Shown: positions 1 to 64,000 of the stretch, piece by piece
Layout: each line of letters begins with the position of its first letter
How positions within the stretch are numbered: the first letter of the stretch is position 1
DNA from: an uncultured Candidatus Saccharibacteria bacterium
GTDB lineage: Bacteria; Patescibacteriota; Doudnabacteria; UBA920
Length of the DNA: 64,000 bases
Reading direction: 5' to 3'
NCBI GenBank assembly: GCA_964561085.1
Contig: CAZLNP010000001.1
Span: 10,213 to 74,212 of the forward strand
The notes under the pieces: generated by a model
Databases searched by the model: none
The model's input: the letters and a program-made list of their open reading frames with translations, nothing else
Told to the model about the DNA's origin: nothing
Translations under genes and position numbers: made by a program

Positions 1-8
1 CCCACCCC

Positions 9-1403
9 ATGTCCGCGGCAATTATTCTTGGGCAAATTTTTCCTGACGCAACCGCCATTACAGCGACCATTCTTCATGACATCACAGAAGATACCGACAC
101 AACAGACACAAATTTAAAAGAAGAGTTCAGCGAAGAAATTGCTGCGCTCGTAGATGGAGTAACTAAACTAGGCCACGTTCGCTTACGCAACAGCACAGAT
201 GAATACTACGTAGAAAATTTGCGCAAAATGTTTATTGCAACTAGCAAAGACATTCGCGTGATGCTAATTAAACTCGCTGACCGATTGCACAACATGAGAA
301 CAATTGGCGCTCTCTCCCCCGAGAAGCAAACCAAAATCGCCAGTGAGACTTTAGAAATGTATGCGCCCATCGCTGGGCGCCTCGGTATTGGTGCATGGAA
401 AGACGAACTCGAAGATCTATCTTTCAAGATTGTTGATCCAGAGAACTACGAAAAAACTGAACACCTTTTACAAGAACGTTTAGAAGAGCGTCAAAAAGGT
501 ACTAAAGAAATGCAAAAAGAGCTGGCTACAATTTTGCGCGTGGAAGGAATTAAGTTCAGAGATATTTCCGGTCGCATCAAGCGCATTTATTCTCTGTTTA
601 AAAAATTGGATCGCTACGACGGTGACATCACTAAAATCCACGACAAGATTGCCCTGCGCATCATTACTAAATCGACTGCGGATTGTTACGCTGCCTTAGG
701 CGCTATTCATAAACACTTTAGTCCGATGCCAGGCCGTGTAAAAGATTTTATCGCCATGCCAAAACCAAATGGCTACGAAAGTTTACACACCACTGTATTC
801 GATAGCGAAGGGCGTGCTTTTGAAGTGCAAATCCGCACAGATCTTATGCACGAAACTGCAGAACGCGGAATTGCCGCCCATTGGTTCTATGAAGAAACTG
901 GCAAAGATGATAGCGCCACTCCCCGACCGAACAAAGGTCCAAGCTGGTTCAAAGAGCTTCATGCTTGGCAGGAAGAGATGGCATCGCATCCAGAGGAGTT
1001 CTTAGAAGGTTTAAAAATTGATTTCTTCAAAGATCGAATTTTTGTTCTTACTCCTAAAGGTGATGTAAAAGATTTGCCAGTGGGTGCTTCGGTAATTGAT
1101 TTTGCTTTTTCAGTTCACTCTGACTTAGGCTACCAAATGTTAGGCGCTAAAATTAACGGAAAGATGGGGAAAATTTCAGATGAGCTGCATCAGGGAGATG
1201 TAGTGGAAATTCTAAAAGCTAAAAACGCCGCAACTCCTTCCAGGGATTGGCTAGTTTCCGCTAAAACTAGTCATGCCCGCGCCTTAATTCGCAAATACTT
1301 AGCCGAGCATGATAAAGGCCTATTCCAGAGAGTAAGAGAATTAAAACTCCAAGATATTTCCTCTCGTCTACCTGGCCTCCCAACCTTCTTCCGGAAAAAA
1401 TAA
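9..1403 (+). CDS. rel: Bifunctional (p)ppGpp synthetase/hydrolase Rel/SpoT-type (HD hydrolase + RelA_SpoT synthetase + TGS domain; short form without ACT); 5' end runs off the window
   Basis: HD motif HDITEDT, RelA/SpoT synthetase region (YESLHTTV, EVQIRT), TGS region (IFVLTPKGDVKDLP); ORF is open to the window edge. Confidence 0.85.
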   Translation: MSAAIILGQIFPDATAITATILHDITEDTDTTDTNLKEEFSEEIAALVDGVTKLGHVRLRNSTDEYYVENLRKMFIATSKDIRVMLIKLADRLHNMRTIGALSPEKQTKIASETLEMYAPIAGRLGIGAWKDELEDLSFKIVDPENYEKTEHLLQERLEERQKGTKEMQKELATILRVEGIKFRDISGRIKRIYSLFKKLDRYDGDITKIHDKIALRIITKSTADCYAALGAIHKHFSPMPGRVKDFIAMPKPNGYESLHTTVFDSEGRAFEVQIRTDLMHETAERGIAAHWFYEETGKDDSATPRPNKGPSWFKELHAWQEEMASHPEEFLEGLKIDFFKDRIFVLTPKGDVKDLPVGASVIDFAFSVHSDLGYQMLGAKINGKMGKISDELHQGDVVEILKAKNAATPSRDWLVSAKTSHARALIRKYLAEHDKGLFQRVRELKLQDISSRLPGLPTFFRKK

Positions 1404-1407
1404 AAAA

Positions 1408-1430
1408 CCACCGCGCGCGGTGGTTTTTTA
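1408..1430. terminator. Bidirectional Rho-independent terminator between convergent rel and ndk
   Basis: GC-rich hairpin accaccgcgcgcggtggt flanked by an A-run and a T-run. Confidence 0.7.
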
Positions 1431-1445
1431 TATATAGCAAAATTT

Positions 1446-1949
1446 TTAAGCTAAAGTGTGTTTAGTGTATGTAGGATTATGATCTACAAGCTCATCTTCA
1501 TTAAACCAAACATCAATTTCAGTCTTCGCTTCTTCCACAGTAGCAGAACCGTGAATTAAGTTATAAAGCTTGCCACCTGGATTAGCGTTAGCATGCTTAA
1601 ATGAAACATGGGAGTAATCTCCACGAATTGTTCCAGGTGTAGCAGACTTTGGCTCAGTCTCGCCGATCATCTTACGAACTAATTCTACTGCTTCGATTCC
1701 TTCTAGGACAATTGCCACAACTGGGCCAGATGCAAGCATCTGAATCATGCTGTTGCGGATTGCTTCACCACGGCGCACGGCTAAGTCTTCTGTATAGTGC
1801 TTACCGGCTGCTTCTTCTGTTGGTTGCATAAGCTTCATTCCAACAATTTTTAATCCTACGCGCTCGAAGCGTTGCAAGATCTCTCCTACTAGACCACGTT
1901 CTAAAGTATCTGGTTTTAGTAAGACTAAACTTTGTTCTGTTGTATCCAT
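1446..1949 (-). CDS. ndk: Nucleoside diphosphate kinase
   Basis: LLKPDTLERGLVGEIL and active-site NLIHGSA motif. Confidence 0.9.
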   Translation of the reverse strand: MDTTEQSLVLLKPDTLERGLVGEILQRFERVGLKIVGMKLMQPTEEAAGKHYTEDLAVRRGEAIRNSMIQMLASGPVVAIVLEGIEAVELVRKMIGETEPKSATPGTIRGDYSHVSFKHANANPGGKLYNLIHGSATVEEAKTEIDVWFNEDELVDHNPTYTKHTLA

Positions 1950-1973
1950 ATGTTCTTGCTTAGATTTGATTAA

Positions 1974-2705
1974 TTATTTATCAGAAACTACTGCTTTTGT
2001 AATTGTCACAGTATTTTTAGGTTTTCCACTTTGATCACCAGTCAAACCGATCTTGTCTACCACATCTTGACCTTCAACAACTTTACCAAAGATTGTGTAA
2101 AGTTTTCCTAAAGATTGGTTCAAGTCTGCCAAAGTAAAGAAGAATTGGCTACCGTTTGTATTTGGTCCGCTGTTAGCCATGGCAACAACACCCTTAACAT
2201 AACCTGTTTTAAAGCTAGGCGCATCAGGATTTAGTTCATCCTCAAACTTAGCTCCGAAAACACTTTCACCGCCAGCACCCGTACCTGTTGGATCACCACC
2301 CTGAACAACGAAGCCTGGGATAATTCTGTGGAAAGTTAGACAGTCATAGTAACCGCTTGCGGAAAGACGTAAGAAGTTTTCTACTGTCTTTGGAGCATCT
2401 TGATCAAATAACTGGATTTTTACATCACCGAATCCTTCAATGGACATAGTGACAAACTTATTCTTGATATCAATTTTTTCTTGCATAACTTTATTATTAA
2501 CTGTTCGAGTACACGGTGCGGAAGTTGTATTTTCCGACTGAGCTGTTTCTGATTTAGTATTATTGTCTTCTGCTGGATCTTGAGAATCTGTAACTTCGTT
2601 GCTGTTTTTGGTTTCATTACCGTTGCGACTAGAAAGGAAAAAAATAGCTCCGATTCCAACCACTACGACTACACCAATCAGCAAATATATTTGCCATGTT
2701 TTCAT
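1974..2705 (-). CDS. Peptidyl-prolyl cis-trans isomerase, cyclophilin type, with N-terminal membrane anchor and low-complexity linker
   Basis: FHRIIPGFVVQGGDPTGTGAGG cyclophilin signature; N-terminal TM helix. Confidence 0.85.
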   Translation of the reverse strand: MKTWQIYLLIGVVVVVGIGAIFFLSSRNGNETKNSNEVTDSQDPAEDNNTKSETAQSENTTSAPCTRTVNNKVMQEKIDIKNKFVTMSIEGFGDVKIQLFDQDAPKTVENFLRLSASGYYDCLTFHRIIPGFVVQGGDPTGTGAGGESVFGAKFEDELNPDAPSFKTGYVKGVVAMANSGPNTNGSQFFFTLADLNQSLGKLYTIFGKVVEGQDVVDKIGLTGDQSGKPKNTVTITKAVVSDK

Positions 2706-4159
2706 AGAGTATTTGTAATTATTTTTTCAAGTTTACCATATTTCGCCTGTTTTTGCAATCGACTATGTCTGCTATAAATATATAGTATTAAGACTGAATA
2801 ATAAATGAAGATTAACCATGGCGGCGCTATCACTTCCACGCTCGCATAAGGAACTAGCGCAAGCTTTTCGGTAATAAATAAAATTGCAGAAGTGATGAGT
2901 TGCGCGGGCATAACGAACACTCCCCCAATCACTGGCAAGAGCGCCAAAGCTCCGAACAACATAATCCAAGTCACAAATGGAAGCACTAGCAAGTTTGCGA
3001 GCGGGGCGATTACGCTAAAAGTATGGAAATGCAAAATGATGATAGGTGCAGTGAGAATAATTGCACCGAGCGTGGGTCTAAGCATATCGACAAGAAATGA
3101 ATCCTCTTTTTCTGGATGCTTGAGGTTAAAGGCCATTAGTACCCCAAAAGTTGCAGCGGCACTAAGTTGAAATCCAACATCCCAAACAACTATTCGAGGA
3201 TTAATAAGTATCATGATTACAGAAACTAAAAGCAGTGCATACAAACTGGCGTATTGCCTGCCCATTAACTGAGCAACCACCATAACTATAGCCATGATAC
3301 CGGCGCGCACCACCGCAGCCGTCGCCCCTGTTACCACCACAAACCCAATCACGATCAATATCGTCAGAATATTTGTGGCGCGCCTGCCTATGTACCACAC
3401 AAGCGCACCGCAAGCCGTCGCGATTATAGTCATGTTAAACCCTGACACAGCCACAATATGCGTCAGTCCTGTGATCTTAAAAGCTTGCTGAACTTCATCG
3501 GGAATATTTTGCTTCTGACCAATGAGCATACCAATAATTAATCCACCCTCTCGTTCAGGAAAAACTTTTCCTTGCTTTAGTACGAAGTTACGCACCGCTA
3601 ATAACGGCGTTCGCCAATTCCACTCCGCGCGCTTGAGAACAATCACACGAGGCTTCTTTAGTTGTGCGTAAACTTGCCAGCGCTGCAAATACCCAATGTA
3701 ATCAAAATCACTAAAATTTTCTGGTAATTCTAACTGACCACGAATCCAAACTCTATCCCCTTTCTTCAAACCTGGAATTGGTGTATACAAAGATCCGCGA
3801 ATGAATTGTGAATAGCCGTCTGGTAGCAAAGTGACCTGCATGTTACGACCACTCATGACCGGATCCATAGCAACAATTCCTTCTGTATTTATGTTTTCCC
3901 CTAAAAACTCTTGATACTCATTTTCAGAAAAAGATTTCCCAACATACAAATATCCAAAAACCAAACCCGCAATGATGCACATTATACTTAGCCCAACTAC
4001 TCGCGCGTTCTTCCTGGGTAAAGCCATAATTCCCATAGACAAAACTGCACCGCCTTGGAAAACGGTCCAAACTAGTGACGATGGAATATTATATAGTGAG
4101 CCTATTGCTACACCAACAATAAAACTGCAAAGCAAGATAGAAATAAAACGAGGCGCCAT
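2702..4159 (-). CDS. comEC: ComEC/Rec2-family DNA internalisation channel (competence domain only, no metallo-beta-lactamase domain)
   Basis: Multi-TM protein with a Competence-domain-like core (GLTHIVAVSGFNMTII); start codon lies inside the hisS terminator hairpin. Confidence 0.75.
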   Translation of the reverse strand: MAPRFISILLCSFIVGVAIGSLYNIPSSLVWTVFQGGAVLSMGIMALPRKNARVVGLSIMCIIAGLVFGYLYVGKSFSENEYQEFLGENINTEGIVAMDPVMSGRNMQVTLLPDGYSQFIRGSLYTPIPGLKKGDRVWIRGQLELPENFSDFDYIGYLQRWQVYAQLKKPRVIVLKRAEWNWRTPLLAVRNFVLKQGKVFPEREGGLIIGMLIGQKQNIPDEVQQAFKITGLTHIVAVSGFNMTIIATACGALVWYIGRRATNILTILIVIGFVVVTGATAAVVRAGIMAIVMVVAQLMGRQYASLYALLLVSVIMILINPRIVVWDVGFQLSAAATFGVLMAFNLKHPEKEDSFLVDMLRPTLGAIILTAPIIILHFHTFSVIAPLANLLVLPFVTWIMLFGALALLPVIGGVFVMPAQLITSAILFITEKLALVPYASVEVIAPPWLIFIYYSVLILYIYSRHSRLQKQAKYGKLEKIITNTL

Positions 4160-4180
4160 GCTTAAAGCATAGGCGCCTCG
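4149..4180 (-). terminator. Hairpin terminator downstream of hisS (minus strand), overlapping the annotated comEC start
   Basis: cgaggcgcc...ggcgcctcg stem followed on the minus strand by a T-run. Confidence 0.5.
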
Positions 4181-4200
4181 TGATCAAGTTTAGATAAAGA

Positions 4201-5442
4201 CTATTTCAACTTCTCTGCTAACTCAGCGGTAAATATAGTTTCTTGCTCACGCTTAGCTAAATCTTTGAGTTGAACTGTTTCGGCTTTAACTTCTGTTTCA
4301 CCCATTATAATTGCATATGGAATACTACGACTCTCCGCGTACTTGAATTGCTTATCTAACTTTGCAGCTGAATAATACAGCTCTACGTTAATCCCTTGCG
4401 CACGTAAATCCGTTGCGAGCTTCAAGTAATTTTCCATCAAACTTTCATTTTGATTCAGAATCAAAGCACGGATTGGTTGAGCAAAATTCATTTCACCCAT
4501 ATCTTTTAGTGCATCTATTAGACGATCAACACCGATACTTCCACCGACAGCCGGAAGACTTTGACTAGAGAACTGATCTACTAAGCCATCATAACGACCC
4601 CCACTACAAATACTGCCAAATTCTGGCTTATCTTTAAGGTAAATTTCGAAGACGGTGCCCGTGTAATAATCTAGACCGCGCGCGATGGTTGGATCAAATT
4701 CCACATCGCCTTTTAGACCATACGCTTCAATCATTTTCATGATCTTCACAGTAGATTCAGGAGCTGTAATAAATTTTGGATCAGCCAAACTTTTTGCTCT
4801 TACGATTTCTTCTTCAGGAACTCCCTGAGCTTCCATCTCCGCAACAATTCCATCTACACCAATTTTATCTATTTTATCTATCGCGCGGATAGCTGCGACC
4901 GAGAAATCTTTCAGTATCTCGCGATCGTTTAATCTCACTCTATAATTAGTAACGCCAACAGCTTCAAGCGCCTTACACAAACAAGCAATTACTTCTGAAT
5001 CAGCGACTAGTGAATCTGTACCAACAGCATCTACATCACACTGATAGAACTCACGCAGTCTTCCCTTTTGAGGATTATCCGCACGCCACACTGGTGCAAT
5101 TTGATAACGCTTAAATGGAAAGGTTAACTGACCTTGATTCTGAGCAACATATCGTGCCAAAGGCACGGTTAAGTCATAACGCATAGCGACGTCACGGTCG
5201 CCTTTATCTTTAAATGAATAGACCAACTTTTCATCTTCGCCGTACTTACCCATCAAAATTTCTTTGTACTCCAACACTGGTGTAGACAACGGCAAAAAAC
5301 CAAACCGTTCAAAAACGCTTTGGATACTAGAAAACATTTGCTGACGAGCAAGTTGCTCAGCGGGACCGAAATCTCGGAATCCCTTCAGCAGACGAGGTTC
5401 TATCTTATTCTCTTTTTCTGATTTATCATTTAGATCTGACAT
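4201..5442 (-). CDS. hisS: Histidine--tRNA ligase
   Basis: Class II aaRS motifs including GGRYDGL and AVGGSIGVDRL, C-terminal anticodon-binding domain. Confidence 0.9.
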   Translation of the reverse strand: MSDLNDKSEKENKIEPRLLKGFRDFGPAEQLARQQMFSSIQSVFERFGFLPLSTPVLEYKEILMGKYGEDEKLVYSFKDKGDRDVAMRYDLTVPLARYVAQNQGQLTFPFKRYQIAPVWRADNPQKGRLREFYQCDVDAVGTDSLVADSEVIACLCKALEAVGVTNYRVRLNDREILKDFSVAAIRAIDKIDKIGVDGIVAEMEAQGVPEEEIVRAKSLADPKFITAPESTVKIMKMIEAYGLKGDVEFDPTIARGLDYYTGTVFEIYLKDKPEFGSICSGGRYDGLVDQFSSQSLPAVGGSIGVDRLIDALKDMGEMNFAQPIRALILNQNESLMENYLKLATDLRAQGINVELYYSAAKLDKQFKYAESRSIPYAIIMGETEVKAETVQLKDLAKREQETIFTAELAEKLK

Positions 5443-5469
5443 AAAATGATTATACCAATTTTAATTGGC

Positions 5470-5688
5470 TTATGCTAACTTAAATACTTTAATCTTGCTA
5501 GCCGCTCCTCTTCTAATGCTTAGGTGAGATTTAGCGACCCCTAAATGATTTGCCAATGCTTTGGTTATGGCAGTGTTGGCTTTCCCGTCTGATGCTATCT
5601 CTGTGACATATATATCAAAAACACCCGGGCCTTTTTGGAGGATCCGGGGTTTCTTACTCTTAGGATGTGCATGCACAGTAATTTCCAT
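5470..5688 (-). CDS. DUF167 (YggU-like) protein
   Basis: 72-aa protein with YggU/DUF167-like sequence pattern. Confidence 0.6.
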   Translation of the reverse strand: MEITVHAHPKSKKPRILQKGPGVFDIYVTEIASDGKANTAITKALANHLGVAKSHLSIRRGAASKIKVFKLA

Positions 5689-6059
5689 TATTTACTGCTT
5701 CTCCACAAAATGAATTTTAGGGCAGTGCTAATCTTTGACTTCTTTAACTTCGCAGCCCGATGAACAGTTTCACCTTTCACTTTTCTTAAAATCTGATCAG
5801 TTTTTTGGAATTTAATATAGCCATGGATGGATAGCCAACCTCCTACGACAATGAAAACCCATCCTGTGATTTGGGTGAGTGTATCTGTATCAAAAAACTT
5901 GAGCAATGTTGCCCCGGCCGCAATTAAAGTTAATGCTGTCCTAACATAAGACATAAATGATGTCTCATTCGTCATTATGGTTCTATCGACAGCTAAATAA
6001 TCACGAAGGATCATTCTCTCATGATCATGTTCGTAAGGAATGTATGGGTCTTCTGACAT
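5688..6059 (-). CDS. DUF202 (YidH-like) membrane protein
   Basis: RDYLAVDRT...YVRTALTL motif followed by 2-3 TM helices. Confidence 0.6.
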   Translation of the reverse strand: MSEDPYIPYEHDHERMILRDYLAVDRTIMTNETSFMSYVRTALTLIAAGATLLKFFDTDTLTQITGWVFIVVGGWLSIHGYIKFQKTDQILRKVKGETVHRAAKLKKSKISTALKFILWRSSK

Positions 6060-6167
6060 TGATTTTTACTTATCCAGTACTTTTTGTTTCACTTGTGATC
6101 TAACTATATTAATTATAGCATAAATTTTTCACTTCCTCCAATTAGATCTGTTTAGTATACTTTAGTC

Positions 6168-7946
6168 ATGCGAAAATTTTTAGCACCAGGTGAAGAGATT
6201 AAAAATCTTTCTACCTGGCAATTGATCAAAGACATAGTCAAGCTAGTCGGCCCATACAAAGGTCGTTTTATTGTTGGGAGTCTACTTAGATTAACCAGCG
6301 ATGCAGGCAACCTTTACTCTACTTATGCCATTGCTACAATGGTAACGATCTTTAGTCGGGGCAATATTGAAGACAGCGCTCAGCAAATTTGGTTATTGTT
6401 ATTCTTCTGGGCAATAGCTATAACCTATAAATTGTTTAGTAAGCATTTTGCCAAAGTTATTCTGTTTGGGATAGCACGGCAGATTCAGGTTAATGTGGAA
6501 TCAAATGCAATAAAGCATATGTTCCAGCTCGATATAGCTTGGCACGAAAAGGAAAATACTGGGAATAAACATCAGAGAATAAAAAATGCTTCCATTGGTT
6601 ATGCTCAAATTTTGTTAATGTGGGCAAATAACCTTGTCGCTATTGTAGTAGAATTTGTAGGTATAATTGTAATTATCTATCAATTCAATAGACCAATTGC
6701 TATTGCCATGGCAATATTCCTAATTGCTTTCTCAGTTGTCTCAAAATTTATGCGTAGTAAAGTTGGGCTAGCTTCCAATCAGACCAACATACGAGGCGAA
6801 GAAATCTCTGGATTGCAATTTGAAGCCATATCGAATATTCGCACAGTCAAGATTATGTCTATGATCAAAACCATATCGGAGACTTTAGATTTCCGCGCTG
6901 GTAGATTATTTGAGGCAATGAAGAAGCTTATCTTTTGGTCACAAAATAGAAACACAGTTGAAGCCATTACAAGCCAGGCATTCAAAACGGGTATAATGAT
7001 TTACATCATTGCCGGAATTATTAACGGCCGATTAGAAGCTGGTCTATTAATTCTATTCTATAACTACTTCAACACTCTATGGGGCGCAGTAGAAGAACTT
7101 GCCAATGTTAGTCAAGATATTCTTGTGGCACGTTTTAGCATTTCTCGTCTTAAAGAAATAATGAATGAACCAGTAACTATTGATGATGAAACTGGCAAAC
7201 TTGAGTTCCCAATTAAATGGGGAAAAATCGAACTTAAAAATGTCTCCTTTAAGTATGGTCAAAATGAAGTTTTAAAAAATATTAGCTTCACTATTAATAG
7301 AGGTGAAAAGATTGGAATTATCGGATTATCGGGTGCGGGAAAATCCACGTTATTCAAACTACTCCTAAAAGAATATGAGAACTTTGAAGGAGAAATTTTA
7401 ATTGATGATACCCCTATTCAACAGATCAGCAAGATTGATTACTTTAATCATACAGCTGTGGTATTACAAGAAACTGAAGTATTCAACTTCTCTTTACGAG
7501 AGAATATATATTTAGCAGGCCCTGGTACTGCAAACAAAGAAGTCGAACTTCAAAAGGCTTTAGAAGTAGCTCACGTCACCGATTTCTTGCAAAAGCTCCC
7601 TGACGGTGTTGATACCCCAATCGGTGAAAAAGGTGTACGCCTTTCAGGTGGAGAGAAACAACGTGTAGGCATTGCCAGAGCAGTATTTAAACAGCCCCAA
7701 CTCCTTCTCCTTGACGAAGCTACTTCCCATTTGGACCTAGAGTCTGAAGAAAAAATCCAAGATTCTTTACATAAGTTCTTTAACACCGTGACTGCAGTCG
7801 TAATCGCTCATCGACTTACAACTATTAAAGAAATGGATAAGATTATTGTCATAGAAGACGGTGAAATCCTTGAATCTGGAAACTTTGCAGATCTAACTGC
7901 CAAGCGTGGCCGTTTCTTTGAGCTGTGGGAGAAACAAAGACTTTAG
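6168..7946 (+). CDS. ABC exporter, fused permease + ATP-binding domain (MsbA/multidrug-like)
   Basis: N-terminal 6-TM domain; C-terminal NBD with Walker A GLSGAGKST, ABC signature LSGGEKQR, Walker B LLLLDEATS. Confidence 0.85.
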   Translation: MRKFLAPGEEIKNLSTWQLIKDIVKLVGPYKGRFIVGSLLRLTSDAGNLYSTYAIATMVTIFSRGNIEDSAQQIWLLLFFWAIAITYKLFSKHFAKVILFGIARQIQVNVESNAIKHMFQLDIAWHEKENTGNKHQRIKNASIGYAQILLMWANNLVAIVVEFVGIIVIIYQFNRPIAIAMAIFLIAFSVVSKFMRSKVGLASNQTNIRGEEISGLQFEAISNIRTVKIMSMIKTISETLDFRAGRLFEAMKKLIFWSQNRNTVEAITSQAFKTGIMIYIIAGIINGRLEAGLLILFYNYFNTLWGAVEELANVSQDILVARFSISRLKEIMNEPVTIDDETGKLEFPIKWGKIELKNVSFKYGQNEVLKNISFTINRGEKIGIIGLSGAGKSTLFKLLLKEYENFEGEILIDDTPIQQISKIDYFNHTAVVLQETEVFNFSLRENIYLAGPGTANKEVELQKALEVAHVTDFLQKLPDGVDTPIGEKGVRLSGGEKQRVGIARAVFKQPQLLLLDEATSHLDLESEEKIQDSLHKFFNTVTAVVIAHRLTTIKEMDKIIVIEDGEILESGNFADLTAKRGRFFELWEKQRL

Positions 7947-7960
7947 AAAATAGCCAAAAC

Positions 7961-8052
7961 AAAAAACCTTCCTGCTATATTTGAACGATTGTCGAGCCGA
8001 GGCACGGGATGCCAAAGGCGAGACTCAGTGAAAATATAGCAGGAAGGTTTTT
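7961..8052. terminator. Long hairpin (perfect 17-bp stem, 50-nt structured loop) between convergent ABC exporter and ftsZ
   Basis: aaccttcctgctatatt (7966-7982) pairs perfectly with aatatagcaggaaggtt (8033-8049); A-run before and T-run after. Confidence 0.55.
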
Positions 8053-8062
8053 AAATTTGTAG

Positions 8063-9301
8063 TTATTTCATTTTCTTGCGAATGAACGCAGGGATATCTA
8101 GTTCATCATCAGGATCTTCATCGGAAGATTGCATTGGCACAGGATCAGCCGGCTTAGGGCTAAACAATGGCTTGCGCACTTCTGGACGAGGAATTTCTGG
8201 ACGGGACTCTTCAACATCAGGAGACTGGAAAGCAGACATACTAGACAACGGTGGAGTCTGAGCAGGAGCGTTAGTAATTAACGGCTTCATTGGCTCATCG
8301 TTTACAGGGGCAAAGTTCAACGCAGATGGACGACGATTGTGTTCATCGAATCCAGTAGCGATAACAGTGATGCGAATCTCATCGCCCATTGTTTCATCAA
8401 TAACAGTACCGAATTTAACGCGAGCATCAGGATCAACATTTTTAGTAATAACGCGAGCAGCTTCATCAATTTCAAACATTCCAAGATCAGAGCCACCAGT
8501 AATGTTGAACAGTACGCCTTGAGCACCATCAATAGTCATATCAAGCAATGGAGAGTTCACAGCAGCCTTAGCAGCGATCTCAGCACGACCTTCACCAGAA
8601 GCTCGTCCAATACCCATCATGGCTGTACCAGCGTCTTGCATAATAGTGCGAATGTCAGCAAAGTCAGCGTTAACCACACCGTGGGTAGTAATCAAGTCGG
8701 AGATGCCAGCGATACCTTGGCGAAGCACTTCATCAACAGTTTTGAATGCATCAATTAGAGAAGTCTTCTTGTCGATGATTTGTAAGATACGATCGTTCTG
8801 TACAGAAATAATTGCGTCTACTTTATCTTTCAAATTTTCATAACCAGCCTCAGCAATTTCTTTACGCTTGCTTCCTTCAAAAGTGAAAGGCTTCGTGACA
8901 ACAGCGATTGTTAAGATGTCGCGGTTCTTTGCTAGTTCAGCAACAATTGGTGCTGCACCAGTTCCAGTTCCTCCACCAAGACCACAAGTGATGAACACCA
9001 TGTCTGCATTTGAGATAACTTCTTCAATTTCTTCTTGTGATTCTTCTGCGGCTTGACGGCCAAGTTCAGGATTCATTCCAGAACCAAGTCCCTTGGTAAT
9101 AGATTTACCAATGTGAACTTTTTTGTCAGCCATGTTATTGTGCAAGGCTTGTGCATCTGTGTTAACAGAAATAAATTCTACGCCGCGGATTCCTAGCTCA
9201 GCCATACGAGCTACGGCAGTTGTACCGGATCCACCGATACCCATAACTTTAATGCGAGCGAATGTTTCAATTTTTGGTTTAACTTCCATAGTCTTTTTCA
9301 T
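8063..9301 (-). CDS. ftsZ: Cell division GTPase FtsZ
   Basis: Tubulin signature GGGTGTGAAP; C-terminal Pro-rich tail. Confidence 0.95.
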   Translation of the reverse strand: MKKTMEVKPKIETFARIKVMGIGGSGTTAVARMAELGIRGVEFISVNTDAQALHNNMADKKVHIGKSITKGLGSGMNPELGRQAAEESQEEIEEVISNADMVFITCGLGGGTGTGAAPIVAELAKNRDILTIAVVTKPFTFEGSKRKEIAEAGYENLKDKVDAIISVQNDRILQIIDKKTSLIDAFKTVDEVLRQGIAGISDLITTHGVVNADFADIRTIMQDAGTAMMGIGRASGEGRAEIAAKAAVNSPLLDMTIDGAQGVLFNITGGSDLGMFEIDEAARVITKNVDPDARVKFGTVIDETMGDEIRITVIATGFDEHNRRPSALNFAPVNDEPMKPLITNAPAQTPPLSSMSAFQSPDVEESRPEIPRPEVRKPLFSPKPADPVPMQSSDEDPDDELDIPAFIRKKMK

Positions 9302-9457
9302 GCTATTTCATATTCTATATTAAAGAAAAAAACGCAAAATAACAACTTAAATAGAGGGGTGTCTGCTTCAATTGTTGTTTTGCGTTTTATTTTACTATTA
9401 GCTTTTTACCCTAAAGGGATACTTAGCTCTTATTTTGCCCAGACGGTGGTTTTTGGC

Positions 9458-10705
9458 CTATGGCATAATGGTCTTGAACCATTTCTTCAATTTTACCACA
9501 TTTTCACTTTCCAACAAACCCTTAAATGGCTTACTGAAACTAAAGTCAGAAAAGCTTCCTGTGAAGTTGCTGCCCCACAAAGATAGCCCAACTACTGTGG
9601 CAAATGATGGATCTACAACTTGATCAATAATTGTATCTGTTTCGCTAGGCACACCAATACTAACAGGCAAACGCAAATAGTGTTTTGCGAATTCTACTGT
9701 ACCAGGAAGCACCGCTCCCCCACCAGTTAGAACAATTCCTGCTGGTAGTTTGCCATCACGATCAATTCGTTTTAATTCTGCTGTGATACGATCAAAAATT
9801 TCTTCCAAACGAGCCTCGATCATTTCTGCAACAAGTTGCTGCGAAACACGAGTCTCTTCTTCAGGATCAATTTTCGACATATCAATTTCAGCAAGCTTGT
9901 CTACAAGTTGAGGGCTTGCTTGTCCATACAAAGTTTTAACTTTTTCTGCTGTGTCGATTGTACAGCGAAGTCCAATCGCAATGTCATTTGTAATGTGCAT
10001 TGAACCGATTGGAATAATTGCAGTGTGAAGTAGATTATTTTCTTCGTAGACAGCAATACTTGTTGTACCTGCACCCAAATCGATAAGAGCCACGCCAAGT
10101 TCTTTCTGGCGCTTGTTCAAAACAGACTGAGCTGCAGCTAATGGAGAAAGCACTAATTGATCTACTTCTAATCCAGCTTGAGTGATGGCTTTATTCAAGT
10201 TCTTTAGGAACGGCAAAGCACCGTGGATAATAATCGTCTCCACTTCCAAGCGAATACCAGTCATACCAATTGGATCTTTGATGCCAGATTGACCGTCTAG
10301 AGTAAAGGTTTTCGGGATAACATGAATAACTTCACGGTTTGGTGGAATAGAAACAGCTTGAGATGCATCGATAACGCGAATAACATCATTCTCAGAAATT
10401 TCACCGTCAGCTCTCGAAACAGCAATAACACCTTTAGAATCCATACAAGAAATATGGTTGCCGCCGACTGAAACATTTGCGTGCGCAACTGGGACTCCAG
10501 TCATGCGTTCAACCTTTTCTAGCACTGCGGAAATTGAAGAAACAGCCTCATCGATATCTACGATGACGCCTTTGCGCAACCCGTTTGCAGGTACACTAGC
10601 GGCTCCAATAATATTGATGCGTCCAGTCTCTTCTAGTTTACCTTGGACGACGCGGATACTATCTGTTCCTACGTCCAAGCCAACGATGTATTGTTCTTTA
10701 GGCAT
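9458..10705 (-). CDS. ftsA: Cell division protein FtsA
   Basis: Actin-like ATPase fold pattern, immediately upstream of ftsZ. Confidence 0.9.
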   Translation of the reverse strand: MPKEQYIVGLDVGTDSIRVVQGKLEETGRINIIGAASVPANGLRKGVIVDIDEAVSSISAVLEKVERMTGVPVAHANVSVGGNHISCMDSKGVIAVSRADGEISENDVIRVIDASQAVSIPPNREVIHVIPKTFTLDGQSGIKDPIGMTGIRLEVETIIIHGALPFLKNLNKAITQAGLEVDQLVLSPLAAAQSVLNKRQKELGVALIDLGAGTTSIAVYEENNLLHTAIIPIGSMHITNDIAIGLRCTIDTAEKVKTLYGQASPQLVDKLAEIDMSKIDPEEETRVSQQLVAEMIEARLEEIFDRITAELKRIDRDGKLPAGIVLTGGGAVLPGTVEFAKHYLRLPVSIGVPSETDTIIDQVVDPSFATVVGLSLWGSNFTGSFSDFSFSKPFKGLLESENVVKLKKWFKTIMP

Positions 10706-10732
10706 TCTTTGTTTTTCTACTTAGTTTCGAGT

Positions 10733-11173
10733 CTAGCTCAGTTTTTCTTTTAAGAGTTTTGCTACAAGTGCACCATCAGCAGTGTTGCCGAAATGCCCTT
10801 TTAGCACACCCATGGCTTGGCCAAAATCTGCTTTTGTCCATCCAGCTTCAGCAATCTTTGCATCGATTACTTTGGCTATTTCTTCTTCACTAACTTGTTC
10901 AGGTAAAAATACTGATAATACTTTTAGTTCAGCTTCTTCTTTATCTGCGGCTTCAGTTCGGCCAGCATCGCGGAAAGCAAGAGCTGCTTCTTTGCGACGC
11001 TTAGCCTCTGATTGAACCAATACTAAAATATCAGCTTCGGAAAGTTCCGAGCCTTTAGAAATTTGTTCATTTTGAATTCTGGTTTTAAGTGCGCGAAGTG
11101 TCTCAACAGTGATTTGCTCACGGGCCTTAACAGCAGTCTGCAATGCAGCTTCTACCTCAGAAAGATTTAGCAT
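10733..11173 (-). CDS. GatB/YqeY-domain protein
   Basis: 146-aa YqeY-like helical protein. Confidence 0.6.
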   Translation of the reverse strand: MLNLSEVEAALQTAVKAREQITVETLRALKTRIQNEQISKGSELSEADILVLVQSEAKRRKEAALAFRDAGRTEAADKEEAELKVLSVFLPEQVSEEEIAKVIDAKIAEAGWTKADFGQAMGVLKGHFGNTADGALVAKLLKEKLS

Positions 11174-11188
11174 GAATTTTTGTTTAGT

Positions 11189-11425
11189 TTAACGACGGCC
11201 GCGAGATGGTTTAACGGGTTTTCCTAGGCGCTTTAGTTCTTCACGAACAATACGCATTTCAGAGCGACGTTGTGCATCTGTACGCAATAAATTACGGCTT
11301 CGTTCCGGCGCGAAAAAGCGCGTCTTACGAGCACGGATTAAAACACCGCTTTGTTGAATCTTACGATTAAAACGGCGTAGTAGGTTATCAAATGATTCGT
11401 TGTCTTTACGTTTTACTTCTACCAA
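11189..11425 (-). CDS. rpsU: 30S ribosomal protein S21
   Basis: VEVKRKDNESFDNLLRRFNRK...RRSEMRIVREELKRL. Confidence 0.9.
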   Translation of the reverse strand: MVEVKRKDNESFDNLLRRFNRKIQQSGVLIRARKTRFFAPERSRNLLRTDAQRRSEMRIVREELKRLGKPVKPSRGRR

Positions 11426-11569
11426 AAAAATTCACCTCAGTTCATATATATGGGCATATCATGGCTCCAACGCGCTACTTACCACAAAGTATATAGTAAG
11501 CAAAACACGCCTCGCTGTGATATGACGACCTTAATCTGTCGTTATTATACGTCATTTCCTGGTAAAAGG

Positions 11570-12157
11570 TCAAGAATTGATAAAAGGTCGGGCTAAACTT
11601 AGCGCGGCGATAGTTTGTGCATCAGTAATTTCACCGCTATCAATCATTTTGTAAGCTTTCTTTATTGGCACGGTCATCACTTGTTCTATACCCTCTTCAG
11701 CTTGTTCATTATCAGCTAATATTGATAAATCTTGAGCAACATAAACGTAGCCAATCTCGTCTGAAATTCCAGCGAAGGCTTGAAATTTTCCAACTAAACT
11801 CCACCGCTTACCAGTAAGACCTGCTTCCTCTCGCAATTCTCTTTTTGCGGCAAGTAAAGGTTTTTGGTTTTCACTTCCACCACCAGGTAATTCAATGGAT
11901 GTCGTATTTGTTGTATATCTATAAAGCTTGATCAAGTAAATTTCATTTTTTTGATTCAATGCAATAACATAAACAGCTGGGGGTAATACCACCACATTCC
12001 ATACTCCTTTCTTACCATTAGGAGTGATTACTTTATCTTGACGTACGGAATACCAATTATTTTTGTGAACTGTTTTAGAAGATAATTTTTTCCAAGGGTT
12101 TTTCATATATGAATATGATACCAAATCCAATATAAAAAGTATTGCCTGCTTAGTCAA
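11570..12157 (-). CDS. NUDIX hydrolase (true start probably the internal MKNPWKK methionine)
   Basis: NUDIX box GGxxE...REL.EEaG (ELPGGGSENQKPLLAAKRELREEAGL). Confidence 0.8.
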   Translation of the reverse strand: MTKQAILFILDLVSYSYMKNPWKKLSSKTVHKNNWYSVRQDKVITPNGKKGVWNVVVLPPAVYVIALNQKNEIYLIKLYRYTTNTTSIELPGGGSENQKPLLAAKRELREEAGLTGKRWSLVGKFQAFAGISDEIGYVYVAQDLSILADNEQAEEGIEQVMTVPIKKAYKMIDSGEITDAQTIAALSLARPFINS

Positions 12158-12179
12158 TACTTTTTATTTAAGCTTAAAT

Positions 12180-12635
12180 TTATTCTCCCCTGATCCTAGC
12201 TGCTAACACCTTAAGCTTTTCATCATCTTCGCGCTTATAATCGTGAGAAGAAATGTAACCTTCGTATTTTTCAAAGTACTTATCAATCGAGGATTCAATT
12301 GGTTTCCATTCAGGGATATTTGTACCATGCATCGGATAAAGCTTGGCATGGATGTGATCCACTCCAAATCCTTCAAATACCATGGCAGTGCGGCCAACAT
12401 CCTCTAACTTTGAGTCCAACAACTTGGCTACTTTCTTAGTTGCGACCATCAAATTAGCAAGGACATCATCTGGCAGATCAAAAGCATAACTTGGATAATG
12501 CTTTTTAGGAATTACTACACTAACACCTTCTGTGTTTGGGAATATGGTTAGGAAGGCTAAATGCGCATCATCTTCCCAAATGCGGTGTGAGGGTAACTCT
12601 TCTTTTATAATTTTGCAAAATATACATTCATTCAT
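12180..12635 (-). CDS. HIT-superfamily protein with atypical H-x-H-x-K motif (Hint-like CIFCKI N-terminus)
   Basis: CIFCKIIKEE N-terminus; VDHIHAKLY where the canonical third His is Lys. Confidence 0.65.
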   Translation of the reverse strand: MNECIFCKIIKEELPSHRIWEDDAHLAFLTIFPNTEGVSVVIPKKHYPSYAFDLPDDVLANLMVATKKVAKLLDSKLEDVGRTAMVFEGFGVDHIHAKLYPMHGTNIPEWKPIESSIDKYFEKYEGYISSHDYKREDDEKLKVLAARIRGE

Positions 12636-12678
12636 ATATTTATGATAACAAAAAATCGCCCTAAGGGCGATTTTAGAT

Positions 12679-13023
12679 TTACTCTTCTAGTTGTTTTCCG
12701 CCTAGCAAGTGGATATGAAGGTGATTAATAATCTGACCGCCTTCTTTACCATTATTCCATACTAATTTATAGCCGCTCTTATCAATTCCTGTTTCCGTAG
12801 CGTAGTCTCTAGAGATTAGGATCATTTCTGCAATAAGATCCGCATCATCTTTACTTAGTTCGTTCATTGAAGGAATATGCTTCTTTGAAATCACTTGAAC
12901 GTGCACCGGAGCCTTTGGCATGATATCTTGAATGATTAAAGCATTCTCAGTTTCGTGCAAAATATTTGATGCGGCTGTGCGATTAGCGATGCTGCAAAAA
13001 ATGCAGTCTGGGTTGATGTCCAT
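12679..13023 (-). CDS. HIT-family (Hint-like) nucleotide-binding hydrolase
   Basis: Canonical histidine triad NHLHIHLLGG. Confidence 0.85.
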   Translation of the reverse strand: MDINPDCIFCSIANRTAASNILHETENALIIQDIMPKAPVHVQVISKKHIPSMNELSKDDADLIAEMILISRDYATETGIDKSGYKLVWNNGKEGGQIINHLHIHLLGGKQLEE

Positions 13024-13027
13024 ATTT

Positions 13028-14329
13028 TTATCTTTCTAAACGTTTTTTAACTTCTACAATAATTTTATCATATGAGAAGACTTCCTGCATGCCAGATTTA
13101 ACATCACGTAGAATTACCATATCATCCATAGCTTCCTTCTGACCCATAATTAGAGCAATTGGCGCTTTGCTTTCTTCAGCAAGCTTAAGTTGGTTCTTAA
13201 CACCCACTGTACCGAAGTGGTCATGAACTTTAACATCAACCGCAATCAAGTCGCGGAACAAGCGAAGACTACGCTTTGAGGCTAACTCCCCTAGTGGGAC
13301 TAGGAATACTTCGCTGTGAATTTCATGTTTAGCTTCGATTTCAGAAAGCTCCATTGCACGAGACAATCCTGAAAGGCTACCACTAAAACCGAACGCAGGC
13401 ATAGGCTTGCCAGTAATATTCTTCAAAAGCAATTCATGATGAGCCGCTTCACCAATTACAATAGTTTCATTTCCTTTTTTATATTTGATAACTAGGCTTG
13501 TACCACTGGACCCTTCTGGGCCAACATACAATTGGTTAAGCTGATACGGAAGGCTTAGTTCATCAAGAGCTTCTAATATGTCAGTAAAGCGCTTCTTCTC
13601 GTTTGGAGCTAAGAAGTCTACTATTGCGGGAGCTTCTGCTGTTAAAAGCTGACAGCCAACTTTGTCGCATCGTAAAACGTTTAGAACTCGGCCCTGTAAA
13701 TGATTATTACAATCTTCACACAGCTCAAAATCTTTACCTTTTAAGAAATCTTTAAGGACGTTCGAATAAGCGGTCTGCACTGCGGCATCGCCCATAGTGT
13801 TAATTTCTAGGCTAACATCTTCACTCAAACCTAGGCGCTGTGTTAAATCCCAAATTGCACTAACTACCTGGGCTTCTGTTAAATGATTAAAAGTACCTAA
13901 TACTTCTAATCCAAATTGATAGCTAAAGTGCACGGCTTGGCGTTCATCAATTTCCGCGACATTGCCAATGTACAACCACTTTGATAGAGATTGTTCATCT
14001 AGCTGAGTCTTGTTTTGAACATAATGACGGAGTACTGAAGGCAACACTGCAGAACGAACACCTAGAGCTTTACCTCCTGTTTGAGCATAAAGAATTCTTT
14101 CTAAAGCTTGAGGTTGGTTCTTGTAAAAATCTGTGTAAACTTTTTCTTCTTCTAGAATTGCTGTTTCAACCGGCTGAAATCCGTAAAGCTGCGCAACAGT
14201 GCGAAGCTGATGCATAATAGTACTCCAATAAGGATTTGTCTGAGTTACAATATCTCTCAAGCCAGTGACTGCACCAGCTTTGGGTAATTTAGGAGTGACT
14301 ACGATTGTTTTCTTAGCAATTTTTTGCAT
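13028..14329 (-). CDS. HisRS-like class II aaRS paralog with degenerate catalytic motifs (HisZ-like / pseudo-HisRS) plus C-terminal anticodon-binding-like domain and a Cys4 insertion
   Basis: Collinear with the bona fide hisS of this window (GLRD..., motif 1 region, motif 2 region) but GGRYD is GEAAHHE and the GxGxDR region is GLSGLSR; Cys cluster CEDC...CDKVGC. Confidence 0.6.
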   Translation of the reverse strand: MQKIAKKTIVVTPKLPKAGAVTGLRDIVTQTNPYWSTIMHQLRTVAQLYGFQPVETAILEEEKVYTDFYKNQPQALERILYAQTGGKALGVRSAVLPSVLRHYVQNKTQLDEQSLSKWLYIGNVAEIDERQAVHFSYQFGLEVLGTFNHLTEAQVVSAIWDLTQRLGLSEDVSLEINTMGDAAVQTAYSNVLKDFLKGKDFELCEDCNNHLQGRVLNVLRCDKVGCQLLTAEAPAIVDFLAPNEKKRFTDILEALDELSLPYQLNQLYVGPEGSSGTSLVIKYKKGNETIVIGEAAHHELLLKNITGKPMPAFGFSGSLSGLSRAMELSEIEAKHEIHSEVFLVPLGELASKRSLRLFRDLIAVDVKVHDHFGTVGVKNQLKLAEESKAPIALIMGQKEAMDDMVILRDVKSGMQEVFSYDKIIVEVKKRLER

Positions 14330-14355
14330 CTATTGTAATGTAAGTTGTTTAAAAT

Positions 14356-14967
14356 TTACTTGAAAGTGGCTAATGGAAATTCTGGTGATCCGAAAGCGTC
14401 TAACGGGAAAACTCTTAGCCAAGCTGTCCCAACAATGTCGTGCTTCGGCAGTATCCCCCACACTCTGGAGTCACTGGAAGCTAAGCGGTTATCACCCAAC
14501 ACATAGTATTCATCGCTACCCAGAGTCACCAATTCATCTTTTCCAAAAGTAATGTCTTGGTTAGAAAGATATGGCTCTTCTAACACAGATCCATTTGGAT
14601 ACTCACTATTATATACATATACTTTCCCATTTTCTACTTTAACTTTTTCACCAGGCAAACCAATGACGCGCTTGATGAAATACTGAGAAGTATCTTTCGG
14701 ATAGCGGAATACAATTACATCACCGCGAGCAGGTTCATTGAAGCGATAGGAAACTTTATTTACAACTAAGTATTCTCGGTTGTGGAAGTTTGGAACCATG
14801 GAAGAACCGGATACGATAAATGGTTCAGCTACAAAAAACCGGAATCCTATCATCACTACAAAGGCGATAATAACGATTCTGGCTAACTCCCAGAGAAACG
14901 AGCCAACGGAAGCATTTTTTTCCGGAGGTGTTTCTACACTTTCAATTTCAACGTGGTTTACAGACAT
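14356..14967 (-). CDS. lepB: Signal peptidase I
   Basis: N-terminal TM anchor, catalytic SGSSMVPN serine motif, S26 C-terminal box. Confidence 0.85.
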   Translation of the reverse strand: MSVNHVEIESVETPPEKNASVGSFLWELARIVIIAFVVMIGFRFFVAEPFIVSGSSMVPNFHNREYLVVNKVSYRFNEPARGDVIVFRYPKDTSQYFIKRVIGLPGEKVKVENGKVYVYNSEYPNGSVLEEPYLSNQDITFGKDELVTLGSDEYYVLGDNRLASSDSRVWGILPKHDIVGTAWLRVFPLDAFGSPEFPLATFK

Positions 14968-15096
14968 ATTTTATTTCTTTATAAAGCTAAATAACATATG
15001 AACTATACCACCCTGAGACGGTCGGTGCAAGGGCTATAAAGACTAGCTGAGAATGCTTATTTCAGCTATAATACCCGAGTACATTTCAAAGATTTT

Positions 15097-16539
15097 ATGA
15101 AGCAACCAGAAATTATTATCAAAAATGTTGGCGACAATGGGAGCCAAAACAATCCACCAAAAATGAACCGGTTAATGCCTGAACCAAAACCTCCAGGCAA
15201 ATCAACAGGTAAAAGACTCCTTAAGTGGCTGATAATAATCATTATAGTAGCGGGAATTGGATTAGGTGGATGGATGGCATTACGAGCTTCTGGATTAGCT
15301 AATAAAATTTTCGTAGGGCAAGATACTAGCGTATTCGGCAGATTGACCGATTTGATTTCTAGTCAGACCGGTGGCTCCAAACTAGATGGCGAAAACGAAG
15401 GTCAAGTAAACATTTTGCTTTTAGGTATTGGTGGACCAGGGCATGACGGCCCTTATCTTTCCGACACAATCATCGTGGCTCAACTCAGACCGAAAGAGAA
15501 AAAAGCTACAATGATTTCTATCCCCCGAGATTACTTGGTAAATACTAAGGAAATTGGACAACGCAAAATTAATGCTGTCTTCGCAGAGAGCTATCAGAAA
15601 AATAAAAATTGGGATGAAGCTGGAAAAAGCATACGGGATGTTGTTTCCAATATTAGTGGTTTAGATATTCCCTATTTTGCAGTAATGGACTTTAAGGGAT
15701 TTGAAAAATCCATCGATCTTTTAGACGGTATTGATGTTCAAATCGATCGTACTTTCACAGACTACACTTTCCCAAATAGCACCGAAGGATATTTACCTGC
15801 TGTTACCTTTAAAGAAGGGCAAGAACGCATGGATGGCGAACGTGCTTTGATCTTTGCTCGTTCACGTCATGCAGCCGGTGAAGAAGGAACAGACTATGCG
15901 CGTAGTGTACGCCAACAAAAAATTATTCAAGCTGCGAAAAATAAAGTTGTTTCTCTGAATCTAATTGCCGATGCTGGCAAGATTAATGAACTGTTCACAG
16001 TTATTGGTGATAGTTTCCATACCAACATGTCCCCTGGTCAAATGCTTCGAGCTTATAACATCACCAAAGATTTTGGCGATGACCAAACCATTAGCTTAAG
16101 CCTTGATCCAGAAAGTGGTTTAATTTGTCCTCAAACTTTGGAAGAAAGCGGTGCGTTCGTCTTAACAGTTTGTCCAAGCAAAACTACTGCTGATATTCAA
16201 GATTACTTTAAAAACAGTTTCTCTACTGGGCAGCTAACATCTGAAAAAGCTACTGTTTGGCTAGCAGATAGTAGTGTTACTGGAAAACTGTATAAAAAAG
16301 CTGAGACGGAACTAAACAACGCTGGTCTAACTGTTTACAAAGTTGTATACGGCGGCAAACCTCTAAATCAAACTGTTGTTTACACCGTTAACGACAAACC
16401 TACTACTGCGGAATTCATAACCGGCAAACTAGATGCCAGCCCAGTATCACTTCCCCCTCCTGGAATTAAAATTGACCCAAATAAAGTTGATGTGATTGTC
16501 ATTCTTGGCAGTCCTGACGCAGCTGCAACGACTAAATAA
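15097..16539 (+). CDS. LytR-CpsA-Psr (LCP) family cell-envelope phosphotransferase
   Basis: N-terminal TM then LCP core (NILLLGIGGPGHDGPYLSDTIIVAQL...ISIPRD). Confidence 0.8.
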   Translation: MKQPEIIIKNVGDNGSQNNPPKMNRLMPEPKPPGKSTGKRLLKWLIIIIIVAGIGLGGWMALRASGLANKIFVGQDTSVFGRLTDLISSQTGGSKLDGENEGQVNILLLGIGGPGHDGPYLSDTIIVAQLRPKEKKATMISIPRDYLVNTKEIGQRKINAVFAESYQKNKNWDEAGKSIRDVVSNISGLDIPYFAVMDFKGFEKSIDLLDGIDVQIDRTFTDYTFPNSTEGYLPAVTFKEGQERMDGERALIFARSRHAAGEEGTDYARSVRQQKIIQAAKNKVVSLNLIADAGKINELFTVIGDSFHTNMSPGQMLRAYNITKDFGDDQTISLSLDPESGLICPQTLEESGAFVLTVCPSKTTADIQDYFKNSFSTGQLTSEKATVWLADSSVTGKLYKKAETELNNAGLTVYKVVYGGKPLNQTVVYTVNDKPTTAEFITGKLDASPVSLPPPGIKIDPNKVDVIVILGSPDAAATTK

Positions 16540-16544
16540 TTATT

Positions 16545-17861
16545 ATGTCCCAATTACCCTTACTTGCTATTGTTGGAGAGCCAAACGTAGGCAAGTCTAC
16601 ATTGATGAACAAGATTTACGGCGAACGAATCGCTGTGACTTCTGTTGTGGCCGGCACAACTCGTGACCGCCAATACCTCGATACCGTCTGGAACGGCGTT
16701 GATTTTACTATGGTAGACACTGCAGGCGTTTCTTTCGGCGACAAGCAAGAACTAGAGGCCGAACTTTTAGAGCAAATTGATGTTGCTACCGAAGAAGCGA
16801 ACATGCTTCTCTTGGTTGTAGACGGAAAAGAAGATGTTGATGCAATTGACCGCAAAGCCATTCTTAAATTCCGTAAAATTAAAAAGCCAATTGTAGTGGC
16901 TGTAAACAAACTAGACTCTCCGAAAAACTTGGAAGCAATTACTGCACCATTTATGCGTTTAGGAATTAAAAATGTCTTCCCTGTATCTGCTCAAACAGGC
17001 CGCGGGATTGGTGACTTACTAGACCAGATCGCTCTAGAGCTTAAGAAGATTGCCGTACCAAAGAAGAATCCTTCTACAGGGATTGCAGTGAGCATTGTTG
17101 GTAAGCCAAATGTAGGCAAATCTAGCTTAATGAACAAAATTCTTGGTGAAGAACGTGTAATAGTTTCCCCTATCGCTGGGACCACTCGCACAGCAATCGA
17201 CACTCGCACTAAAATAGATAATCAAGTTTATACTTTTATTGATACAGCCGGATTAAAACGCAAAGGTTACCGACAAAAACAACCAGATGTATTCTCTGGT
17301 TTCCAAACATTTAAATCTATACGTCGTAGCGACGTTGTGTTCTTCTTGATCGATGTGAACGAACCTATCACTAAACAGGACCAAGTTATAGCTGGTGAAA
17401 TTTTTGATCTATCTAAAGGTGTGATTATTATTGCGAACAAGTTAGATATTTACGATGGTAAAGAGAAAGAATTAAAAGATTACATCTCGCTGCATTTCCC
17501 TTTCCTATGGTTCTCTCCAGTATTCACTCTGTCTGCCAAAACAGGAAAAGGTATTCAAGAAGCAATTGATGCGATTAAACCAATTTACGAGAATCGCCAA
17601 AAAGTAATTCCTCAGGAAAAGCTTGATATGGTGCTAGCTCAAACCATTAAGACTAACCCACCAAAACGTTTGCGTGATCAACGTGAACCAAAAGTTCATG
17701 GCCTAACTCAAGTAGATACTAATCCTCCACTATTCCGTTTGGAAGTAAATCGTTCAGGTGCAATCTCTACTCAGTATCGCCGCTTCTTGTTGAAGCATTT
17801 AATTAAACGCCTAGATCTTTGGGGCACACCAATTAAATTGCAGATACATCAGAAAGAATAA
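16545..17861 (+). CDS. der: Ribosome-biogenesis GTPase Der/EngA (two tandem G domains + KH-like domain)
   Basis: Two P-loops GEPNVGKSTL and GKPNVGKSSL, DTAG motifs. Confidence 0.9.
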   Translation: MSQLPLLAIVGEPNVGKSTLMNKIYGERIAVTSVVAGTTRDRQYLDTVWNGVDFTMVDTAGVSFGDKQELEAELLEQIDVATEEANMLLLVVDGKEDVDAIDRKAILKFRKIKKPIVVAVNKLDSPKNLEAITAPFMRLGIKNVFPVSAQTGRGIGDLLDQIALELKKIAVPKKNPSTGIAVSIVGKPNVGKSSLMNKILGEERVIVSPIAGTTRTAIDTRTKIDNQVYTFIDTAGLKRKGYRQKQPDVFSGFQTFKSIRRSDVVFFLIDVNEPITKQDQVIAGEIFDLSKGVIIIANKLDIYDGKEKELKDYISLHFPFLWFSPVFTLSAKTGKGIQEAIDAIKPIYENRQKVIPQEKLDMVLAQTIKTNPPKRLRDQREPKVHGLTQVDTNPPLFRLEVNRSGAISTQYRRFLLKHLIKRLDLWGTPIKLQIHQKE

Positions 17862-17888
17862 TACTGATATAATCACTTTATAATCAAT

Positions 17889-18428
17889 ATGAAACTAATC
17901 GTCGGCCTTGGAAATCCTGGAAATCAGTATGAGCAGACTCGTCACAACGCGGGATTTTTAGCTGTTGATTTTTTCTTGCGTAGCCATGGAGCAATTACGT
18001 GTCAAAGTAAGTTCAACGCCCAAATTTGTGAATATCATGAAAACGGCATGAAAGTATTTTTCATCAAGCCACAAAGCTTTATGAATCTGAGCGGTGAGGT
18101 GGTTCGCGAGATTACTGCCTTTTACAAAGTCGACCACGCGAATGACTTACTTGTACTCCATGATGAAAAAGATTTGCCATTCGGGGCTGTTAAAGAAGGT
18201 TTTGCTTCTGGCTCGGCAGGTCATAACGGTGTTCAGAATATAATCGATGAACTAGGCACAAAAGACTTTGCGAGAATCCGGATTGGCGTAGAAACTCGTC
18301 CACCAGACTCACCTATTCCAACTGATGTATTTGTATTACAGAAATTTGGGGAAACAGAGTTATCAAAACTTGAAGAAATTGTTTTCCCTGAGACCAATAT
18401 CATGATTAATAAGTTTATACATAGTTAA
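17889..18428 (+). CDS. pth: Peptidyl-tRNA hydrolase
   Basis: LIVGLGNPGNQYEQTRHNAGF signature. Confidence 0.9.
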   Translation: MKLIVGLGNPGNQYEQTRHNAGFLAVDFFLRSHGAITCQSKFNAQICEYHENGMKVFFIKPQSFMNLSGEVVREITAFYKVDHANDLLVLHDEKDLPFGAVKEGFASGSAGHNGVQNIIDELGTKDFARIRIGVETRPPDSPIPTDVFVLQKFGETELSKLEEIVFPETNIMINKFIHS

Positions 18429-18512
18429 GTATTGACCTACAGCAAATCTACATGGTACTATTTAACTACAAATGGCTTAGGCCTCGCATTTGAATAAATC
18501 AAATGCAAAATA

Positions 18513-18905
18513 TTACTCAAATAAAGCTGCTACAAGGGCAGTTTTTATTTTTGCGAACGTTGCCTTATCAATCATGCCCATTTTCCTTAACAATCTTTTA
18601 GAATCTATAAGCCTTATTTGAGAAAAAATAGCAGACGATTCTCGATCACTAATTCTACCTATATAGAAATAATATTTCCCTATCTTCCTTTTTCCTGTCA
18701 TGGGTATTACTAATAATGAATCACGATTAAATCCTTTTAATATCAATACTGGGCGATCGTAATTTTGGCCGGTACCATCTTGTTCAGACCCTATATTAAT
18801 ACCAAGTGAACACCACCAAACTTCTCTCGGATGGTAATATGCTTTCTTTGGTTGGAAATTTATTTTCTTTTTAACTAAATTCCATTCGTCAAAACTTTTA
18901 TCCAT
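18513..18905 (-). CDS. MazF/PemK/Kid-family endoribonuclease toxin-like protein with no adjacent antitoxin gene
   Basis: REVWWCSLGINIGSEQDGTGQNYDRPVLIL and C-terminal IDSKRLLRKMGMIDKATFAKI match the Kid/PemK pattern (GEIW.V.LDPT.G.EQ.G.RP.L). Confidence 0.65.
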   Translation of the reverse strand: MDKSFDEWNLVKKKINFQPKKAYYHPREVWWCSLGINIGSEQDGTGQNYDRPVLILKGFNRDSLLVIPMTGKRKIGKYYFYIGRISDRESSAIFSQIRLIDSKRLLRKMGMIDKATFAKIKTALVAALFE

Positions 18906-18967
18906 AACTTAAATATATAAATAAAGACATAAATTCTGGATAAAGTTTAATACTTAGAGGTAAACAA

Positions 18968-19002
18968 AAACGACCAACCGGATAACCGATTGGTCGTTTT
19001 TG
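18968..19002. terminator. Bidirectional Rho-independent terminator
   Basis: acgaccaaccgg-ataa-ccgattggtcgt hairpin flanked by A5 and T5. Confidence 0.65.
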
Positions 19003-19306
19003 TTTTATCTACACTACCCCACCTACAAGTGAGAACTAGGAAGCATACGCTTACAAGCTCTACTTAACCGCTAAAATCATTGAATAGGAGGGATGATCAA
19101 TGAATTCGCGACTTGCAAGTAGGATGGTATAGACAACTCGATTTTCGATGATCTATTTCTAGATTCGATCTTAAATCGTGTTAGTAGTATACACTAATTT
19201 AGAGGTTTTGTCAAGGGCTAAGGTGAAGAAAGAAACTAGCCTAAATTCAGCTTTATTTTAGATATATTTTAAGCTCTCTTTATGGAGATCCCCCTAATAT
19301 AGGGAT

Positions 19307-20431
19307 ATGACACATTATAACGAGACATACGACCTAGAACCACTCTATCTATATATACTATCCCTCCTCCCCGTTAGGAGACTGGAGGTGTTTGAGGAGT
19401 GGCGGGCCAGTGCCGGTTCCTTTGAAACTATCTGCCTGGCTACCGAAGAAGAACTGGCACGATTTGGATTAGGACTAGAGTTAATCATCAAACTAAGGCA
19501 AATTAAATTGGAGCATTCAGTTGAAAAGCTAGCTAAAGATCTAGAAAAAACAGGTGTCAGTACTCTCACCTACTACGATGAAGGATATCCAAAAATACTA
19601 AAGGAAATTTACGACGCTCCACCCGTACTTTTTTATCGTGGAAAATTAAGCGATCCTGACGAAGCATGTGTTGCGATTGTTGGTAGTCGAAGCATGACTT
19701 CTTACGGCGCCTTAGTCATGCCGCGAATCACCACTCCCCTAATCAACTCTGGAATAACAATTGTATCCGGCATGGCTTTAGGAATAGATGGCGCAGCGCA
19801 CAGTGAAAGTATTAAGTCTAATGCTCGCACAATTGCCGTGCTTGGAAGCGGTGTTGATGAAGCTAGTATCTACCCAAGAGGTCATTACAGACTATCGGAA
19901 CAAATTCTAGAAAATAATGGTTTAATTATTTCTGAACAACCGCCTGGTACACCAGGATACAAACAAAATTTCATTGCCCGAAATAGAATTATTGCAGGAC
20001 TTAGCTTGGGTGTGGTTATAGTTGAATGCAAACTAAAAAGCGGTGCGCTTCTCACTGCGGATTACGCTGCGGACTTTAATCGTGCTCTATACGCAGTGCC
20101 AGGACCTGCGTATTCAAGCTTAAGTGAAGGGCCACATATGCTAATTAGAAATGGGGCTTGCTTAATTACGCATGGTGATGAAATTCTCCATGACCTAGAA
20201 GTATCTGTGCCAGATATTCCAAAGAAATTAGAGGCGCTTCGTCATGCTGAATTTACCGAAACTGAGAAGCTTGTGTTAAAATTTATGCATAACAATCCAA
20301 TAACCGTAGACAGCCTAGCGTTGCTTACAAAACTAAATGTTGAAGTAGTTATGCAAACTCTTACGGTGATGGAGTTACGTGGTGTTATTAAAAATATTGG
20401 ATCCCGAGGTTTCATTTATATAGCTTTGTGA
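19307..20431 (+). CDS. dprA: DNA-processing protein DprA (Smf)
   Basis: Rossmann-like DprA core (VAIVGSRSMTSYG...GIDGAAH) plus C-terminal winged-helix-like region. Confidence 0.85.
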   Translation: MTHYNETYDLEPLYLYILSLLPVRRLEVFEEWRASAGSFETICLATEEELARFGLGLELIIKLRQIKLEHSVEKLAKDLEKTGVSTLTYYDEGYPKILKEIYDAPPVLFYRGKLSDPDEACVAIVGSRSMTSYGALVMPRITTPLINSGITIVSGMALGIDGAAHSESIKSNARTIAVLGSGVDEASIYPRGHYRLSEQILENNGLIISEQPPGTPGYKQNFIARNRIIAGLSLGVVIVECKLKSGALLTADYAADFNRALYAVPGPAYSSLSEGPHMLIRNGACLITHGDEILHDLEVSVPDIPKKLEALRHAEFTETEKLVLKFMHNNPITVDSLALLTKLNVEVVMQTLTVMELRGVIKNIGSRGFIYIAL

Positions 20432-20472
20432 AAAGCGTTTTAGAATGATAAGCTCAATTAAGAATTTAATCT

Positions 20473-20814
20473 ATGAAAACACTAAGCTTAGTCTTTCGAG
20501 AAATAGACAAGTCCAGCTTCGACCGCATTAAGAATGGTGAAAAGACCATCGAAACAAGAGCAGGTCTTCCTGAATACAATGTGATAGAACCTGGGGATGA
20601 ATTAAAAATAAATTGCGGAGAAGACGAGATTAACAAAAAAGTTGTGGAAGTAAATCATTTTAGTAGTCTAGAAGAATTGATTGATAAAATTGGATTGGAA
20701 GATATTATGGCGGCTGGAACAACCAGAGATGAAGCAGTAGCGCGATGGAACAGTTTTCCAGGATACCCTGAACGAATTAGTAAATATGGAATTATTGCCT
20801 GGAGACTAAAATAA
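20473..20814 (+). CDS. ASCH (PUA-like) domain protein
   Basis: 113-aa protein with ASCH-like beta-barrel sequence pattern. Confidence 0.55.
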   Translation: MKTLSLVFREIDKSSFDRIKNGEKTIETRAGLPEYNVIEPGDELKINCGEDEINKKVVEVNHFSSLEELIDKIGLEDIMAAGTTRDEAVARWNSFPGYPERISKYGIIAWRLK

Positions 20815-20874
20815 AAGTAGGTCGACCGCAAAAAGCAATCGACCTGCATACACTAATCTCGTTAAACACGAGGG

Positions 20875-21207
20875 TTACACTAAAAATACATCATTGAAAG
20901 CAGATAGCTCTGTGGCGAAACCGTCAGCATCTTCAACTTCAGAAATGTGCAATTGCCCATTACTGAAGTCCAAAGCTCCAGAAGAAAAACTCTCCTTAAG
21001 TCTCTGGATGATAGCAGCCTCTACTTCCCACGGAACCTCATCCTGGCCGCTATGCCTACTTAAAGTAAACTGCCCGTCTTCGTTGTTAATGCCGACAACA
21101 TAGTTCACACCTCTCAGATAATATATCTGACGAGGTTCTGACTTTCTTTCAGACCACGCCTTCCGAAATACGTTAGTAATATCAGTCGTTTCAATTCTTT
21201 CGATCAC
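20875..21207 (-). CDS. Hypothetical protein (110 aa)
   Basis: Clean ORF in an otherwise gene-free gap; no recognisable domain. Confidence 0.4.
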   Translation of the reverse strand: MIERIETTDITNVFRKAWSERKSEPRQIYYLRGVNYVVGINNEDGQFTLSRHSGQDEVPWEVEAAIIQRLKESFSSGALDFSNGQLHISEVEDADGFATELSAFNDVFLV

Positions 21208-21349
21208 TTATTACATCCCCCTGTCAAACTAATCCAAACTCCAAAACACTATCGTACCAAATGCAAAAATATTTGACAAGAATTAAAGTAATCCGTTAAA
21301 CTCCCATTTGCAATCGCAAAGAGCGCTAATCCTAATTTAAAAACCTTCA

Positions 21350-23626
21350 ATGGCAAAAGATTTAATCATAGTAGAGTCCCCAACTAAGGCTAAAACAATT
21401 TCTAAATTCCTCGACGGAAAATACGAAGTTGAAGCCAGTTTTGGTCATGTTCGAGACTTGCCTAAGTCTAAAATTTCCATTGATATAGAGCATGATTTCG
21501 CTCCTCAGTACGCTATTGCACCAAAAGCCAAAGAGATAATTGCCAAACTAAAAAAGATGGCTAAAACTGCTCCCTCTATTATATTAGCTACTGATGAAGA
21601 CCGTGAAGGAGAGGCTATCTCCTGGCACTTAGTAGAGGCGCTAGGATTAAAATATGATAATCCTAAATTGAAGCGTATTGTTTTCCACGAAATCACTAAA
21701 ACCGCTATTGATCATGCTCTTGCAACCCCACGCGCGATTGATCTTAATTTAGTAGACGCTCAGCAAGCACGCCGTGTTTTAGATCGTCTGGTTGGATACG
21801 AACTTTCCCCGTTCCTATGGCGTAAAATTCGCTACGGGCTCTCTGCTGGCCGCGTACAGTCTGTGGCAACCCGCTTAATAGTAGAGCGCGAGCGAGAAAT
21901 TGAGGCTTTCAAGGCTGAAGAATACTGGAGCATTGAAGCGATGCTATCTAAAACCGAAAGCAAAGAAAAAGATCCAATTACTTTCACTGCGAAACTTTCA
22001 AAGATTAACGATAAAGCAGTTGGTAAAATGGGCATCACAAATAGTGCTCAAGCCAAAGAAATCACCTCAGATCTAGACAACGCTAAATATATTGTTAACG
22101 ATATTACAAAGAAAGAAGTAAAGCGCAATCCAGCGGCGCCTTTTATTACATCTACATTACAACAAGAAGCGGCGCGCAAACTTGGTTTTAGCGCCAAACA
22201 AACTATGGCAGTAGCACAAGGTTTGTATGAAAAAGGGTTCATCACTTACATGCGTACTGACAGCTTAAACTTAGCAAAGTCTGCTCTAGAACAAGCACAA
22301 GCAGTTATTCTATCTGAATTTGGGAAGCAATATTCATTGAGCGAGCCACGAATTTTTACTAACAAGAGCAAGGGTGCGCAAGAAGCTCATGAAGCTATCC
22401 GCCCAACAGATCTTTCTGCATTGCCCCAAAATTTAAAAACATCTGAACGCAATGCCGTTCGGCTTTACGATTTAATTTGGAAACGTACTATTGCTTCTCA
22501 AATGCCACAAGCGGTTTTTGATCAAACTGGCGTAGACATTTCTGCTGGTCCAAGCGCTGCGCCAAACAAGTACACTTTCCGTGCAAATGGTCAGGTTGTA
22601 AAGTTCGATGGGTTTATCCGTGCTTACACAGAAGGAACCGATGAGAAGTCAGAAGATGAAATTGAAGGTGCTCTACCAGAGCTAAAGCTTGAAGAAATTT
22701 TGAAGCTAATTGAGTTGCAACCGAATCAACATTTCACTGAACCACCTCCCCGCTATACAGATGCTACTCTAATTAAAACATTAGAAGCTGCTGGAGTTGG
22801 TCGTCCTTCAACTTACGCCCCGACTCTAAGTACTATTCAAGATCGTGGCTACGTTACTAAAGAAGACAAGAAATATGCACCGACAGAAGAAGGTTATTTA
22901 GTGACTGACATGTTAGTTGCACACTTTCCCGAAATTATTGATTTGAATTTTACTTCTCAGATTGAAGAACAGTTTGATGATATCGAAGAAGGTAAGCGTA
23001 AATGGGTGCCAGTTATCGCAGATTTCTACGGACCATTTAAAGCGCATTTAGTAGAAAAAGAAAAAACTGTTGAAAAGAAAATTGAGTTGTCCGATGTCCC
23101 CTGCCCTCATTGTTCAAAAATGATGTTAATCAAATACGGACGCATGGGTAAATTCTTAGCTTGCCCCGAAGAAGGAAGCAAGGTGACTTTACCGATGCCA
23201 GAAGAAGCTGCTCAAATTGCTGCACTTGAAGAAAAAACTAAAGGCGAAGTTTGTCCAATCTGCGAAGGTCCGATGAAAGTGCATCGTGGCCGATTTGGAT
23301 TCTTCCTAGGTTGCGCAGACTATCCGAAGTGCAAAGGTATAATGAAAATTTGGAATAAGACTGGCTTCAAGTGTCCAAGCTGTTTAGAAAGCGCTGATCG
23401 CAAAGAGAAGCCTGGTGATGTTGTAGAAAAGAAAAGTCGTGGTCGTGGTAAGCCGTTCTGGGCCTGTACGCTATGGCCAGACTGTACTTTGATTCTAAAC
23501 GCTAAGCCTGAATCGGAAGCCCAGCTGATGGAACTATTTGAGGAATCCAAAAAACCAAAGCCAAAAGTTAAAGGCAAACGCAAGACAGCTGCTAAGAAAA
23601 AGGTCGCTAAAAAAACCGCTGAATAA
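21350..23626 (+). CDS. topA: DNA topoisomerase I with C-terminal zinc-ribbon repeats and a lysine-rich tail
   Basis: Toprim (IVESPTKAKTI, DEDREGE), topoisomerase IA core, three C4 zinc ribbons, KKPKPKVKGKRK tail. Confidence 0.95.
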   Translation: MAKDLIIVESPTKAKTISKFLDGKYEVEASFGHVRDLPKSKISIDIEHDFAPQYAIAPKAKEIIAKLKKMAKTAPSIILATDEDREGEAISWHLVEALGLKYDNPKLKRIVFHEITKTAIDHALATPRAIDLNLVDAQQARRVLDRLVGYELSPFLWRKIRYGLSAGRVQSVATRLIVEREREIEAFKAEEYWSIEAMLSKTESKEKDPITFTAKLSKINDKAVGKMGITNSAQAKEITSDLDNAKYIVNDITKKEVKRNPAAPFITSTLQQEAARKLGFSAKQTMAVAQGLYEKGFITYMRTDSLNLAKSALEQAQAVILSEFGKQYSLSEPRIFTNKSKGAQEAHEAIRPTDLSALPQNLKTSERNAVRLYDLIWKRTIASQMPQAVFDQTGVDISAGPSAAPNKYTFRANGQVVKFDGFIRAYTEGTDEKSEDEIEGALPELKLEEILKLIELQPNQHFTEPPPRYTDATLIKTLEAAGVGRPSTYAPTLSTIQDRGYVTKEDKKYAPTEEGYLVTDMLVAHFPEIIDLNFTSQIEEQFDDIEEGKRKWVPVIADFYGPFKAHLVEKEKTVEKKIELSDVPCPHCSKMMLIKYGRMGKFLACPEEGSKVTLPMPEEAAQIAALEEKTKGEVCPICEGPMKVHRGRFGFFLGCADYPKCKGIMKIWNKTGFKCPSCLESADRKEKPGDVVEKKSRGRGKPFWACTLWPDCTLILNAKPESEAQLMELFEESKKPKPKVKGKRKTAAKKKVAKKTAE

Positions 23627-23640
23627 TTTCAGCGGTTTTT
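23616..23640 (+). terminator. Rho-independent terminator of topA
   Basis: ccgctgaa-taat-ttcagcgg followed by T6. Confidence 0.7.
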
Positions 23641-24296
23641 TAATCATCAACAATAAAGTACCTTTTCCTTAGGGTATACAAAATCAATATGCCGACAAGC
23701 AAAGGGATGACTCCAAATAATAGTCCCCCATTACTAAAAGCTATTCCAGCTAAGTAAAACAAAGGTAGACCAATCAATAAATACGAAAATAAAGTGCCCA
23801 TTACAAAGTGAGTGAAAGTAATGTTAGTGATTCCGGCGGCATAGCTAACCATTTCTGAAATCGGTCCACCAAATACACGCATAATGATTAAAGCCTCTAA
23901 CTCATTTCGAGGATTAAATTTTATCCTTTGAGATTGCTTCAAGCCACTTTCACCAAATACTTTTAAAATTACTCGAGGGCCGTATATCCTAGCCAACCAG
24001 AATACCAAACACGTTCCAATAAATGCTCCTACCATATCTACTAACAGCGCTGGCAACCAACCGATAACTGGTATGGCTCCTACTGTAAAGACTAGGCCAG
24101 GCAATGGCGGCCAAATAATTCCAACAATCTTAATGGCTATTAAAATTAAACAAAACCAAACTAAATTTTGCCCTGACCACGTAAGGAGCGACTGGAAACT
24201 ATCAGTTCTAGAAAAAATTCCATACGCTACAATTGTAACAATAAAAGCCACGGCAATTAGCACTATAAACTTATATTGTTTCAGTAAAGCCTTCAT
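23640..24296 (-). CDS. TVP38/TMEM64 (DedA-related) family membrane protein
   Basis: Multi-TM protein with DedA/TVP38-like pattern. Confidence 0.65.
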   Translation of the reverse strand: MKALLKQYKFIVLIAVAFIVTIVAYGIFSRTDSFQSLLTWSGQNLVWFCLILIAIKIVGIIWPPLPGLVFTVGAIPVIGWLPALLVDMVGAFIGTCLVFWLARIYGPRVILKVFGESGLKQSQRIKFNPRNELEALIIMRVFGGPISEMVSYAAGITNITFTHFVMGTLFSYLLIGLPLFYLAGIAFSNGGLLFGVIPLLVGILILYTLRKRYFIVDD

Positions 24297-24318
24297 AAGT
24301 TTATGATACCACGCCCCC

Positions 24319-24347
24319 TTGAAATTATCTGATAAATGCGCTAAAAT
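24319..24347 (+). promoter_or_regulatory. Sigma70-like promoter for tRNA-Lys (TTGAAA-17-TAAAAT)
   Basis: Hexamers with 17-nt spacer about 28 nt upstream of the tRNA 5' end. Confidence 0.5.
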
Positions 24348-24360
24348 TGTTGAGTATTTG

Positions 24361-26034
24361 TTAAACCATACTCTTGGGTCTGTAGCTCAGTTGGTAGAGC
24401 AGTGGCCTTTTAAGCCATTTGTCGCGGGTTCGAATCCCGCCGGACCCACCAAATGAGTCTTGCTCGAATATAGGATTGCCTTTAGTTTTATTACGGCATA
24501 AGTAATCCAACGGTTCTTGCAAGACAGCACGGACAATTTGTCCATCACGCATATACAATTCTTTGAATAACGTTCGAGCCAAGAGAGCCTTCATTTGAGG
24601 CTCTTTTGCGTTTTGGTAGGCATACGCGCAACTAACCGTTAGTGATAGTGCAATCTCAACAGTACGGACGACTCCCGCAATTTTACTTTCAACTTTACCG
24701 AGTTCATCAGTTAACTTTGTATCTTCCATTCCTAATTCAGCCATAACCGTATGGTACAAATCCATATCTCCAGAGGTGTTATTTTCTTTATCAACTAACT
24801 GAAGAACTAAGTTTTTCTTCTGCCGTTTAATGTTCGCTACTTTCCCTAGTATATCCTTACGGGCTTTTTCATAGATAACATGTTCATCAGAAAACAATCC
24901 CCTGACTTTTGCTTGAAGCTTTTCAGTAGTAGATACAGGCAGGTTGATAGTTTGAAGAAGTTTCTCAAACTGATTTTCATACTCAGACTCATGATGGTAC
25001 TTCTGACTACAAGGTACTTTCCTTTTCTTGATAGCCTTTAGACAACGAAGATACCGATAGATGTTCTTTTTACGAGTTACCTGCTCATCACTAGTCATTT
25101 TACTACTGCACTCATCGCAGTATGAGATGCCTTTAAGGATAGAAAACAAACGCCACTTCCGACTTGAACTACTAGAGCGTGATGAGCATACCGCTTGGGC
25201 TTTATCGAATAACGCACGATCTAAAAATAGTTCGTGGTTACCATTTTCATTTACAACTCCGTCCCATATAATATGCCCAATATAGAATTTGTCTTGGAGA
25301 ATGCGAGCCAAATAGCTAGCTTGCAAAACACTGCGAGTCTGACCTTTAAATAAACGAAGTGGAAACCCTTCATCAATAAGCTGTTCAGCTAAATCACGAG
25401 TTGACCAGTTGCCAGTAGCATACAGTTCATATGCCCTAGTGACCCATTTAGCCTCTGTCCAGTCTACTTCTATCCACGCCTTAACTTTACCAGTAGACGC
25501 TTTCTCCTGAACATTTTTATATCCATAAGGGGCTGTCCTTGGCCAACCCCCAGCTTTCGCTTTCTGTATTAGATTGTTCTTAACTCGGCGACCATGTTGA
25601 GCAGAATAGAATTCTGCTAGTGAAGATAGGATTCCTTCCAACATTTGACCCTCAGGGCTGTCATCAATACCTTCTGTGGCGGAAATTAATTTAACATTGT
25701 GTTTACGCAATGCGACTTTAATAAGTGAGAGGTCATCACGATTGCGAGCTAGGCGGCTTAGGTCGTAAACAGTGATTGCCTGAACAGACTTATCTTTTTC
25801 ACAACGATTTAGCATATCCAGCAGTGCTGCACGATCCATTGTGCGAGCACTCAGTCCTGCATCTGTGTAAATGTCTGTCTCAAGGTTAAATGTGTAGCCA
25901 TTTTGCTCTGCGTATTCTGTACATTTAGCTTGCTGTGTTGGGAGAGCAATGCCTTTTTCGGCTTGCTGGTCGGTTGATACCCGTAGATAAATGAGGGTAA
26001 TACCTTTTGATTGATTTATTGATTGTTCGTTCAT
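24361..26034 (-). CDS. Large serine recombinase (resolvase catalytic domain + recombinase domain + zinc ribbon + coiled coil). The annotated 3' end reads antisense through the whole tRNA-Lys, so the true C-terminus is probably shorter or artefactually extended
   Basis: N-terminal LIYLRVSTDQQ catalytic serine motif, recombinase domain, Cys cluster YCDECSSK...CLKAIKKRKVPC; C-terminal GIRTRD is the typical antisense-tRNA translation. Confidence 0.85.
   Translation of the reverse strand: MNEQSINQSKGITLIYLRVSTDQQAEKGIALPTQQAKCTEYAEQNGYTFNLETDIYTDAGLSARTMDRAALLDMLNRCEKDKSVQAITVYDLSRLARNRDDLSLIKVALRKHNVKLISATEGIDDSPEGQMLEGILSSLAEFYSAQHGRRVKNNLIQKAKAGGWPRTAPYGYKNVQEKASTGKVKAWIEVDWTEAKWVTRAYELYATGNWSTRDLAEQLIDEGFPLRLFKGQTRSVLQASYLARILQDKFYIGHIIWDGVVNENGNHELFLDRALFDKAQAVCSSRSSSSSRKWRLFSILKGISYCDECSSKMTSDEQVTRKKNIYRYLRCLKAIKKRKVPCSQKYHHESEYENQFEKLLQTINLPVSTTEKLQAKVRGLFSDEHVIYEKARKDILGKVANIKRQKKNLVLQLVDKENNTSGDMDLYHTVMAELGMEDTKLTDELGKVESKIAGVVRTVEIALSLTVSCAYAYQNAKEPQMKALLARTLFKELYMRDGQIVRAVLQEPLDYLCRNKTKGNPIFEQDSFGGSGGIRTRDKWLKRPLLYQLSYRPKSMV
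24376..24451 (+). tRNA. tRNA-Lys (anticodon UUU), encoded CCA
   Basis: Hand-folded cloverleaf: acceptor GGGTCTG/CGGACCC, D-arm GCTC/GAGC, anticodon stem GTGGC/GCCAT with loop CTTTTAA, T-arm GCGGG-TTCGAAT-CCCGC, 3' CCA. Confidence 0.9.
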
Positions 26035-26219
26035 AATAGTTACTGTTAATTATTTGGATAATAAAACCCTGCCTAGGACTCGGTGTCGCAGCCGAGGTGC
26101 TGTAAACTTTGCCTAGGTAGGGCTTTGGGATTCTATGTCGCAGATAATTGTTACTTTAATTATATCATACGACCTGCCTCTACCAGAGTCTGGTCTTTGC
26201 TGACAATGCTGTCTTGCTG
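26035..26219. promoter_or_regulatory. Repeat-containing regulatory region upstream of the recombinase gene
   Basis: Direct repeats tgcctagg...tgtcgcag (x2) and ttgctgacaa / ttgctgtcaa motifs. Confidence 0.35.
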
Positions 26220-27773
26220 TCAAAAAGGAACTTCACTTACGCTTATATCCTCATTTTCATTACTTAAAGGTTCAACGCTCGGCGTGACAGCAAGGGTAGT
26301 AATTTGAATGTTGCGCAAACCATCTCCCCGATCACGGGTTACTAAGATTCCTCGCTCTCGCAGATTAGGAATGACTTCTTCGAGTTTTCGCCATAGCCAG
26401 TTTGCTTGCTTAGGCAAAACTTTTTGTTTGTCCAACCCTATTCCATCAGCTACATCTTTTAGTTCAGTTAAAAGTGCAGTTGGAGTTCCCTGCCACTCAG
26501 TATGAGTTTTCATAAACTGCATTATCATAAAGGCTACGCTAGATGTTTCAATTACCTCATCATGTTGAAGTTGGCGATTAGCTTTAAGAGCAGAAATGAA
26601 AACACTTTTACCAACCCCTAGTACTTCACTCGCTCCTGCACCAAACTGTGCAAATCCTGCCATGCGATACTGTTCTAAACCTTCAACTTTAGGATTATCT
26701 TGTCGGTACTTCATAGTCTGTGCTATTACAGTAAACAATGCGCCAAGCAAACGAGGGCGAGCTTCTTCAAATCGTGCGAATAGTTTTTGCTCATCTTCAT
26801 AGTTTTCAGGGGGTTGTAGATTCACTATCAAAGCACGGTCTAATATGTCTGGTTTATCTATTGGCAAGTTAATGCCGTTCATACCAAGCACTCGCTGAAA
26901 GGAATAGATAATGTCGTCGTCATTTGTAAATAACTCTCGCTTACTAAACCCTTCTCCAGTTACTACACGGCATAGCAAGTCTGAAAAATCAGATTTTATT
27001 GGACTCAAGTTATCTAGTGGCAGAAAGTAGTTATGACTGGCTTGTTGAATGAACTCATTTAAATCTCGCTGTGGACCAACTGTTTCAAGCATTGAGGGGT
27101 CAAGTAAACGCCGCAATAACTTAAACAATGTGGTCTTTCGTGAACCCTTCTCACCTTTAACGACAAGTATAGGATGTGGGAAGCCTTGAATAAGAGCAGT
27201 TGCAAGCCATATTAGTAATAGCAATCGCTCTTTCTGTTCGGCTGGCTCTGGAATGTAGTCAAAGACTTCTTCCAACTTTCCGCCCTCTATGGGTGTAACC
27301 TGTGCCTTTTGATGTGCAAACCGATAGAATAAGATTGGAGGCTTTTCTACTACTGTCCAACCATTCTCGGTAATTTTGACTGCCTTGCCATCACCCAAGT
27401 CATACCACAGCTCGTTACCTAAGTTAGCTGCTCGAACATGAAGTTCTAATTGTTTGCCCTCGTGCAATGCATGTCCTTCTAGAGTTCGTACTGCGGTTTC
27501 TATAATCGCCGAGTTAATGGGCTTACCTAGCGACTTCCAGCCTAAATGCGATAGCCATGACTTAAATTCACGATTGCGGAGTCGCAAGATTTTACCACCA
27601 TTCCCCTCCATCGCAATGAACGCTGAACCAAACTGGTCGTGAAATAGAACAGATTCGCCTTTTAGTACTTTATTGATAAGAACAGTTGTTTGACCTTTAT
27701 CTTCCTCATTTAAGATTTCACTTTGAGCTGAATCTTGTACAGCCGTATTATCTCCGATAGGAGTTTCTTCCAT
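26220..27773 (-). CDS. Replication-associated P-loop NTPase, P4-alpha/D5-like SF3 helicase-primase C-terminal type
   Basis: Walker A VVKGEKGSRKTTL in a D5/P4-primase-helicase-like context; 517 aa. Confidence 0.55.
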   Translation of the reverse strand: MEETPIGDNTAVQDSAQSEILNEEDKGQTTVLINKVLKGESVLFHDQFGSAFIAMEGNGGKILRLRNREFKSWLSHLGWKSLGKPINSAIIETAVRTLEGHALHEGKQLELHVRAANLGNELWYDLGDGKAVKITENGWTVVEKPPILFYRFAHQKAQVTPIEGGKLEEVFDYIPEPAEQKERLLLLIWLATALIQGFPHPILVVKGEKGSRKTTLFKLLRRLLDPSMLETVGPQRDLNEFIQQASHNYFLPLDNLSPIKSDFSDLLCRVVTGEGFSKRELFTNDDDIIYSFQRVLGMNGINLPIDKPDILDRALIVNLQPPENYEDEQKLFARFEEARPRLLGALFTVIAQTMKYRQDNPKVEGLEQYRMAGFAQFGAGASEVLGVGKSVFISALKANRQLQHDEVIETSSVAFMIMQFMKTHTEWQGTPTALLTELKDVADGIGLDKQKVLPKQANWLWRKLEEVIPNLRERGILVTRDRGDGLRNIQITTLAVTPSVEPLSNENEDISVSEVPF

Positions 27774-27925
27774 TATTGTTGCCTTTCTTTGTTAGCAAGT
27801 TGTTCCCCAGCATGAAGCTGTCGAGCAATAGTTGCTAATGCCAATGCCAAACAATCCACAAGTCGATTTTCTTCGGCTTGCATATCCATATCATTAGTTT
27901 CGATTGTTTGAAGATTCTCTGACAT
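27773..27925 (-). CDS. Small ORF (50 aa) translationally coupled (TAATG overlap) to the helicase-like gene
   Basis: MSENLQTIETNDMDMQAEENRLVDCLALALATIARQLHAGEQLANKERQQ; stop overlaps the next start codon; no strong RBS. Confidence 0.3.
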   Translation of the reverse strand: MSENLQTIETNDMDMQAEENRLVDCLALALATIARQLHAGEQLANKERQQ

Positions 27926-28032
27926 TGATTAAATTTAATAAATCCGCTAGGGGCTAGGTAGTTCCATGAGCTAGACGGCTCTACCCAGCCCTTAACGGAC
28001 TGTTTGCTCATGGAATTTTGCCCAACAAAAAA

Positions 28033-28066
28033 GCTATAGACTTTTCTATAGCTTATTGGACTTTTA
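28033..28066 (-). terminator. Terminator after the 243-aa island gene
   Basis: agctataga-cttt-tctatagct perfect hairpin followed on the minus strand by a T-run. Confidence 0.55.
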
Positions 28067-28091
28067 ATGGCGTGTATAAGAATTTTGTGTA

Positions 28092-28823
28092 CTACACTTG
28101 TTTGCGTCTGAGATTCTCTTTTGAGACGATTTTACCAACACTTCCCTCGTCAACTTTCTGTTTAAGTTCAGTAGGTAACTGACGCAGTATTTCCTTACCT
28201 GGTAAATGTCTATTCTGATAAATCAAATCATCTCGTCTAACATTTAATGGTTTGCGTTTACGAAACTTGCCAATTTTAATTTCAGGTTTACTGTACTTCC
28301 TTTTCAATGGCATGATTTCTGTAGGGTTAACCTTTTGAACATAGGCAAGGATGTCTCTCAGTGAAGCGTATGGGCTAACTAATATGCTTATTGGAAACTG
28401 TTCACTAAGTTCTACGGTATTCATGCTGTGAGTTTCAGCTACTCGACATAAAGCAAATTTGTTTTTATAAAGTGGCAGTGGCAATACATCATCAAAAAAT
28501 ATGACAGGATGTATCATTTCGTTCCACTCTTTTGGGTCTAAATTGAACTTGCGACATATCGTGTCAACTTCCTTAAGCAAAGCTGATAGCGCGGTATGGT
28601 CATTACCCAAATATTCAATAAGCCATTTTTCTTGGGCACTATCATTATTGAAACCCTTTGCAGGAATACCCAACTTCCTTCTAAGCTTAAGAATTTCACT
28701 TCGAAAACGATCGCTTCTTACCAAGGCTTCAAAGTGATGAACTAACTTCTTGTGCGCTTGGGTAGTATGAAGTTTTTTGGCATCTCGAAATGTGGGAGTA
28801 TCAGCATTGTGAGTGATTTTCAT
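28092..28823 (-). CDS. Hypothetical protein (243 aa), basic C-terminus
   Basis: Clean ORF in the island; no recognisable domain. Confidence 0.45.
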   Translation of the reverse strand: MKITHNADTPTFRDAKKLHTTQAHKKLVHHFEALVRSDRFRSEILKLRRKLGIPAKGFNNDSAQEKWLIEYLGNDHTALSALLKEVDTICRKFNLDPKEWNEMIHPVIFFDDVLPLPLYKNKFALCRVAETHSMNTVELSEQFPISILVSPYASLRDILAYVQKVNPTEIMPLKRKYSKPEIKIGKFRKRKPLNVRRDDLIYQNRHLPGKEILRQLPTELKQKVDEGSVGKIVSKENLRRKQV

Positions 28824-28970
28824 TGCTCATGGAATCAATTACATGCCTAAAGTATAACAAAATCAGTATAAATAACCACTCTTTACTTAACAAGTTCAGA
28901 GTTCAAAAAAACCAACAATTTTATCCTCACAACAAGAGAGAAGGGGCCTAAAACAGAATATGCCGAAATC

Positions 28971-29606
28971 CTACGACATCTTAATCTTTGCTTGGGATAA
29001 CTTGTCATAAGTCTGTTCAGCTGCCTCAGCCCCTAGCCATTTCTGTTCAGCCACTATCCAACGCAGGAACGGCTTAGCGACCTTGTTGCCATAGACCTTA
29101 CGTTTGAAGTGTTTTAACATACCATCGACTTTCATAGCCCGATTCATACGATATGCCATCTCAGCTAATACTCCGCCTCTGCGATTGATGCTCTGCAACT
29201 CATAGCTGAGTTCCAGGCAGGAGCGACAGGAGAAGTAATTAGGCTTGCGGTCAGGGCGAAGATACAACTTACTACGTAAACTCCCGCACATAACGCAAAA
29301 GAAGAATGGCTTGTTTCCAAAGTGAGTCTCGCCAGTCAAGATAGTGATTGCTTGAGTTTGGGCAATTCCTTTATATGGGTAAAAGACTTGAACCTTAAAT
29401 GGATCGCCATCAATAACCTTGTAGCCTATGAGCAGAGTATCGTACTGGCTAGATATATAGGCTTTACCAGACTTAGGCTCCCCCTCTTTGTTTGGGTGGA
29501 GCAGATTACGACTTAGAGAGCCAATAGATAATGAAAAGCACTCCTCCACAGTCATTTTGGGATAGAGTTTTTGCTTGTTTAATTGATTGAAGAATTCTTG
29601 TTCCAT
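28971..29606 (-). CDS. Hypothetical protein (211 aa) with Cys4 zinc-ribbon-like motif
   Basis: CVMCGS...CRSC cysteine pairs. Confidence 0.45.
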   Translation of the reverse strand: MEQEFFNQLNKQKLYPKMTVEECFSLSIGSLSRNLLHPNKEGEPKSGKAYISSQYDTLLIGYKVIDGDPFKVQVFYPYKGIAQTQAITILTGETHFGNKPFFFCVMCGSLRSKLYLRPDRKPNYFSCRSCLELSYELQSINRRGGVLAEMAYRMNRAMKVDGMLKHFKRKVYGNKVAKPFLRWIVAEQKWLGAEAAEQTYDKLSQAKIKMS

Positions 29607-29845
29607 ACCTTAATTTTAAATCAAGTCAGCAGGACAGTATAGACGGCATAATTTGAACATCTTATGCAGAGGTTTCCCTACACAGGACTCCTGAGGATAT
29701 AGAAAGGATTGTTTACCAACCACTCCCCACCCACCCCCTTCATACTCTCTGTGTTCCTAATACAATTCCTCTTTAATGAATTGCAATTCAAACCGCCACC
29801 CACCTGTGAGTGGCTTGTTAATCATTAAACGAAAGGGTTACTCAA

Positions 29846-30061
29846 ATGAGCAAGAACCTAGCAGTACTAGCTGAGTTCGATAACCACGACTGTAAAAGTT
29901 CAGCTGACTCAGGATGCAATACCTGTGTCTTCTTCTCTCGAAGCAAAGTCCGTTGGAATCGTTTCTTAGAGAAGATGGACTTGGTTAGAAAGAATAGCAA
30001 GCACATTGACTCTCAGCTAATCAACCACATCATGCAACCAACACAGGAGGAAAGCCAATGA
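29846..30061 (+). CDS. Small Cys-containing protein (71 aa), first gene of a divergently transcribed island operon
   Basis: Follows a 240-nt divergent intergenic region; ATGA overlap with the next gene. Confidence 0.4.
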   Translation: MSKNLAVLAEFDNHDCKSSADSGCNTCVFFSRSKVRWNRFLEKMDLVRKNSKHIDSQLINHIMQPTQEESQ

Positions 30062-30363
30062 TTGAATTAAAAGAGATACTAGCAATCCCTAGTTCATACA
30101 GGGGTTCAGAAAAGTCTGCTGCGAAAGTCAAAGAACAGATAGCACTTAGATGGCCTAAGCTAGCAAAGGACTATGACCCTAGATTCACTACCCGCACCGC
30201 AAGGGCATGGCAAGTGATAGGTTACAGAATCAAGAAAGGTGAGAAAGCCATTAAGAGCATTACAGTAATTGAGAAGACCGATAGCAAGGGCAAAGTCATT
30301 GAAAGCTATCCTAAGGTTATTTCGCTCTTTCACATAAATCAGATCGAAAAGATGAAGATATAG
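30058..30363 (+). CDS. Possible ArdC-N (DUF1738)-like ssDNA-binding protein fragment
   Basis: RAWQVIGYRIKKGEKAI...VISLFHINQIE resembles the W.TfkQ...G..V.KGEK...vFn..Q.E core of the ArdC N-domain. Confidence 0.35.
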   Translation: MIELKEILAIPSSYRGSEKSAAKVKEQIALRWPKLAKDYDPRFTTRTARAWQVIGYRIKKGEKAIKSITVIEKTDSKGKVIESYPKVISLFHINQIEKMKI

Positions 30364-30476
30364 TACCAGATGAGACTCTGAATGTTTTTTAAAATTCCTG
30401 GCTTTATGTCGGGTTAAGCGTTTTGGTAGTGATCGTACAACAAAACTACCAACTCTAACAATTAAACTATCCATAT

Positions 30477-30833
30477 ATGGAAACAACTCAACCCCGTGTC
30501 CAGTTAAACGCATCACTTAGGTACAGCCCTACTGGAGAGCTGATTAGCCGAGACTTGCTGATTAACTTCAGAGAGGAAAGTGTGGACGAGTGCGTTAAGT
30601 TACTCGGAGACTTTAACAGGCAGTTCAACATCAATCTAGGTTTGGCAGAGCAACCACAAATTGCCTCACAAACCACGATACTGCCTGCGGACGCTCCAAG
30701 TGATTGCCCTAGGTGTCTAGTTCCTCTAATCAAAAGGAAAGTTAGTAACAGAGAAAGTGCAAGCTATGGAAAAGAGTTCTTAGGCTGTGGCAACTATGCT
30801 CGCAAGGGCTGTTTGTTCAGTCATTGGCTGTAA
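30477..30833 (+). CDS. Topoisomerase-type C4 zinc-finger (zf-C4_Topoisom-like) DNA-binding protein
   Basis: CPRCLVPLIKRK...FLGCGNYARKGC at the C-terminus. Confidence 0.5.
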   Translation: METTQPRVQLNASLRYSPTGELISRDLLINFREESVDECVKLLGDFNRQFNINLGLAEQPQIASQTTILPADAPSDCPRCLVPLIKRKVSNRESASYGKEFLGCGNYARKGCLFSHWL

Positions 30834-30926
30834 ATTAAATAGGGTTAAGTCCTCAATTGGACTATGCCCTATTTTTTTCTACACCCCATATTGCATTGGC
30901 GCTCAACCGATAAAACATAACCCTCA

Positions 30927-31610
30927 TCAAGACAAGTCTTCTTTTTCTAAATCAAACAGTACTACCTGTTTATGCTCAGGGTCGTAAAACATGTTGCTTG
31001 TCGTGACATCTTTATAATCCGCCAAGGTATCATAAACAAATCCCAGCTTTTCTGCTATTTCTTCTCGCTCTGTGTCGCTTAGGTCTTGGCTTAAGTAGTC
31101 TGCCATAACTGGTAGGTTCTCCCATTTTGCAACGAAGTAATCATTACCTTGGTTATCCGTATAACCTAACTGAGAGTCAATTAGTCGAACATCATTTCTA
31201 TCTCCTATTCGCCTTTGAGCTTCCGCAAAACTGCCCATTGCTTTATGGCCAGTACCGCGTCCTAATTCTTTCCTTACAAAATAAGTTTCACCCAAACTTG
31301 CAACTTTAAAGTTTTGTGACCAATTTCTCTTTTGAAAATATGTTATTGTTAGTCCGTTCTCTTCAACACTTGCTCCTTCAGGTTGAGATTCCAAAGTTTT
31401 AACTAATTTCAATACTTGTTTGATAATGCCAGGGCGTATATCGAGGGAAGCCTTCAATTCTGGTGTGTACGCTAAAGAGCGAGATTCAGTCTCCTTGTTA
31501 ATTAACTTATCCTCGGCATGGTTACTTAAAGAATTACAGGTCTCACAGGTTGAAGGAAAGTTGCCGTGTGGGCACATTCCATTTAGTTGCTCCGATTCTT
31601 TTTCATGCAT
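30927..31610 (-). CDS. Hypothetical protein with N-terminal Cys/His cluster and possible protein-kinase-like / phosphotransferase-like C-terminal region
   Basis: CPHGNFPSTCETC; C-terminal DVTTSNMFYDPEHKQVVLFDLE resembles the kinase-like catalytic-loop/DFG region (weak). Confidence 0.3.
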   Translation of the reverse strand: MHEKESEQLNGMCPHGNFPSTCETCNSLSNHAEDKLINKETESRSLAYTPELKASLDIRPGIIKQVLKLVKTLESQPEGASVEENGLTITYFQKRNWSQNFKVASLGETYFVRKELGRGTGHKAMGSFAEAQRRIGDRNDVRLIDSQLGYTDNQGNDYFVAKWENLPVMADYLSQDLSDTEREEIAEKLGFVYDTLADYKDVTTSNMFYDPEHKQVVLFDLEKEDLS

Positions 31611-31627
31611 ATCATTAAAATTTACTA

Positions 31628-32842
31628 TTACTTGTTATCCACGGCTTCTTTTATTTTACTCGCTAAAATTTGGCTATAACTTCTATTCTTGCCATCAATA
31701 ACTTCATCTTTTCCTATACTAACATCTGATAACTTATCTCCAAAAAAAGTACGGGCGACTTCTAATGCTTTTTGCGCATCTGCCTCAGACGCTCCATGCA
31801 TAACCACCTGATCATTGAGAGTAACACCTTGGTCAATCAAATCCTGGAATATTTTAATATCACCATTGTATCCGCTTTTCTGTAGTTCCTGCATGAAAGC
31901 TTTGAAGTTATCTGGAGCTAAGTCATGTAAATCTTTGACAGCAAAGTATGACTTATAAGTCTCTTGGCTATTATCTTTAACTCCTTCATTTACTCCAAAG
32001 AAAAGCCACGAATTAGCATCCTTAGTGCCTTGTCTAACTCTAATTCCTGGTGCGATTTGCCTATTTTCGGTACTAGCTTGCTGTCTAACTTCGTAGCTGA
32101 ATTTATTAAATTCCGCATCTAACTCTTTATCAGCTGATGCCTTTGCTTCTTTTGCCATCTTTAATACCTCCTCTACTGAAGTGCCCATCCTATTCCACGG
32201 AGCTTTTCTAAGCTGATCATCATCAATCTTTAAAGAATTGTCGATAGCATATTGCATGTAATCCTCACGGGACATTTTTGATAAATCCACTCCATTAGCT
32301 ATTGCTATTTTTGCTAATTCATAACTCGCTGGCCAGCCTACTAATTTTTTCTTATCCTCAGGAGATAATTCAGTTGTTTGAGAAGTTTCTATCTGAGTCT
32401 CAGGCTGAGGGGTTTCAGGGATAGGTATTCCCAACTCCTCACGAATAGAATTTTGTTCATTAAAATCTTGGGCTTTGCTTTCTTCTTTCTTTACTTTTGA
32501 CTCCTCTTTTTTCCAAAGCTGAGCCATTACTTTTTCTTTCCGAAGCTCTTCTTGTTTAGTCTTCTCAGGGTCAGTATACTCAGGGATAGTCCAGATATAC
32601 TCAACTGCTTCAGCGCTCATTCCTTCGTATTGGGGAGGAAGCATAACATCATCACTGTTTTCATTCGGTGACTCAGCTGGCTTTTCTTGATTCAGTCGTT
32701 TTTCTAGTGCATTACGAAAAGATTCTGGTAGACCTTCCATAGTCTTATTAATATCTTCACCGTCTTTTATGCGCTGTGCATACTCTTCAACCTTTTGGTC
32801 TCCAGGTGATAATTGTGGGGATGTCTCAAAATTTCTATCCAT
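31628..32842 (-). CDS. Acidic hypothetical protein (404 aa), Glu/Lys-rich N-terminal half
   Basis: Clean ORF; no recognisable domain. Confidence 0.45.
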   Translation of the reverse strand: MDRNFETSPQLSPGDQKVEEYAQRIKDGEDINKTMEGLPESFRNALEKRLNQEKPAESPNENSDDVMLPPQYEGMSAEAVEYIWTIPEYTDPEKTKQEELRKEKVMAQLWKKEESKVKKEESKAQDFNEQNSIREELGIPIPETPQPETQIETSQTTELSPEDKKKLVGWPASYELAKIAIANGVDLSKMSREDYMQYAIDNSLKIDDDQLRKAPWNRMGTSVEEVLKMAKEAKASADKELDAEFNKFSYEVRQQASTENRQIAPGIRVRQGTKDANSWLFFGVNEGVKDNSQETYKSYFAVKDLHDLAPDNFKAFMQELQKSGYNGDIKIFQDLIDQGVTLNDQVVMHGASEADAQKALEVARTFFGDKLSDVSIGKDEVIDGKNRSYSQILASKIKEAVDNK

Positions 32843-33031
32843 ATTTAATAGCTTAAAAATTTAAACTACCCATAGTATTACACATTTTAGAAAACTTTAT
32901 AATGTCTACCTTATCAATACTGAAATCAAAAACTAGCTACATCATTACAAATGAAAAGTGGCTTAGGTCAACCATTTTTGTTATTATATACTTAAATAGA
33001 CTCCCTTAAAAACCAAACTAAAAATAATTCT

Positions 33032-35377
33032 TTGACCAATCCTATTACTGGGCTATCATCATGGGAAGTTGCTAAAGCCCCCAAGAATATCCCCCCTCAT
33101 CATTTCACTTCTATGGAATTGGCGTTGCAAGTTGCAAAGAACCAGATCTTATCTTTTTTCTTTATCTTACTGCTTATTTCGGGGGGGTTATCTGCACTCC
33201 TTCATGAACAGATTGATTCAATTGTTTTCTTCGCTATTGCTGGTATCAATGCCGTATTAGGTTTTATCCAAGAATTCAGAGCTAATCGCAGCGCACAATT
33301 ATTGGAAAAAATGGTTGCCCATTATGTGACCGTAAGAAGAAATAGTAAAATAAAAAAAATTCCCAACATTGAATTGGTGCTAGGAGATATTGTACTGCTA
33401 AATCCTGGAGATATACTGGCCGTTGATGCTCAAGTGATTTCATCAGTTGATGCTTTTTTAGATGAATCTATGATTACGGGAGAATCACTTCCTCGTTTAG
33501 TAAATTCTAAGGAAAAAATTGGTGCGGGTGTAACAGTAGTATCGGGCAGTTTGACGGTAGAAGTAACAGCAGTAGGAAAAGATAACTCTCTAAGTCAGTA
33601 TGCGGAAAAGGTTGTAAAGTTAGAGAAAAACAGTAATTTTGAAAAGTTTATACATACCATAAGTAAAACTATACTACTAGTAACTACATTTTGCTTACTG
33701 ATTGTTTTGGTTGTTAATGTTTTGGCAACACATGGAATGGGAATTTCAGAATACATTTTATTTAGCATTTCCATGCTCATTGGGGTTGTCCCAGAATCAT
33801 TACCTCTGATAGTCACTTTAATTTTTACAAGCGAAGCGATAGCACTTTCAAAACAGCAAGTCCTAATTAAGAAGTTGTCAGCTTTGCAAAATCTAGGCTC
33901 AATGAATTATTTATTCACTGATAAAACAGGGACAATTACAGAGAATATATTGCGAGTTAAAGAGATTGTGGCTATCGATGACTCTTTGGCAAAAAATTTA
34001 ATGATAATCTCTAGCGGTAATTACGAACGAATGCCTATGGATGAAGTGTTCGATCAAGCCTTAAGGCAATATTTCGTTGCCAACAACTTACAGACTGATC
34101 GTAAAAATTCTGGCTTAGAATTAGGTTTTGAAGCCTATCAGGTATCCCGAGGGTACGCCATTCATCTCCTCCCGAATGGTGATGCAATTTTCCGAGGACA
34201 ATACGATGAGGTAATGAAGGCGTGTATTAAAACCCCTCGTCACATCGAGAAAAAGTGCCAGGAATATGAAACTCAAGGCTTGCGTGTAATAGCTATGGCT
34301 TACAGAAATAAAGATGGTATTCACATGCAAGGAATAGTGGTTTTTGAAGATCCCCTTAAGCCTGACGCAATATCGATATATAAAACTCTATCTAAATTGG
34401 GCATTGATATGAAAATAATTACCGGTGATACTATTGAAGTAGCGAGGTATATTGGGAATATCCTTAAACCTGCGAAAAATGAAAACTATGCCTTTGGCAT
34501 GAACGAATTAAAAAACACTCCTAGCCATAAATTAGACAACTACTTTATCTATGCCAAATGTAAACCTGAGCAAAAATCTTTATTGATAGATAATCATGAA
34601 TCGCGAGGTGTTGTCGGTTTCTTAGGGGAAGGAGTCAATGACGCCATGGCATTAAAACGAGCTGATATTGGCTTTGTAGTAAATAATGCGAGTGATATTG
34701 CTCGACAGGCAGGTGATGTTATTTTACTTGAAAAAAGTCTACACCCTATCATTAACGTTGTGATGCTGAGCCGTCGAGCATTCATCAAAGTCCGTACCTA
34801 TCTATTATGCACACTGACTGGAAACATAGGCACTCTTATTTCTTTGACTACAGTAGTAGTAATCTCTCAACAAATCCCTCTCTTACCGATTCAAATTTTA
34901 CTTAATAATCTACTAACTGATTTACCTCTTTTGTTTTTGTTGTCAGATAGAATCTCTGAAAATTCACTGCAACATCCTGTGAAAGACGAGATCAAAAAGT
35001 TCTTCAAAATTATCATTATCTTTGCTGCAATAAGCTCTGTTTTTGACTTTCTGTTTTTCTTTCTATTCCGTCAATTCGATATATCCGTATTACGCACTGG
35101 ATGGTTTGTGTTTAGTGTATTGGCAGAGCTAACTTTGGTTGTTTCATTGCGGTCAGAACTTTCAATTTTTAAAGCACCCCGAATTTCTACATTACTAACA
35201 ATTGCATTGGTATCGTGTTTGGCAATAGCAATAGCATTGCCTTATCTTCCCATAAAAACTATTTTCTCTTTTGTGCCACTCACAAGCCCCCAGCTAATGA
35301 TATTAGCTGGACTTACATTAGTATATCTTGGGGCTAATGAAGTGGCTAAACACATCTTTCGACGTCATCTCTTCTAA
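33032..35377 (+). CDS. Cation-transporting P-type ATPase (P2-like, Ca/Mg type) with abbreviated N-terminal domain; annotated TTG start
   Basis: DKTGTITEN phosphorylation motif, ITGES actuator motif, TGDTIEVA, GEGVNDAMALKRADIG. Confidence 0.85.
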   Translation: MTNPITGLSSWEVAKAPKNIPPHHFTSMELALQVAKNQILSFFFILLLISGGLSALLHEQIDSIVFFAIAGINAVLGFIQEFRANRSAQLLEKMVAHYVTVRRNSKIKKIPNIELVLGDIVLLNPGDILAVDAQVISSVDAFLDESMITGESLPRLVNSKEKIGAGVTVVSGSLTVEVTAVGKDNSLSQYAEKVVKLEKNSNFEKFIHTISKTILLVTTFCLLIVLVVNVLATHGMGISEYILFSISMLIGVVPESLPLIVTLIFTSEAIALSKQQVLIKKLSALQNLGSMNYLFTDKTGTITENILRVKEIVAIDDSLAKNLMIISSGNYERMPMDEVFDQALRQYFVANNLQTDRKNSGLELGFEAYQVSRGYAIHLLPNGDAIFRGQYDEVMKACIKTPRHIEKKCQEYETQGLRVIAMAYRNKDGIHMQGIVVFEDPLKPDAISIYKTLSKLGIDMKIITGDTIEVARYIGNILKPAKNENYAFGMNELKNTPSHKLDNYFIYAKCKPEQKSLLIDNHESRGVVGFLGEGVNDAMALKRADIGFVVNNASDIARQAGDVILLEKSLHPIINVVMLSRRAFIKVRTYLLCTLTGNIGTLISLTTVVVISQQIPLLPIQILLNNLLTDLPLLFLLSDRISENSLQHPVKDEIKKFFKIIIIFAAISSVFDFLFFFLFRQFDISVLRTGWFVFSVLAELTLVVSLRSELSIFKAPRISTLLTIALVSCLAIAIALPYLPIKTIFSFVPLTSPQLMILAGLTLVYLGANEVAKHIFRRHLF

Positions 35378-35681
35378 ATGAATCTCGATAATTGCTGAAG
35401 TTAACACTAAACCTCTTTTAAGATTAACTGTAAGTTCTGGAAGTAGTTCAATTTTCATGATCCCCGACAGCAAAGTCAACATAGACAGCATTTTACTAGA
35501 CCGAGTACATACTAAGCAGAAACCAACAACCCTTCCCTCTCCAACATCTTGTAGCAAGTATCAAAGTTGGCTACCTGTATTGGCTTCAGAATATGCACTA
35601 GATTCTTAAAATACTTGAGCATTGGGGTCTTCAGCCCACCAATAAAACACCCGACTGGGTGTTTTATGTTAATATTTAAAT

Positions 35682-36611
35682 ATGAAATTAGAAACTTTTA
35701 ATAATTTTTTAGACTACGAATTACTAGATACTGGTAACGGCAACCGCCTTGAACAATGGGGCAACATCCGGTTAAAGCGTCCTGACCCTCAAATAATTTG
35801 GAAGTCTAGCTTACCTTCCCGCGAATGGGATGCTGCCAACGCAGATTTCATTGGTGCCGGAGAAAGAGGTCGTTGGATGAAAAAATCTACCATCCCTGCA
35901 AAGTGGGATGTATATTTTCGTCCTGATGTAAAACTAGTTGCTAAACTTACACCTTTTAAACACACTGGTATTTTTGCAGAGCAGGCAGGCAACTGGGAAT
36001 GGATGTCTGAAATTGTGGGACAAGCTAATAACACGGCTGGTGGGCCTTTAAAAATTCTAAATTTATTCGCCTACACTGGTGGTGCTACGATGGTACTCAC
36101 TCGCCTTGGTCATAAGGTCACTCATGTTGATGCTAGCAAACCCGCAATTGCTTGGGCCAAAGAAAATCAATTTGCAAACAAGTTCGCTCCAGACAGCATC
36201 CGCTGGATTTTAGACGACGCGGTGAAGTTTGTTCAACGCGAATTGAATCGCGGCGAAAAATATGACGGGATCATTATGGATCCTCCAGCGTTCGGACACT
36301 CCCCTTCAGGAAAGACCTGGAAGTTTAACCGTGACTTACCAAATTTATTAGAGCAAAGTGTGCAGCTACTTTCAGACAACGCGAAGTTTTTGTTAATCAA
36401 CGGGTACGCAACAAACTCTTCTGCCATCTCTCTAGGAAATATTTTAGAAGATACTATTTCAGCCAGACCTGAATTGGGTGGTTCAGTAGAGTTCGGGGAA
36501 CTTTGTCTAAAACATAAGATTGGAAATAAAAAATCCGCCTCATCTAAAAATGACGAAGCGGACGATGGCCGAATGATATCAACCGGAATTTTTGCCAGGT
36601 GGCAAAACTAA
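35682..36611 (+). CDS. Class I SAM-dependent RNA methyltransferase (RlmI/RlmK-like)
   Basis: Motif I LNLFAYTGGATM, DAS..., motif IV DPPAFG. Confidence 0.7.
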   Translation: MKLETFNNFLDYELLDTGNGNRLEQWGNIRLKRPDPQIIWKSSLPSREWDAANADFIGAGERGRWMKKSTIPAKWDVYFRPDVKLVAKLTPFKHTGIFAEQAGNWEWMSEIVGQANNTAGGPLKILNLFAYTGGATMVLTRLGHKVTHVDASKPAIAWAKENQFANKFAPDSIRWILDDAVKFVQRELNRGEKYDGIIMDPPAFGHSPSGKTWKFNRDLPNLLEQSVQLLSDNAKFLLINGYATNSSAISLGNILEDTISARPELGGSVEFGELCLKHKIGNKKSASSKNDEADDGRMISTGIFARWQN

Positions 36612-36629
36612 GATTTAGTGAAATTTTCG

Positions 36630-37232
36630 TTAGCTAACCCTGACTACTGCCTCATTATTAGAATGCAGCTTCCTATAATACAGGGCGCTTCTTACATCTT
36701 CAAAGAACTGAGATAGTTTAGACTCCTCATAGTCCTGGTAACCATACTCTGTGGCCCATATGCGGTAAACTTCTCCGCCTGACTGTCGATACCTAATCCA
36801 CAGATAGACAGAATTATTTCTCCAGAGAGGGCCTCGACCAAATGCGATGGAAAACCTAGAAACTATGTCTCCGTAGAGATCATATTCAGTTTCGGCCTTT
36901 CCAGAGTCCAATGACAAACCTGCTTTCTTTCCCAACTCGGCGATAAACTGCTGAGTAGATTTTTTAGCCTCTTCCAAACTCTCCTTCCGCATTTCAAGAA
37001 GATCTTCGGATCGCTCAGTTGAGAGCGACTTATCTACGCCATCCAATTCCCTCTTGTTCAGAAAATACTGACTGAGGTCTGTGTCACCTGATTTCCTCTT
37101 ACAGGAAAAATACAACAAATAAAGAAACAGTATAACAGGCGAGAGCAAGAAAACTACTACAAAAACAAAGATCACAATGTCAGATCCACTTGGCATGATT
37201 TTTCCTCCGTTCCTAACAAATTCAACGTGCAA
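36630..37232 (-). CDS. Hypothetical membrane-anchored protein
   Basis: N-terminal TM then soluble domain; start probably internal (MPSGSD). Confidence 0.4.
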   Translation of the reverse strand: MHVEFVRNGGKIMPSGSDIVIFVFVVVFLLSPVILFLYLLYFSCKRKSGDTDLSQYFLNKRELDGVDKSLSTERSEDLLEMRKESLEEAKKSTQQFIAELGKKAGLSLDSGKAETEYDLYGDIVSRFSIAFGRGPLWRNNSVYLWIRYRQSGGEVYRIWATEYGYQDYEESKLSQFFEDVRSALYYRKLHSNNEAVVRVS

Positions 37233-37282
37233 ATTCTAGCGTATAAAATAAATTATACGCTATTTTTAAACGCTGTAAAATT

Positions 37283-40200
37283 TTACATAGGCAAATTATC
37301 GGGTGTGCTTGGTCTATAGTCAGGCAACTTCCCTGGCATCGTAGAAACTGGCTGTTGCACCAAAGGCAACTCATCTTGTGGTGGATCAATGGAGATGGCT
37401 TCACCATCGAAGTCACCATCATTTTTATCAGTAGAAGATTTCTTGTTGCGAGTTAACCAACTGTAAAGTACAGGAGTGGTAAACAAGGACAGAATACCTG
37501 AGCTTAAAATACCAAAGATAACTACAATAGCTAGTCCACGCCAGAATGGTGAGAACACAGCTAGAGGTAGAAGTCCTGCCAAAGCAGTAATCTTAGTTAA
37601 CAGAATTGGGCGGAAACGGATACCAGAAGCAATCGCAATCGCCTCTTTTTTATCCATACCTTCTTTTACTTTACGGTTCGCATAGTCAATCAAGAAAATA
37701 CCTACGTTCTCGGCAATACCAATTACCATGATGATTCCGATTGTTTCCAAGAAACCAAACTGTCCACCAGCGAAGAATGCCAATGCTGGAAATACTCCAA
37801 TGAAGATCAATGGAACTGCGAACAAGATAATTAATGGTTGTACAAATGAACGGAAGAAGATTACGAATACAACGTAAGTTACCAAAATAGATAATGCAAT
37901 TGCTAAGAATAATTCTTGGAAAGATTTTTCGAATTCATTTACACCAACACGGTCTTCGAAAGCACGATCAGAAACTCCCAAAGTAGCAGTATTAGCTTTT
38001 GACCAATCTGTAATCTGGCGTTGGATGTTAATTGCATCACGGCTATCGTTTAAACGAGCGCTTACTTGAGCATAGCGTTCACCTTGAGCACGGCGAATAG
38101 ATCCAGGAACTGCAGACTCAACTACAGTAGCGATGTCCCCGACCACAACTGGCCCGTTTGTTCCAAAAACAACCAAAGATTGTATTGCTTCAACGGTATT
38201 TGGTTTTGTATCTGCAGCCACACGAAGTACTACATCACGTTCATCAATTCTGAATAAAGTCTTTTCACCTAGTAAAGCAGAGATTTGGCCATAGACTGCC
38301 GGGCCGCTAGTTCCTGCCGCAGTAGCTTTTTCCTGATTAACAGATACAACTAATTCATTACTTGTCTGATCGCTATCTGTAATCACACCAGCGACTTCAT
38401 CATAGCTACGTAATTGATCAGAAATTTTCTGCGTTGCAATTTTTAACTTAGCAGGGTCATTTTCGAAAATCTTTACAGTTACAGGATAAGCTGCTTCTGG
38501 TGGTCCTGCACCAAATTCTTGGGCAAGCGCACGTTCATCAAACTTTTCTTGCAATTGTTCTTGTAAACGCTCTGCAATTTCTGGGCTCTTCTTTTCACGA
38601 TCAGCAGCATCTTTAAGAGTGATGAACACTGTCATAGAATCGCTTGAACCACTACCGCTTAAATCTTGGTAGAAGAAGTTTTCAATTTCTGTAATATGAT
38701 CTTTTAGAATAGTCTCAACTCCTGCTGTCTGAATTTCTAACTGAGCTTTAGTTTGGTTAGCAGGGCGAGGTACAGAGATTTGCAAGAAGTCTACATCGTC
38801 AGGACTTGCGAATTGTACTTGGCGAACTTGTCCACCAGCAAACAACATAGCAGCCACGCCAATTGGCACAGCTAAACCAAGAACGATTACAGTAATCTGT
38901 AACCAAACATGCTTTAAGATGTAACGGTTAGTGTTAATAAACCAACGCGCAACTGGCCACAAAGTGTGAACGTCATCTTCATCATGAAGAGTACCCTTTG
39001 CGTCGGCCTTCAGGAACTTTGATGCCAACCAAGTTAAGAAAATTAGAGGTACAAAGTATGAAGCGATTAACGCTGGGAATACTGTTAATGGAATGTACTT
39101 AATAATCTGGCCAAAAGTTCCAGAAACTAGACTGAATGGAATAAATACAATTAAAGAAGTCAGTACGGCAATGAACAGGCCTAGACCGATTACATCAATT
39201 GAACGAAGTACGGCCGCTTTACCCTTTAGACCAATTTCCATGTAGCGCTTAATTGATTCGAGCACCACAATAGATGGATCTACAATTAACCCAATGACCA
39301 AGATGAAGGAGAACAGCACCAAAGTGTTCATTTGAATTCCTAATAGGGCTAGAACGATGAAAGTAACTAAGAAAGAAAGTGGAATAGATAGAGCAGAGAT
39401 TAACGCACTGCGCCAATCTAAGAACAAAAGCATCCCAATAATTAGTAGCCAAATACCGCCGAAGATGTAGCCTAAGTATCCAACTGGACCTTCAACATCC
39501 CACTTGGATCCGACAGCTGCTTCTACAATTTCATCTACTTGATGCTGAGCGTCAGTTGCTTGACTGTAAACAATTGCGAAATCTGTTTTACCGTCAGAAG
39601 CTTTTGTTTCTTCAACTACCTTAGAAACTTCTTCACCAGTAGCGATTAAGTCAGCAGTCAGGTCGATTCGTACTTCGTAAAGTAACGCAGGTTGAATTTT
39701 AAATTTGTTATCGGCTTCGTCTAAGTAACCAACGCGGTGTACTTTTGCGCCATCATCAAAACCAATGTAAACAGAAGCAATGTCTGCAAGTTTTACTGTA
39801 CGAGAAGGTATTTCAGGTCCTTGAGCAGGAACAGAAATAGAAAGGTTGCGAACATCTTCTAGGTTTTTCAATGTCGCTGCACCTGAAATTGGAATTTCTT
39901 TTCCATTAATAACACTCTCCCCTAACGGGAATCCAATATTAGCACTTTCAATTTGAGAAGTAATTGCCGGCAACTGGTACTGTGGAGGCAACTCAATGTA
40001 AATCTTTTCTGAAACACCACTAATGTCTGTGAAACTTTTTACGCCATCTACTTGAAGGATCTTTTCTTCCAATTCAGCAGCTTGAGCCTTTAGTTCAATA
40101 AGAGTTTTTGGACCAGCAACAGCAACGAAGAAAGGCGCACCAGATGTGTCTGGTACTACAATGTTTGGATCATTAATTCCATCTGGTAAATCTACAGATG

Positions 40201-40597
40201 CTAATTTTGTACGAGCATCTTGGATAGCGATGTTTACATCTACGCTATCGTCAAAGCTTACAACAATAAGTGATACGTTTGTCTGGGATGTAGAAGTTAC
40301 CTCTTTAACACCTTTTAAATCGCGAAGGGCATTTTCGATCGGTACAGTTACAGTGTTATTGATAGTTTCTGGGCCAGCACCTGGAACAACTGTTGTTACA
40401 ACAGCGATTGGTACAGTGATTGCTGGGAAACCTTCCACGCGAAGTTGGAAAAAGCTACCAGTTCCTACAATAACGATAATTGCTAAAAGCATCGCAGTTA
40501 GCTGCTTTTGATTCAAGAAGAAATTTACTATCCTTGCAGTAGTGCCTAGCTTCTCATTCGGCTTTGGGGCATATTCTTGCCCAATGTTTTCAGTCAT
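37283..40597 (-). CDS. RND-superfamily exporter permease (AcrB/HAE-like), 12 TM with two large extracytoplasmic loops and a C-terminal Pro-rich tail
   Basis: 1104 aa; internal duplication with large loops after TM1 and TM7; no adjacent membrane-fusion or outer-membrane partner. Confidence 0.75.
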   Translation of the reverse strand: MTENIGQEYAPKPNEKLGTTARIVNFFLNQKQLTAMLLAIIVIVGTGSFFQLRVEGFPAITVPIAVVTTVVPGAGPETINNTVTVPIENALRDLKGVKEVTSTSQTNVSLIVVSFDDSVDVNIAIQDARTKLASVDLPDGINDPNIVVPDTSGAPFFVAVAGPKTLIELKAQAAELEEKILQVDGVKSFTDISGVSEKIYIELPPQYQLPAITSQIESANIGFPLGESVINGKEIPISGAATLKNLEDVRNLSISVPAQGPEIPSRTVKLADIASVYIGFDDGAKVHRVGYLDEADNKFKIQPALLYEVRIDLTADLIATGEEVSKVVEETKASDGKTDFAIVYSQATDAQHQVDEIVEAAVGSKWDVEGPVGYLGYIFGGIWLLIIGMLLFLDWRSALISALSIPLSFLVTFIVLALLGIQMNTLVLFSFILVIGLIVDPSIVVLESIKRYMEIGLKGKAAVLRSIDVIGLGLFIAVLTSLIVFIPFSLVSGTFGQIIKYIPLTVFPALIASYFVPLIFLTWLASKFLKADAKGTLHDEDDVHTLWPVARWFINTNRYILKHVWLQITVIVLGLAVPIGVAAMLFAGGQVRQVQFASPDDVDFLQISVPRPANQTKAQLEIQTAGVETILKDHITEIENFFYQDLSGSGSSDSMTVFITLKDAADREKKSPEIAERLQEQLQEKFDERALAQEFGAGPPEAAYPVTVKIFENDPAKLKIATQKISDQLRSYDEVAGVITDSDQTSNELVVSVNQEKATAAGTSGPAVYGQISALLGEKTLFRIDERDVVLRVAADTKPNTVEAIQSLVVFGTNGPVVVGDIATVVESAVPGSIRRAQGERYAQVSARLNDSRDAINIQRQITDWSKANTATLGVSDRAFEDRVGVNEFEKSFQELFLAIALSILVTYVVFVIFFRSFVQPLIILFAVPLIFIGVFPALAFFAGGQFGFLETIGIIMVIGIAENVGIFLIDYANRKVKEGMDKKEAIAIASGIRFRPILLTKITALAGLLPLAVFSPFWRGLAIVVIFGILSSGILSLFTTPVLYSWLTRNKKSSTDKNDGDFDGEAISIDPPQDELPLVQQPVSTMPGKLPDYRPSTPDNLPM

Positions 40598-40677
40598 ATT
40601 GTTAAATAATTGATTACTAAAAAAGCCCTTAACTATAACAAGTTAGGGGCTTTTTGTCAAGTTTATGATTTATCAGT

Positions 40678-41217
40678 CTAGTTATCTAGCTGGTCGGAAA
40701 CGAAGCGTCCAATTAGGATTAGGAACACGATTGGAGCGAGCAACCAAATGAAGCTGGCGTTTGGATGCAAGAACAAAAATTGAATTAAAGGAGAGAAACT
40801 ATTTTGAACCTGATCCGGTAAATAGCTAATTACAATATTAATTAACAGTCCGACCTGAAGAACTGTAAATGCCAATGTGAAAGGTAGGGCGAGAATTTGT
40901 CGTCCATCTGCTGTAGAGCGGAAAGCATAACGACCCATGAAGATAAAGAAAACTAGGAACAAGATTGAAAATGCTGCCAATTGGGGCATTGTAGAACTAG
41001 CAATATTTAGTTTATCCGCTGCAATATTAGAAAGAAACGGTGCTTTAATTACCAACAGTTGCGCCATGTAAGTACAAACCAAGATCAACAACATGCGTCC
41101 CCTACCTGCAGCGAATGCAAAGAGTACGCTAGCGACTAACCAAAAACCTAAAATGAACAAATCCCATGATGGGCTGTTCCAGTTAAATGTGCTAATTAAA
41201 CTTTGAAAATCGGGCAT
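40678..41217 (-). CDS. Hypothetical integral membrane protein (5 TM)
   Basis: Hydrophobic ORF. Confidence 0.4.
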   Translation of the reverse strand: MPDFQSLISTFNWNSPSWDLFILGFWLVASVLFAFAAGRGRMLLILVCTYMAQLLVIKAPFLSNIAADKLNIASSTMPQLAAFSILFLVFFIFMGRYAFRSTADGRQILALPFTLAFTVLQVGLLINIVISYLPDQVQNSFSPLIQFLFLHPNASFIWLLAPIVFLILIGRFVSDQLDN

Positions 41218-41326
41218 TTTTAGAATTTTGTTTCAAGGAGTTTTTACCCACAAGGGATGCTGGGCTTTTCTATATTATACCACATGCATAATAAAAAACC
41301 GACATTGAGGCGGTTTTTCTAAATAG

Positions 41327-42478
41327 CTAAAAATTGTCTTTAATTGAATCCCAGAAAGATTTATTTACTTCTACCGTCTCCCCTTTCAAGTCAGCCAGTT
41401 CTTTTAGAAGCTCGGCTTCTTTTTTTGAAATCTTGCTTGGGATAATCACGCGAGCCGTCACCAACAAGTCACCTCGCTTATTACCACCTGGTTGGGCAAC
41501 TCCTTTACCACCAACTTTGAAAACTTTCCCTGGCTGAGTTCCAGCTGGGATTCTTAACTCAATTTCACCATCCAAAGTTTGAACTTTTACTTTTGCACCT
41601 AGAGCCGCTTGAGTAAAACTAATTGGCACTGAGGTTTTTAAAGTCTGCCCATCGCGGATAAATTCTTTGCTTGGTTTAACGCGAATATTTAAATACAAAT
41701 CTCCGGGTTCAGAACCCCGATAGCCAACTTCTCCTTCGCCATTGATGCGAATGCGTTGATTATTATCTATGCCGGCTGGAATCTGAACTTCCAAAGTTTT
41801 TTCTTGTCGGAAGAAACCTTCCCCCTTACAAGTCTCACAAGGTACCTCTGGAATTTTCCCATCACCACCACAGCGATCACAAGCCACAGAAGATTGCACA
41901 GCACCAAAAATAGTTTGGCGTTGTGTTCTTATTTGACCTTGGCCATGACAAACAGGACATGTAACAACTTTTGTATCAGGTTTTGCACCACTACCTTCGC
42001 AAGTTTTACACTTATCTTTTTTCTCTAAATGAATCTCTCTCTTAACGCCAAAAACAGCCTCTTCAAACTCTATCGTAAGAGACATTTCTAAATCGATGCC
42101 ACGGTTGCGTGCCTGCCTTGCTGAACGGGAACCAAAAATGTCACCGAAGATATCGCCGAAATCAAAATCCACACCTTCGCCACCGAAACCACCAAAGCCC
42201 CCGCCAAATGGATTACCACCTTGTGGTCCTGCGCCGTAGCCTGGTCCACCACCTTGCCGCTGGGCATCTTCAAAAGTCTGCCCGTACTGATCGTACTGAC
42301 TCTTCTTCTCTGCATTAGAAAGAACCTGATATGCTTCGTTTACCTCTTTAAACTTGGCGTCATTGCCTTGGCCTTTATCTGGATGATACTTATGAGCCAT
42401 CTTGCGATAGGCTTTTTTGATTTCGTCATCAGAAGCAGATTTTTCAACTCCTAAAGTTTCATAGTAATTTTGTGGCAT
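41327..42478 (-). CDS. dnaJ: Chaperone DnaJ
   Basis: J-domain with HPD, Gly-rich region, four CxxCxGxG zinc motifs. Confidence 0.95.
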
Positions 42479-42820
42479 TAAATCTGGAAAATAATTAGTT
42501 ATGCACAGCCAGAGGCTTGACCTGATAGTTTACGTTTAGTTCGTTTCGGGTATATAATTTAAGTACTGGGGGTGATACTATTTACCTGAAGAAAAGTTAA
42601 AGTCTAAAATTAGTTTCTGGAGGAACTATAACCTAAGGTGTTTTTTGGGAGTTAACTATGAATAAAGAATCGCGGAAGGATCCGCACCTGTTGGACAATC
42701 GTTATTGTCCGATAATCAGCATTCTATTTTCTTTTGTCCATGTTGGGACAACCCCTGTCAATAAATCTGCCTTGAAGCTAACCTACCAAATTTAACCCTG
42801 CCGACTTGCGAACCTACGGC

Positions 42821-42860
42821 TACCCAGGCGACTTGTACCCACAAGTCGCCTTTTCTCTTT
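42821..42860 (+). terminator. Plus-strand Rho-independent terminator inside the dnaK-dnaJ spacer
   Basis: ggcgacttgt-accc-acaagtcgcc followed by ttttctctttt on the plus strand only. Confidence 0.5.
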
Positions 42861-42864
42861 TATA

Positions 42865-44799
42865 TTATTTCTTTTCTTCTGTAGATGAGCCTTCAGATAC
42901 ACTAGCTTCGCCATCTTTTGGAACTTCAGTGTATTCTGCATCAACTGGCTTTTCATCATCTGCTGGAATTTCCTTTTCAGATGGATCTACTGTTCCTACA
43001 TCACCAGGCTGAGCTGCCTGACCCGCTTCGTACATAGCTGCACCAACTTTTTGAATTGCGTCAGACAAAGCTTGCACCTTAGCCTGTAATACATCTAAAT
43101 CTTCTTTGTCTTTTACTTCTTTAAGTTCATCAATTGCGGTCTGAGCTGCAGTCACATCTTCTGCTTTCGCTTTATCGCCCGCATCTTTGATAGTTTTTTC
43201 GGATACAGAAATTAATGTATCTGCTTCGTTACGCTTATCTACTAATTCACGGCGCTTACGGTCATCGGAAGCATGTGCTTCAGCTTCTTGCTTCATGCGT
43301 TCTACATCTTCTTTAGAAAGAGATGATGAACCTTGAATTGTAATGTGAGCATCTTTTCCTGAAGCTTTATCTTTCGCAGATACTTTTAGAATACCGCTAG
43401 CATCGATGTCGAAAGTCACCTCAACTTGAGGCACTCCGCGAGGCGCTGCTGGAATTCCATCTAGATTAAAGGTTCCCAAAGATTTGTTATCAGCCGCGAA
43501 CTCACGTTCTCCCTGCAACACGTGAACTTGTACAGAGGTTTGATTGTCAGCAGCAGTTGAAAATACTTGAGACTTTGAAGTTGGAATTGTAGTGTTACGA
43601 TCAATCAAAGGAGTGCGTACACCACCAAGAGTTTCTAGACCAAGAGTAAGTGGGGTTACATCTAGCAAAAGAATTTCTTTGCCTTGAACTTCGCCGCCCA
43701 AAACACCAGCTTGAACCGCAGCACCTTTAGCTACAGCTTCCATTGGATCAACGCCACGTTCTACTTGCTTACCAATGTAGTCTTCAACGAACTTGATAAC
43801 AACTGGCATACGAGTTGGCCCACCAATCATGATGATTTTTTCAATTTGTTGTGGTGAAAGACCAGCATCTTTAATGGCTTGTTCAACTGGAGTACGCATT
43901 TTAGCAACAATTGGCTTGATTAAATCTTCAAGCTTTGCGCGAGTTAGCTTCATTTCTAAGTTTTGTGAACCAGATTCATTCTGCGCAATGAAAGGCAAAA
44001 TGATGTCAGTTTCCATTGTTGTAGAAAGTTCGATCTTTGCTTTTTCAGCAGCTTCACGAACACGGTTCATTGCCATCTTGTCTGAAGTGATATCAATTCC
44101 GGATTGGGTCTTGAACTCGCTAGTTAAGAAATCGATCAAAGCAGCGTCCATATCTTTTCCACCAAGAGTTGTATCCCCTGATGTAGACTTAACTTCGAAA
44201 GTAGCTTGAGTCTTACCATCTTCTTCTGTTTCAGAGAATTCCATGATGGTTACGTCCAAAGTTCCGCCACCAAGGTCAAATACCAAAATCTTTTGATCTT
44301 GAGTACCAGATTTGTCGATACCGTAAGCGAAAGCCGCAGCAGTCGGTTCGTTAATTACACGAACAACTTCTAGACCAGCAATTTCACCCGCCTGCTTTGT
44401 TGCTTGGCGTTGAGCATCATCAAAGTAAGCAGGAACAGTAATAACTGCTTTCTCTACTTTATCGCCCAAGTGGGCTTCTGCATCGCGCTTAATCTTCTGC
44501 AAGATGAACGCGCTGATTTGTTCTGGAGAATATTCTTTATCGTTAATCTTATAACGGAAGTCTGTGCCCATTTTGCGCTTCGCTTCGAATACAGTTCCTT
44601 CAGGGTTTGTTACAGCCTGGCGACGAGCAGGTTCCCCTACAAGTAGTTGGCCATCTTTTGTAAATGCTACGTATGATGGAAAAGCTTTTCCACCAAGTGA
44701 GTTACCTTCCGCAGATGGGATGATAACTGCTTTTCCACCTTCCAACGCTGCAGCTGCAGAGTTAGAAGTTCCTAAGTCGATTCCTATAATTTTTGACAT
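42865..44799 (-). CDS. dnaK: Chaperone DnaK (Hsp70)
   Basis: [18 protein letters not shown] and other Hsp70 signatures. Confidence 0.97.
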
Positions 44800-44817
44800 A
44801 AAATAATTTCCTTTCTA

Positions 44818-45342
44818 TTAAGCTTTCTTACTAATAACCACCTGGCTTGGTCGAATCACTTTGCCGTTGATCTCGTACCCAGTTTGTAAGTCCTCTACTA
44901 TTAGACCATCAGTGTCCCCCGGCACTTCCCTAACAGCTTCGTGATATTGCGGGTCAAAAGGTTTACCAACTGCATCGATTTTCTTCACACCCATTTCTTC
45001 CAAGACTTTATCTAGCTGGGCGAGCGTTGCGTTGATTCCCTTGAGCCAAGTTTCATCTATATTCTGAGGAGTATGTTTCAAACCTTGCCCGAGCGTATCT
45101 AGCGTTGGCAACAACTTTACTATCGTCACCTCTTTAGCAAAATCCATAATCTCTCGTTGCTTTCCTTCTTCGCGTTTCTGATAGTTCGCAAAGTCAGCCT
45201 GCGCTCGTTGCCATCCTGAAAGATTTGTTTGCGCTTCCTCTTTTGCTTCATCTAGCTGGCGTTGCAAATCAGTCGGCTCTTCTTGATGAGCTTGCTCCGG
45301 TTCTTGAGCCGGGTTTTGATTATCTTGTTCTTCTGGTTCCAT
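44818..45342 (-). CDS. grpE: Nucleotide exchange factor GrpE
   Basis: GrpE coiled-coil + C-terminal domain; position in hrcA-grpE-dnaK-dnaJ. Confidence 0.9.
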   Translation of the reverse strand: MEPEEQDNQNPAQEPEQAHQEEPTDLQRQLDEAKEEAQTNLSGWQRAQADFANYQKREEGKQREIMDFAKEVTIVKLLPTLDTLGQGLKHTPQNIDETWLKGINATLAQLDKVLEEMGVKKIDAVGKPFDPQYHEAVREVPGDTDGLIVEDLQTGYEINGKVIRPSQVVISKKA

Positions 45343-46098
45343 CTATGTAAATAAAATTAATAGTATTGCTGCCGCTCCACCGCCACCAATTAATTTGGTG
45401 ATGTATTCCATGAGCGTAATATTTTTCGGGTACTGCATCGACTTTGGACCGATTAAACCGATGACACCTTTTTTCCCTGAGGGAAGTTGTAGTCCAGAGA
45501 CAATCATTGAGTAATCAGAGCGCGTAGAAAGTTTTAATTCTTTACCGATGAACGCTTGCGCTTCTTTGTCGCCGTAGTCTTCGATCATCTCATCTGCGTA
45601 ATCTTCCAAGTTGTCGAAGAATTGAGCGATCTCTTTTGCATCTTCAGGTGGAAGGCTTTGATTATCTAAAATATTTGAGAGGCCAACAGATGAAACTTCT
45701 TCTGGGAACATCGCGAACGATGCTTGTGAAGTATGCGCGGTAAGGACTTTTGCTAAGCGACGACCGATTTCGGCGTTCACTGCTTGGAGCTTCACAATTT
45801 CGCTGCGCAAAGTTTCTTGCTCGCGCATCGTTAGCTTCACTTTATCCATGAGCTGATTTACGAAATAGCGGAAACCTTCATCTGTAGGTACTCGCCCCGC
45901 AGATGTGTGCGGTTGGCGAATGTATCCCATTTTTTCCAGGGCAGCCATTTCGTTGCGAATTGTTGCGGAACTAAGTCCGAACTCGAATTTATCGCACAAA
46001 TCTTTACTTGCCACCGCTACCCCGTCTTCACAGTTTAGCTTTACAATGGCAGCCAAGATTCTGGCTTGTCTAGGAGTTATTTCTTCTGTTTCTATCAT
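45343..46098 (-). CDS. hrcA: Heat-inducible transcription repressor HrcA (short form)
   Basis: N-terminal winged-helix HrcA signature; first gene of the operon; CIRCE upstream. Confidence 0.85.
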   Translation of the reverse strand: MIETEEITPRQARILAAIVKLNCEDGVAVASKDLCDKFEFGLSSATIRNEMAALEKMGYIRQPHTSAGRVPTDEGFRYFVNQLMDKVKLTMREQETLRSEIVKLQAVNAEIGRRLAKVLTAHTSQASFAMFPEEVSSVGLSNILDNQSLPPEDAKEIAQFFDNLEDYADEMIEDYGDKEAQAFIGKELKLSTRSDYSMIVSGLQLPSGKKGVIGLIGPKSMQYPKNITLMEYITKLIGGGGAAAILLILFT

Positions 46099-46138
46099 GT
46101 GTTTGATGTAATATATAGAGCAAAAGTAGCTCTAATTC

Positions 46139-46179
46139 AGTATAAAAATAAATTAGCACTCTGTCAAGTAGAGTGCTAA
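46139..46179 (-). promoter_or_regulatory. CIRCE operator (TTAGCACTC-N9-GAGTGCTAA, 46153-46179) overlapping a minus-strand promoter (TTGACA at 46167-46162 inside the CIRCE spacer, TATACT at 46144-46139)
   Basis: Perfect consensus CIRCE inverted repeat 55 nt upstream of hrcA; -35/-10 with 17-nt spacing. Confidence 0.9.
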
Positions 46180-46288
46180 AGCACAAATAGTTATGCACAA
46201 GTGAATGTAAAGTTGACTTGACATCAATAAGTTCACAGTCTAGACTTAATCTAAGATTAATAACTGACCAAATGGTCACAATATACAT

Positions 46289-46867
46289 ATGAATAATAAA
46301 ATAGTAATCGGAATCATTATTGGACTAATAGTAGTAGGCGGTGTTGCCGCTTACATGATTAGCCAAAACCGAAATGAAGTTGAATCTTCAAAAATGATGG
46401 AAGATAAAAAAATGACTGGCGACTCCATGACAGAAAAAGCAGTGGACAACGCCATGAACGGTGAACAGAGAATGAGCGTAGACGACGGTGCAATGAAAAG
46501 CGATACTAAAATGGAAAGTGATGCTATGAGTGGCAGTGAATTAATGGCAGCTCAGGCCGGAACTTACAAAGACTACTCCCCTGCTCTAGCTGAATCCGAG
46601 GCAAAGGCTAAGAATAAAGTTGTGTTATTTTTCCACGCGCCATGGTGTCCTTTCTGTAAAACTGCGGACACTGCTTTCAAAACTAACTTAGATAAAATAC
46701 CAAAAGGTGTGACAGTTTTAAAAACTGACTACGACAGCAACTTAGAACTACGCAAGAAGTACGCCGTAACTTATCAGCATACTTTTGTTCAAATAGATGC
46801 TTCTGGCAACCAAATAACCAAGTGGAATAGTGGTGACATTGATTTGCTAATCAAGAACGTAAAGTAA
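46289..46867 (+). CDS. Membrane-anchored thioredoxin-like protein with Met-rich linker
   Basis: N-terminal TM, linker with MMEDKKM / MTEKAVDNAM / MSVDDGAM / MESDAM motifs, WCPFC active site. Confidence 0.75.
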   Translation: MNNKIVIGIIIGLIVVGGVAAYMISQNRNEVESSKMMEDKKMTGDSMTEKAVDNAMNGEQRMSVDDGAMKSDTKMESDAMSGSELMAAQAGTYKDYSPALAESEAKAKNKVVLFFHAPWCPFCKTADTAFKTNLDKIPKGVTVLKTDYDSNLELRKKYAVTYQHTFVQIDASGNQITKWNSGDIDLLIKNVK

Positions 46868-46891
46868 CTCTCTCCGAACGACTTTAATTTT

Positions 46892-47611
46892 ATGATTGAA
46901 ATATTATTTGCGCTCCTTGCTGGAGCCCTAACAATTGGTGCCCCGTGCATTTTGCCACTCTTACCTATTCTACTAGGCAGTTCAGTTGGATCTACATCTA
47001 AAACCAGGCCGCTATTCATTGCAATTGGATTCATATTTATGTTTACAATTGTAGCTCTCACACTTTCGTGGTTGATTAGCGCGGCAAACATCTCTCCAAA
47101 CCTACTACGTACAATCGCAACTTTTGCTCTCGCTTTGTTTGGGTTATTTATGTTGTGGCCAACACCTTTTGAAAAAGTGACTGCATACTTAAGTGGGTTT
47201 AGCACCAAAGCGACATCACTTAGCACAAAGGCAGGCACAGGTAATTTGGGTGGGTTTGTTTTAGGCCTAATGCTTGGACTAATTTGGACACCGTGTGCTG
47301 GACCAGTGCTAGGCTCTATCTTAACCTTGATTGCGACTCAAACAAACATAGCTCAAGCAGGGATTCTACTAGTGGCGTATGCAATTGGCGCTGGTATTCC
47401 AATGCTATTGATTGCTTATGGTGGTCAGCTTATTACCACACGAGTACGAGCGATAGTTCCTTATGCAACAAAGATTCAACAAATATTTGGTATAATTATT
47501 ATCTTGCTCGCAGTAGCCATATATTTCCAATATGATGTTGCCCTACAAGCAAAAATTTTAGAAAATTTTGATTTCTCTAGTTTAGAGTCTAAGATTATCG
47601 CTCCTAAATAA
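46892..47611 (+). CDS. ccdA: Cytochrome c biogenesis / thiol-disulfide electron transporter CcdA (DsbD beta-domain-like)
   Basis: 6-TM protein with conserved Cys in TM1 (GAPCILPLLP) and TM4 (WTPCAGP). Confidence 0.8.
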   Translation: MIEILFALLAGALTIGAPCILPLLPILLGSSVGSTSKTRPLFIAIGFIFMFTIVALTLSWLISAANISPNLLRTIATFALALFGLFMLWPTPFEKVTAYLSGFSTKATSLSTKAGTGNLGGFVLGLMLGLIWTPCAGPVLGSILTLIATQTNIAQAGILLVAYAIGAGIPMLLIAYGGQLITTRVRAIVPYATKIQQIFGIIIILLAVAIYFQYDVALQAKILENFDFSSLESKIIAPK

Positions 47612-47633
47612 AATCCGCTACGGCTGTTCTATT

Positions 47634-48686
47634 ATGAAAAAAATTATTCCCCACATTCTAATCGTCATTGTTTTACTAGTTGGTGCTGGGCTCTATTTGC
47701 AGTCTACGAAAAAAACAGGAGAATCAATTTTGCCTGTGACATTAAAGACCCAAGAAAGTTCTTCTGATGAACTTACAGTTGATAGCCCACCAGAACAGCT
47801 ATTCAAAAATTACGGGCCGGCTCCAGACTTTGTTGGTAATGACAAGTGGTTTAACAGCGAGCCATTAAAGATGGAGCAACTTAAAGGCAAGGTTGTGTTG
47901 GTAGACTTCTGGACTTACTCCTGTATTAATTGTATTCGCACATTCCCCTACATAACTGAGTGGTATAAAAAATACAAAGATCAAGGATTAGAAATTGTCG
48001 GTGTCCACACTCCAGAGTTTGCATTTGAAAAAGTTCCGATGAATGTGGAAGCCGCAATTAAGAAATACGGGATTAGCTATCCAGTTGCACAAGATAATAG
48101 TTACAAAACATGGACTGCATATAAAAATCAGTTTTGGCCTGCACACTACTTAATAGATAAAGATGGGAACATCGTTTACACTCATTTTGGAGAAGGTAAA
48201 TATGATGTGACCGAAAAGGCAATTCGAACTCTACTAGGCTTAGAAGGTGAATTTCAGATTCCTCAACAGGAACCAGCAAACTTAGCAGCAACCCCAGAAA
48301 TATATTTCGGGCTTACCCGATTAAAGAATTTTGGTGGTACTGAAAAACCTAGCGGCGAACAACAAATTTACACATTTCCTTCAAAGCTAAAGCCAGGTCA
48401 GTTTGCATTAGAAGGCAGCTGGGTATTTAACCAGGAAGCAGCAATTCATACGAAGGGATTTGGGAGAATCAAACTAAACTTCGATGCCGCAAAAGTATTC
48501 ATGGTTGCCCAAAGCAACCAACCAACTACTATTAAAGTTTATGTGGACGGTAAGTTAATAAAAGGTGTTGTTGTGAAGGATTCAGATCTGTATGAGCTTT
48601 ATGACTCTATGGTTGGCGGGCAACACACTATGGAAATTGAAATTCCTGACGGAAACTTTGAAGCGTTTACATTTACATTTGGCTAA
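47634..48686 (+). CDS. TlpA/ResA-like membrane-anchored thiol-disulfide oxidoreductase with extra C-terminal domain
   Basis: N-terminal TM; redoxin fold with CINC active site (WTYSCINCIRTFP); about 150-aa C-terminal extension. Confidence 0.75.
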   Translation: MKKIIPHILIVIVLLVGAGLYLQSTKKTGESILPVTLKTQESSSDELTVDSPPEQLFKNYGPAPDFVGNDKWFNSEPLKMEQLKGKVVLVDFWTYSCINCIRTFPYITEWYKKYKDQGLEIVGVHTPEFAFEKVPMNVEAAIKKYGISYPVAQDNSYKTWTAYKNQFWPAHYLIDKDGNIVYTHFGEGKYDVTEKAIRTLLGLEGEFQIPQQEPANLAATPEIYFGLTRLKNFGGTEKPSGEQQIYTFPSKLKPGQFALEGSWVFNQEAAIHTKGFGRIKLNFDAAKVFMVAQSNQPTTIKVYVDGKLIKGVVVKDSDLYELYDSMVGGQHTMEIEIPDGNFEAFTFTFG

Positions 48687-48886
48687 TGACTATTATCAAC
48701 CGAGTTAAACAATTAAGATCAGAGAAAAGCATAACTCAAGAAGAGCTAGCTTCTGCTTGCGGGGTCTCCAGACAGACTGTTATTGCGATAGAAAAAGGAA
48801 ACTATACCCCATCTCTACTACTTGCACTACAAGTAGCGGAGTTTTTTGGTTTGCCCGTAGAAAAAGTTTTTGAAATCAAGAAGTAA
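48686..48886 (+). CDS. XRE-family (Cro/C1-type) HTH transcriptional regulator
   Basis: QEELASACGVSRQTVIAIEKG helix-turn-helix. Confidence 0.8.
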   Translation: MTIINRVKQLRSEKSITQEELASACGVSRQTVIAIEKGNYTPSLLLALQVAEFFGLPVEKVFEIKK

Positions 48887-48934
48887 ATTAAGTAGTATAA
48901 TTAAACTGAATCATTCACAAATAACAATCACACT

Positions 48935-49297
48935 ATGAAACTAATTCTTTACTATCTTACTTTACTTGTATTTATCGCCATCGTAACCGGCTTTGCACTT
49001 TCTCAAAACGGCGGCAGCATGGGCATGTCTCAAATGCTTGGAGTATCTGCGGCCTTAGTACTTTACACGGTAGCAATGTCTTTAATTGGTGAGGGACCTG
49101 CTACTGATGAACGAGAGACTCATCATAGATATGTTTCAAATCGTGCAGCCATGATTGCAGGGACGATTGTTTTCTCAGTCGGAATTATGTATCAACTTTT
49201 CATTTCGCATTCTTTGGACTACTGGCTACTGGTTGGATTAATTGCTATGAATCTAACAAAAATAGTTAGTTTAATTTATTTGGGATATAAGAAATAA
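48935..49297 (+). CDS. Small membrane protein paired with the XRE regulator
   Basis: Three to four TM helices. Confidence 0.5.
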   Translation: MKLILYYLTLLVFIAIVTGFALSQNGGSMGMSQMLGVSAALVLYTVAMSLIGEGPATDERETHHRYVSNRAAMIAGTIVFSVGIMYQLFISHSLDYWLLVGLIAMNLTKIVSLIYLGYKK

Positions 49298-49302
49298 AAA
49301 AG

Positions 49303-49327
49303 GCCGCCATATCTGGCGGCTTTTTTA
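49303..49327. terminator. Bidirectional terminator between the membrane-protein gene and uvrA
   Basis: ggccgcc...ggcggc hairpin + T7, preceded by A-run. Confidence 0.7.
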
Positions 49328-49346
49328 TCAGTGAATTGCCTAGATC

Positions 49347-52271
49347 CTATTTCAATATCGATTTCAAGTACTGTCCTGTATAACTACCTTTAACCTTAAC
49401 AACTTCTTCTGGAGTTCCAGCGGCTATTAACTGTCCGCCTTTATCTCCACCCTCAGGGCCAAGGTCGATAATCCAGTCAGCAGTTTTAATCATGTCCAAG
49501 TTGTGCTCAATTACCACAACGGTATTTCCCTTTTCTACCAACTGATTCAAAACGTAAATCAAACGTTTAACATCAGCAAAGTGGAGACCGGTCGTTGGCT
49601 CATCTAAAATGTAAAGTGTGCGGCCTGTTGATGCTCTCGATAGCTCAGTTGCCAACTTAATACGTTGCGCTTCCCCACCGGAAAGTGTTGTTGCGTTTTG
49701 ACCCAGATGCATATAGCCCAAACCAACTTCGGACAAAGTATCTAGTTTGCGTTTTACTGGAGGCACATTAGCGTAGAACATTTTTGCTTCATCAACTGTC
49801 ATTTGCAAAACATCAGAAATGGTTTTTCCATTGTAATGAATTTCTAAAGCTTCGCGGTTATAGCGCTTACCATCACACTCTTCACAAGTAATGTATACGT
49901 CTGGCAAGAAATTCATCTCCACCTTGATTACACCATCACCCTGACACTTCTCACAACGTCCACCCTTAACGTTAAAGCTAAAGCGGCCAGCTTTGTAGCC
50001 TTTCATTTTTGCTTCGCGTGTTTCAGCAAACAAGTCACGGATGTAAGTGAAGATTCCAGTGTATGTTGCAGGGTTTGAACGTGGCGTACGACCAATTGGA
50101 GATTGGTCGATGTTAATCATCTTATCGATGTGTTCAATTCCCAAAAGTTTTTTGTGTTCACCAGGTTCATCTTTACTGTTCCAGAAATACTTAGACAATG
50201 CCTTAGCAACGATATCATTTAGTAGAGTAGATTTTCCAGAACCGGAAACACCAGTCAAAGCTACGAACTTTCCAAGCGGGATATCCATGTTCACATTTTT
50301 CAAGTTGAACTCAGATGCGCCAACTACAGAAATCTTTTTACCGTTTCCAGCACGGCGGCGTTTTGGAATTTCAATTTCTTCTACTCCTGAAAGGAACTTT
50401 CCTGTTACAGAATTTTTATCTTTTTCAATTTGAGCTGGAGTACCTTCTGCTACTAACTCTCCCCCATGCTTACCTGCACCTGGACCAATGTCTACCACCC
50501 AATCAGATTCACGAATAGTTTCTTCATCGTGTTCTACAACAATTACAGTGTTTCCTAAGTCGCGAAGTTCTTTCAAAGTCTCAAGCAAACGAGTGTTATC
50601 ACGTTGGTGCAAACCAATAGAAGGTTCATCTAATATATAGAGTACGCCAGTTAGGCCAGAACCAATTTGAGTAGCCAAACGGATGCGCTGAGCTTCTCCA
50701 CCGGAAAGAGTATCTGCGCCACGATCTAGAGACAAGTAAGAAAGCCCTACGTTCAACAAGAAAGAAATACGTGCGGAGATTTCTTTTAGGATTAAATTAG
50801 CAATAGCCATCTCTTTGGCGTTTAGCTTCTTAGGCAGGCCGTCGAAGAATACAGCGGCATCTTCAATGGAAAGCTGGGAAACATCTACAATACCACGACC
50901 ATCAATAGTCACAGCCAACACTTCTGGCTTCAAACGCTTTCCACCACAAACAGGACACTTGCGAATACGCATGTAATTTTCAATTTCACTGCGCATGTAA
51001 TCAGAATCTGTTTCTTTATACTTACGCATCAAGTTTGGAACTACACCTTCAAAAGGTGCTTCATATGTTCCGCCGCCAAAGCGTGAGTCGGAAGGCATTT
51101 TAATTTTTTTGCCATCTGTTCCGTAAAGAACAATATCCAAAAACTTTTTAGGTAGATCTTTTACTGGAGTAGACACAGAGAATCCGAATTCTTTCCCAAC
51201 TGTTTCTAGCACTTTTGAATACCAAGACAGACGAGAAGTAGTTTTACTCCAAGGACGCACTGCCCCTTCAGCCAAAGTTAAACGCTGGTTAGGAATTACT
51301 AAGTCAGGTTCGATAGTAAGTTTAGTTCCAAGACCTTTACACTCTTCACAAGCACCATGCGGACTGTTGAAAGAGAATTCACGAGGATCAAGTTCTGTTA
51401 AAGCAACGCTATGCCCATTTGGACAAGCAAACTTTTGAGAGAATGGAATTTCTTGCTTGATCTTTTCGCCGTCCATGATTACTACATTGGCCAACTGATC
51501 CCCCAAGTCCAAAGCTTTTTCTAAACTTTCTGAAATACGACCACGGTCTTCAGCTGCAATAGCAACACGATCGACTATCACATCAACACTGTGCTTCTTT
51601 TGCTTGTCTAAGTTCAAACCCTGCGCTTCGGCGATGTCCATAATTGTGCCATCAACTCGAACACGAGCAAAACCAGATTTTTTAATCTGTTCAAAAACTA
51701 ATTTATGTTCACCTTTTTGATCTTTGATGAATGGTGCAAGCAACATCACACGAGTGCCTTCAGGCATATGCATCAAAGTGTCTACCATGGACTGTAAAGT
51801 TTGACCCATTACACGCTCACCACATTCTGGACAGTGAGGAATACCGACGCGAGCGTAAAGCAATCGAAGGTAATCGTAAATTTCAGTAACTGTTCCCACT
51901 GTAGAGCGAGGGTTATGTGATGCAGATTTTTGGTCGATAGAGATCGCTGGAGAAAGACCTTCAATTTTATCTACATCTGGCTTATCCATTAACCCAATGA
52001 ACTGGCGCGCATACGCCGAAAGAGACTCAACGTAACGACGTTGACCTTCTGCATATATAGTATCGAACGCAAGGGATGATTTACCGCTACCAGAAAGGCC
52101 TGTGATTGTAATCAGCTTGTTGCGAGGGAGGTCTAGATTAATATTCTTAAGGTTGTGCTGCCGGGCGCCACGAATAACGATTTTATCGCTAGTGTCTGCG
52201 GGTTTTTTGGGAGCTGTTTTTTTAGTAGCCATGATAAAATTTGTATAAAGTTTATATAAAATACTTCTCAA
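49347..52271 (-). CDS. uvrA: Excinuclease ABC subunit A
   Basis: Two ABC ATPase modules, zinc fingers, 974 aa. Confidence 0.97.
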
Positions 52272-52362
52272 GTAACTTTATTAACCCTAGCACCAAATAG
52301 ACAAAAAAACAAGAGCCTATGGAAGAAGAATTATCACCCTCAGTCAATGTTATAATACCTCT

Positions 52363-54231
52363 ATGAGTGCCTCCAAAAAAGATTCGAAATCCAAGCTAAA
52401 AGATAAGCTAAAAGACATTCCCCACAAGCCGGGAGTATATAAATACCTCGATAAAAATGGGGTTGTTTTGTACGTGGGCAAGGCTAAGGATTTGCGATCA
52501 CGTGTATCTCAATATTTTGGCACCAGCGACAACCGCGCCCAGCTCCCCTTCCTTTTAGCTGAGGCTGTCGATATTGAATATATAGTAGTGAACTCCGAGC
52601 TGGAAAGTTTGTTTTTAGAAAACACCTTAATTAAAGAGTACTTACCTGCTTACAACATCAAACTCAGAGACGACAAAAATTACGCCTTCATCAAAATTGA
52701 TTACTCTACTGAGATTCCGAGTATTACTTACGCGCGGAAAATTGAAGAAGACAAAATTCCAGACTCTCCTCACACAAAATATTTCGGCCCATACTCCTCC
52801 ACCGCTAAGATTCGCCAAACTTTAGATTTTGTTCGCCGCGTATTTCCGTATTGTGCAAATAAAGAAATTGGTAAACGCCCTTGCTTCTACTATTACTTAC
52901 ATAGGTGTCCTGGGGTTTGCACGGGCGTCATCAGTCTTAAAGATTACGAATTACAACTCAACAGAATTGCGCTTTTCCTAGCAGGCCGCAATGTTGAGAT
53001 AAAGAAAACTTTAGCCAAAGAGATGCGCAGCGCAGCAAAATGGAAGTATTTCGAAACAGCAGCGCGTTTGCGCGATCAACTAAAAGCCATTGAAGTACTA
53101 GATGAACGACAAGCAGTTCTTTTTTCTCAAAAAGTTTCTTGGGATTTCGTATCTGTTTTTGTTGATCCTATTTCTGCATGTGTAAACGTTTTCAAGGTAC
53201 GCGAAGGCAAACTACTCGACAAAGAAAATTTTGTCTATGACAACATCTTGCACGTTCCGGAAGAAAATCGAGAAAGCGAGATCCTACAAACATTTCTTGA
53301 AATGTATTATGCAACTGCAACCAATCTTCCAAAAGAAGTTTTTGTTCAAAGCCAAGTTACAAACGAACCTTTAGTGAAAACTTTGTTCGCTTCGAGAACA
53401 GCGTTAAACAAGATAAAAGCAAAAATTAAGTTGAACATGCCGACAAGAGGCCAAAAACTTAACTTAATAAACCTAGGCAGAACTAACGCCGAGGAATATT
53501 TACGAAAGTGGCAGCGAAGCCAAGCATCAAATATTCAAGCAAACCAAGAAACTTTAGAAAAACTAAAAGACCTCTTGAAACTACCCACAACGCCACGCCG
53601 TATTGAAGGTTATGACATCAGCAATACCCAAGGAACCAATCCCGTAGGCAGCATGGTGGTTATTAAAGATGGTCAGGCTGCTAAATCTGAGTATCGCAAA
53701 TTTAAAATTACATCTAAGCAAACTCCGGACGATTTTATGATGATGCGAGAAATGCTTACTCGCCGTCTAGCTCGCATGAAAAATCGTGACATCCCAGAGA
53801 AAGAGCAGTGGCCAATCCCCGACCTCATTGTTATAGATGGAGGCAAAGGCCAACTAGGAGTTGTGGTTGAAGTACTAGAAGAAGCAGGATTAAAAATTCC
53901 TATTGTTGGGCTAGCAAAACGGATTGAAGAAATCTTCCTCCCTCACAACACCACCCCGATTGTACTAGATCACAGCAATCCAGTTCTACAAATGCTGCAG
54001 CGTTTACGTGATGAAGCACATAGATTCGGCATCACTTTTCACAGAAGCCTGCGTAGCAAGCAAGCAGTAAAATCTATGTTAGACACAATCCCTGGAATTG
54101 GACCAAAGACAAAAAAACTTTTGAAACAAAAAGTTGGTACTGTTGATAAAATTCGCAAGGCACCGCTCGACGATTTAGTAGAACTAGTCGGCCCTGCAAA
54201 AGCCAAAATAATAAAAACCTACCTTAGTTAA
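52363..54231 (+). CDS. uvrC: Excinuclease ABC subunit C
   Basis: GIY-YIG N-terminal domain (GVYKYLDKNGVVLYVGKAKDLRSRV), UvrBC-interaction region, RNase H-like endonuclease and HhH C-terminus. Confidence 0.95.
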   Translation: MSASKKDSKSKLKDKLKDIPHKPGVYKYLDKNGVVLYVGKAKDLRSRVSQYFGTSDNRAQLPFLLAEAVDIEYIVVNSELESLFLENTLIKEYLPAYNIKLRDDKNYAFIKIDYSTEIPSITYARKIEEDKIPDSPHTKYFGPYSSTAKIRQTLDFVRRVFPYCANKEIGKRPCFYYYLHRCPGVCTGVISLKDYELQLNRIALFLAGRNVEIKKTLAKEMRSAAKWKYFETAARLRDQLKAIEVLDERQAVLFSQKVSWDFVSVFVDPISACVNVFKVREGKLLDKENFVYDNILHVPEENRESEILQTFLEMYYATATNLPKEVFVQSQVTNEPLVKTLFASRTALNKIKAKIKLNMPTRGQKLNLINLGRTNAEEYLRKWQRSQASNIQANQETLEKLKDLLKLPTTPRRIEGYDISNTQGTNPVGSMVVIKDGQAAKSEYRKFKITSKQTPDDFMMMREMLTRRLARMKNRDIPEKEQWPIPDLIVIDGGKGQLGVVVEVLEEAGLKIPIVGLAKRIEEIFLPHNTTPIVLDHSNPVLQMLQRLRDEAHRFGITFHRSLRSKQAVKSMLDTIPGIGPKTKKLLKQKVGTVDKIRKAPLDDLVELVGPAKAKIIKTYLS

Positions 54232-54323
54232 TTGACTTTCAGTCAATTTATAAATATAATTTCATTAGTTCCTAATTTGTTGTACGGGAACTTGCTCGAA
54301 GTTTTTACCACAGGAGGACGTTC

Positions 54324-54668
54324 ATGAAGATTCTAACTTTCTGTCTGTTAGTTGTGCTCTTCTCTATTTCGTTGGCATCAGGAAATACCCTGCAGACCTC
54401 GGCTCGCGGTCATCCTCAAACATCCAAAGTCGTTACCGATCAATCGGCAGCGATTTCTGGCCATGGGAAGATCGTTATGGTTCGTCACGTTGCTTGGATA
54501 CCGCCGGTATTGATACTTGCTAATCACGAACCTTTTCGTTTGCATACCAAGTTCATTCCGCCGGCTCTACCCGACAAATCCCCTCCAGTGTTTAGGGAAC
54601 TTCCACTGATCGGGTGGAATAACGTAAACTGTTACGGAGGAACTGTCGCAAAATATGCCCGAGGCTAG
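54324..54668 (+). CDS. Small secreted hypothetical protein (signal peptide, Pro-rich), locally GC-rich
   Basis: aggagga RBS, MKILTFCLLVVLFSISLASG signal peptide, own terminator at 54694-54723. Confidence 0.55.
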   Translation: MKILTFCLLVVLFSISLASGNTLQTSARGHPQTSKVVTDQSAAISGHGKIVMVRHVAWIPPVLILANHEPFRLHTKFIPPALPDKSPPVFRELPLIGWNNVNCYGGTVAKYARG

Positions 54669-54734
54669 CTGCTTCAACAACAAAACAACAGTACGACGCC
54701 CAGAACATCGGGCGTCGTTTTTAATTGCCCGACC

Positions 54735-54763
54735 TTGACACTTTACCAGTAAATTACTACAAT
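54735..54763 (+). promoter_or_regulatory. Sigma70-like promoter for secG (TTGACA-17-TACAAT)
   Basis: Consensus -35 and near-consensus -10 with 17-nt spacer. Confidence 0.6.
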
Positions 54764-54788
54764 AAATTAGCTTTTTTAAACTTTACTT

Positions 54789-55019
54789 ATGAAAAACATC
54801 GCATATATTCTAACAATTATTGACATGGTAGTTATGGTCGCTTTGATCATTTCCGTGGCTTTGCAAAACAAATCATCTGGCCTATCCAACGTATTCGGTG
54901 GCGGTGGCGGAGTAGTATCTACTCGACGCGGTTCCGACAAATACCTGTTCTACGCAACAATCATTTTAGGTATTCTTTTCGCAGGAATAAGCCTAGCTGT
55001 TGTTTTGCTATCAAAATAA
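54789..55019 (+). CDS. secG: Preprotein translocase subunit SecG
   Basis: Two TM helices flanking the Gly-rich loop SGLSNVFGGGGG. Confidence 0.8.
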   Translation: MKNIAYILTIIDMVVMVALIISVALQNKSSGLSNVFGGGGGVVSTRRGSDKYLFYATIILGILFAGISLAVVLLSK

Positions 55020-55045
55020 ATCCTAAACCCCGTTACTTTTAAAAA

Positions 55046-56803
55046 GTGAACTCACAACCCTACAACCGTAAATCTCTGTGGGGACAACTTATTGAAACAT
55101 TCAAACTTGTCCCCCACATTCGGCTTTCCGTCCTACGGAAGGTTTTTTCATTAATGGGGCGAAGAGAGAAAATGGTCCTTGCGATACTGTTAGTTTTGAC
55201 AGTCACTAGTGGAATTTTTAGTTTTGGAAGATTGTATGCAAACTACACTGAAGCAGTCCCCGCCGAAGGTGGCAGTTACCGCGAAGGAATTATTGGTCAA
55301 CCAAGATTCATAAATCCTTTACTTGCAACTACAGATACTGATCGATCAATAGTAAAATTAGTTTTTGCTGGACTCTATAAATTAGATGCGATCGGAAACG
55401 TAGTACCCGACATGGCTGAAGCTATGCCTGCTGTATCTGAGAATGGCCAAGAGTATACAGTTAAAATAAAGTCTAATTCTAAATGGCATGATGGCACTCC
55501 CGTTACAGCCGATGACATTGTCTTCACTGTACAGACACTTCAAAACGGTGATTTTAACAGTCCACGCCGTGGAGAGTGGCAATCAACTGTAGTTGAAAAA
55601 GTAGATGACAGCACAATTTTATTTAAACTTAATGCCCCTTCTGCTCCTTTTTTGAATAACTTAACTCTCCCTATAATAAGCAAAAAGAATTGGGAATCTG
55701 TTTCCCCTGCTGACTTTGTGTTGTCTTTAGGGAATATTGAAGCGGTGGGCAGTGGTCCTTACATAGTAAAAGAAGTGCGTAAGTCTACCCAAGGCACAGT
55801 GCAAAGCATTCATCTAGAATCTTTTTCGGACTATCACAATCGCCCCGCTTACATTGAAAGCGTGAAGTTAAGCTTCTACGAAGATATTGAAGGTGTCCTA
55901 ACCGCTATTCATGGCAAACAAATTGATGGCTTTGGGTTTAGCCCGTTCGATCAAAGTGTTCGCTTGGACGAAGACAATAATGAATTTAAGGTTACTCAAT
56001 TAGACCTGCCACAATACCAAGCAGTATTCTTTAACACAAGTAATAAATTATTTAGTGATGTGCGCGTGCGCAAAGCTTTGCAAACAGGTACTGACATCCA
56101 AACTATTATCAACACTGTTTACAATGGCCAAGGCCGAGCCCTAAATGGACCAATATTGCGCCAACACGTTGAAGGTTTACCAGATGCCATCATTAGTAAT
56201 GATTTAGAAAGCGCTAAAGCGCTACTAGACTCAGCTGGATGGAAACTTGATGAAGGCTCAAACGTACGCAAAAAGAATGGGGTTGAACTAGCCTTCACGC
56301 TATCTACAAATAACTTTGCTCTAAACACAAAAACCGCTGAGCTACTTGCGGGCCAATGGCAGAAACTTGGCGTTAAAGTGACTTTGAATATTCAACCTAC
56401 TAAAGAACTCACTGAGAACGCAATCCGTCCTCGTAATTACGATGCGCTTTTGTTCGCGCAAAAACTTGGTGCCGATCCAGATCCATTCCTATTCTGGCAT
56501 TCCAGCCAGGTTCGCAACCCAGGCTTAAACCTGTCTCTATATGCGAATACTAGTGCCGACAAGCTTATTAGTGAAGCTCGTGCAGCCACAGATAAAACTA
56601 TTCGCGATGAAAAATATCGTCTATTCCAAGATGTAATCCAAGCTGATGCTCCAGCTATATTCTTGGTGCAAAATGTTTTTTCATATGCGCAAAAGTCGGA
56701 TATCAAAGGTATCTCTTTAGACAGCCTATCAGATACCACAGCTCGTTTTTATGACCTTCCTAATTGGTATATAGATACAAAAAGGGTTTTAACTAAGCGG
56801 TAA
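55046..56803 (+). CDS. ABC transporter substrate-binding protein, family 5 (oligopeptide/nickel type), N-terminal TM anchor
   Basis: 585 aa; SBP_bac_5-like pattern. Confidence 0.75.
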   Translation: MNSQPYNRKSLWGQLIETFKLVPHIRLSVLRKVFSLMGRREKMVLAILLVLTVTSGIFSFGRLYANYTEAVPAEGGSYREGIIGQPRFINPLLATTDTDRSIVKLVFAGLYKLDAIGNVVPDMAEAMPAVSENGQEYTVKIKSNSKWHDGTPVTADDIVFTVQTLQNGDFNSPRRGEWQSTVVEKVDDSTILFKLNAPSAPFLNNLTLPIISKKNWESVSPADFVLSLGNIEAVGSGPYIVKEVRKSTQGTVQSIHLESFSDYHNRPAYIESVKLSFYEDIEGVLTAIHGKQIDGFGFSPFDQSVRLDEDNNEFKVTQLDLPQYQAVFFNTSNKLFSDVRVRKALQTGTDIQTIINTVYNGQGRALNGPILRQHVEGLPDAIISNDLESAKALLDSAGWKLDEGSNVRKKNGVELAFTLSTNNFALNTKTAELLAGQWQKLGVKVTLNIQPTKELTENAIRPRNYDALLFAQKLGADPDPFLFWHSSQVRNPGLNLSLYANTSADKLISEARAATDKTIRDEKYRLFQDVIQADAPAIFLVQNVFSYAQKSDIKGISLDSLSDTTARFYDLPNWYIDTKRVLTKR

Positions 56804-56817
56804 ACAAGTAAATTGAT

Positions 56818-56847
56818 TTGACACTTTCCCTTGTCCCGTGCTATAAT
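56818..56847 (+). promoter_or_regulatory. Consensus sigma70-type promoter (TTGACA-18-TATAAT) driving a structured leader of about 200 nt plus RNase J1
   Basis: Perfect -35 and -10 hexamers; shares the TTTGACACTTT core with the secG promoter. Confidence 0.65.
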
Positions 56848-57058
56848 GTTTTTACAAGTTAACTCTCAGTTTCTAAGTGGAAGCTCGTGTGACCGAAATT
56901 ACTCGGCACAACATTAGTTCCCATTTGGTAATTGTGAAGTGTTAGGCGGCCCCGGAAGCCACTTTCCTCACACCTAAAGATATAAAAATTAGTAAACAAA
57001 AGTTTTTTGTGTTTCCGCTTTTATTTGAGCCCTGCTCTTTTAATAACGGTTTCCGGAA

Positions 57059-58957
57059 TTGCCGGCCTACATAGACAGACCCATGGTCTCGTTTACAGCC
57101 ACAAACTTAACGCTAAAACTTCGAAAGCAAATTATGATAAGCAAACCAACCGGGACTCCTAACGCCCGACCAGCGCCTAGACGAGTAGCGCCAACAAGTG
57201 CTGCGCCGCATCGTTCAGCTACAGCGACTCGCCCAACAGCGGTACCATCTTCCATCACTGCCCCAACAGGCAACTCAAAAGCAACGTTATCTCGCAACGT
57301 ACTTCGCGTTATTCCACTTGGTGGTTTAGAAGAAGTTGGTGCAAACATGATGGCTTACGAATACGGTGAAGATATTATTATCGTTGACTGTGGATTCGCG
57401 TTCCCAGATGAAACAACTCCTGGTATCGATTATATTATTCCAGAAACTAAGTACTTAGAAGATCGCAAGAAGAATATTCGTGCGATGTTCATTACTCATG
57501 GTCACATGGACCACATTGGTGCTATTCCCTACTTACTCGCTAAGTTAGGTGACCCACCAATTTACACAATGACTTTGTCTGCGGGTATGATCAAAAAACG
57601 TTTGGAAGAATTCAACTTGCAAGGTCGTGTTAAATTAAACGCTTTGACAGTTGATGACACAGTTCCAGTGGGCAACTTCCAAGTGAAGTTCTTCTCTGTA
57701 AACCACAACATTCCAGATTCTGTTGGTCTATCTATTAATACCCCAATCGGTCAGATCATTCACACTGGTGACTGGAAGTTTGACCACACTCCAATTAACG
57801 AACGCACTACGGACTTCCACAAGATTGCTACCTTTGGTGGTAATGGCGTGTTAGCTCTAATGTCTGACTCTACTAACGCTAACAAGCCTGGGTACTGTCT
57901 ATCTGAACGCGATATTGGTACAAGTATTGAGAGAATTTTCTCAGATGCTAAAGGTCGCATTATTTTTGCGAGCTTCTCATCTTTAATCTCTCGTATGCAA
58001 CAAGTTCTAGACTTCTCCGCAAAACATAACCGCAAAGTTATTGTGACCGGACGATCTATGGTTAACACTTTAGAAACTGCCATTTCATTGGGCTACCTAA
58101 AAGTTTTACCTAAACTGATCATCAAGTCTGAACAAGCTGCTAAATATCCTGATAACCAATTAACAGTTCTAACCACCGGTGCACAAGGCGAAGAAGCTTC
58201 TCAGCTAGCTCGCATGTCCCGCGGCGAACATCGTTCTATTAAGATTAAAACTGGCGATACTGTCATCATTTCATCTTCCCCTATTCCAGGTAACGAACGC
58301 TCCATTGTTGCTGTTCTAGATAACTTAACTCGCCAAGGCGCTACAGTTATTTATAACAAGATGCTGGACATTCACACCTCTGGGCATGCCCAACAAGAAG
58401 AATTGAAATTGATGATGCAATTAACCAAGCCAAAGTTCTTTGTCCCTATTCACGGTGAACACCACATGTTGGTTGGACACTCTAAATTAGCTCAAAGCAT
58501 TGGTATTCCTGAAAACAATTGTTTCGTTCTAGGTAATGGTTCCGTATTGGAGTTCAACGCTAACGGCGAAGCTCGTGTTCTTAATGAGAAGGTTGAATCA
58601 GGATATGTGTTCGTAGACGGACTGGGCGTTGGAGACGTTGGTGAAGTGGTTATTCGTGACCGCCAGCTAATGGCTCAAGACGGTATGTTCGTGATCATCT
58701 CTACAATTGATCGTAAAACAAGTAAGCTCGTAAATCCTCCCGAAATACTTTCACGAGGATTCGTTTACATGAAGAATAACGAAGAACTATTGAGAGAAGT
58801 TAAGCACGAAATCCGCAAGATGATCGAAACTCATGCTGGCAAAGGTGAAGCTGACTATGCTGACCTACGCCAAGAGATTCGTGATAGCGTTGGAGAGTAT
58901 CTATTCCAGAAGACTCAACGTCGTCCTATGATCTTGCCAGTTATTATTGAAGTTTAA
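57059..58957 (+). CDS. rnj: Ribonuclease J (paralog 1) with low-complexity Pro/Ala/Thr-rich N-terminal extension (start uncertain)
   Basis: Metallo-beta-lactamase HGHMDHIG, beta-CASP and RNase J C-terminal domain. Confidence 0.9.
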   Translation: MPAYIDRPMVSFTATNLTLKLRKQIMISKPTGTPNARPAPRRVAPTSAAPHRSATATRPTAVPSSITAPTGNSKATLSRNVLRVIPLGGLEEVGANMMAYEYGEDIIIVDCGFAFPDETTPGIDYIIPETKYLEDRKKNIRAMFITHGHMDHIGAIPYLLAKLGDPPIYTMTLSAGMIKKRLEEFNLQGRVKLNALTVDDTVPVGNFQVKFFSVNHNIPDSVGLSINTPIGQIIHTGDWKFDHTPINERTTDFHKIATFGGNGVLALMSDSTNANKPGYCLSERDIGTSIERIFSDAKGRIIFASFSSLISRMQQVLDFSAKHNRKVIVTGRSMVNTLETAISLGYLKVLPKLIIKSEQAAKYPDNQLTVLTTGAQGEEASQLARMSRGEHRSIKIKTGDTVIISSSPIPGNERSIVAVLDNLTRQGATVIYNKMLDIHTSGHAQQEELKLMMQLTKPKFFVPIHGEHHMLVGHSKLAQSIGIPENNCFVLGNGSVLEFNANGEARVLNEKVESGYVFVDGLGVGDVGEVVIRDRQLMAQDGMFVIISTIDRKTSKLVNPPEILSRGFVYMKNNEELLREVKHEIRKMIETHAGKGEADYADLRQEIRDSVGEYLFQKTQRRPMILPVIIEV

Positions 58958-58967
58958 AGTTAGTTTC

Positions 58968-59055
58968 GCAGAAGAATATTGATACGAAAACACGTCACCT
59001 TCGCCCTGCTACGCAGGTCGTGTTCCTATCGTTTTCTTAATCAATATTCTTCTGC
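58968..59055 (+). repeat. Conserved structured element copy 1 (88-nt extended hairpin, conserved 55-nt core) immediately 3' of RNase J1
   Basis: Outer stem gcagaagaatattgat / atcaatattcttctgc; inner core acgaaaacacgtcaccttcgccctgctacgcaggtcgtgttcctatcgttttc. Confidence 0.6.
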
Positions 59056-59130
59056 TAAGAACTTTCATCTTCCCAACAACTGTTGGGGGTGAATGAGCGA
59101 AGAAAATTTTGAAAGATTTTCTCCATTCAT

Positions 59131-61053
59131 TTGCTAAGGGTTTATAGTTGGGTGAGCCGTGGAGGCTACTTACGTAAACAGCAATATCTAATCAATTGCG
59201 ATGTCTCGGGTAAAAGGTGCGCGCATCTTCCGACTTACGTTGCCAAACTTAATTTAAATATGAAACGAACCACAACTACTGGTCTTAAGCCAGTGCGTAC
59301 CTATGAACGTGCGCAGCTTTTTAGTGACAAACTAGATAGTGCCGTGAGCGCTGAGGACTCTAACAAATCCGAGCCGTTGCCAGCTACTCAAAACACTTTG
59401 CGAATAATTCCGTTTGGTGGAGTTGAGGAAATTGGTATCAACATGACAGCTTATGAATACGGCGATGACATTATCATTGTCGATATGGGTCTAGGATTTC
59501 CCGAGAAAAAATATTCAGGAATCAATTATATTATTCCGAACTATCAATGGCTGGAAGAAAACAAGAAGCGAATCCGCGCGGTAATAATTACTCATGCGCA
59601 CATGGATCACATTGGGGCTATCCCCTACATTCTTCCCCGCCTTGGCAATCCTCCGCTTTACAGCATGCCACTTTCAATTGGATTTATTAAAAGCCGTCTA
59701 CAAGAATTTAATTTGATAGAACAGTTGCCTCTGCACGCCATTTCTCAAGATGATGTTCTGCGCTTTGGAAACTTCACTGTGGAATTTTTCCGCGTGAACC
59801 ATAATATTCCTGACAGTGTTGGGCTCGCAATTAGCAGTCCAGCCGGCCGAGTAATTCACACCGGTGATTGGAAGTTAGACTTTACCCCTGGAGACCAGCA
59901 ACCCGCAGAAATGGATAAGCTGGCGAAATGGGGTGGTGAAGGCGTATTAGCCCTCCTTTCTGACTCTACCAACGCCCAGAAGCCAGGTTTTTGTGCCTCT
60001 GAAGCCCAACTGCATGACGCTCTTGAACAAATGTTTAGCCAAGCCAAAGACCGCATAATCTTTACCAGCAATGCCCTAATTTTAACTCGCATTCAACAGG
60101 TACTAGATATTGCAGTCCGGCTTAACCGTAAGGTTGCCATTGTCGGTCGCTCTATGCAAAACAATATTGAGATCGCTCTAAGTCTCGGGTATATCAAACT
60201 TGTTCCTGGAACAATTGTTTCTACGGCACAAGCCAAGCCTATGCCAGGTAATAAGCTAATCGTTTTAACAACCGGAGCTCAAGGAGAAGATAATGCTGCG
60301 TTAGCACGGGCCGCTGATGGTAGTCATAGAGACTTGCAGCTAAAGCCATCTGACACAGTTGTTATCTCTGCCACCCCTATTCCTGGAAATGAAACCGCCC
60401 AAAGCAATTTAATTTCTGAACTGCTAAAGCAAGGGCTAAATGTAATTCACCACAAACTATTTGATATTCACATTTCAGGCCATGCTCAACAAGAAGAATT
60501 AAAAATGATGATGGATTTGGTTAAGCCTAAACATCTTATCCCGATTCACGGTTATCATAGTTTCTTAACTGCTCATGCGAATTTAGCTATTGGAATGGGA
60601 ATGCCAAAAGAAAATGTTTTCATTGCCCATAACGGAACTGTATTTGAATTCGAATCTGACAAGCCAGCTCGAATGCTCCACAAACGTCTGCCAGCAAGCT
60701 ATGTGCATGTTGATGAAACTGCCATCGGCCAAGTAGACGCGTCTTTGTTCTGCGACAAAGAGGCCATGGCCGCAGCTGGAGTCGTAAGTGTTATTGTAAC
60801 GATAAATTCGGACAAGAAAAAATTAGCGAAAAAATCGGAACTCATAACGCGCGGCTTCACTTACAATAAAAACAGTGGCAGTCTCTTGAGAGAACTAACT
60901 TACGAAGTTGATAAACACGTTGAACAGTATCTGAAAAAGTCCTCAACAAATATAATGACTTTAGAATCAGAGCTTAAAAGTGTTTTAACAACCTATATCT
61001 TGCAAAAAACTGGACGTGAACCTTTGGTTCTGCCAGTTGTTGTGGAAGTTTAG
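59131..61053 (+). CDS. rnj: Ribonuclease J (paralog 2); likely true start is the in-frame ATG near 59260 (MKRTTTT...)
   Basis: Metallo-beta-lactamase HAHMDHIG, beta-CASP, RNase J C-terminal domain; about 60-65 percent identical to paralog 1 over the core. Confidence 0.9.
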   Translation: MLRVYSWVSRGGYLRKQQYLINCDVSGKRCAHLPTYVAKLNLNMKRTTTTGLKPVRTYERAQLFSDKLDSAVSAEDSNKSEPLPATQNTLRIIPFGGVEEIGINMTAYEYGDDIIIVDMGLGFPEKKYSGINYIIPNYQWLEENKKRIRAVIITHAHMDHIGAIPYILPRLGNPPLYSMPLSIGFIKSRLQEFNLIEQLPLHAISQDDVLRFGNFTVEFFRVNHNIPDSVGLAISSPAGRVIHTGDWKLDFTPGDQQPAEMDKLAKWGGEGVLALLSDSTNAQKPGFCASEAQLHDALEQMFSQAKDRIIFTSNALILTRIQQVLDIAVRLNRKVAIVGRSMQNNIEIALSLGYIKLVPGTIVSTAQAKPMPGNKLIVLTTGAQGEDNAALARAADGSHRDLQLKPSDTVVISATPIPGNETAQSNLISELLKQGLNVIHHKLFDIHISGHAQQEELKMMMDLVKPKHLIPIHGYHSFLTAHANLAIGMGMPKENVFIAHNGTVFEFESDKPARMLHKRLPASYVHVDETAIGQVDASLFCDKEAMAAAGVVSVIVTINSDKKKLAKKSELITRGFTYNKNSGSLLRELTYEVDKHVEQYLKKSSTNIMTLESELKSVLTTYILQKTGREPLVLPVVVEV

Positions 61054-61060
61054 TTTGATA

Positions 61061-61150
61061 GATGAAAGGTTGCCTACACGAAAACACGTCACCTTCGTCC
61101 TGCTGTGCAGGCCGTGTTCCTATAGTTTTCTTAGTAAGCAACCTTTCATC
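61061..61150 (+). repeat. Conserved structured element copy 2 (90-nt extended hairpin) immediately 3' of RNase J2
   Basis: Outer stem gatgaaaggttgc / gcaacctttcatc; inner core acgaaaacacgtcaccttcgtcctgctgtgcaggccgtgttcctatagttttc. Confidence 0.6.
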
Positions 61151-61165
61151 AACAAGTAATCTTCA

Positions 61166-61217
61166 AAAAATAAGAGCGGCCGATTCAACACGTGATGTGT
61201 TGTCTCGACCGCTTTTT
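61166..61217. terminator. Bidirectional terminator hairpin, repeat copy A
   Basis: aaaaataagagcggccgattcaacac-gtgat-gtgttgtctcgaccgcttttt. Confidence 0.65.
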
Positions 61218-61219
61218 GA

Positions 61220-61765
61220 TTAAAAGTCCTCAGGACTTGCCGAAGGCATGGTCACAGGCAAAGATTCGTCTGTGGTAAAGCTGTAGAATAAAGCCTGCGG
61301 ACCTAGCGCCATTTTATACAGCCTATCTAGCTCTAGATCCTCCTCAAGCTGAAGCTTTTTAGCTTTGATCAGCTTGATGGTTTGGCGAACTTCTTTCTGC
61401 ATCCGCATTAGTAAATCGCCGGCATGCTTTTCGGAAAGTTGAGCGTAATTATCCGCCTTGTCAGAGATGAACGTTGGCTTGAGTGGATCCCAATAAACGT
61501 GATCGCATGACCAACCAAAATTGAAGTTGCCAAACTGCTCCAACCTATAAAAGTAGGAGCCGTCAAATTCAATGACATCGGTTGCAATCTCAAATTGCTT
61601 AACCTCTTCCCTAACGCTGATTAGATAGTTAAAGTGCTTGAAGATGTTTCCAAGCCCAGATATGTTTTCTCCCATAATATAAACCCTCTTTTTGTTGATG
61701 TATAAGTACCCAATAGTTGATGTCTTACGACTAAACATAGTAAGACAAATGGTCTTCTGTGTCAA
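61220..61765 (-). CDS. Hypothetical protein; probable true start at 61675 (151 aa, MGENISG...) with good RBS and TTGACA-17-TACTAT promoter upstream
   Basis: ORF flanked on both sides by near-identical terminator hairpins; agaggg RBS 8 nt upstream of the internal ATG. Confidence 0.5.
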   Translation of the reverse strand: MTQKTICLTMFSRKTSTIGYLYINKKRVYIMGENISGLGNIFKHFNYLISVREEVKQFEIATDVIEFDGSYFYRLEQFGNFNFGWSCDHVYWDPLKPTFISDKADNYAQLSEKHAGDLLMRMQKEVRQTIKLIKAKKLQLEEDLELDRLYKMALGPQALFYSFTTDESLPVTMPSASPEDF

Positions 61766-61782
61766 TCTAGCAGAAATTAGAG

Positions 61783-61834
61783 AAAAATAAGAGCGGCCGA
61801 TTCAACACATAGTGTGTTGTCTCGACCGCTTTTT
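61783..61834. terminator. Terminator hairpin, repeat copy B (same arms as copy A, different loop)
   Basis: aaaaataagagcggccgattcaacac-atagt-gtgttgtctcgaccgcttttt. Confidence 0.65.
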
Positions 61835-61839
61835 CTAAG

Positions 61840-62241
61840 CTACTGAAACGCTTCGGCATACATCTTGTCGGCGGCGATTTCTATCCGCTCCTTCCAACGT
61901 TCCATGACATCACGCCGACAAACTGCCATGGCATGATGCTTAAGCAACTCAAGAAACTCTGATCCTGTTTCATCGTCAAATGCAGCACGCTTCTTGCCAA
62001 CGCCCGCAGATACATTATCAATAGACCATTCGAAATAATTTGAATCCAATGCCACAGAAAGTTTTGGGCAAGTTTCTGCGATTCCACTGAAATGCAATTG
62101 CAATGGAATCTGCGGATTGAAGGTCAAGGTGATCTCCTCACCAAAACCCTTTAAGCTCTCAAGGAGCTTTGGGTTTGATTTACACCTTTCCAATAACCAC
62201 ATACAATGTGCGATGATTTTTTCACTTATTGAACTATTCAT
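61840..62241 (-). CDS. Hypothetical protein (133 aa), third gene of a three-gene minus-strand operon
   Basis: aaggaggg RBS; 11-nt gap to the upstream gene. Confidence 0.5.
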   Translation of the reverse strand: MNSSISEKIIAHCMWLLERCKSNPKLLESLKGFGEEITLTFNPQIPLQLHFSGIAETCPKLSVALDSNYFEWSIDNVSAGVGKKRAAFDDETGSEFLELLKHHAMAVCRRDVMERWKERIEIAADKMYAEAFQ

Positions 62242-62252
62242 TTTTCCCTCCT

Positions 62253-62459
62253 TCAGAACTTTCTAGCCGCTTCAGTGCGAAATGAATTTTTAACTGGCCG
62301 ACCCCGGTAAGCACACCTCTTTCTATCGAAAGATACGACTCTCTTCATCCAGCCAGATCCTTTGGAAGTGACTTTTGTCTGATGATGCTTTGACACCTTA
62401 CCGTTCGGCTGCAATGGGACAAGTTTTTCCTTACACTCAGGACAAGTACCGTAGTTCAT
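62253..62459 (-). CDS. Small zinc-ribbon protein (68 aa from the MNYGTCPECK start)
   Basis: gaggag RBS 6 nt upstream of ATG 62459; CPEC...C Cys motif; the longer 62513 start would overlap the upstream gene. Confidence 0.5.
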   Translation of the reverse strand: MNYGTCPECKEKLVPLQPNGKVSKHHQTKVTSKGSGWMKRVVSFDRKRCAYRGRPVKNSFRTEAARKF

Positions 62460-62475
62460 AATTCTCTCCTCAATT

Positions 62476-62886
62476 TCAGAATGTATCATTGTATCCAATC
62501 TTGGAATTTGCATCTGGTGAACTTAAGGTTCCACCTTTCTGCAATCCTAGCATTGGAGCAAGGGTAAACTTAGGTTGCGTCTTTGACGATCCTAAATACT
62601 TTTTCAAGATCATCTTTGCATCTACTGAGCAATTAAACTTACCAGACCACTTTCCAGTGATTTCTATTGATTCCAAATCATTAGGTCGATAGTAAAGATA
62701 GTCAGAGTCGCTTGCGTCAATATAAACGATCACTCTTTTCGGTATCATGGCAAGCTCTTTATCTAACCCAATCTTCTGAATGATGCTTTTTGGGATGGTA
62801 ATAAAGAATCTACCCCTACTCCAATCAAGTGGTAAATAATGATCCAGTTCTCCTGAATCTATAAAATCTTCTTTTTCGCCTCTCAT
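62476..62886 (-). CDS. Hypothetical protein (136 aa), possible AbrB/MazE-like swapped-hairpin segment
   Basis: ggagga RBS 5 nt upstream of ATG 62886; RGRFFITIPKSIIQKIGL resembles the GR.vIPkeiR..LgI of AbrB/SpoVT/MazE (weak). Confidence 0.45.
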   Translation of the reverse strand: MRGEKEDFIDSGELDHYLPLDWSRGRFFITIPKSIIQKIGLDKELAMIPKRVIVYIDASDSDYLYYRPNDLESIEITGKWSGKFNCSVDAKMILKKYLGSSKTQPKFTLAPMLGLQKGGTLSSPDANSKIGYNDTF

Positions 62887-62931
62887 AAATTCCTCCAAAT
62901 TCTAAACTGACTAACCATATTATCCACTTTT

Positions 62932-63921
62932 GTGGTAAAATGTCAATATATGAAACAAGAAACTATCCTCTCTGGAGTTCAAGCTACTGGCCGAATGCAT
63001 ATTGGCAACTACCTGGGAGCACTTAAACAATTCGTAGATATTCAAAATGAAGGCAAACTAAAGTGCTACTTTTTCGTGGCAGATTTGCACGCTTTAACTG
63101 TGCCTCGTGACCCTAAACAGCTTCGCCAAGATACTATTGAAGTTGTAGCGGAATATATTGCCGCGGGGTTAGATCCTGAAAAGTCTGTAATCTTTGTTCA
63201 GAATCATGTTCTTGAACACGCCGAGCTAGCTTGGATTTTTAATTGCATCACTCCAGTTGCCGAACTCAACAAGATGACTCAGTACAAAGATAAAGGCGCT
63301 AAGCAAGAATCGCAAAATGCTGGACTACTCACCTACCCTGTTCTTATGGCGGCAGATATTCTTTTGTACAAACCAAACTTTGTGCCTGTTGGTGAAGACC
63401 AAGTTCAGCACATTGAACTCACTCGCATTGTAGCGCGCAAGTTTAACAAGCAATTTGGTAATGTTTTTCCTGAACCAAAGCCTTTTGAACGCAAACCTTT
63501 GCGTATCATGAGTTTAAAAAACCCTACAAAGAAGATGAGTAAAACTGGTGATGATCCAATTTACTTAGACGATGAGCCAGATGTAATTCACGCCAAGTTA
63601 AAGAAAGCTGTGACTGCTACTGCAGGTGAAGGCAGTGAAGGGGTTGAGAATCTTTTGTATCTTTTGGAAACTTTCGGAGATGCTTCTACTGCTGGTGAAT
63701 TCCGCGCACAAGTAAAAAATGGCACTATTAAATATAGCGAGCTGAAAGCTACTTTAGCAGATGCGATTGCTGACTACTTTGCAGATTTCCGCGAAAAGAA
63801 GAAAGCGCTACTTGAAGACAAGCAACGATTAGCACAAATCTTAGCTGATGGAGCGGCTCGTGCCCGCGAGATAGCGCACGCAACAATGCAGGAAGTAAAA
63901 GAGAAGACGGGATTACTATAG
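62932..63921 (+). CDS. trpS: Tryptophan--tRNA ligase (probable true start at ATG 62950)
   Basis: Class I aaRS HIGH-type TGRMHIGNYLG and KMSKT motifs. Confidence 0.95.
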   Translation: MVKCQYMKQETILSGVQATGRMHIGNYLGALKQFVDIQNEGKLKCYFFVADLHALTVPRDPKQLRQDTIEVVAEYIAAGLDPEKSVIFVQNHVLEHAELAWIFNCITPVAELNKMTQYKDKGAKQESQNAGLLTYPVLMAADILLYKPNFVPVGEDQVQHIELTRIVARKFNKQFGNVFPEPKPFERKPLRIMSLKNPTKKMSKTGDDPIYLDDEPDVIHAKLKKAVTATAGEGSEGVENLLYLLETFGDASTAGEFRAQVKNGTIKYSELKATLADAIADYFADFREKKKALLEDKQRLAQILADGAARAREIAHATMQEVKEKTGLL

Positions 63922-63945
63922 TTTTAAAAAGTTTGCGTATAAAAA

Positions 63946-63982
63946 AATGGCCTACTCTATTTCTAGAGTGGGCCGTTTTTTG
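63946..63982 (+). terminator. Rho-independent terminator of trpS
   Basis: ggcctactctatttctagagtgggcc hairpin followed by gtttttt. Confidence 0.7.
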
Positions 63983-64000
63983 TTTCTGATTTAACCTGTT

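What the first reader, a model, noticed from the sequence alone, without database searches (positions are those of the whole stretch)
11570..14329. Degenerate HisRS-like paralog co-clustered with two HIT-family proteins and a NUDIX hydrolase
In addition to a canonical hisS at 4201-5442, the window holds a second, collinear class-II-aaRS-like gene (13028-14329). It keeps the overall HisRS architecture and a C-terminal anticodon-binding-like domain. Its catalytic signatures are replaced: GGRYDGL becomes GEAAHHELL, the AVGGSIGVDRL motif-3 region becomes FGFSGSLSGLSR, and motif-2 arginines are lost. It also carries a Cys4 insertion (CEDC...CDKVGC). It is followed on the same strand by a canonical Hint-type HIT protein (HLHIHLL), an atypical HIT protein with H-x-H-x-K, and a NUDIX hydrolase. 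Class II aaRS enzymes make aminoacyl-adenylates and diadenosine polyphosphates, Hint proteins hydrolyse aminoacyl-AMP, and NUDIX and Fhit-like enzymes degrade Ap4A. The clustering therefore suggests a coherent adenylate or dinucleotide-polyphosphate handling module built around a non-catalytic aaRS scaffold. HisZ-like roles in histidine biosynthesis are unlikely because no his biosynthesis genes are seen here.
Basis: partly seen in the sequence, partly recalled or inferred. Interest (0 to 1): 0.6.

Follow-up and report, generated by a model that had tools for sequence, protein, structure and literature searches.

The report
Dead histidyl-tRNA synthetase relic, kept anticodon-binding domain
This small-genome (Patescibacteria) bacterium keeps, next to a working histidyl-tRNA synthetase, a second copy that has lost every residue needed for catalysis but has an almost frozen tRNA-anticodon-binding domain; it is the conserved leftover of the original hisS gene, not the core of a four-gene nucleotide-handling module.

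Summary
On the minus strand, 13028-14329 encodes a full-length HisRS-like protein. It is followed by a Hint-type HIT protein, an HxHxK HIT protein and a NUDIX hydrolase.

The HisRS-like protein lacks the E. coli equivalents E83, T85, R113, R259, R287 and R311. The "Cys4 insertion" is not an insertion. The same four cysteines occur in 39 of 51 catalytically intact bacterial-type HisRS representatives.

The four-gene module is not conserved. Across about 80 related genomes only LepB -> pseudo-HisRS -> Hint recurs. A terminator-like hairpin follows Hint in 39 of 72 loci, against 3 of 81 after the pseudo-HisRS. HIT2 and NUDIX occur only in the closest relatives.

Intact bacterial-type HisRS genes occupy the same LepB-HisRS-Hint-YqeY-FtsA-FtsZ slot in other lineages. 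The hisS-hinT pairing is therefore ancestral, and this gene is a positional ortholog of a true hisS. A second, eukaryote/Bacteroidetes-like HisRS at 4201-5442 is intact.

The relic is under strong purifying selection, centred on the anticodon-binding domain (77% mean identity, against 44-46% in the catalytic core). The residues equivalent to the GUG-anticodon contacts are invariant in 78 of 78 sequences.

Most likely it is a non-catalytic tRNA(His)-binding protein. I found no paper describing it. It is a new variant of a known kind.

The parts
13028..14329 (-). Pseudo-HisRS (433 aa). It is a full-length bacterial-type HisRS fold with all catalytic Arg/Glu/Thr residues replaced.
   Evidence: ORF. 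TIGR00442 score 175.6 bits, below the 286.75 cutoff. Residue mapping. AF2 model and fold search. 668 relatives at E<=1e-5; the 120 best listed are all at least 53% identical.
13031..13324 (-). Anticodon-binding domain of the pseudo-HisRS (aa 336-433). This is the most constrained part of the protein.
   Evidence: Mean pairwise identity is 0.77, with 56 of 98 columns at least 95% identical, against 0.44-0.46 in the catalytic core. E399, R408 and Q415 are invariant in 78 of 78 sequences. By identical spacing they map to the T. thermophilus anticodon contacts E388, K397 and Q404. The domain is about half identical to the ABD of the intact positional ortholog P0160.
13535..13789 (-). Insertion domain (aa 181-265), holding the four invariant cysteines C204, C207, C221 and C226 (nt 13652-13720).
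   Evidence: The four Cys are present in 78 of 78 family members. They are also present in 39 of 51 intact HisRS representatives. The region aligns with the S. aureus and E. coli insertion domain.
12679..13023 (-). HIT1, a Hint-type histidine-triad protein (HLHIHLL). It starts 4 nt after the pseudo-HisRS stop.
   Evidence: Pfam HIT/DcpS_C and NCBIfam HinT-like matches. Sequence. It is adjacent to the pseudo-HisRS in about 74 of 80 loci.
12652..12674 (-). Terminator-like hairpin (10-bp stem plus a T run) between HIT1 and HIT2. It probably ends the lepB-pseudoHisRS-hinT transcription unit.
   Evidence: Analogous hairpins follow HIT1 in 39 of 72 related loci. The comparison figures are 3 of 81 after the pseudo-HisRS, 4 of 77 after LepB, and 0-4 in shuffles.
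12180..12635 (-). HIT2, a Hint-branch HIT protein whose third histidine is replaced (HIHAK). It is a lineage-specific accessory gene.
   Evidence: aligned to B. subtilis Hit, HYHMH. Found in only one other locus, L016.
11570..12157 (-). NUDIX hydrolase resembling ADP-ribose pyrophosphatase / NudE. It is a lineage-specific accessory gene. The true start is probably the ATG at 12106.
   Evidence: Found only in L003 and L007 among the related loci.
14356..14967 (-). Signal peptidase I (LepB), the conserved upstream neighbour.
   Evidence: It lies upstream of the (pseudo-)HisRS in essentially all related loci, and upstream of intact HisRS orthologs too.
4201..5442 (-). Functional HisRS of the eukaryote/Bacteroidetes-like type. 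It is the presumed sole aminoacylating enzyme.
   Evidence: TIGR00442 score 407.6 bits, above the cutoff. All catalytic residues are present. Best PDB matches are 6nhi and human cytoplasmic HisRS. It co-occurs with the pseudo-HisRS within the fetched locus (up to 8 kb of flank) in about 19 of the ~80 fetched loci. 27 contig lengths are shared between the two hit lists.
10733..11425 (-). rpsU and yqeY, the conserved downstream neighbours. They open the next unit of the syntenic block, which continues with ftsA and ftsZ.
   Evidence: A promoter-like site lies at 11573-11544 with 11 of 12 matches.

Best explanation
The gene at 13028-14329 is the positional ortholog (relic) of the ancestral bacterial-type hisS of this Patescibacteria lineage (Doudnabacteria and relatives).

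Aminoacylation is now carried out by a second HisRS of the eukaryote/Bacteroidetes-like type, encoded about 8 kb away. The old copy lost its histidine-, ATP- and transition-state-binding residues and its G-1-reading motif-2 loop. It was nevertheless retained as a pseudo-enzyme.

What selection preserves is:
- the anticodon-binding domain, with the residues that read G34, U35 and G36 in real HisRS;
- the Cys4-containing insertion domain;
- the motif-1 dimer interface;
- a Lys-rich N-terminal tail.

I therefore infer that it acts as a dimeric, non-catalytic protein that binds the anticodon arm of tRNA(His), for example to buffer, protect, sense or hand over that tRNA.

It is co-transcribed with lepB and hinT because it inherited the ancestral lepB-hisS-hinT operon. 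HIT2 and NUDIX are later, strain-level additions in a separate transcription unit.

Shown: loss of the catalytic residues, positional orthology, purifying selection centred on the ABD, and the conserved operon structure.

Inferred: tRNA(His) binding and its physiological role.
For: - Catalytic residues are lost across 78 family members: R259eq is Gly in 77 of 78, T85eq is Leu in 78 of 78, the motif-2 loop is hypervariable, and R311eq varies.
- The fold is intact and matches bacterial HisRS.
- Positional orthology: intact HisRS P0160, P0135 and P0172 all carry E83, R113, R259, R287 and R311. P0160 scores 314 bits against S. aureus HisRS. P0160 lies in the full slot Pth<-|LepB->HisRS->HIT->YqeY->FtsA->FtsZ. 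The short contigs of P0135 and P0172 show only part of it: P0135 has Pth<-|LepB->HisRS->HIT, and P0172 has LepB->HisRS.
- The same block is present in about 80 genomes that carry the dead copy.
- The two HisRS types differ. The relic is closest to S. aureus and E. coli HisRS. The active copy is closest to 6nhi and human HisRS.
- Purifying selection: dN is 0.10-0.20 against saturated dS, comparable to LepB, Der and the active HisRS.
- The constraint pattern is inverted. In the relic the ABD is 0.77-0.79 identical and the catalytic part 0.49-0.53. In the active HisRS of the same genomes the ABD is 0.44 and the catalytic part 0.66.
- E399, R408 and Q415 are invariant. They match, with identical spacing, the T. 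thermophilus E388/K397/Q404 anticodon contacts (PMC4357726).
- About two thirds of the ABD positions that are >=95% conserved in the family carry the consensus residue of intact bacterial-type HisRS, and most of the rest are conservative substitutions.
- The ABD is about 50% identical to that of P0160, against 28% for the whole protein.
- A basic N-terminal tail is shared with the intact orthologs.
- Terminator-like hairpins follow hinT in 39 of 72 loci, against 3 of 81 after the relic.
Against: - There is no direct evidence of tRNA binding.
- The mapping of anticodon contacts rests on motif spacing through E. coli, not on a structure-based alignment to 4rdx.
- The acceptor-end (G-1) recognition loop is not conserved, so binding would rest on the ABD. 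In real HisRS the ABD contributes only weakly to recognition (PMC4357726).
- A highly conserved ABD could equally serve a protein partner.
- I could not test at whole-genome level that genomes with an intact LepB-adjacent HisRS lack the second HisRS. The direction of displacement is therefore inferred.
- The family-specific conserved E294 and H298 in the old active site are unexplained.
Confidence: 0.55

Rival explanations
1. The dead HisRS is a scaffold for an adenylate / dinucleoside-polyphosphate handling module, together with two HIT proteins and a NUDIX hydrolase. Either the proteins form a complex, or the scaffold presents aminoacyl-AMP or Ap4A to them.
For: - All four genes are co-directional and close together.
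- Hint adjacency and probable co-transcription are conserved across about 74 of 80 loci.
- Translational-coupling-like spacing: a 4-nt gap here and a 4-nt overlap in L087.
- From general knowledge, Hint enzymes hydrolyse aminoacyl-adenylates.
Against: - HIT2 and NUDIX are absent from nearly all relatives.
- In the window they lie behind a terminator-like hairpin.
- The NUDIX protein resembles ADP-ribose pyrophosphatases.
- The ATP-binding arginines and the histidine pocket are gone, and the motif-2 loop is unconstrained. There is therefore no conserved adenylate site to scaffold.
- The HisRS-Hint pairing predates loss of catalysis.
- The whole block is syntenic, so adjacency carries little specific signal.
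Confidence: 0.1
2. The conserved anticodon-binding domain has been repurposed to bind a protein partner or another RNA rather than tRNA(His). Examples are a regulatory or adaptor subunit of another enzyme, as in HisZ-HisG or the aaRS-like POLG2, or a factor tied to the neighbouring envelope and division genes.
For: - The ABD is more conserved than in any active HisRS of the same genomes. That fits a new, tighter constraint.
- About 19 near-invariant ABD positions differ from the intact-HisRS consensus, for example P345, D360, G376, N379 and P390.
- E294 and H298 are family-specific invariants.
- There is conserved synteny with lepB, ftsA and ftsZ.
Against: - Most invariant ABD residues, including the anticodon-contact triad, are the ancestral HisRS residues.
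- Most of the 'novel' positions are conservative aliphatic swaps.
- The synteny is equally present for intact HisRS.
Confidence: 0.2
3. It is a HisZ-type regulatory subunit of ATP phosphoribosyltransferase. NCBI's pipeline names some members this way.
For: - It is a catalytically dead HisRS paralog.
- It gives weak TIGR00443 hits, and some sources use that name.
Against: - TIGR00443 score is 51.9 bits against a cutoff of 271.65.
- It has a complete HGTP_anticodon domain with conserved anticodon contacts.
- No hisG or any other his gene appears among the window ORFs of at least 110 aa (plus the smaller ORFs around the locus) that I scanned, nor among the Pfam-annotated neighbours in the five fully listed related loci.
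- It is a positional ortholog of hisS.
- From general knowledge, Patescibacteria mostly lack amino-acid biosynthesis.
Confidence: 0.03
4. It is still an enzyme with new chemistry in the old active site, for example a hydrolase or ligase using the conserved E142, E294 and H298.
For: - E142 is invariant in 78 of 78, E294 in 76 of 78 and H298 in 77 of 78. All line the former histidine/ATP pocket.
- Class II aaRS paralogs with new activities exist (general knowledge: AsnA, EpmA, amino acid:carrier-protein ligases).
Against: - The three class II ATP/transition-state arginines are absent, and the motif-2 loop is hypervariable.
- The catalytic core is the least conserved part of the protein.
- E142 is simply the retained E131 of HisRS.
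Confidence: 0.07
5. It is a decaying pseudogene with no function.
For: Loss of all catalytic signatures.
Against: - The reading frame is intact in about 80 species at 43-100% identity.
- dN is far below the saturated dS.
- 56 of 98 ABD columns are nearly invariant.
Confidence: 0.01

Closest known systems
Canonical bacterial-type (class IIa) histidyl-tRNA synthetase, e.g. S. aureus 1QE0, E. coli 1KMM, T. thermophilus 4RDX
   Same: - Same three-part architecture and predicted fold.
- Same genomic slot as intact orthologs.
- Retained: the motif-1 region, the Cys4 insertion domain, the Q127/E131 equivalents and the ABD anticodon-contact residues.
   Different: - E83, T85, R113, R259, R287 and R311 equivalents are replaced, and the motif-2 (G-1/acceptor) loop is unconstrained.
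- It scores below the hisS equivalog cutoff.
- The ABD, not the catalytic core, is the most conserved region.
HisZ, the HisRS-like regulatory subunit of hetero-octameric ATP phosphoribosyltransferase
   Same: A stand-alone bacterial HisRS paralog without aminoacylation residues. Annotation pipelines give this name to some family members.
   Different: - It fails the HisZ model cutoff.
- It keeps a bona fide anticodon-binding domain.
- There is no hisG or his operon context.
- It arose in situ from hisS within a housekeeping block.
HisRS-like domain of the eIF2alpha kinase GCN2 (PMC11363354; PDB 8t7t)
   Same: - A catalytically dead HisRS fold, including an ABD-like domain, that is used for binding tRNA rather than charging it.
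- 8t7t appears among the fold hits.
   Different: - GCN2's domain is one module of a large eukaryotic kinase and binds many uncharged tRNAs.
- This protein is stand-alone and bacterial.
- It retains the His-anticodon-specific residues.
- It has no attached effector domain.
Hint / HinT and class II aaRS (LysRS/LysU) aminoacyl-adenylate hydrolysis
   Same: A Hint-type HIT gene is co-transcribed with a HisRS-family gene. In the intact orthologs this could reflect His-AMP turnover.
   Different: In the window the aaRS partner cannot make adenylates. No interaction or shared substrate has been shown. The link is inherited gene order.

Membership tests
Histidine--tRNA ligase (TIGR00442 hisS equivalog) | Whole-protein score at or above the curated cutoff of 286.75 bits | tested here: not met
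   175.6 bits. The other copy, at 4201-5442, scores 407.6 bits.
Histidine--tRNA ligase (TIGR00442 hisS equivalog) | Class II motif-2 and motif-3 arginines and the HisRS-specific residues (E. coli E83, T85, R113, R259, R287/Y288, R311) | tested here: not met
   These positions read A, L, E, G, H/H and G in the window protein. None of the arginines is conserved across 78 relatives.
Histidine--tRNA ligase (TIGR00442 hisS equivalog) | Catalytic + insertion + HGTP anticodon-binding domain architecture and fold | tested here: met
   Pfam PF13393 and PF03129. The full-length alignment to 1qe0 has E=4e-33. The AF2 model has pLDDT 80, with Foldseek top hits to bacterial HisRS at TM 0.6-0.7.
Histidine--tRNA ligase (TIGR00442 hisS equivalog) | Anticodon (GUG)-contacting residues of the ABD | tested here: met
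   E399, R408 and Q415 are invariant in 78 of 78. Their spacing is identical to T. thermophilus E388/K397/Q404. The mapping is by motif spacing, not by structural superposition.
Histidine--tRNA ligase (TIGR00442 hisS equivalog) | Histidylation of tRNA(His) / ATP-PPi exchange activity | not testable with these tools
   This needs biochemistry. The sequence predicts no activity.
HisZ (TIGR00443, ATP-PRT regulatory subunit) | Score at or above the curated cutoff of 271.65 bits | tested here: not met
   51.9 bits, and the match covers the N-terminal half only.
HisZ (TIGR00443, ATP-PRT regulatory subunit) | Partnership and genomic association with short-form HisG / the his operon | tested here: not met
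   No HisG or any other his biosynthesis domain was found in any window ORF of at least 110 aa. The Pfam-annotated neighbours in related loci are LepB, HIT, S21, YqeY, FtsA and FtsZ. Whole genomes were not searched.
GCN2 HisRS-like domain | Embedded in a multidomain eIF2alpha kinase | tested here: not met
   It is a stand-alone 433-aa ORF with only HisRS and ABD domains.
HIT superfamily, Hint branch (HIT1, 12679-13023) | HIT domain above the Pfam cutoff, with an intact H-x-H-x-H-x-x motif | tested here: met
   PF01230 scores 72.5 bits (cutoff 21.5), and the motif is HLHIHLL. It is below the E. coli HinT equivalog cutoff, 77 against 206 bits.
HIT superfamily, Hint branch (HIT2, 12180-12635) | Intact histidine triad | tested here: not met
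   PF01230 scores 41.2 bits, above the cutoff. The triad reads H-I-H-A-K, so the third His is replaced by Lys when aligned to HYHMH of 1y23.
NUDIX hydrolase, ADP-ribose pyrophosphatase-like (11570-12157) | NUDIX domain and Nudix box GX5EX7REUXEEXGU | tested here: met
   PF00293 scores 48.9 bits, cutoff 21.1. The box reads GGGSENQKPLLAAKRELREEAGL, with the REUXEE core intact and the first Glu replaced by Gln (read). Best PDB matches are NudF and ADPRase. Substrate was not tested.

The most novel reading that the evidence does not exclude
The protein is a stand-alone bacterial counterpart of the GCN2 HisRS-like domain. In this reading it is a dedicated, non-catalytic reader of tRNA(His). It would sense, sequester or shield that tRNA, for example by reporting uncharged tRNA(His) to an effector. 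Candidate effectors are the co-transcribed Hint or the short Rel enzyme encoded in the same window. Alternatively it could protect the GUG anticodon loop from anticodon nucleases. It would have evolved by in-situ exaptation of a displaced synthetase in ultra-small Patescibacteria.
Probability: 0.1. Interest if true: 0.8.

Novelty: new variant of a known kind. Interest (0 to 1): 0.5.

Why it matters
Catalytically dead aminoacyl-tRNA-synthetase relatives (HisZ, the GCN2 HisRS-like domain, POLG2) are classic cases of enzyme scaffolds reused for regulation.

Here a whole clade of genome-reduced bacteria, which discard almost everything dispensable, has kept a dead HisRS. It is at least as conserved as the active HisRS (dN 0.16-0.20 against 0.16-0.20 in two pairs), and selection has shifted from the active site to the anticodon-binding domain.

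This gives a clean natural experiment on synthetase displacement and exaptation. The intact and dead versions sit in the same operon slot in sister lineages. It also points to an unstudied tRNA(His)-directed function in Patescibacteria.

On the practical side, it shows that the database names 'histidyl-tRNA synthetase' and 'ATP phosphoribosyltransferase regulatory subunit' given to these proteins are both wrong.

Tried and rejected
1. Four-gene module. Annotating about 80 related loci by BLAST showed that HIT2 and NUDIX are not conserved. The slot between the pseudo-HisRS and rpsU normally holds only Hint.

2. 'Cys4 insertion' as a novelty. Rejected, because the motif is common in intact HisRS.

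3. HisZ. Rejected on model score, domain content and context.

4. Pseudogene. Rejected on conservation and dN.

5. dN/dS ratios. dS is saturated even for the closest usable pairs, so only dN comparisons with neighbouring genes are reported.

6. tRNA(His) gene inspection. No tRNA-His lies in the window or in 50 related loci. Only tRNA-Lys and tRNA-Val were found, so the G-1/C73 features of the lineage could not be checked.

7. Taxon names for the divergent degenerate clades. Cluster look-ups returned almost no names.

8. Direct residue alignment to T. thermophilus HisRS. The PDB tool printed only the top five alignments, and 4rdx/1adj were never among them. The mapping therefore uses motif spacing through E. 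coli.

9. NJ tree of 143 representatives. The fully degenerate proteins cluster together, but partially degenerate ones are scattered among intact ones. The tree is too crude to decide between a single loss and repeated loss.

10. Literature. Seven full-text searches found no description of this family.

11. Whole-genome test of 'intact LepB-adjacent HisRS means no second HisRS'. This was not possible, because only one genome-collection scan was allowed and loci are limited to +-10 kb.

Full report
**What is at the coordinates**

All four genes of the finding lie on the minus strand:
- an HisRS-like ORF, 13028-14329, 433 aa;
- a Hint-type HIT protein, 12679-13023, with HLHIHLL;
- a second HIT protein, 12180-12635, with HIHAK;
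- a NUDIX protein, 11570-12157.

Signal peptidase I lies upstream (14356-14967). rpsU, yqeY, ftsA and ftsZ lie downstream. A second HisRS gene lies at 4201-5442 on the same strand.

Pfam finds tRNA-synt_His and HGTP_anticodon in both HisRS genes. Against NCBI's hisS equivalog model the 4201-5442 copy scores 407.6 bits, with a cutoff of 286.75. The 13028-14329 copy scores only 175.6 bits. It scores 51.9 bits against the HisZ model, whose cutoff is 271.65.

**Loss of the catalytic apparatus**

I aligned the protein to S. aureus and E. coli HisRS. I also made a MAFFT alignment with E. coli numbering. The replacements are:
- LRPEGT (E83, T85) becomes VRSAVL.
- Motif-2 FRHERP...R (R113, R121) becomes AEIDER...H.
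- The catalytic R259 of LVRGLDYY becomes Gly.
- GGRYD (R287, Y288) becomes AAHHE.
- The motif-3 R311 of GLERL becomes Gly.

My first recollection of E. coli numbering was wrong. R259 is in RGLDYY, not in GGRYD. I corrected this by computation.

In 78 family members:
- the R259 equivalent is Gly in 77;
- the T85 equivalent is Leu in all 78;
- the motif-2 loop is hypervariable, with an Arg somewhere in it in only 35 of 78 and never at a fixed position;
- the R311 equivalent is A, K, G, L or V.

Q127/E131 equivalents, the motif-1 region (YGF...E) and the overall fold are kept. The AlphaFold2 model has mean pLDDT 80. Its best PDB fold matches are bacterial HisRS structures, including the tRNA complex 4rdx.

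**Corrections to the observation**

The 'Cys4 insertion' is not an insertion. The CEDC...C...C segment aligns with the ordinary insertion domain of bacterial-type HisRS. S. aureus has FCSDC...ILDC there and E. coli has EDCKRR.

I examined the 150 best representatives from a profile search of 1.84 billion proteins. The four cysteines are present in 39 of 51 proteins that keep all five core catalytic residues. The motif is an ancestral feature, probably a structural zinc knuckle. It is invariant in the family but not distinctive.

The NUDIX protein is most similar to ADP-ribose pyrophosphatases (NudF, ADPRase) and to NudE, not to Ap4A hydrolases.

HIT2 belongs to the Hint branch, with the third histidine replaced by lysine.

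**How widespread the protein is**

A word-indexed search found 668 relatives. The top 120 are all about 430 aa and at least 53% identical.

A scan of one genome per species returned 112 matching loci, of which 80 were fetched. They are labelled Candidatus Doudnabacteria, Patescibacteria group, or generically 'uncultured Candidatus Saccharibacteria'. Databases name the members either 'histidyl-tRNA synthetase' or 'ATP phosphoribosyltransferase regulatory subunit'.

Seven full-text literature searches found no description of this family.

**Neighbourhood conservation**

I annotated the loci by BLAST with the window's proteins. Nearly all show the block Pth<-Der<-LytR<- | LepB->pseudo-HisRS->HIT1->rpsU->YqeY->FtsA->FtsZ.

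- HIT1 follows the pseudo-HisRS in about 74 of 80 loci.
- HIT2 appears in only one other locus (L016).
- NUDIX appears in two (L003, L007), both among the closer relatives (100% and 74% identical pseudo-HisRS).
- The gap between the pseudo-HisRS and rpsU is typically 500-650 bp, just enough for HIT1.

In the window a 10-bp-stem hairpin followed by a T run lies between the HIT1 stop and the HIT2 start, at 12652-12674.

Stable hairpins with T-rich tails, of unrelated sequence, occur within 80 nt after HIT1 in 39 of 72 loci. The comparison figures are 3 of 81 after the pseudo-HisRS, 4 of 77 after LepB, and 0-4 of 72 in shuffles.

The conserved transcription unit is therefore lepB-pseudoHisRS-hinT. 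HIT2-NUDIX is a separate, strain-level addition. The four-gene 'module' is not conserved.

**The decisive context result**

Catalytically intact bacterial-type HisRS genes occupy the same slot in other lineages.

P0160 has LRPEGT, FRHENPQAGRFRQF, LVRGLDYY, GGGRYD and GIERL. It scores 314 bits against S. aureus HisRS. It lies in Pth<- | LepB->HisRS->HIT->(70 aa)->YqeY->YbeY->FtsA->FtsZ. The HIT gene overlaps the HisRS gene by 4 nt. No second HisRS lies within 10 kb.

P0135 is also intact and lies in Pth<- | LepB->HisRS->HIT. P0172 follows LepB. Partly degenerate forms, such as P0136 with R259K and R311E, and other fully degenerate clades (P0140, P0132) sit in the same slot.

Two conclusions follow:
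- The window's dead gene is the positional ortholog of a true hisS.
- The hisS-hinT pairing is ancestral, not something assembled around a non-catalytic scaffold.

**Two HisRS types**

The dead copy is closest to classical bacterial HisRS: S. aureus at E=4e-33, and E. coli. The active copy is closest to Elizabethkingia 6nhi and human cytoplasmic HisRS, and it lacks the bacterial insertion domain.

The two genes co-occur within the fetched locus (up to 8 kb of flank) in about 19 of the ~80 fetched loci. In addition, 27 contig lengths are shared between their respective hit lists, which I take as a proxy for both genes lying on one contig.

The most economical reading is functional displacement of the ancestral bacterial-type enzyme by a second HisRS. 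I could not test at whole-genome level that lineages with an intact LepB-adjacent HisRS lack the second type.

**The relic is maintained by selection, mainly on its anticodon-binding domain**

Against four relatives, dN is 0.10-0.20 while dS is saturated. That is the same range as LepB, Der and the active HisRS.

Mean pairwise identity over 78 sequences is:
- 0.46 for the N-terminal catalytic part;
- 0.60 for the insertion domain;
- 0.44 for the C-terminal catalytic part;
- 0.77 for the anticodon-binding domain, where 56 of 98 columns are at least 95% identical.

In the active HisRS of the same genomes the pattern is reversed, with the catalytic part at 0.66 and the ABD at 0.44.

The T. thermophilus HisRS-tRNA(His) structure shows which residues read the anticodon (PMC4357726):
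- G34 is read by E386-E388;
- G36 is read by K397 and the K399 backbone;
- U35 is read by Q404.

The motif G-x-x-E-(8)-K/R-x-x-(4)-Q has the same spacing in E. coli (GESE...K..L....Q), in the window's active HisRS, and in the relic (GQKE-AMDDMVIL-R-D-V-KSGM-Q). In the relic E399, R408 and Q415 are invariant in 78 of 78 sequences.

About two thirds of the ABD positions that are at least 95% conserved in the family carry the consensus residue of intact bacterial-type HisRS. Most of the rest are conservative substitutions.

The ABD is about half identical to that of P0160, although the whole proteins are only 28% identical. A Lys-rich N-terminal tail of about 23 aa, averaging 5.3 K/R against 0.65 D/E, is shared with the intact orthologs.

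**Interpretation**

Shown:
- the protein cannot use the class II mechanism;
- it descends in place from hisS;
- it is selected for its ABD, its insertion domain and its dimer-interface features;
- it is co-transcribed with lepB and hinT.

Inferred:
- it still binds the anticodon arm of tRNA(His), without charging it;
- that binding is its function, whether buffering, protection, sensing or hand-over.

I put about 0.85 on 'dead positional ortholog of hisS under selection'. I put about 0.5 on 'tRNA(His) anticodon binder'. That gives 0.55 for the combined statement.

Alternatives:
- The ABD now binds a protein partner (0.2).
- New chemistry using the family-specific E294 and H298 (0.07).
- HisZ (0.03). 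No HisG or other his biosynthesis domain was found among the window ORFs of at least 110 aa (plus the smaller ORFs around the locus) that I scanned against Pfam.
- A pseudogene (0.01).

**Comparison with known systems**

It works most like the HisRS-like domain of GCN2, a dead HisRS fold used to bind tRNA. It is, however, a stand-alone bacterial protein that keeps His-anticodon-specific residues.

It is not HisZ. It fails the model cutoff, it has an ABD, and it has no his context.

It is not a HisRS by function, although it is one by descent and fold.

I rate it a new variant of a known kind, the kind being aaRS-derived pseudo-enzymes.

**Verdict**

The finding is real and moderately interesting, but for a different reason than proposed. 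The cluster with two HIT proteins and a NUDIX hydrolase is mostly an accident of local gene order. What stands out is a clade-wide, strongly conserved dead synthetase with an anticodon-binding domain that has barely changed across the family.

Noticed in passing
window 12652-12674 (-): A perfect 10-bp stem (AAAATCGCCC / GGGCGATTTT) with a T run lies between HIT1 and HIT2. Analogous hairpins of unrelated sequence follow the Hint gene in 39 of 72 related loci, against 3 of 81 after the pseudo-HisRS and 0-4 in shuffles.
   Followed up: yes
L003 4700-6956 and L011, compared with window 11570-13023: A contig with a 100% identical pseudo-HisRS and a 99% identical NUDIX carries a Hint allele that is only 70% identical, and it has no HIT2. 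A second contig of the same assembly has an 89% identical pseudo-HisRS. The slot between the pseudo-HisRS and rpsU looks like a strain-level replacement hot spot, or else the bin mixes strains.
   Followed up: partly
representative proteins P0136, P0138, P0142, P0147 etc.; loci L083, L085, L086: About 100 of the 150 best representative hits lack at least one of E83, R113, R259, R287 or R311. Many keep GGRY but have R259K and R311K/E. One of them, P0136, sits in the same LepB-adjacent slot. Degeneration of this HisRS seems widespread and graded across Patescibacteria. I could not tell whether the partly degenerate forms are still active, or whether they are the only HisRS in their genomes.
   Followed up: partly
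L031-L082, about 300-1000 bp upstream of LepB (e.g. L031 6877-6953): A tRNA-Val(CAC) gene lies between LytR and LepB in about 30 related loci. It is absent from the window and from its closest relatives.
   Followed up: no
window 24361-32842: A large serine recombinase (Resolvase + Recombinase + Zn ribbon) abuts and overlaps tRNA-Lys(UUU) at 24376-24451. It is followed by five ORFs with no Pfam match (26220-32842). This may be an element integrated at the tRNA gene.
   Followed up: no
window 57059-58957 and 59131-61053 (+): Two tandem full-length RNase J paralogs lie here, each with metallo-beta-lactamase, beta-CASP and RNase J C-terminal domains.
   Followed up: no
window 9-1403 (+): A RelA/SpoT homolog with HD, synthetase and TGS domains ends after the TGS domain at 464 aa. 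It therefore lacks the usual C-terminal ribosome-binding and regulatory domains. Its N-terminus may run off the window.
   Followed up: no
window 18513-18905 (-): A MazF/PemK-like toxin ORF lies next to pth. No obvious antitoxin was examined.
   Followed up: no
window 14264-14329 (-), aa 1-22 of the pseudo-HisRS: There is a disordered (pLDDT about 30) Lys-rich N-terminal tail. Its composition is conserved across the family, and the tail is also present in the intact positional orthologs P0160, P0135 and P0172.
   Followed up: partly
window 13436-13456 (-), aa 292-298 of the pseudo-HisRS: The former GGRYD motif has become G-E-G/A-G/A-Y/H-H-D/E. E294 is conserved in 76 of 78 and H298 in 77 of 78. 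This is a family-specific conserved Glu/His pair in the old active site, and it is unexplained.
   Followed up: no
window 11570-12157 (-): The first Glu of the Nudix box is replaced by Gln (GGGSENQ...RELREEAGL). The listed TTG start is probably wrong, and an ATG 17 codons downstream (12106) fits better.
   Followed up: no

Follow-up and report, generated by a model that had tools for sequence, protein, structure and literature searches.

Among the Saccharibacteria (CPR), a 64,000-nucleotide stretch of DNA (hereafter the window, to which all coordinates refer) contains a gene for a large serine recombinase whose reading frame runs antisense through an entire tRNA-Lys gene, which raises the questions of what kind of element this gene belongs to, where the element ends and where its attachment site lies. 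A previous interpretation of the sequence alone (the sequence-only reading) had described an integrated, non-prophage mobile element of 8.6 kb that ends at 32900 and had left both the attachment site and the 3' end of the recombinase gene open. Our analysis indicates that positions 24453-35642 very probably constitute an 11.2-kb integrative element inserted at the 3' end of tRNA-Lys(UUU), consisting of a core and cargo and carrying its attP inside the integrase reading frame.

Target site and extent of the element

The tRNA-Lys(UUU) gene, located, as originally noticed, at the edge of the island (24376-24451, plus strand; ARAGORN; Rfam tRNA, 77.6 bits), is left intact by the insertion and has a CCA end encoded in the genome. 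The same tRNA gene adjoins topA in related Saccharibacteria with an empty site, which were to be sought according to the sequence-only reading and were found in four relatives (L003, L005, L006 and L011): there, topA and tRNA-Lys are followed, after a gap of only 50-90 nt, by an rRNA methyltransferase gene, the homologue of window positions 35682-36611. The two ends of the insertion share an 8-bp direct repeat, CCCACCAA, which at 24445-24452 (attL core) comprises the final 7 nt of the tRNA gene and one further nucleotide, and which recurs at 35635-35642 (attR core). The boundaries 24453-35642 follow from the empty-site relatives together with this repeat, and the crossover dinucleotide is somewhere within the 8-bp core. 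The heptamer TGGTGGG forms the junction in all four integrated relatives in which the junction was read (L082, L085, L086 and L087), and in L088 it sits a few bases upstream. The identity between attP and attB would be limited to CCCACCAA, and such a short identity would keep the tRNA sequence unchanged; the attP junction and the empty attB predicted from the element ends contain GAGCAAGACTCATTTGGTGGGCTGAAGACCCCAATG and GGACCCACCAATAAAACACCCGACTGGGTG, respectively. No circular form or attP junction sequence was recovered, and an exact search of IMG/VR was negative. The L086 DNA compared does not reach the right end of the near-identical element there, so that the two ends are known from a single copy of this particular element. 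With the insertion ending at 35642 rather than 32900, the P-type ATPase gene at 33032-35377 (plus strand), previously taken for flanking sequence, lies between attL and attR and hence is cargo, and a 40-codon exon discussed below is likewise internal.

A terminator scan provides a further landmark. A hairpin at 35642-35667 (plus strand), in host DNA just outside the element, aligns with a hairpin located directly 3' of tRNA-Lys in the empty-site relatives; it is the native tRNA-Lys terminator, moved 11.2 kb away by the insertion, and marks attR. Another hairpin with a T-run, in tRNA sense, is embedded in the integrase gene some 130 nt past the tRNA (24580-24608, plus strand) and is a candidate replacement terminator for tRNA-Lys; a hairpin and T-run are kept, with altered stem bases, in L087, L085 and L088 and are absent from other subclades.

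The element shows signs of recent movement. The core of the L086 element is 94% identical to that of the window at the nucleotide level, with an integrase identical over 554 aa, whereas the topA genes of the two hosts share 75% nucleotide (81% amino acid) identity, a disparity that points to recent horizontal transfer; L082 and L083 also carry the same element. The tetranucleotide composition, which was to be compared with that of the surroundings, deviates over 24-36 kb (z=2-3.8). The GC content of the region nearly equals that of the flanks (0.395 vs 0.409), as would suit a conserved stretch of ordinary chromosome or a remnant long since dead, but the probability of this interpretation is negligible: it is ruled out by the empty sites in four relatives and the identity comparison with L086, and is further contradicted by the intact state of all ORFs and by an integrase frame that can be rebuilt.

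Core genes and cargo

The conserved core of the element comprises the D5-like SF3 helicase and the integrase, separated by a structured spacer, as well as a C4 zinc-ribbon protein, three small ORFs and a 50-aa ORF. The 50-aa ORF (27773-27925, minus strand) overlaps the start of the helicase gene and is kept in related elements (tblastn; 86% identity in L086 and 53% over 30 aa in L085). The 211-aa protein encoded at 28971-29606 (minus strand), for which a zinc ribbon had been proposed, indeed possesses an invariant CxxC...CxxC arrangement (C104, C107, C127 and C130) among 154 cluster representatives at E<=1e-3; it counts among the core genes of this family of elements, with homologues in L085, L087 and L088, and has no Pfam or PDB assignment. 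The divergent three-gene cassette recognized earlier spans 29846-30833 (plus strand) and encodes proteins of 71, 101 and 118 aa that are 100% identical in L086 and 26-43% identical in L085, with no family matches. The suggestion that the 101-aa product is ArdC-N-like finds no Pfam match at E<=0.1. The proposed topoisomerase-type zf-C4 assignment of the 118-aa product survives only as a weak similarity to the zinc ribbons of the window's own TopA (BLASTP E=0.018), with no match in Pfam.

The replaceable cargo consists here of a 243-aa orphan, two more orphans and the P-type ATPase. The 243-aa orphan (28092-28823, minus strand; no family matches), followed by the predicted terminator (a hairpin at 28054-28031), occupies a variable slot: in L086, a 232-aa gene without a match to it is found in its place, and a search of L086 with window positions 27943-28877 found nothing. 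The two further orphan ORFs of the original description (227 and 404 aa; 30927-32842, minus strand), also without family matches, are missing from the otherwise near-identical L086 element. The 781-aa ATPase (NCBIfam TIGR01494, 221 bits against a cut-off of 62) is nearest to type III Mg2+/H+ pumps, its best equivalog being the Mg-type model with a score (330 bits) under that model's cut-off; it is missing from the loci of the empty-site relatives, and its region has a tetranucleotide deviation of z=3.8.

The helicase and the structured spacer

Judging by its predicted fold, the 517-aa P-loop protein (26220-27773, minus strand) is an SF3 helicase of the D5/SaPI/SCCmec-Cch kind. A Foldseek search with its AF2 model (pLDDT 84.6) retrieved the African swine fever virus (ASFV) PrimPol (1e-10), the SaPI5 primase-helicase (1e-9; TMq 0.51, TMt 0.59) and SCCmec Cch (8e-9), as well as NrS-1, PriRep1 and MPXV E5; G207, G210, K213, D254, N255 and R313 are invariant. 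Thus, the earlier assignment to P4/D5 helicase-primases holds for the helicase at the fold level only, the Pfam search for D5 and PriCT being negative, and does not hold for the primase: longer homologues bear N-terminal Prim-Pol, PriCT_1, Toprim or DUF3854 domains, whereas the protein of the element lacks a primase domain. No primase and no replication origin were identified in the element. The excised circle would replicate via the helicase, probably with a host primase.

In the spacer that separates the stop of the helicase gene from the start of the integrase gene, alignments revealed a conserved, covarying structured element (26055-26146, minus strand) with a 15-bp outer stem and an inner hairpin, followed by a T-run. 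The 8-mer CTGCGACA occurs twice within the structure, and a conserved, extended -10-like box, TATGATATAAT, lies upstream. Paired cells amount to 92.6%, compared to 27-57% when the structure is slid along the alignment, and 12 of the 20 pairs have changed on both sides. The direct repeats noted between 26035 and 26219 do exist as words, but are really stem arms and loop motifs of this structure. It has no Rfam match. The covariance model matches the helicase-integrase subclade only, and never the region upstream of related integrases without this helicase. This restriction, along with the repeated 8-mer, would fit a replication origin or single-strand initiation site for the D5-like helicase, all the more so as the origin adjoins the replication gene in SaPI and P4. 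Such a role, as opposed to that of an integrase leader or attenuator RNA, seems to us possible but on balance doubtful: the integrase-sense T-run after the stem and the -10-like box before it are arranged as in a transcribed leader that ends in a terminator, and there is no AT-rich unwinding region with flanking iterons at the site.

Relationships to satellites and islands

Searches of the element detected no genes for virion proteins, relaxases or defence systems, and PHROGs in particular yielded no virion or lysis matches, in support of the original view that a mobile element other than a prophage is integrated at tRNA-Lys in a CPR host. Phage satellites of the P4/SaPI/PICI type likewise are small, integrated and devoid of virion genes, with a D5-like helicase and a terminal integrase. 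The element could accordingly be imagined to be induced and packaged by a Saccharibacteria helper phage, with the helicase as replication initiator: it is 11 kb long, its helicase model fits the SaPI5 primase-helicase (Pri-Rep, 7ola, the best-superposing match) and other D5-like helicases of mobile elements, and the helicase family is present in IMG/VR viral contigs, at identities of <=36%. We nevertheless consider this unlikely. Pfam and PHROGs searches detected no genes for capsid remodelling, small terminase, packaging, interference, repressor or antirepressor; among 2.9 million viral contigs, no relative of the integrase clade exceeds ~30% identity; and cargo such as a P-type ATPase is met more typically in genomic islands or plasmids. 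Satellites use a tyrosine integrase and not a serine one, the helicase here lacks the primase domain, and no helper is known.

A further parallel is the staphylococcal SCCmec (CcrAB with Cch/Cch2), a non-viral integrative island that combines large serine recombinases and variable cargo with a D5/MCM-like SF3 helicase adjoining the recombinase genes (Cch, 5dgk, is among the top fold matches) and that likewise enters a conserved host gene at its 3' end. The differences are that SCCmec targets rlmH with two recombinases, whereas a tRNA gene and one recombinase are involved here, that attP here lies inside the recombinase ORF, that the host belongs to another phylum and that no homology was detected at the sequence level (Pfam negative).

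A split integrase with a detached tail exon

The recombinase call is confirmed by domains and by fold. The element-encoded body (24453-26034, minus strand; residues 1 to ~528) carries the catalytic Ser20 within YLRVSTDQQ and matches the Pfam families Resolvase (9.3e-31), Recombinase (3e-8) and Zn_ribbon_recom (3.5e-8), PHROG 95 integrase (3e-81) and, in Foldseek, the structures of serine integrases including Bxb1, PhiC31 and LI integrase (best 1e-16). In the integrated state, the ORF extends to 557 aa (24361-26034, minus strand), its last 29 codons being antisense to the whole tRNA-Lys, as the sequence-only reading had observed. The sites that it left open can now be placed: joining the element ends in silico yields an open frame for a 570-aa integrase, so that attP is predicted to sit inside the integrase reading frame, which is the novel feature of this element. 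The detached 3' exon comprises 40 codons (LKTPMLKYFKNLVHILKPIQVANFDTCYKMLEREGLLVSA; 35515-35634, minus strand), with the stop codon at 35512-35514, in frame with the integrase body after joining. An HMM built from the tails of other, un-split homologues ranks this segment best of 1821 six-frame segments of the window, a match that is modest by itself (E=0.019). An in-frame split is also observed in L193 (at tRNA-Arg) and L194 (at tRNA-Val, with a 9-bp repeat), where the tail exon is found on the same strand at the distal end (tail HMM E-values of 8e-7 and 0.003, respectively), that is, in three independent elements altogether. Furthermore, 74 of 120 homologues (~60%) end in an antisense-tRNA-like peptide, compared with 2/120 and 7/120 in control slices (9 at most). 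Integration gives rise to the antisense-tRNA tail as a by-product, in place of the conserved native tail.

The circular form would therefore encode the 570-aa integrase with a C-terminal tail modelled by AF2 as two helices (pLDDT 70-87) and containing a CYxxL motif, which is shared with un-split homologues and whose C, Y and L do not vary across the tail alignment. Integration would strand the exon for this tail at the element's other end, leaving the body to read into the antisense tRNA, and excision would rejoin the two; an integrase with the tail and one without it may differ in activity, stability or direction. Alternatively, the overlap of attP with the 3' end of the gene might be neutral compaction, with a dispensable tail, an integrase that works alike in both states and a conventional directionality factor. 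The split, at about residue 531, falls past all canonical domains and the last beta-hairpin of the model; the replacement tails vary from 0 to ~60 residues, so that the body evidently tolerates anything; and, although no recombination directionality factor was identified in the element, several small ORFs without assignment could encode one. We regard this as a serious but less probable explanation, given that the tail is predicted to fold and that CYxxL is invariant among homologues that target different tRNAs and share only 25-55% identity. The motif lies ~90 bp from the core, and att sites of large serine recombinases span ~40-50 bp according to PMC12286644; CYxxL is thus probably outside attP, and att-site DNA probably does not explain its conservation.

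In the characterised phage integrases PhiC31, Bxb1, A118/LI and TP901-1, which share the Resolvase, Recombinase and zinc ribbon with coiled-coil architecture and short att sites, the known targets are protein-coding or intergenic and attP is not known to lie within the int ORF. Mycobacteriophages BPs and Brujita, with tyrosine integrases, display integration-dependent immunity, attP being inside the repressor gene. There, as proposed here, integration changes the C-terminus of a protein with attP in its ORF and properties follow the integration state, but the split protein is the repressor rather than the recombinase itself, and no degradation tag is demonstrated here. The use of tRNA genes by serine integrases has been called unreported and rare (14/297; PMC7192596). 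The SSV-type tyrosine integrases of archaea carry attP inside int, which is split upon integration into a tRNA gene (PMC8371274). The element described here shares with them the tRNA target, attP in the integrase ORF and an integrase gene that is divided between the element ends and restored on excision, but involves a serine integrase in bacteria (CPR and others). Unlike in SSV, the detached part amounts to no more than the last ~40 codons, so that the catalytic and DNA-binding body remains intact and could still be made while integrated. If this model is correct, the function of the recombinase would hinge on whether the element is integrated or excised.

An integrative element at the 3' end of tRNA-Lys

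Relatives of the window were retrieved via the flanking topoisomerase I gene (topA) and are Saccharibacteria metagenome-assembled genomes with 79-83% protein identity. In four of these (L003, L005, L006 and L011), the gene order is topA, tRNA-Lys and a homolog of the window ORF 35682-36611, which encodes an RlmI/K-like methyltransferase, and the gap between the tRNA and the methyltransferase gene is only ~50-90 nt. These are the empty tRNA-Lys sites that the sequence-only reading proposed to look for and, given that tRNA-Lys adjoins the methyltransferase gene in all four, the window carries an insertion of ~11.2 kb. In the alignment, the counterpart of the empty-site tRNA 3' end and terminator hairpin is the window sequence from 35635 onward (CCCACCAATAAAACACCCGACTGGGTGTTTTATGTTAATAT), and the left junction of the element reads GGACCCACCAA/ATGAGTC (slash at the junction). 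The sole repeat at the element ends is the 8-mer CCCACCAA (24445-24452 and 35635-35642), in line with the short att identity, instead of a long repeat of the tRNA 3' end, that had been envisaged from the sequence alone; a short repeat confined to the junctions is the expectation for a serine recombinase. The stretch shared by attL and attR is 8 bp in this element, 9 bp in L194 and ~4 bp in L193, the latter two being distant loci considered below. The right end, previously set at 32900, was ~2.7 kb short: the empty-site relatives and the 8-mer place it at 35642. All other ORFs listed in that reading are located where it put them.

The tRNA-Lys(UUU) gene (24376-24451, plus strand; ARAGORN and Rfam) is the sole tRNA found in the window and the only match in an Rfam scan of the window. 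That it is a gene carried by the element itself can be ruled out, since it adjoins topA in the empty-site relatives. The compositional deviation that a mobile element might display is apparent in tetranucleotide usage (z=2-3.8 against the rest of the window across 24-36 kb, with the peak over 31-36 kb) but barely in GC content, which differs only slightly between the element and its flanks. The comparisons demonstrate a site-specific insertion at the 3' end of tRNA-Lys that preserves the tRNA. Joining the element ends yields the attP junction ...TTCGAGCAAGACTCATTTGGTGGGCTGAAGACCCCAATGCTC..., for which an exact search in IMG/VR gave no match, and the predicted empty attB is ...CCGGACCCACCAATAAAACACCCGACTGGGTG.... 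A dyad in the reconstructed attP, GAGCA(29 nt)TGCTC, was found by eye and dropped as too weak for placing the crossover.

Compared to the window (24376-24451), the orientation of tRNA-Lys with respect to topA and the methyltransferase gene is inverted in L004 (14224-14299, empty) and L087 (7217-7292, occupied), perhaps a relic of an earlier inversion of the site by a recombinase. The presence of a gene for a VTT/DedA-family membrane protein, located between topA and tRNA-Lys in the window (23640-24296, minus strand), varies: it is found in L002, L004 and L082 and is absent from L003, L005, L006, L011 and L086. An exact look-up of the window VTT protein returned only a ~1-kb contig (L001; Logan SRR12762285, 1030 nt) that ends inside tRNA-Lys; the assembly may have stopped there at the element junction, possibly reflecting a mix of occupied and empty sites in the sample.

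The element has spread recently between species. The same core is present in L082/L083, with a host topA that is 90% identical, and in L086, where the host topA shares 81% protein and 75% DNA identity with that of the window, the DNA of the element core is 94-94.5% identical (window 24316-27942 and 28878-30843), and over 554 residues the integrases share 100% identity. The slot of the 243-aa gene is filled in L086 by a 232-aa gene without a match to the window gene, and to the right of 30843, L086 carries other cargo (an S49/ClpP-like peptidase, DUF3761, an HTH protein and a hydrolase), thus separating a conserved core from exchangeable cargo; this comparison reached the 10-kb flank, and the right end of the L086 element lies beyond it. 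The more distant L087, with a 71% identical integrase, is also located at tRNA-Lys beside the methyltransferase gene, with the tRNA inverted there. Taken together, the window contains a genuine integrative element of Saccharibacteria, with well-defined limits and recent mobility.

A serine integrase with a predicted attP inside its gene

The integrase ORF (557 aa; 24361-26034, minus strand) reads toward tRNA-Lys. It matches Resolvase (PF00239, 9.3e-31, residues 14-164, with Ser20 in YLRVSTDQQ), Recombinase (PF07508, 3e-8) and Zn_ribbon_recom (PF13408, 3.5e-8), all three above the Pfam cut-offs, as well as PHROG 95 'integrase' (3e-81). The AlphaFold model has long helices at 382-415 and 421-475, and a Foldseek search with this model retrieved solved structures of serine-integrase/att complexes, Bxb1, PhiC31 and the Listeria LI integrase (best E 1e-16). 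By its catalytic domain and its Recombinase and zinc ribbon domains with a coiled coil, the protein can be confidently predicted to be a large serine recombinase, so that Pfam, PHROG 95 and the fold all bear out the original assignment. An exact look-up of the 557-aa protein produced no match, and a profile scan of IMG/VR (2.9 million contigs) detected no relative of the integrase clade above ~30% identity over most of the protein; weaker matches, with up to 36% identity, cover the short N-terminal domain only.

The last 29 codons of the ORF are the antisense of the complete tRNA, confirming that the frame is open across it, and the sequence-only reading left the 3' end of the gene and the att site unresolved. 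Both can now be placed. When the right end of the element (to 35642) is joined to the left end (from 24453), the integrase frame remains open for 40 more codons (LKTPMLKYFKNLVHILKPIQVANFDTCYKMLEREGLLVSA; 35515-35634, minus strand) up to a stop at 35512-35514, yielding a 570-aa protein with attP within the integrase ORF. A similar tail takes the place of the tRNA-like peptide in 9 of the 120 homologs (for example, P0125, ...SILEYIKSLPQRMSKYQAVLWENCYNRLQAVALA), and an alignment of the un-split tails with the reconstructed window protein reveals a CYxxL motif in which C, Y and L are invariant. Of all 1821 six-frame segments of the window, a tail HMM built only from the un-split tails of these other proteins ranks the predicted exon first (minus strand, 35515-35697; E=0.019). 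The tail is modeled as two helices (pLDDT 70-87) that follow the last canonical domain and a beta-hairpin.

The CYxxL motif is located ~90 bp from the core, and att sites of large serine recombinases are described as ~40-50 bp in PMC12286644. The motif is probably outside attP and therefore a constraint imposed by the DNA site is unlikely to account for its conservation.

The same arrangement was identified in two distant loci. In L193, an integrase with 50% identity abuts tRNA-Arg, and 7.5 kb upstream of it, the same strand harbors a tail exon detected by the same HMM (E=8e-7; ...LPQLVSPIQRINFENCYKSLEENGLLK). In L194, an integrase with 49% identity abuts tRNA-Val, a distance of 7.8 kb separates it from the upstream tail exon (E=0.003), and both junctions contain the 9-bp repeat TAATGGGCG. 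The tail-to-body join is in frame in both loci, as it is in the window. The three loci share the layout predicted for a module with attP inside the integrase gene, which would be partitioned by integration and restored by excision. In L084, a distant relative, the integrase gene is un-split and located mid-contig, without a tRNA in its vicinity. The cargo of L194 is defense-like (1840-7582) and includes an OLD-family nuclease (AAA_15/TOPRIM), an SNase-domain protein and a radical SAM/SPASM enzyme.

One could suppose that the frame through the tRNA is open by chance. The C-terminus of 74 of the 120 homologs has the hallmarks of a translated antisense T-arm, read in the xRTx frame in 27 of them and in the G[FLIVM]EP frame in 47 (a Streptomyces RefSeq protein among the latter), and the two patterns match 7 and 2 control slices; reading into the tRNA is therefore a clade-wide feature rather than a chance open frame. 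Many database 'recombinase family proteins' of Actinobacteria and other phyla (P0172-P0240; e.g., P0219 from Streptomyces sp. V3I8) end in ...G[FLI]EP..., that is, in translated antisense tRNA T-arms, and their annotated C-termini are probably integration artifacts. In L085 (11641-11851, minus strand), the target tRNA is interrupted by a group I intron (Rfam RF00028, 53 bits) and is therefore missed by ARAGORN; the integrase ORF of L085 reads on into the intron. Another close parallel in integration logic is provided by mycobacteriophage systems with attP located within the repressor gene. Our literature search, which was incomplete and does not prove novelty, found no report of an attP inside a serine integrase ORF.

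A D5-like helicase and other genes of the element

The 517-aa protein has no above-threshold family match in Pfam, PHROGs, NCBIfam or PADLOC, where only sub-threshold, generic P-loop similarity was observed, and none of D5_N, Pox_D5 and PriCT was detected at E<=0.1 in Pfam, PHROG and NCBIfam. A sequence-profile search of PDB likewise yielded generic P-loops only, and a fold search was therefore needed. The residues G207, G210, K213, D254, N255 and R313 are invariant in 30 homologs and, by inspection, correspond to the predicted Walker A, Walker B and arginine finger of SF3 helicases. The AlphaFold model built from these homologs (pLDDT 84.6, pTM 0.82) has, as its best Foldseek matches shown, the D5-like SF3 helicases ASFV PrimPol, SaPI5, SCCmec Cch, phage NrS-1, PriRep1 and monkeypox (MPXV) E5 (E 1e-10 to 1e-7), with TMq 0.51 and TMt 0.59 for the SaPI5 primase-helicase. 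The P4/D5-type assignment of the sequence-only reading is therefore right at the level of the fold, but the sequence profiles of these families do not detect the protein, and it is a helicase module without a primase domain.

Homologs of this protein are numerous, and those of 700-900 aa possess N-terminal Prim-Pol, PriCT_1, Toprim, DnaG zinc-finger or DUF3854 domains. No fused or adjacent primase was identified in the window element. In L085, L087 and L088, a separate gene for a DnaG-type zinc-ribbon protein (Zn_ribbon_DnaG) is located just upstream of the helicase, unlike in the window; the protein is 200-250 aa in length (L085 7610-8215, L087 3261-3866, L088 7446-8189). In the window and L086, this slot contains only a 50-aa ORF, suggesting that both have lost a primase-related partner. 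Scans with the helicase returned only distant matches in IMG/VR (profile scan, <=36% identity) and just two distant loci in metagenomes.

For eight of the ten element ORFs, searches of Pfam, PHROGs, NCBIfam and PADLOC gave no match. A core gene encodes the 211-aa protein, which has homologs in L085, L087 and L088, and its family comprises at least 154 cluster representatives (phmmer) with four invariant cysteines; neither Pfam scans of 60 members nor a PDB profile search assigned this zinc-ribbon protein, and a GATA-finger match (E=0.016) was dismissed. The cassette of 71-, 101- and 118-aa proteins is conserved in L086 and L085. Of the labels proposed for it, 'ArdC-N-like' finds no support in Pfam, and 'zf-C4 topoisomerase' has a single BLASTP match (E=0.018) but none in Pfam. 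The cargo includes a P-type ATPase (33032-35377), which passes the generic P-type model and is nearest to type III Mg2+/H+ pumps while scoring below every equivalog cut-off. Two further cargo orphans of 227 and 404 aa (30927-32842, minus strand) have no family match in the four libraries; by eye, the 227-aa protein contains a possible kinase-like motif, ...NMFYDPEHKQVVLFDLE.

A structured spacer and an embedded terminator-like hairpin

Within the helicase-integrase subclade, the 170-185 nt that separate the stop codon of the helicase from the start codon of the integrase are conserved, though the integrases are only 55-71% identical. This spacer contains a structured element (window 26055-26146, minus strand; L082 2680-2771, L085 9886-9985, L087 5523-5622, L088 9894-9983). 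On the integrase-sense strand, an extended -10-like TATGATATAAT lies upstream of the structure, in which the motif CTGCGACA occurs twice along with an inner hairpin and a 15-bp outer stem; the stem is followed, ~25 nt before the integrase ATG, by TTTTATTAT, with a T-run. The direct repeats previously noted upstream of the integrase do exist as words, but they are the arms of this structure (with a palindromic CCTAGG core) and a repeated loop motif. Among five distinct sequences, 92.6% of the pair cells are standard, compared with 27-57% when partners are slid, and 12 of the 20 pairs have changed on both sides, a value reached by none of 500 shuffles; coming from five sequences, this covariation is suggestive, not conclusive. 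No Rfam family matched the structure, and a covariance model of the spacer has matches only where the helicase is present, with no instances beyond the six source loci or near-copies. The structure could be an integrase leader/attenuator, or an origin or initiation site.

A terminator scan also detected, in this subclade, a strong hairpin with a T-run at 24580-24608 (plus strand, tRNA sense), inside the integrase coding sequence (AKEPQMKALLA) and ~130 nt downstream of the tRNA. It is retained in L087, L085 and L088 with altered stem bases and is absent in other subclades. This hairpin could plausibly stand in for the tRNA terminator that the insertion has moved away, and it would also curb antisense transcription of the integrase gene.

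Relationship to known mobile elements

The sequence-only reading favored an integrative mobilizable element (IME) or a phage satellite and rejected a prophage. PHROGs match the integrase alone in the 11.2-kb element, and no prophage hallmarks (capsid, portal, terminase, tail, lysis) are present in it, so the absence of virion genes stands; Pfam, PHROGs and PADLOC revealed no virion, relaxase or defense genes. IME/ICE hallmarks (relaxase, oriT, coupling protein/T4SS) were not detected in the window element, and no ORF has a PHROG or Pfam match for satellite hallmarks (capsid remodeling, small terminase/packaging, a helper-responsive repressor), which orphan ORFs could hide. The element does not display the features that define a prophage or an IME/ICE nor, on present evidence, those of a satellite. 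The distant relative L084 encodes a TrwB-like coupling protein.

In gene content, the element is closest to SCCmec (a large serine recombinase, the Cch helicase and cargo) and to SaPI/P4 satellites (an integrase and a primase-helicase), and in integration logic to the SSV-type archaeal integrase, a tyrosine recombinase that integrates into a tRNA gene and thereby splits its own gene (PMC8371274). Given that the window enzyme is a serine recombinase, the latter resemblance is best viewed as an analogy, not membership. A 2020 survey presented serine integrases that target tRNA genes as rare (14 of 297 elements) and not reported before, with the caveat that 'experimental proof will be required' (PMC7192596). 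The element is of an ordinary kind, a serine-recombinase island that has a replicative helicase, whereas its integration module, with a tRNA target and a split integrase, is unusual and apparently widespread.

A possible role of the detachable tail

Excision by the same integrase would generate a circle with the full-length integrase gene restored, and this circle might be replicated by the D5-like helicase together with the host primase or another partner, as proposed for SCCmec and SaPIs. The integrated copy could produce only a tail-less or tRNA-tailed integrase and therefore the tail would be present only in the free element, when integration is needed. A functional role of the tail swap, in activity, stability or direction, appears likely enough to merit testing. 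We more tentatively propose, while considering it rather doubtful, that, in a large clade of serine integrases with tRNA targets, tail detachment serves as an intrinsic sensor of the integration state, with directionality or commitment set by gene splitting. Under this scheme, the full-length enzyme of the circle would integrate, the tail-less enzyme of the integrated copy would be inactive, unstable or excision-competent, and gene splitting would replace or supplement a separate directionality factor.

Mobile elements of Saccharibacteria and other CPR bacteria have been barely characterized so far. With boundaries defined to the base pair, empty sites, and recent transfer between species, this element is a candidate genetic tool (the integrase plus ~50-bp att sites in a conserved tRNA). 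For annotators, the many database 'recombinase' C-termini that are antisense-tRNA artifacts of integration are a warning. Serine integrases are thought to avoid tRNA genes, yet a broad clade extending into Actinobacteria reads into tRNA genes, with attP inside the integrase ORF. If the tail indeed controls activity or direction, this would be a new, simple way for a recombinase to sense its integration state and would matter in practice as well, given the wide use of serine integrases in engineering.

Follow-up and report, generated by a model that had tools for sequence, protein, structure and literature searches.

The RNase J genes and their surroundings

The window, by which we mean the whole 64-kb stretch of DNA analyzed here, carries two tandem RNase J genes, rnj1 and rnj2, each followed by a hairpin of about 90 nt that begins 7-10 nt 3' of the stop codon (copy 1 after rnj1, copy 2 after rnj2; Table 1). 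The start of rnj1 was set from homologues of 606 amino acids; the mechanical ORF begins at a TTG at 57059. A promoter scan places a perfect sigma-70 promoter 5' of rnj1, at 56818-56847, and finds no sigma-70 match in the spacer between rnj1 and rnj2, so the two genes may share one transcript. The amino acid identity of the paralogs is lower than the roughly 60-65% given in an initial annotation of this DNA. Beyond the first hairpin, the spacer contains a small hairpin (CCCAACAACTGTTGGG) and another whose end reads TTCAYTTGC. The rnj2 leader, also in this spacer, is conserved, with GGTGYGCGCATCT invariant. An nhmmer profile of this leader matches rnj2 leaders only. A motif GCC..GGAAGCCAC is visible by eye in both the rnj1 and the rnj2 leader, but homology between them was rejected, as the profile matches no rnj1 leader at E <= 1.

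A separate terminator follows copy 2, as first annotated, and it has a T-run. It is likely bidirectional, serving rnj2 and the ORF at 61220-61765 on the minus strand, and the simple terminator scan omits it, since a hairpin takes the place of its loop. Two near-identical terminator hairpins (repeat family D3) border the ORF next to rnj2, and the interval between rnj and the tRNA synthetase gene is a hot spot of gene content among the compared loci. The ten ORFs scanned between 52.3 and 63.9 kb encode no transposase, recombinase, or integrase domain.

Table 1. Coordinates of the RNase J genes, the two hairpins and their parts in the window.
Feature	Position	Strand	Evidence or remarks
rnj1 (RNase J paralog 1)	57137..58957	+	Pfam beta-CASP, RNase_J_C, Lactamase_B, RMMBL domains
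Copy 1, whole structure	58949..59072	+	Fold of 58940-59085: -44 kcal/mol, z = -7.3
Copy 1, outer helix 5' arm GCAGAAGAATATTGAT	58968..58983	+	Perfect pairing with 59040-59055
Copy 1, core (56 nt)	58984..59039	+	Fold, repeat comparison
Copy 1, outer helix 3' arm ATCAATATTCTTCTGC	59040..59055	+	Fold
Remainder of rnj1-rnj2 spacer	59073..59250	+	Alignment of six rnj2-bearing loci
rnj2 (RNase J paralog 2)	59251..61053	+	Domain search; 50% identical to rnj1
Recombination tract carrying copy 2	61026..61165	+	Comparison with strain L095; cluster p = 0.006
Copy 2, whole structure	61045..61164	+	Fold of 61045-61170: -42.6 kcal/mol, z = -6.5
Copy 2, outer helix 5' arm GATGAAAGGTTGC	61061..61073	+	Fold
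Copy 2, core	61078..61133	+	51/56 as copy 1; differences in loop, mismatch pair, one internal loop
Copy 2, outer helix 3' arm GCAACCTTTCATC	61138..61150	+	Fold
Two-tier hairpin, A-run and T-run flanks	61166..61217	.	Kept 3' of rnj2 in all relatives

Structure of the two hairpins

The extended hairpins lie where they were first placed (58968-59055 and 61061-61150) and fold as described, at -36.4 and -37.0 kcal/mol (z = -7.8 and -6.5), with no shuffled sequence folding as well. The identity of the two cores amounts to 91%, close to the 90% originally estimated. A 24-nt core pattern searched with up to 3 mismatches hits two sites in the 64 kb, both in the cores, where the expected number is 0. 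The arms of the outer helix form 16 bp in copy 1 and 13 bp in copy 2, all of them Watson-Crick, without a single G-U pair among the 29 bp. Sequence and fold both confirm that these stems, whose sequences have no relation to each other, nonetheless pair perfectly.

The minimum-energy fold of the core contains GAAAAC/GTTTTC, CG/CG, and CCTGC/GCAGG. In copy 1 these correspond to a GAAAAC/GUUUUC helix, two C/U-rich internal loops of 10 nt, the CG/CG step, a C-U mismatch, and a CCUGC-UAC-GCAGG hairpin. Two of the core pairings proposed in the initial annotation are thus found in the fold, while the third, AACACG/CGTGTT, cannot form in full together with GAAAAC/GTTTTC because the two have three 5'-side bases in common. 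The structure also extends further than was described. The last codons of each gene (GAAG..UUUA) pair with a downstream ..CUUC in both copies, hence each rnj stop codon sits within a helix. In copy 1, this outermost tier (GAAGUUUAAAGUU/AACUUUCAUCUUC, complementary at 11 of 13 positions) includes the rnj1 stop codon at 58955-58957 and surrounds the 16-bp helix and the core. In copy 2, the last rnj2 codons GAAGUUUAG pair with UAAUCUUC downstream and enclose the 13-bp helix, a 3-bp tier (UAC/GUA), and the core. Both whole units are bounded alike, by GAAGTTTA and ATCTTC, which speaks for the recent origin of copy 2 set out below. Inside the outer tier, helices of 16 + 6 bp (copy 1) and 13 + 3 + 6 bp (copy 2) are stacked over internal loops of 1-3 nt, and the predicted helices span about two turns of near-perfect double-stranded RNA, as in RNase III-type or exonuclease-blocking stem-loops. 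Paired cells make up 39/39 in the true register, against 38-56% in slid registers. Across three distinct cores, all 8 substitutions leave the 13 predicted pairs intact, a marginal result (p = 0.05).

Both DNA strands fold about equally well. A site acting at the level of DNA, such as a cruciform or a protein-binding palindrome used in recombination, replication, or the control of transcription, would fit with every stem being a perfect palindrome on both strands, with CCTGC-NNN-GCAGG forming a 13-bp palindrome, with the position of the element on the border of a variable gene island, and with the near-identical terminator hairpins that flank the next ORF. However, the sole substitution inside a helix turns a G-C pair into G-U on the plus strand and into an A-C mismatch on the opposite one, and is therefore compatible with pairing on the plus strand only. 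The conserved 10-nt internal loops are asymmetric, and a palindrome bound by a dimer would not need them. With neither a recombinase nor an integrase among the scanned ORFs nearby, and the boxes that define attC sites absent, we consider a DNA-level site very improbable. An integron attC site had been suggested by the alternation of ORFs and hairpins, and was rejected since the R''/R' boxes (RYYYAAC ... GTTRRRY) are missing. The sole AAC/GTT pair (GAAAAC...GTTTTCT) has the wrong purine/pyrimidine pattern, and the hairpins have a conserved tip and a variable base, the reverse of attC.

Comparison with known classes of elements

Searched with Rfam 15 at gathering thresholds, the whole window gives one tRNA only, and at E <= 10 the region 58900-61300 gives only a chance snoRNA match within rnj2. 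None of the related elements of types B, C, and D (see below) scores above threshold. By this comparison, the structured element is real but belongs to no described RNA family. The hairpins are not simple intrinsic terminators either, in line with the initial annotation: no T-run follows them (copy 1 is followed by TAAGAACTTTCATC, copy 2 by AACAAGTAATC), the terminator scan lists neither, and their enclosed inner part measures 56-64 nt, compared with the 3-8-nt loop of an intrinsic terminator. Like MITEs, the elements are about 100 nt long, fold into hairpins, are present or absent depending on the strain, and lie at gene ends. MITEs, however, come in many copies, with target-site duplications and with terminal inverted repeats that are conserved, whereas the elements here occur twice and have variable termini, with unrelated arms and no terminal inverted repeats common to the copies. 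Filled sites (the window and strain L011) and the empty site (strain L095) reveal no direct repeat at the junctions, and the change reaches into the coding end of rnj2, a pattern typical of recombination.

Recent origin of copy 2

The site after rnj2 is empty in strain L095, even though its RNase J2 is 97% identical in amino acids and 94.3% in nucleotides. Copy 2 is also absent from five other relatives that carry rnj2 (L092, L093, L094, L001, and L002). When the window is compared with L095, 6 differences fall in the last 28 nt of rnj2 and 109 in the remaining 1775 nt (a background of 6%). About 100 nt after the end of rnj2 are missing from L095, and the terminator beyond is identical again. 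Between strain L011 and L095, four of the five differences in the rnj2 end shift towards the rnj1 sequence, and all five also separate the window from L095. These comparisons indicate that copy 2 is a strain-specific duplicate that arrived by recombination, recent because the site is empty in L095 and in every other rnj2-bearing relative. The element originally followed rnj1 only. Its copying to the end of rnj2 happened in the lineage of this window, with the upstream junction within the final ~25 coding nucleotides.

Both copies lie after RNase J genes because the ends of the paralogs are alike at the junction, which is a matter of homology and not of function. Likewise, the cores resemble each other because copy 2 is young, and not because of long selection. 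The initial annotation had reasoned that a core kept since the divergence of the paralogs argues for selection, and this argument does not hold: the paralogs are indeed old, but copy 2 is recent. The locus is in this respect a cautionary case, since a conserved core with covarying stems beside diverged paralogs resembles a textbook ancient regulatory RNA, and one strain with an empty site reveals the youth of the second copy. The 3' arm of copy 2 and its neighbours resemble the sequence immediately downstream of copy 1 (TAAG-AA-CTTTCATC, 14/16 in a local alignment whose score is equalled by 0.6% of shuffles). The alignments are ambiguous as to the source of the copy 2 arms, which may be either the arms of copy 1 or its flank.

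Constraint between strains

The hairpins of close strains differ at 4 of 178 positions, compared with 75 of 724 third codon positions (p = 2e-4). In a second strain comparison the counts are 0/88 and 80/591, respectively (p = 1e-5). The core of copy 1 has no change in strain L095 and three substitutions in strain L011. Even against the sister lineage L092, the 3' 21 nt of the core match at 19 of 21 positions (p = 0.009), where third positions are 65% identical and the arm about 50%. The L092 contig ends within the element, so that its 5' half is missing; the remaining part reads GTAGG in the apical helix, for which CCTAC on the missing side would be the compensatory change. At the level of sequence, these results show that the element is constrained between strains and varies well under the synonymous rate.

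The arms call for a different explanation. A single event of replication template switching suffices to create a perfect inverted repeat or to repair one (PMC8794818, PMC5941160), and the process offers a non-selective source of perfect, wholly replaced arms. The initial annotation had taken the full covariation of the arms as an argument for selection on RNA, but this is weak evidence because template switching can make perfect arms (PMC8794818, PMC5941160). The arms are indeed like template-switch inverted repeats (PMC8794818; PMC5941160), with exact Watson-Crick pairing, no G-U intermediates, both sides changing together, and possible creation in one event from neighbouring sequence, a parallel that extends to the likeness between the 3' arm of copy 2 and the flank of copy 1. 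However, template switching is a mutational mechanism and not a function, and it accounts for the arms but not for the conserved core or the conservation of whole hairpins between strains.

Distribution of the element

Among orthologous rnj1 ends, the same core is found in one sister lineage only (L092). Unrelated cores occupy similar hairpins in L001/L002 and in L005-L008, and no element is present in L093/L094, L003, and L004. The core is missing at rnj1 orthologues that are 85-95% identical (L001, L002, L005-L008, L093, L094), and is also absent from every rnj2 orthologue outside this species and from that of strain L095. In the corresponding position after rnj1, the hairpins of L001 and L002 share this architecture but not the sequences, and both of their helices carry compensatory changes. 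Several distant relatives likewise have a hairpin so built after rnj. In all, four unrelated cores (types A to D) were seen after rnj, and one more, the fifth, lies at 7962-8052 of the window. Type C cores share 92-98% identity, compared with 50-68% at third positions. The type D element, found in distant relatives and lying in either orientation relative to rnj, includes GNRA and UUCG tetraloops as well as a three-way junction.

This distribution bears on the role first proposed for the hairpins, in which RNase J would control or protect its own mRNAs through a dedicated cis element selected after both paralogs since their duplication. The proposal agrees with the location of both copies directly 3' of rnj, stop codons included, with their constraint between strains, and with the hairpins of the same build after rnj1 in L001 and L002 and after rnj of distant relatives. 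Yet copy 2 is recent and dispensable, and in L007 another gene separates rnj1 from the local element. A dedicated role in RNase J regulation is unsupported because the core varies or is missing at orthologous rnj1 ends, even at 85-95% protein identity. The conservation with the gene across orthologues that is typical of autoregulatory elements of ribonuclease genes (rne, rnc, pnp leader type) is not observed. Long-stem hairpins number about 10 of 48 after rnj in 820 kb, not clearly above the share of these genes; all these loci were chosen for rnj and several come from one species, and we make no claim of enrichment. Autoregulation since the duplication is largely refuted by the empty sites, and we regard this proposal as quite improbable. 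The element is a lineage-restricted 3'-end structure and not an ancient regulator of RNase J.

The initial annotation had also considered a genome-wide REP-like element. Covariance-model and pattern searches gave no further copy, either in the window (with filters off) or in 808 kb of related loci. In 185,579 species-representative genomes, an exact-match pattern found only copy 2 of this species' representative, a fragmented MAG, plus two chance in-gene matches in unrelated phyla. The REP-like alternative is thus not supported, since none of the sets searched yielded a further copy. A protein-based scan of metagenomes for close relatives returned only distant RNase J loci (44-62% identity). 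A phage origin was rejected, the core pattern being absent from 2.9 million viral contigs.

These searches also weigh on the possibility that the hairpins are selfish or neutral palindromic DNA, either low-copy and MITE- or REP-like or grown by template switching, which occupies gene ends in a variable region without any role for the cell and owes its likeness to recent copying. The polymorphism of strains for presence and absence would be expected of such DNA, and so would sister lineages with unrelated cores or none at the same position, the location in a hot spot of gene content, Watson-Crick arms without G-U pairs that fold on both strands, the orientations of type D, and the long perfect stems that surround unrelated contents elsewhere (window 7962-8052 and the tRNA-Leu genes of L017 and L058). 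However, only two copies exist and both lie at rnj ends, with none elsewhere in the window, in the 808 kb, in the species representative (at the stringency of the pattern), or in viral contigs. Filled and empty sites differ by neither conserved terminal inverted repeats nor a target-site duplication, the scanned ORFs nearby encode no transposase, and both the hairpins and the type C core vary well below the synonymous rate. On balance, we find a selfish or neutral origin rather unlikely, although less so than the other alternatives considered here.

Possible roles

We tentatively favour, at somewhat less than even confidence, a functional RNA structure of the plus strand that lies at the rnj1 3' end in one small clade of Patescibacteria, bacteria with tiny genomes, and acts in cis on the rnj transcript as a stable helix or processing site. 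The structure comprises three nested parts: the helix that swallows the stop codon, the perfect helix of 13-16 bp, and the 56-nt core. It would be transcribed from the plus strand within the rnj1(-rnj2) mRNA. Lacking a U-tract, an uninterrupted helix of this length, about 25 bp (16 + 6 bp in a stack), would not act as a terminator. It would be ideally suited to stop 3'-to-5' exonucleases, and would also offer a target to an RNase III-type nuclease specific for double strands. As such, it would set a stable 3' end of the rnj1 mRNA, or split the rnj1-rnj2 transcript, and thereby balance the two RNase J proteins against each other. The core may be the part recognised by sequence, through a protein or tertiary folding. 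The arms would need pairing only, kept perfect and swapped fast by template switching between them. The strand, the 3' ends, and the cleavage of the transcript are all predicted.

Stem-loops known to stabilise mRNAs include the REP hairpins of the E. coli malE-malF spacer and the hairpins of the puf operon in Rhodobacter. The elements described here are similarly very stable, lack a U-tract, and lie just after a stop codon between co-oriented genes; by analogy with what is generally known of those systems, we propose that they would keep 3'-to-5' exonucleases from passing and so determine how stable the upstream and downstream cistrons are relative to each other. They differ from REPs, which are about 35 nt long, conserved in the stem, and present in hundreds of copies, by having two copies, unrelated stems, and a conserved 56-nt core. 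They also recall the helices cut by RNase III (rRNA stalks and the leader hairpins of rnc and pnp), in that a long near-perfect helix flanks a conserved RNA, pairing alone matters, and there is a link to a ribonuclease gene. In contrast, the autoregulatory hairpins of rnc and pnp are in 5' leaders and conserved across orthologues, whereas here the element is 3' of the gene, varies between strains, and its cleavage is only predicted.

Some observations sit less easily with the cis-acting structure. Copy 2 lies only 15 nt before the terminator, which is a good one, and a further barrier to exonucleases seems redundant there. Perfect arms without G-U pairs and the folding of both strands suit a DNA-level palindrome equally well. 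The turnover of cores, with three unrelated ones at one position in sister lineages, is odd for an element that acts purely in cis on stability, and so is the presence of type D in both orientations relative to rnj. Any function is dispensable, since strains and relatives lack copy 2 and L093/L094 lack any element. What remains is modest though real, an unannotated constrained structure at the gene end of the main RNA-degrading enzyme, in a bacterial group with a hardly studied RNA metabolism. As some strains have copy 2 (the window and L011, the latter from the samples behind SRP286056) and others do not (L095, SRR31850038), they provide a natural experiment on the effect of such a helix on mRNA.

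Alternatively, the rnj 3' region could harbour the gene of a small stable RNA, with the helix as an rRNA-like stalk for RNase III processing and the ~56-nt core, once freed, acting in trans on RNA or protein. This would be consistent with a core conserved in sequence within a helix that merely pairs, with the unpaired and exposed C/U-rich loops, with the cassette-like exchange of cores at one locus, and with type D, whose tetraloops and junction are typical of folded RNAs and whose orientation varies like that of an independent gene. However, no promoter of its own was found, the range (one species-level lineage and L092) is unusually narrow for a trans-acting regulator, and no favoured target appears among the 54 start regions of the window. 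We therefore see a trans-acting RNA as unlikely. Masking of ribosome-binding sites by the C/U-rich loops (UCACCUUC, UUCCUAU) was rejected, as genes of the window have no Shine-Dalgarno sequences to mask and no duplex stands out; the rnj2 leader ranks 2nd and 4th of the 54 start regions by duplex energy, with only -10.4 kcal/mol. The arms were also rejected as antisense guides, neither having an above-chance match elsewhere in the window.

A broader reading, to which we give a similarly low probability, is that the hairpins represent an undescribed class of Patescibacteria elements, in which folded cores of 50-80 nt, exchanged between lineages like cassettes, are held in long perfect helices. 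Such elements would occupy the ends of genes, in many cases 3' of rnj or within the stem of a terminator. Their helix would serve as a stalk for nuclease processing, from which the core is released as a small RNA, and the cores would spread by recombination or by hairpin-targeted insertion. Different folded cores in long perfect helices at one locus of related genomes would merit a systematic survey if the pattern holds. The tRNA-Leu genes of L017 and L058 also lie in perfect stems, with arms of 19-20 nt made of the acceptor stem and an extension of 12-13 bp. Such stems are exceptional among tRNAs, as only 1-2 of about 71 are so enclosed, which counts against stalks as a general mode of small-RNA processing here; flank pairing of more than 5 bp occurs in L017 only.

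Hairpins at the ends of the two RNase J genes

Each of the tandem RNase J paralog genes, rnj1 and rnj2, is followed by a hairpin (copy 1 and copy 2, respectively). The element is an unannotated, lineage-restricted, and strain-variable 3'-end structure of RNA type, and copy 2 is a recent product of recombination. The presence of both hairpins, noted in the initial annotation, was confirmed. Their cores (the inner 56 nt, type A) are identical at 51 positions, the outer arms (16 bp in copy 1, 13 bp in copy 2) pair perfectly and have unrelated sequences, and the folds score z = -7.8 (copy 1) and -6.5 (copy 2) against shuffles. A 24-nt core pattern matched only these two copies in the window, with 0 matches expected. 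The hairpins had been drawn too small: in longer folds, a ..CUUC further downstream pairs with the final codons (GAAG..UUUA) in each copy, an outer tier missed earlier that places both stop codons inside predicted structures. Two further points were revised: the RNase J1 and J2 proteins are 50% identical, and two core pairings proposed before overlap and were corrected. The nearest public proteins are from Patescibacteria metagenome bins. Rfam holds no family for the element, at gathering or permissive thresholds. There is no T-run directly 3' of either copy, and these hairpins, which lack a U-tract, are not simple intrinsic terminators.

Coordinates of the RNase J genes and of the hairpins discussed in the text
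Feature	Locus	Position	Strand	Remark
rnj1	window	about 57137-58957	+	full beta-CASP/RNase J domain set
rnj2	window	about 59251-61053	+	full beta-CASP/RNase J domain set
Copy 1 hairpin	window	58968-59055		begins 10 nt past rnj1 stop
Copy 2 hairpin	window	61061-61150		begins 7 nt past rnj2 stop
Copy 1 with outer tier	window	58949-59072		folding of longer stretches
Copy 2 with outer tier	window	61045-61164		folding of longer stretches
Separate hairpin and T-run	window	61166-61217		3' of copy 2; conserved in relatives
Third long-stem hairpin	window	7962-8052		between convergent genes 6168-7946 (+) and 8063-9301 (-)
Type C	L005	6846-6898		downstream of rnj1
Type C	L006	2069-2121		downstream of rnj1
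Type C	L008	5574-5621		downstream of rnj1
Type C	L007	7638-7688		downstream of rnj1
Type D	L056	5685-5786		after rnj
Type D	L068	5822-5935		after rnj
Type D	L027	about 5784-5883	reverse	after rnj

Origin of copy 2

Orthologous rnj loci were collected through exact-protein look-ups. The rnj2 gene is confined to a small clade, and a plain terminator alone follows it in loci whose RNase J2 is 89% (L092), 82-83% (L093, L094), 80% (L001), and 77% (L002) identical. Strain L095 is close to the window (94.3% identity in DNA, 97% in RNase J2). Its copy 1 matches that of the window exactly, and past the end of rnj2 come 17 nt and then the terminator, leaving an empty copy 2 site. Aligned to L095, the filled allele (window and strain L011) shows 6 mismatches in the final 28 nt of rnj2 and 109 in the 1775 nt before them (p = 0.006). 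Between L011 and L095 there are 5 differences in the last 25 nt of the gene and 1 in the 130 nt before, and four of these five end changes shift rnj2 towards the rnj1 sequence. Comparison of filled and empty sites revealed no target-site duplication at copy 2. Given the empty site, the clustered rnj1-ward changes, and the lack of a duplication, the sequences indicate that copy 2 is young and was acquired by recombination with its junction in the homologous gene ends, a conclusion much firmer than any on function. There are two possible routes: an rnj1-type end may have been the donor in an ectopic conversion, or an already converted allele may have been imported. Recombination of this kind explains without any function why both copies lie after RNase J genes. 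The initial annotation held that the core had been selected since the paralogs diverged, which assumes that both copies are as old as the gene duplication; since copy 2 is recent, the main argument for long-term selection falls.

G-U pairs are absent from the 29 bp of the arms, which are constrained between strains yet near-unrecognisable among copy 1, copy 2, and L092. Their full covariation had been read as selection at the RNA level. In replication template switching, one arm of an inverted repeat is copied onto the other, so that perfect stems and multi-base compensatory changes arise in single events (PMC8794818); the process also maintains the perfection of bacterial inverted repeats (PMC5941160). 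Since it can yield perfect stems, arm covariation does not prove that RNA pairing is under selection. In copy 2, the 3' arm and its neighbours match the downstream flank of copy 1, not its arm (TAAG-AA-CTTTCATC, 14/16), in an ambiguous alignment whose score is reached by 0.6% of shuffles. This is suggestive of a template switch at copy 2, in which the 3' arm would derive from the copy 1 flank and the 5' arm would be its reverse-complement copy.

Distribution among relatives

After rnj1, L092 carries a type A core with another outer arm, the contig ending inside the element. L001 and L002 have a hairpin of like build and position with an unrelated inner sequence (type B), showing compensatory differences in both helices. 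L005-L008, from which rnj2 is missing, have a third core (type C), separated from rnj1 by a methyltransferase gene in L007, and no element follows rnj1 in L093, L094, L003, and L004. RNase J1 identity among these lineages is 85-95%. Four states after rnj1 at such identity leave the dedicated RNase J autoregulator of the initial annotation unsupported, and we consider it improbable.

A covariance model of the core, run on 808 kb of related loci, found copies in the window, L011, L095, and L092 alone, and with filters off no further copy in the window. A scan for exact matches to the pattern in 185,579 species-representative genomes returned only this species and 2 chance hits within genes from unrelated phyla; the pattern was absent from viral contigs. 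A dispersed REP-like repeat is therefore unsupported as well, the copies being neither consistently associated with rnj orthologues nor dispersed.

Constraint on the element

The element is selected on short time scales, and we regard a selfish or neutral palindrome as unlikely. The window and L011 differ at 4 of 178 positions in both hairpins versus 75 of 724 third codon positions (p = 2e-4); with L095, copy 1 shows 0 differences in 88 nt versus 80 in 591 third positions (p = 1e-5). Against L092, 19 of the 21 nt at the 3' end of the core are identical, compared with 65% of third positions (p = 0.009), and the arm next to the core is about half identical. With the three distinct cores of type A in the true register, standard pairs fill all 39 pair cells, versus 38-56% when the register is slid, and 7 of 8 substitutions fall at unpaired positions. 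The eighth turns a G-C pair into G-U, where the other strand would have an A-C mismatch. This pattern, from few events (p about 0.05), favours RNA of the + strand; a site acting at the DNA level seems highly improbable.

Possible function

A perfect TTGACA-18-TATAAT promoter with a TG extension precedes rnj1 (at 56818-56847), a promoter scan of the rnj1-rnj2 spacer gave no match, and the spacer past the copy 1 hairpin is a conserved rnj2 leader. Hence, rnj1 and rnj2 probably share a transcript, in which copy 1 lies between the cistrons. Long stacked helices without a U-tract block 3' exonucleases, and RNase III-type enzymes cut such helices. The predicted stacked helix here is ~25 bp long and without U-tract. 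We tentatively favour the reading that the element is a cis-acting stability or processing helix, in which the core would be sequence-specific. The copy 1 helix would set the 3' end of rnj1 or separate the rnj1 and rnj2 cistrons. That the helix is instead a processing stalk from which a small RNA is freed seems rather unlikely. In kind, the element is ordinary, a gene-end stem-loop; its conserved core is without explanation.

Similar long-stem elements

Distant RNase J loci, obtained from a metagenome scan, include hairpins of the same build with a different core (type D) after rnj in distant Patescibacteria. The shared core (~70 nt, ..CGCUUUUUUCGCCCGCGAGGGCGAAAGGAUGA..UUCG..AACCCGCUCAAAAG..) combines a three-way junction with GNRA and UUCG tetraloops, and gave no Rfam match. 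The stems are perfect, mutually unrelated, and 10-22 bp long; those of L056 (12 bp) and L068 (22 bp) also serve as terminator stems, and in L027 the core is inverted relative to rnj. Type C cores (53 nt) are 92-98% identical, versus 50-68% for third codon positions of the same genomes; their stems are short and covarying (TAAGAAAGTT/AACTTTCTTA vs AATAAGAAAAT/ATTTTCTTATT) and the element is predicted to fold weakly (z = -1 to -2.6). The third long-stem hairpin of the window has a 21-bp perfect stem (AAAAACCTTCCTGCTATATTT / AAATATAGCAGGAAGGTTTTT) flanked by an A-run and a T-run, and its 49-nt inner part folds independently; the core is unrelated to those of the rnj hairpins and the build is alike. 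The hairpin resembles a bidirectional terminator whose 'loop' is large and structured. The window has 3 hairpins whose stem is 12 bp or longer and encloses 25-110 nt, versus 0.37 expected, and long-stem hairpins are not restricted to rnj; as all loci were picked through rnj, we claim no enrichment after this gene. Because like builds occur with other cores (type D, 7962-8052), the rnj elements might belong to an undescribed Patescibacteria class of swappable folded RNA cores in long perfect helices, which we think doubtful.

Most of these genomes have a tRNA-Leu(CAG) gene upstream of rnj. In two loci only (L017 3523-3631, L058 3596-3711) it sits inside perfect inverted repeats, whose 19-20-nt arms comprise the tRNA acceptor stem and a 12-13-bp continuation; in L058 the tRNA piece ATGCCGAAAGGCTTGA is repeated directly past the 3' arm. 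A promoter-like TTGACTYTTTCGCTTTTTTC, followed by TATTAT/TATTCT, is found before the RNase P RNA gene in L090 (7701-7719) and before rnj in L051 (3634-3652). In L056 (5700-5718) the same 19 nt make up the 5' part of the type D core, and there is no -10 box.

Leaders and flanking genes

The spacer before rnj2 (59073-59250) is conserved in all rnj2-bearing relatives, whose identity at third codon positions is only about 50%. Within it are GGTGYGCGCATCT, which is invariant, and a small hairpin whose stem covaries (AGCC..GGCT vs AGCT..AGCT); it has neither a promoter match nor a Shine-Dalgarno before the ATG. We see it as a candidate regulatory leader for rnj2, more promising for the control of RNase J than are the 3' hairpins. 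Upstream of rnj1 (56818-57136), the promoter is followed by a leader of ~290 nt, a length unusual for a compact genome. The 25 nt before start codons are A/U-rich in window ORFs of at least 100 aa, and no Shine-Dalgarno-like purine motif was found upstream of the starts of twelve genes inspected.

Downstream, two terminator-like hairpins (61166-61217 and 61783-61834; 52 nt each, 94% identical) flank an ORF (61220-61765, -) without Pfam match. The ORF evolves fast, with 16% divergence from L011 (116 nt) versus about 4.5% over the aligned 2.75 kb, and a 151-aa ORF takes its place in L095. Gene content between rnj and a class I tRNA synthetase gene differs in every relative examined. Finally, a more distant metagenome contig (L015, about 1-3017) carries a second tandem RNase J pair, 72% and 54% identical to rnj1, showing that tandem rnj paralogs recur in the group.
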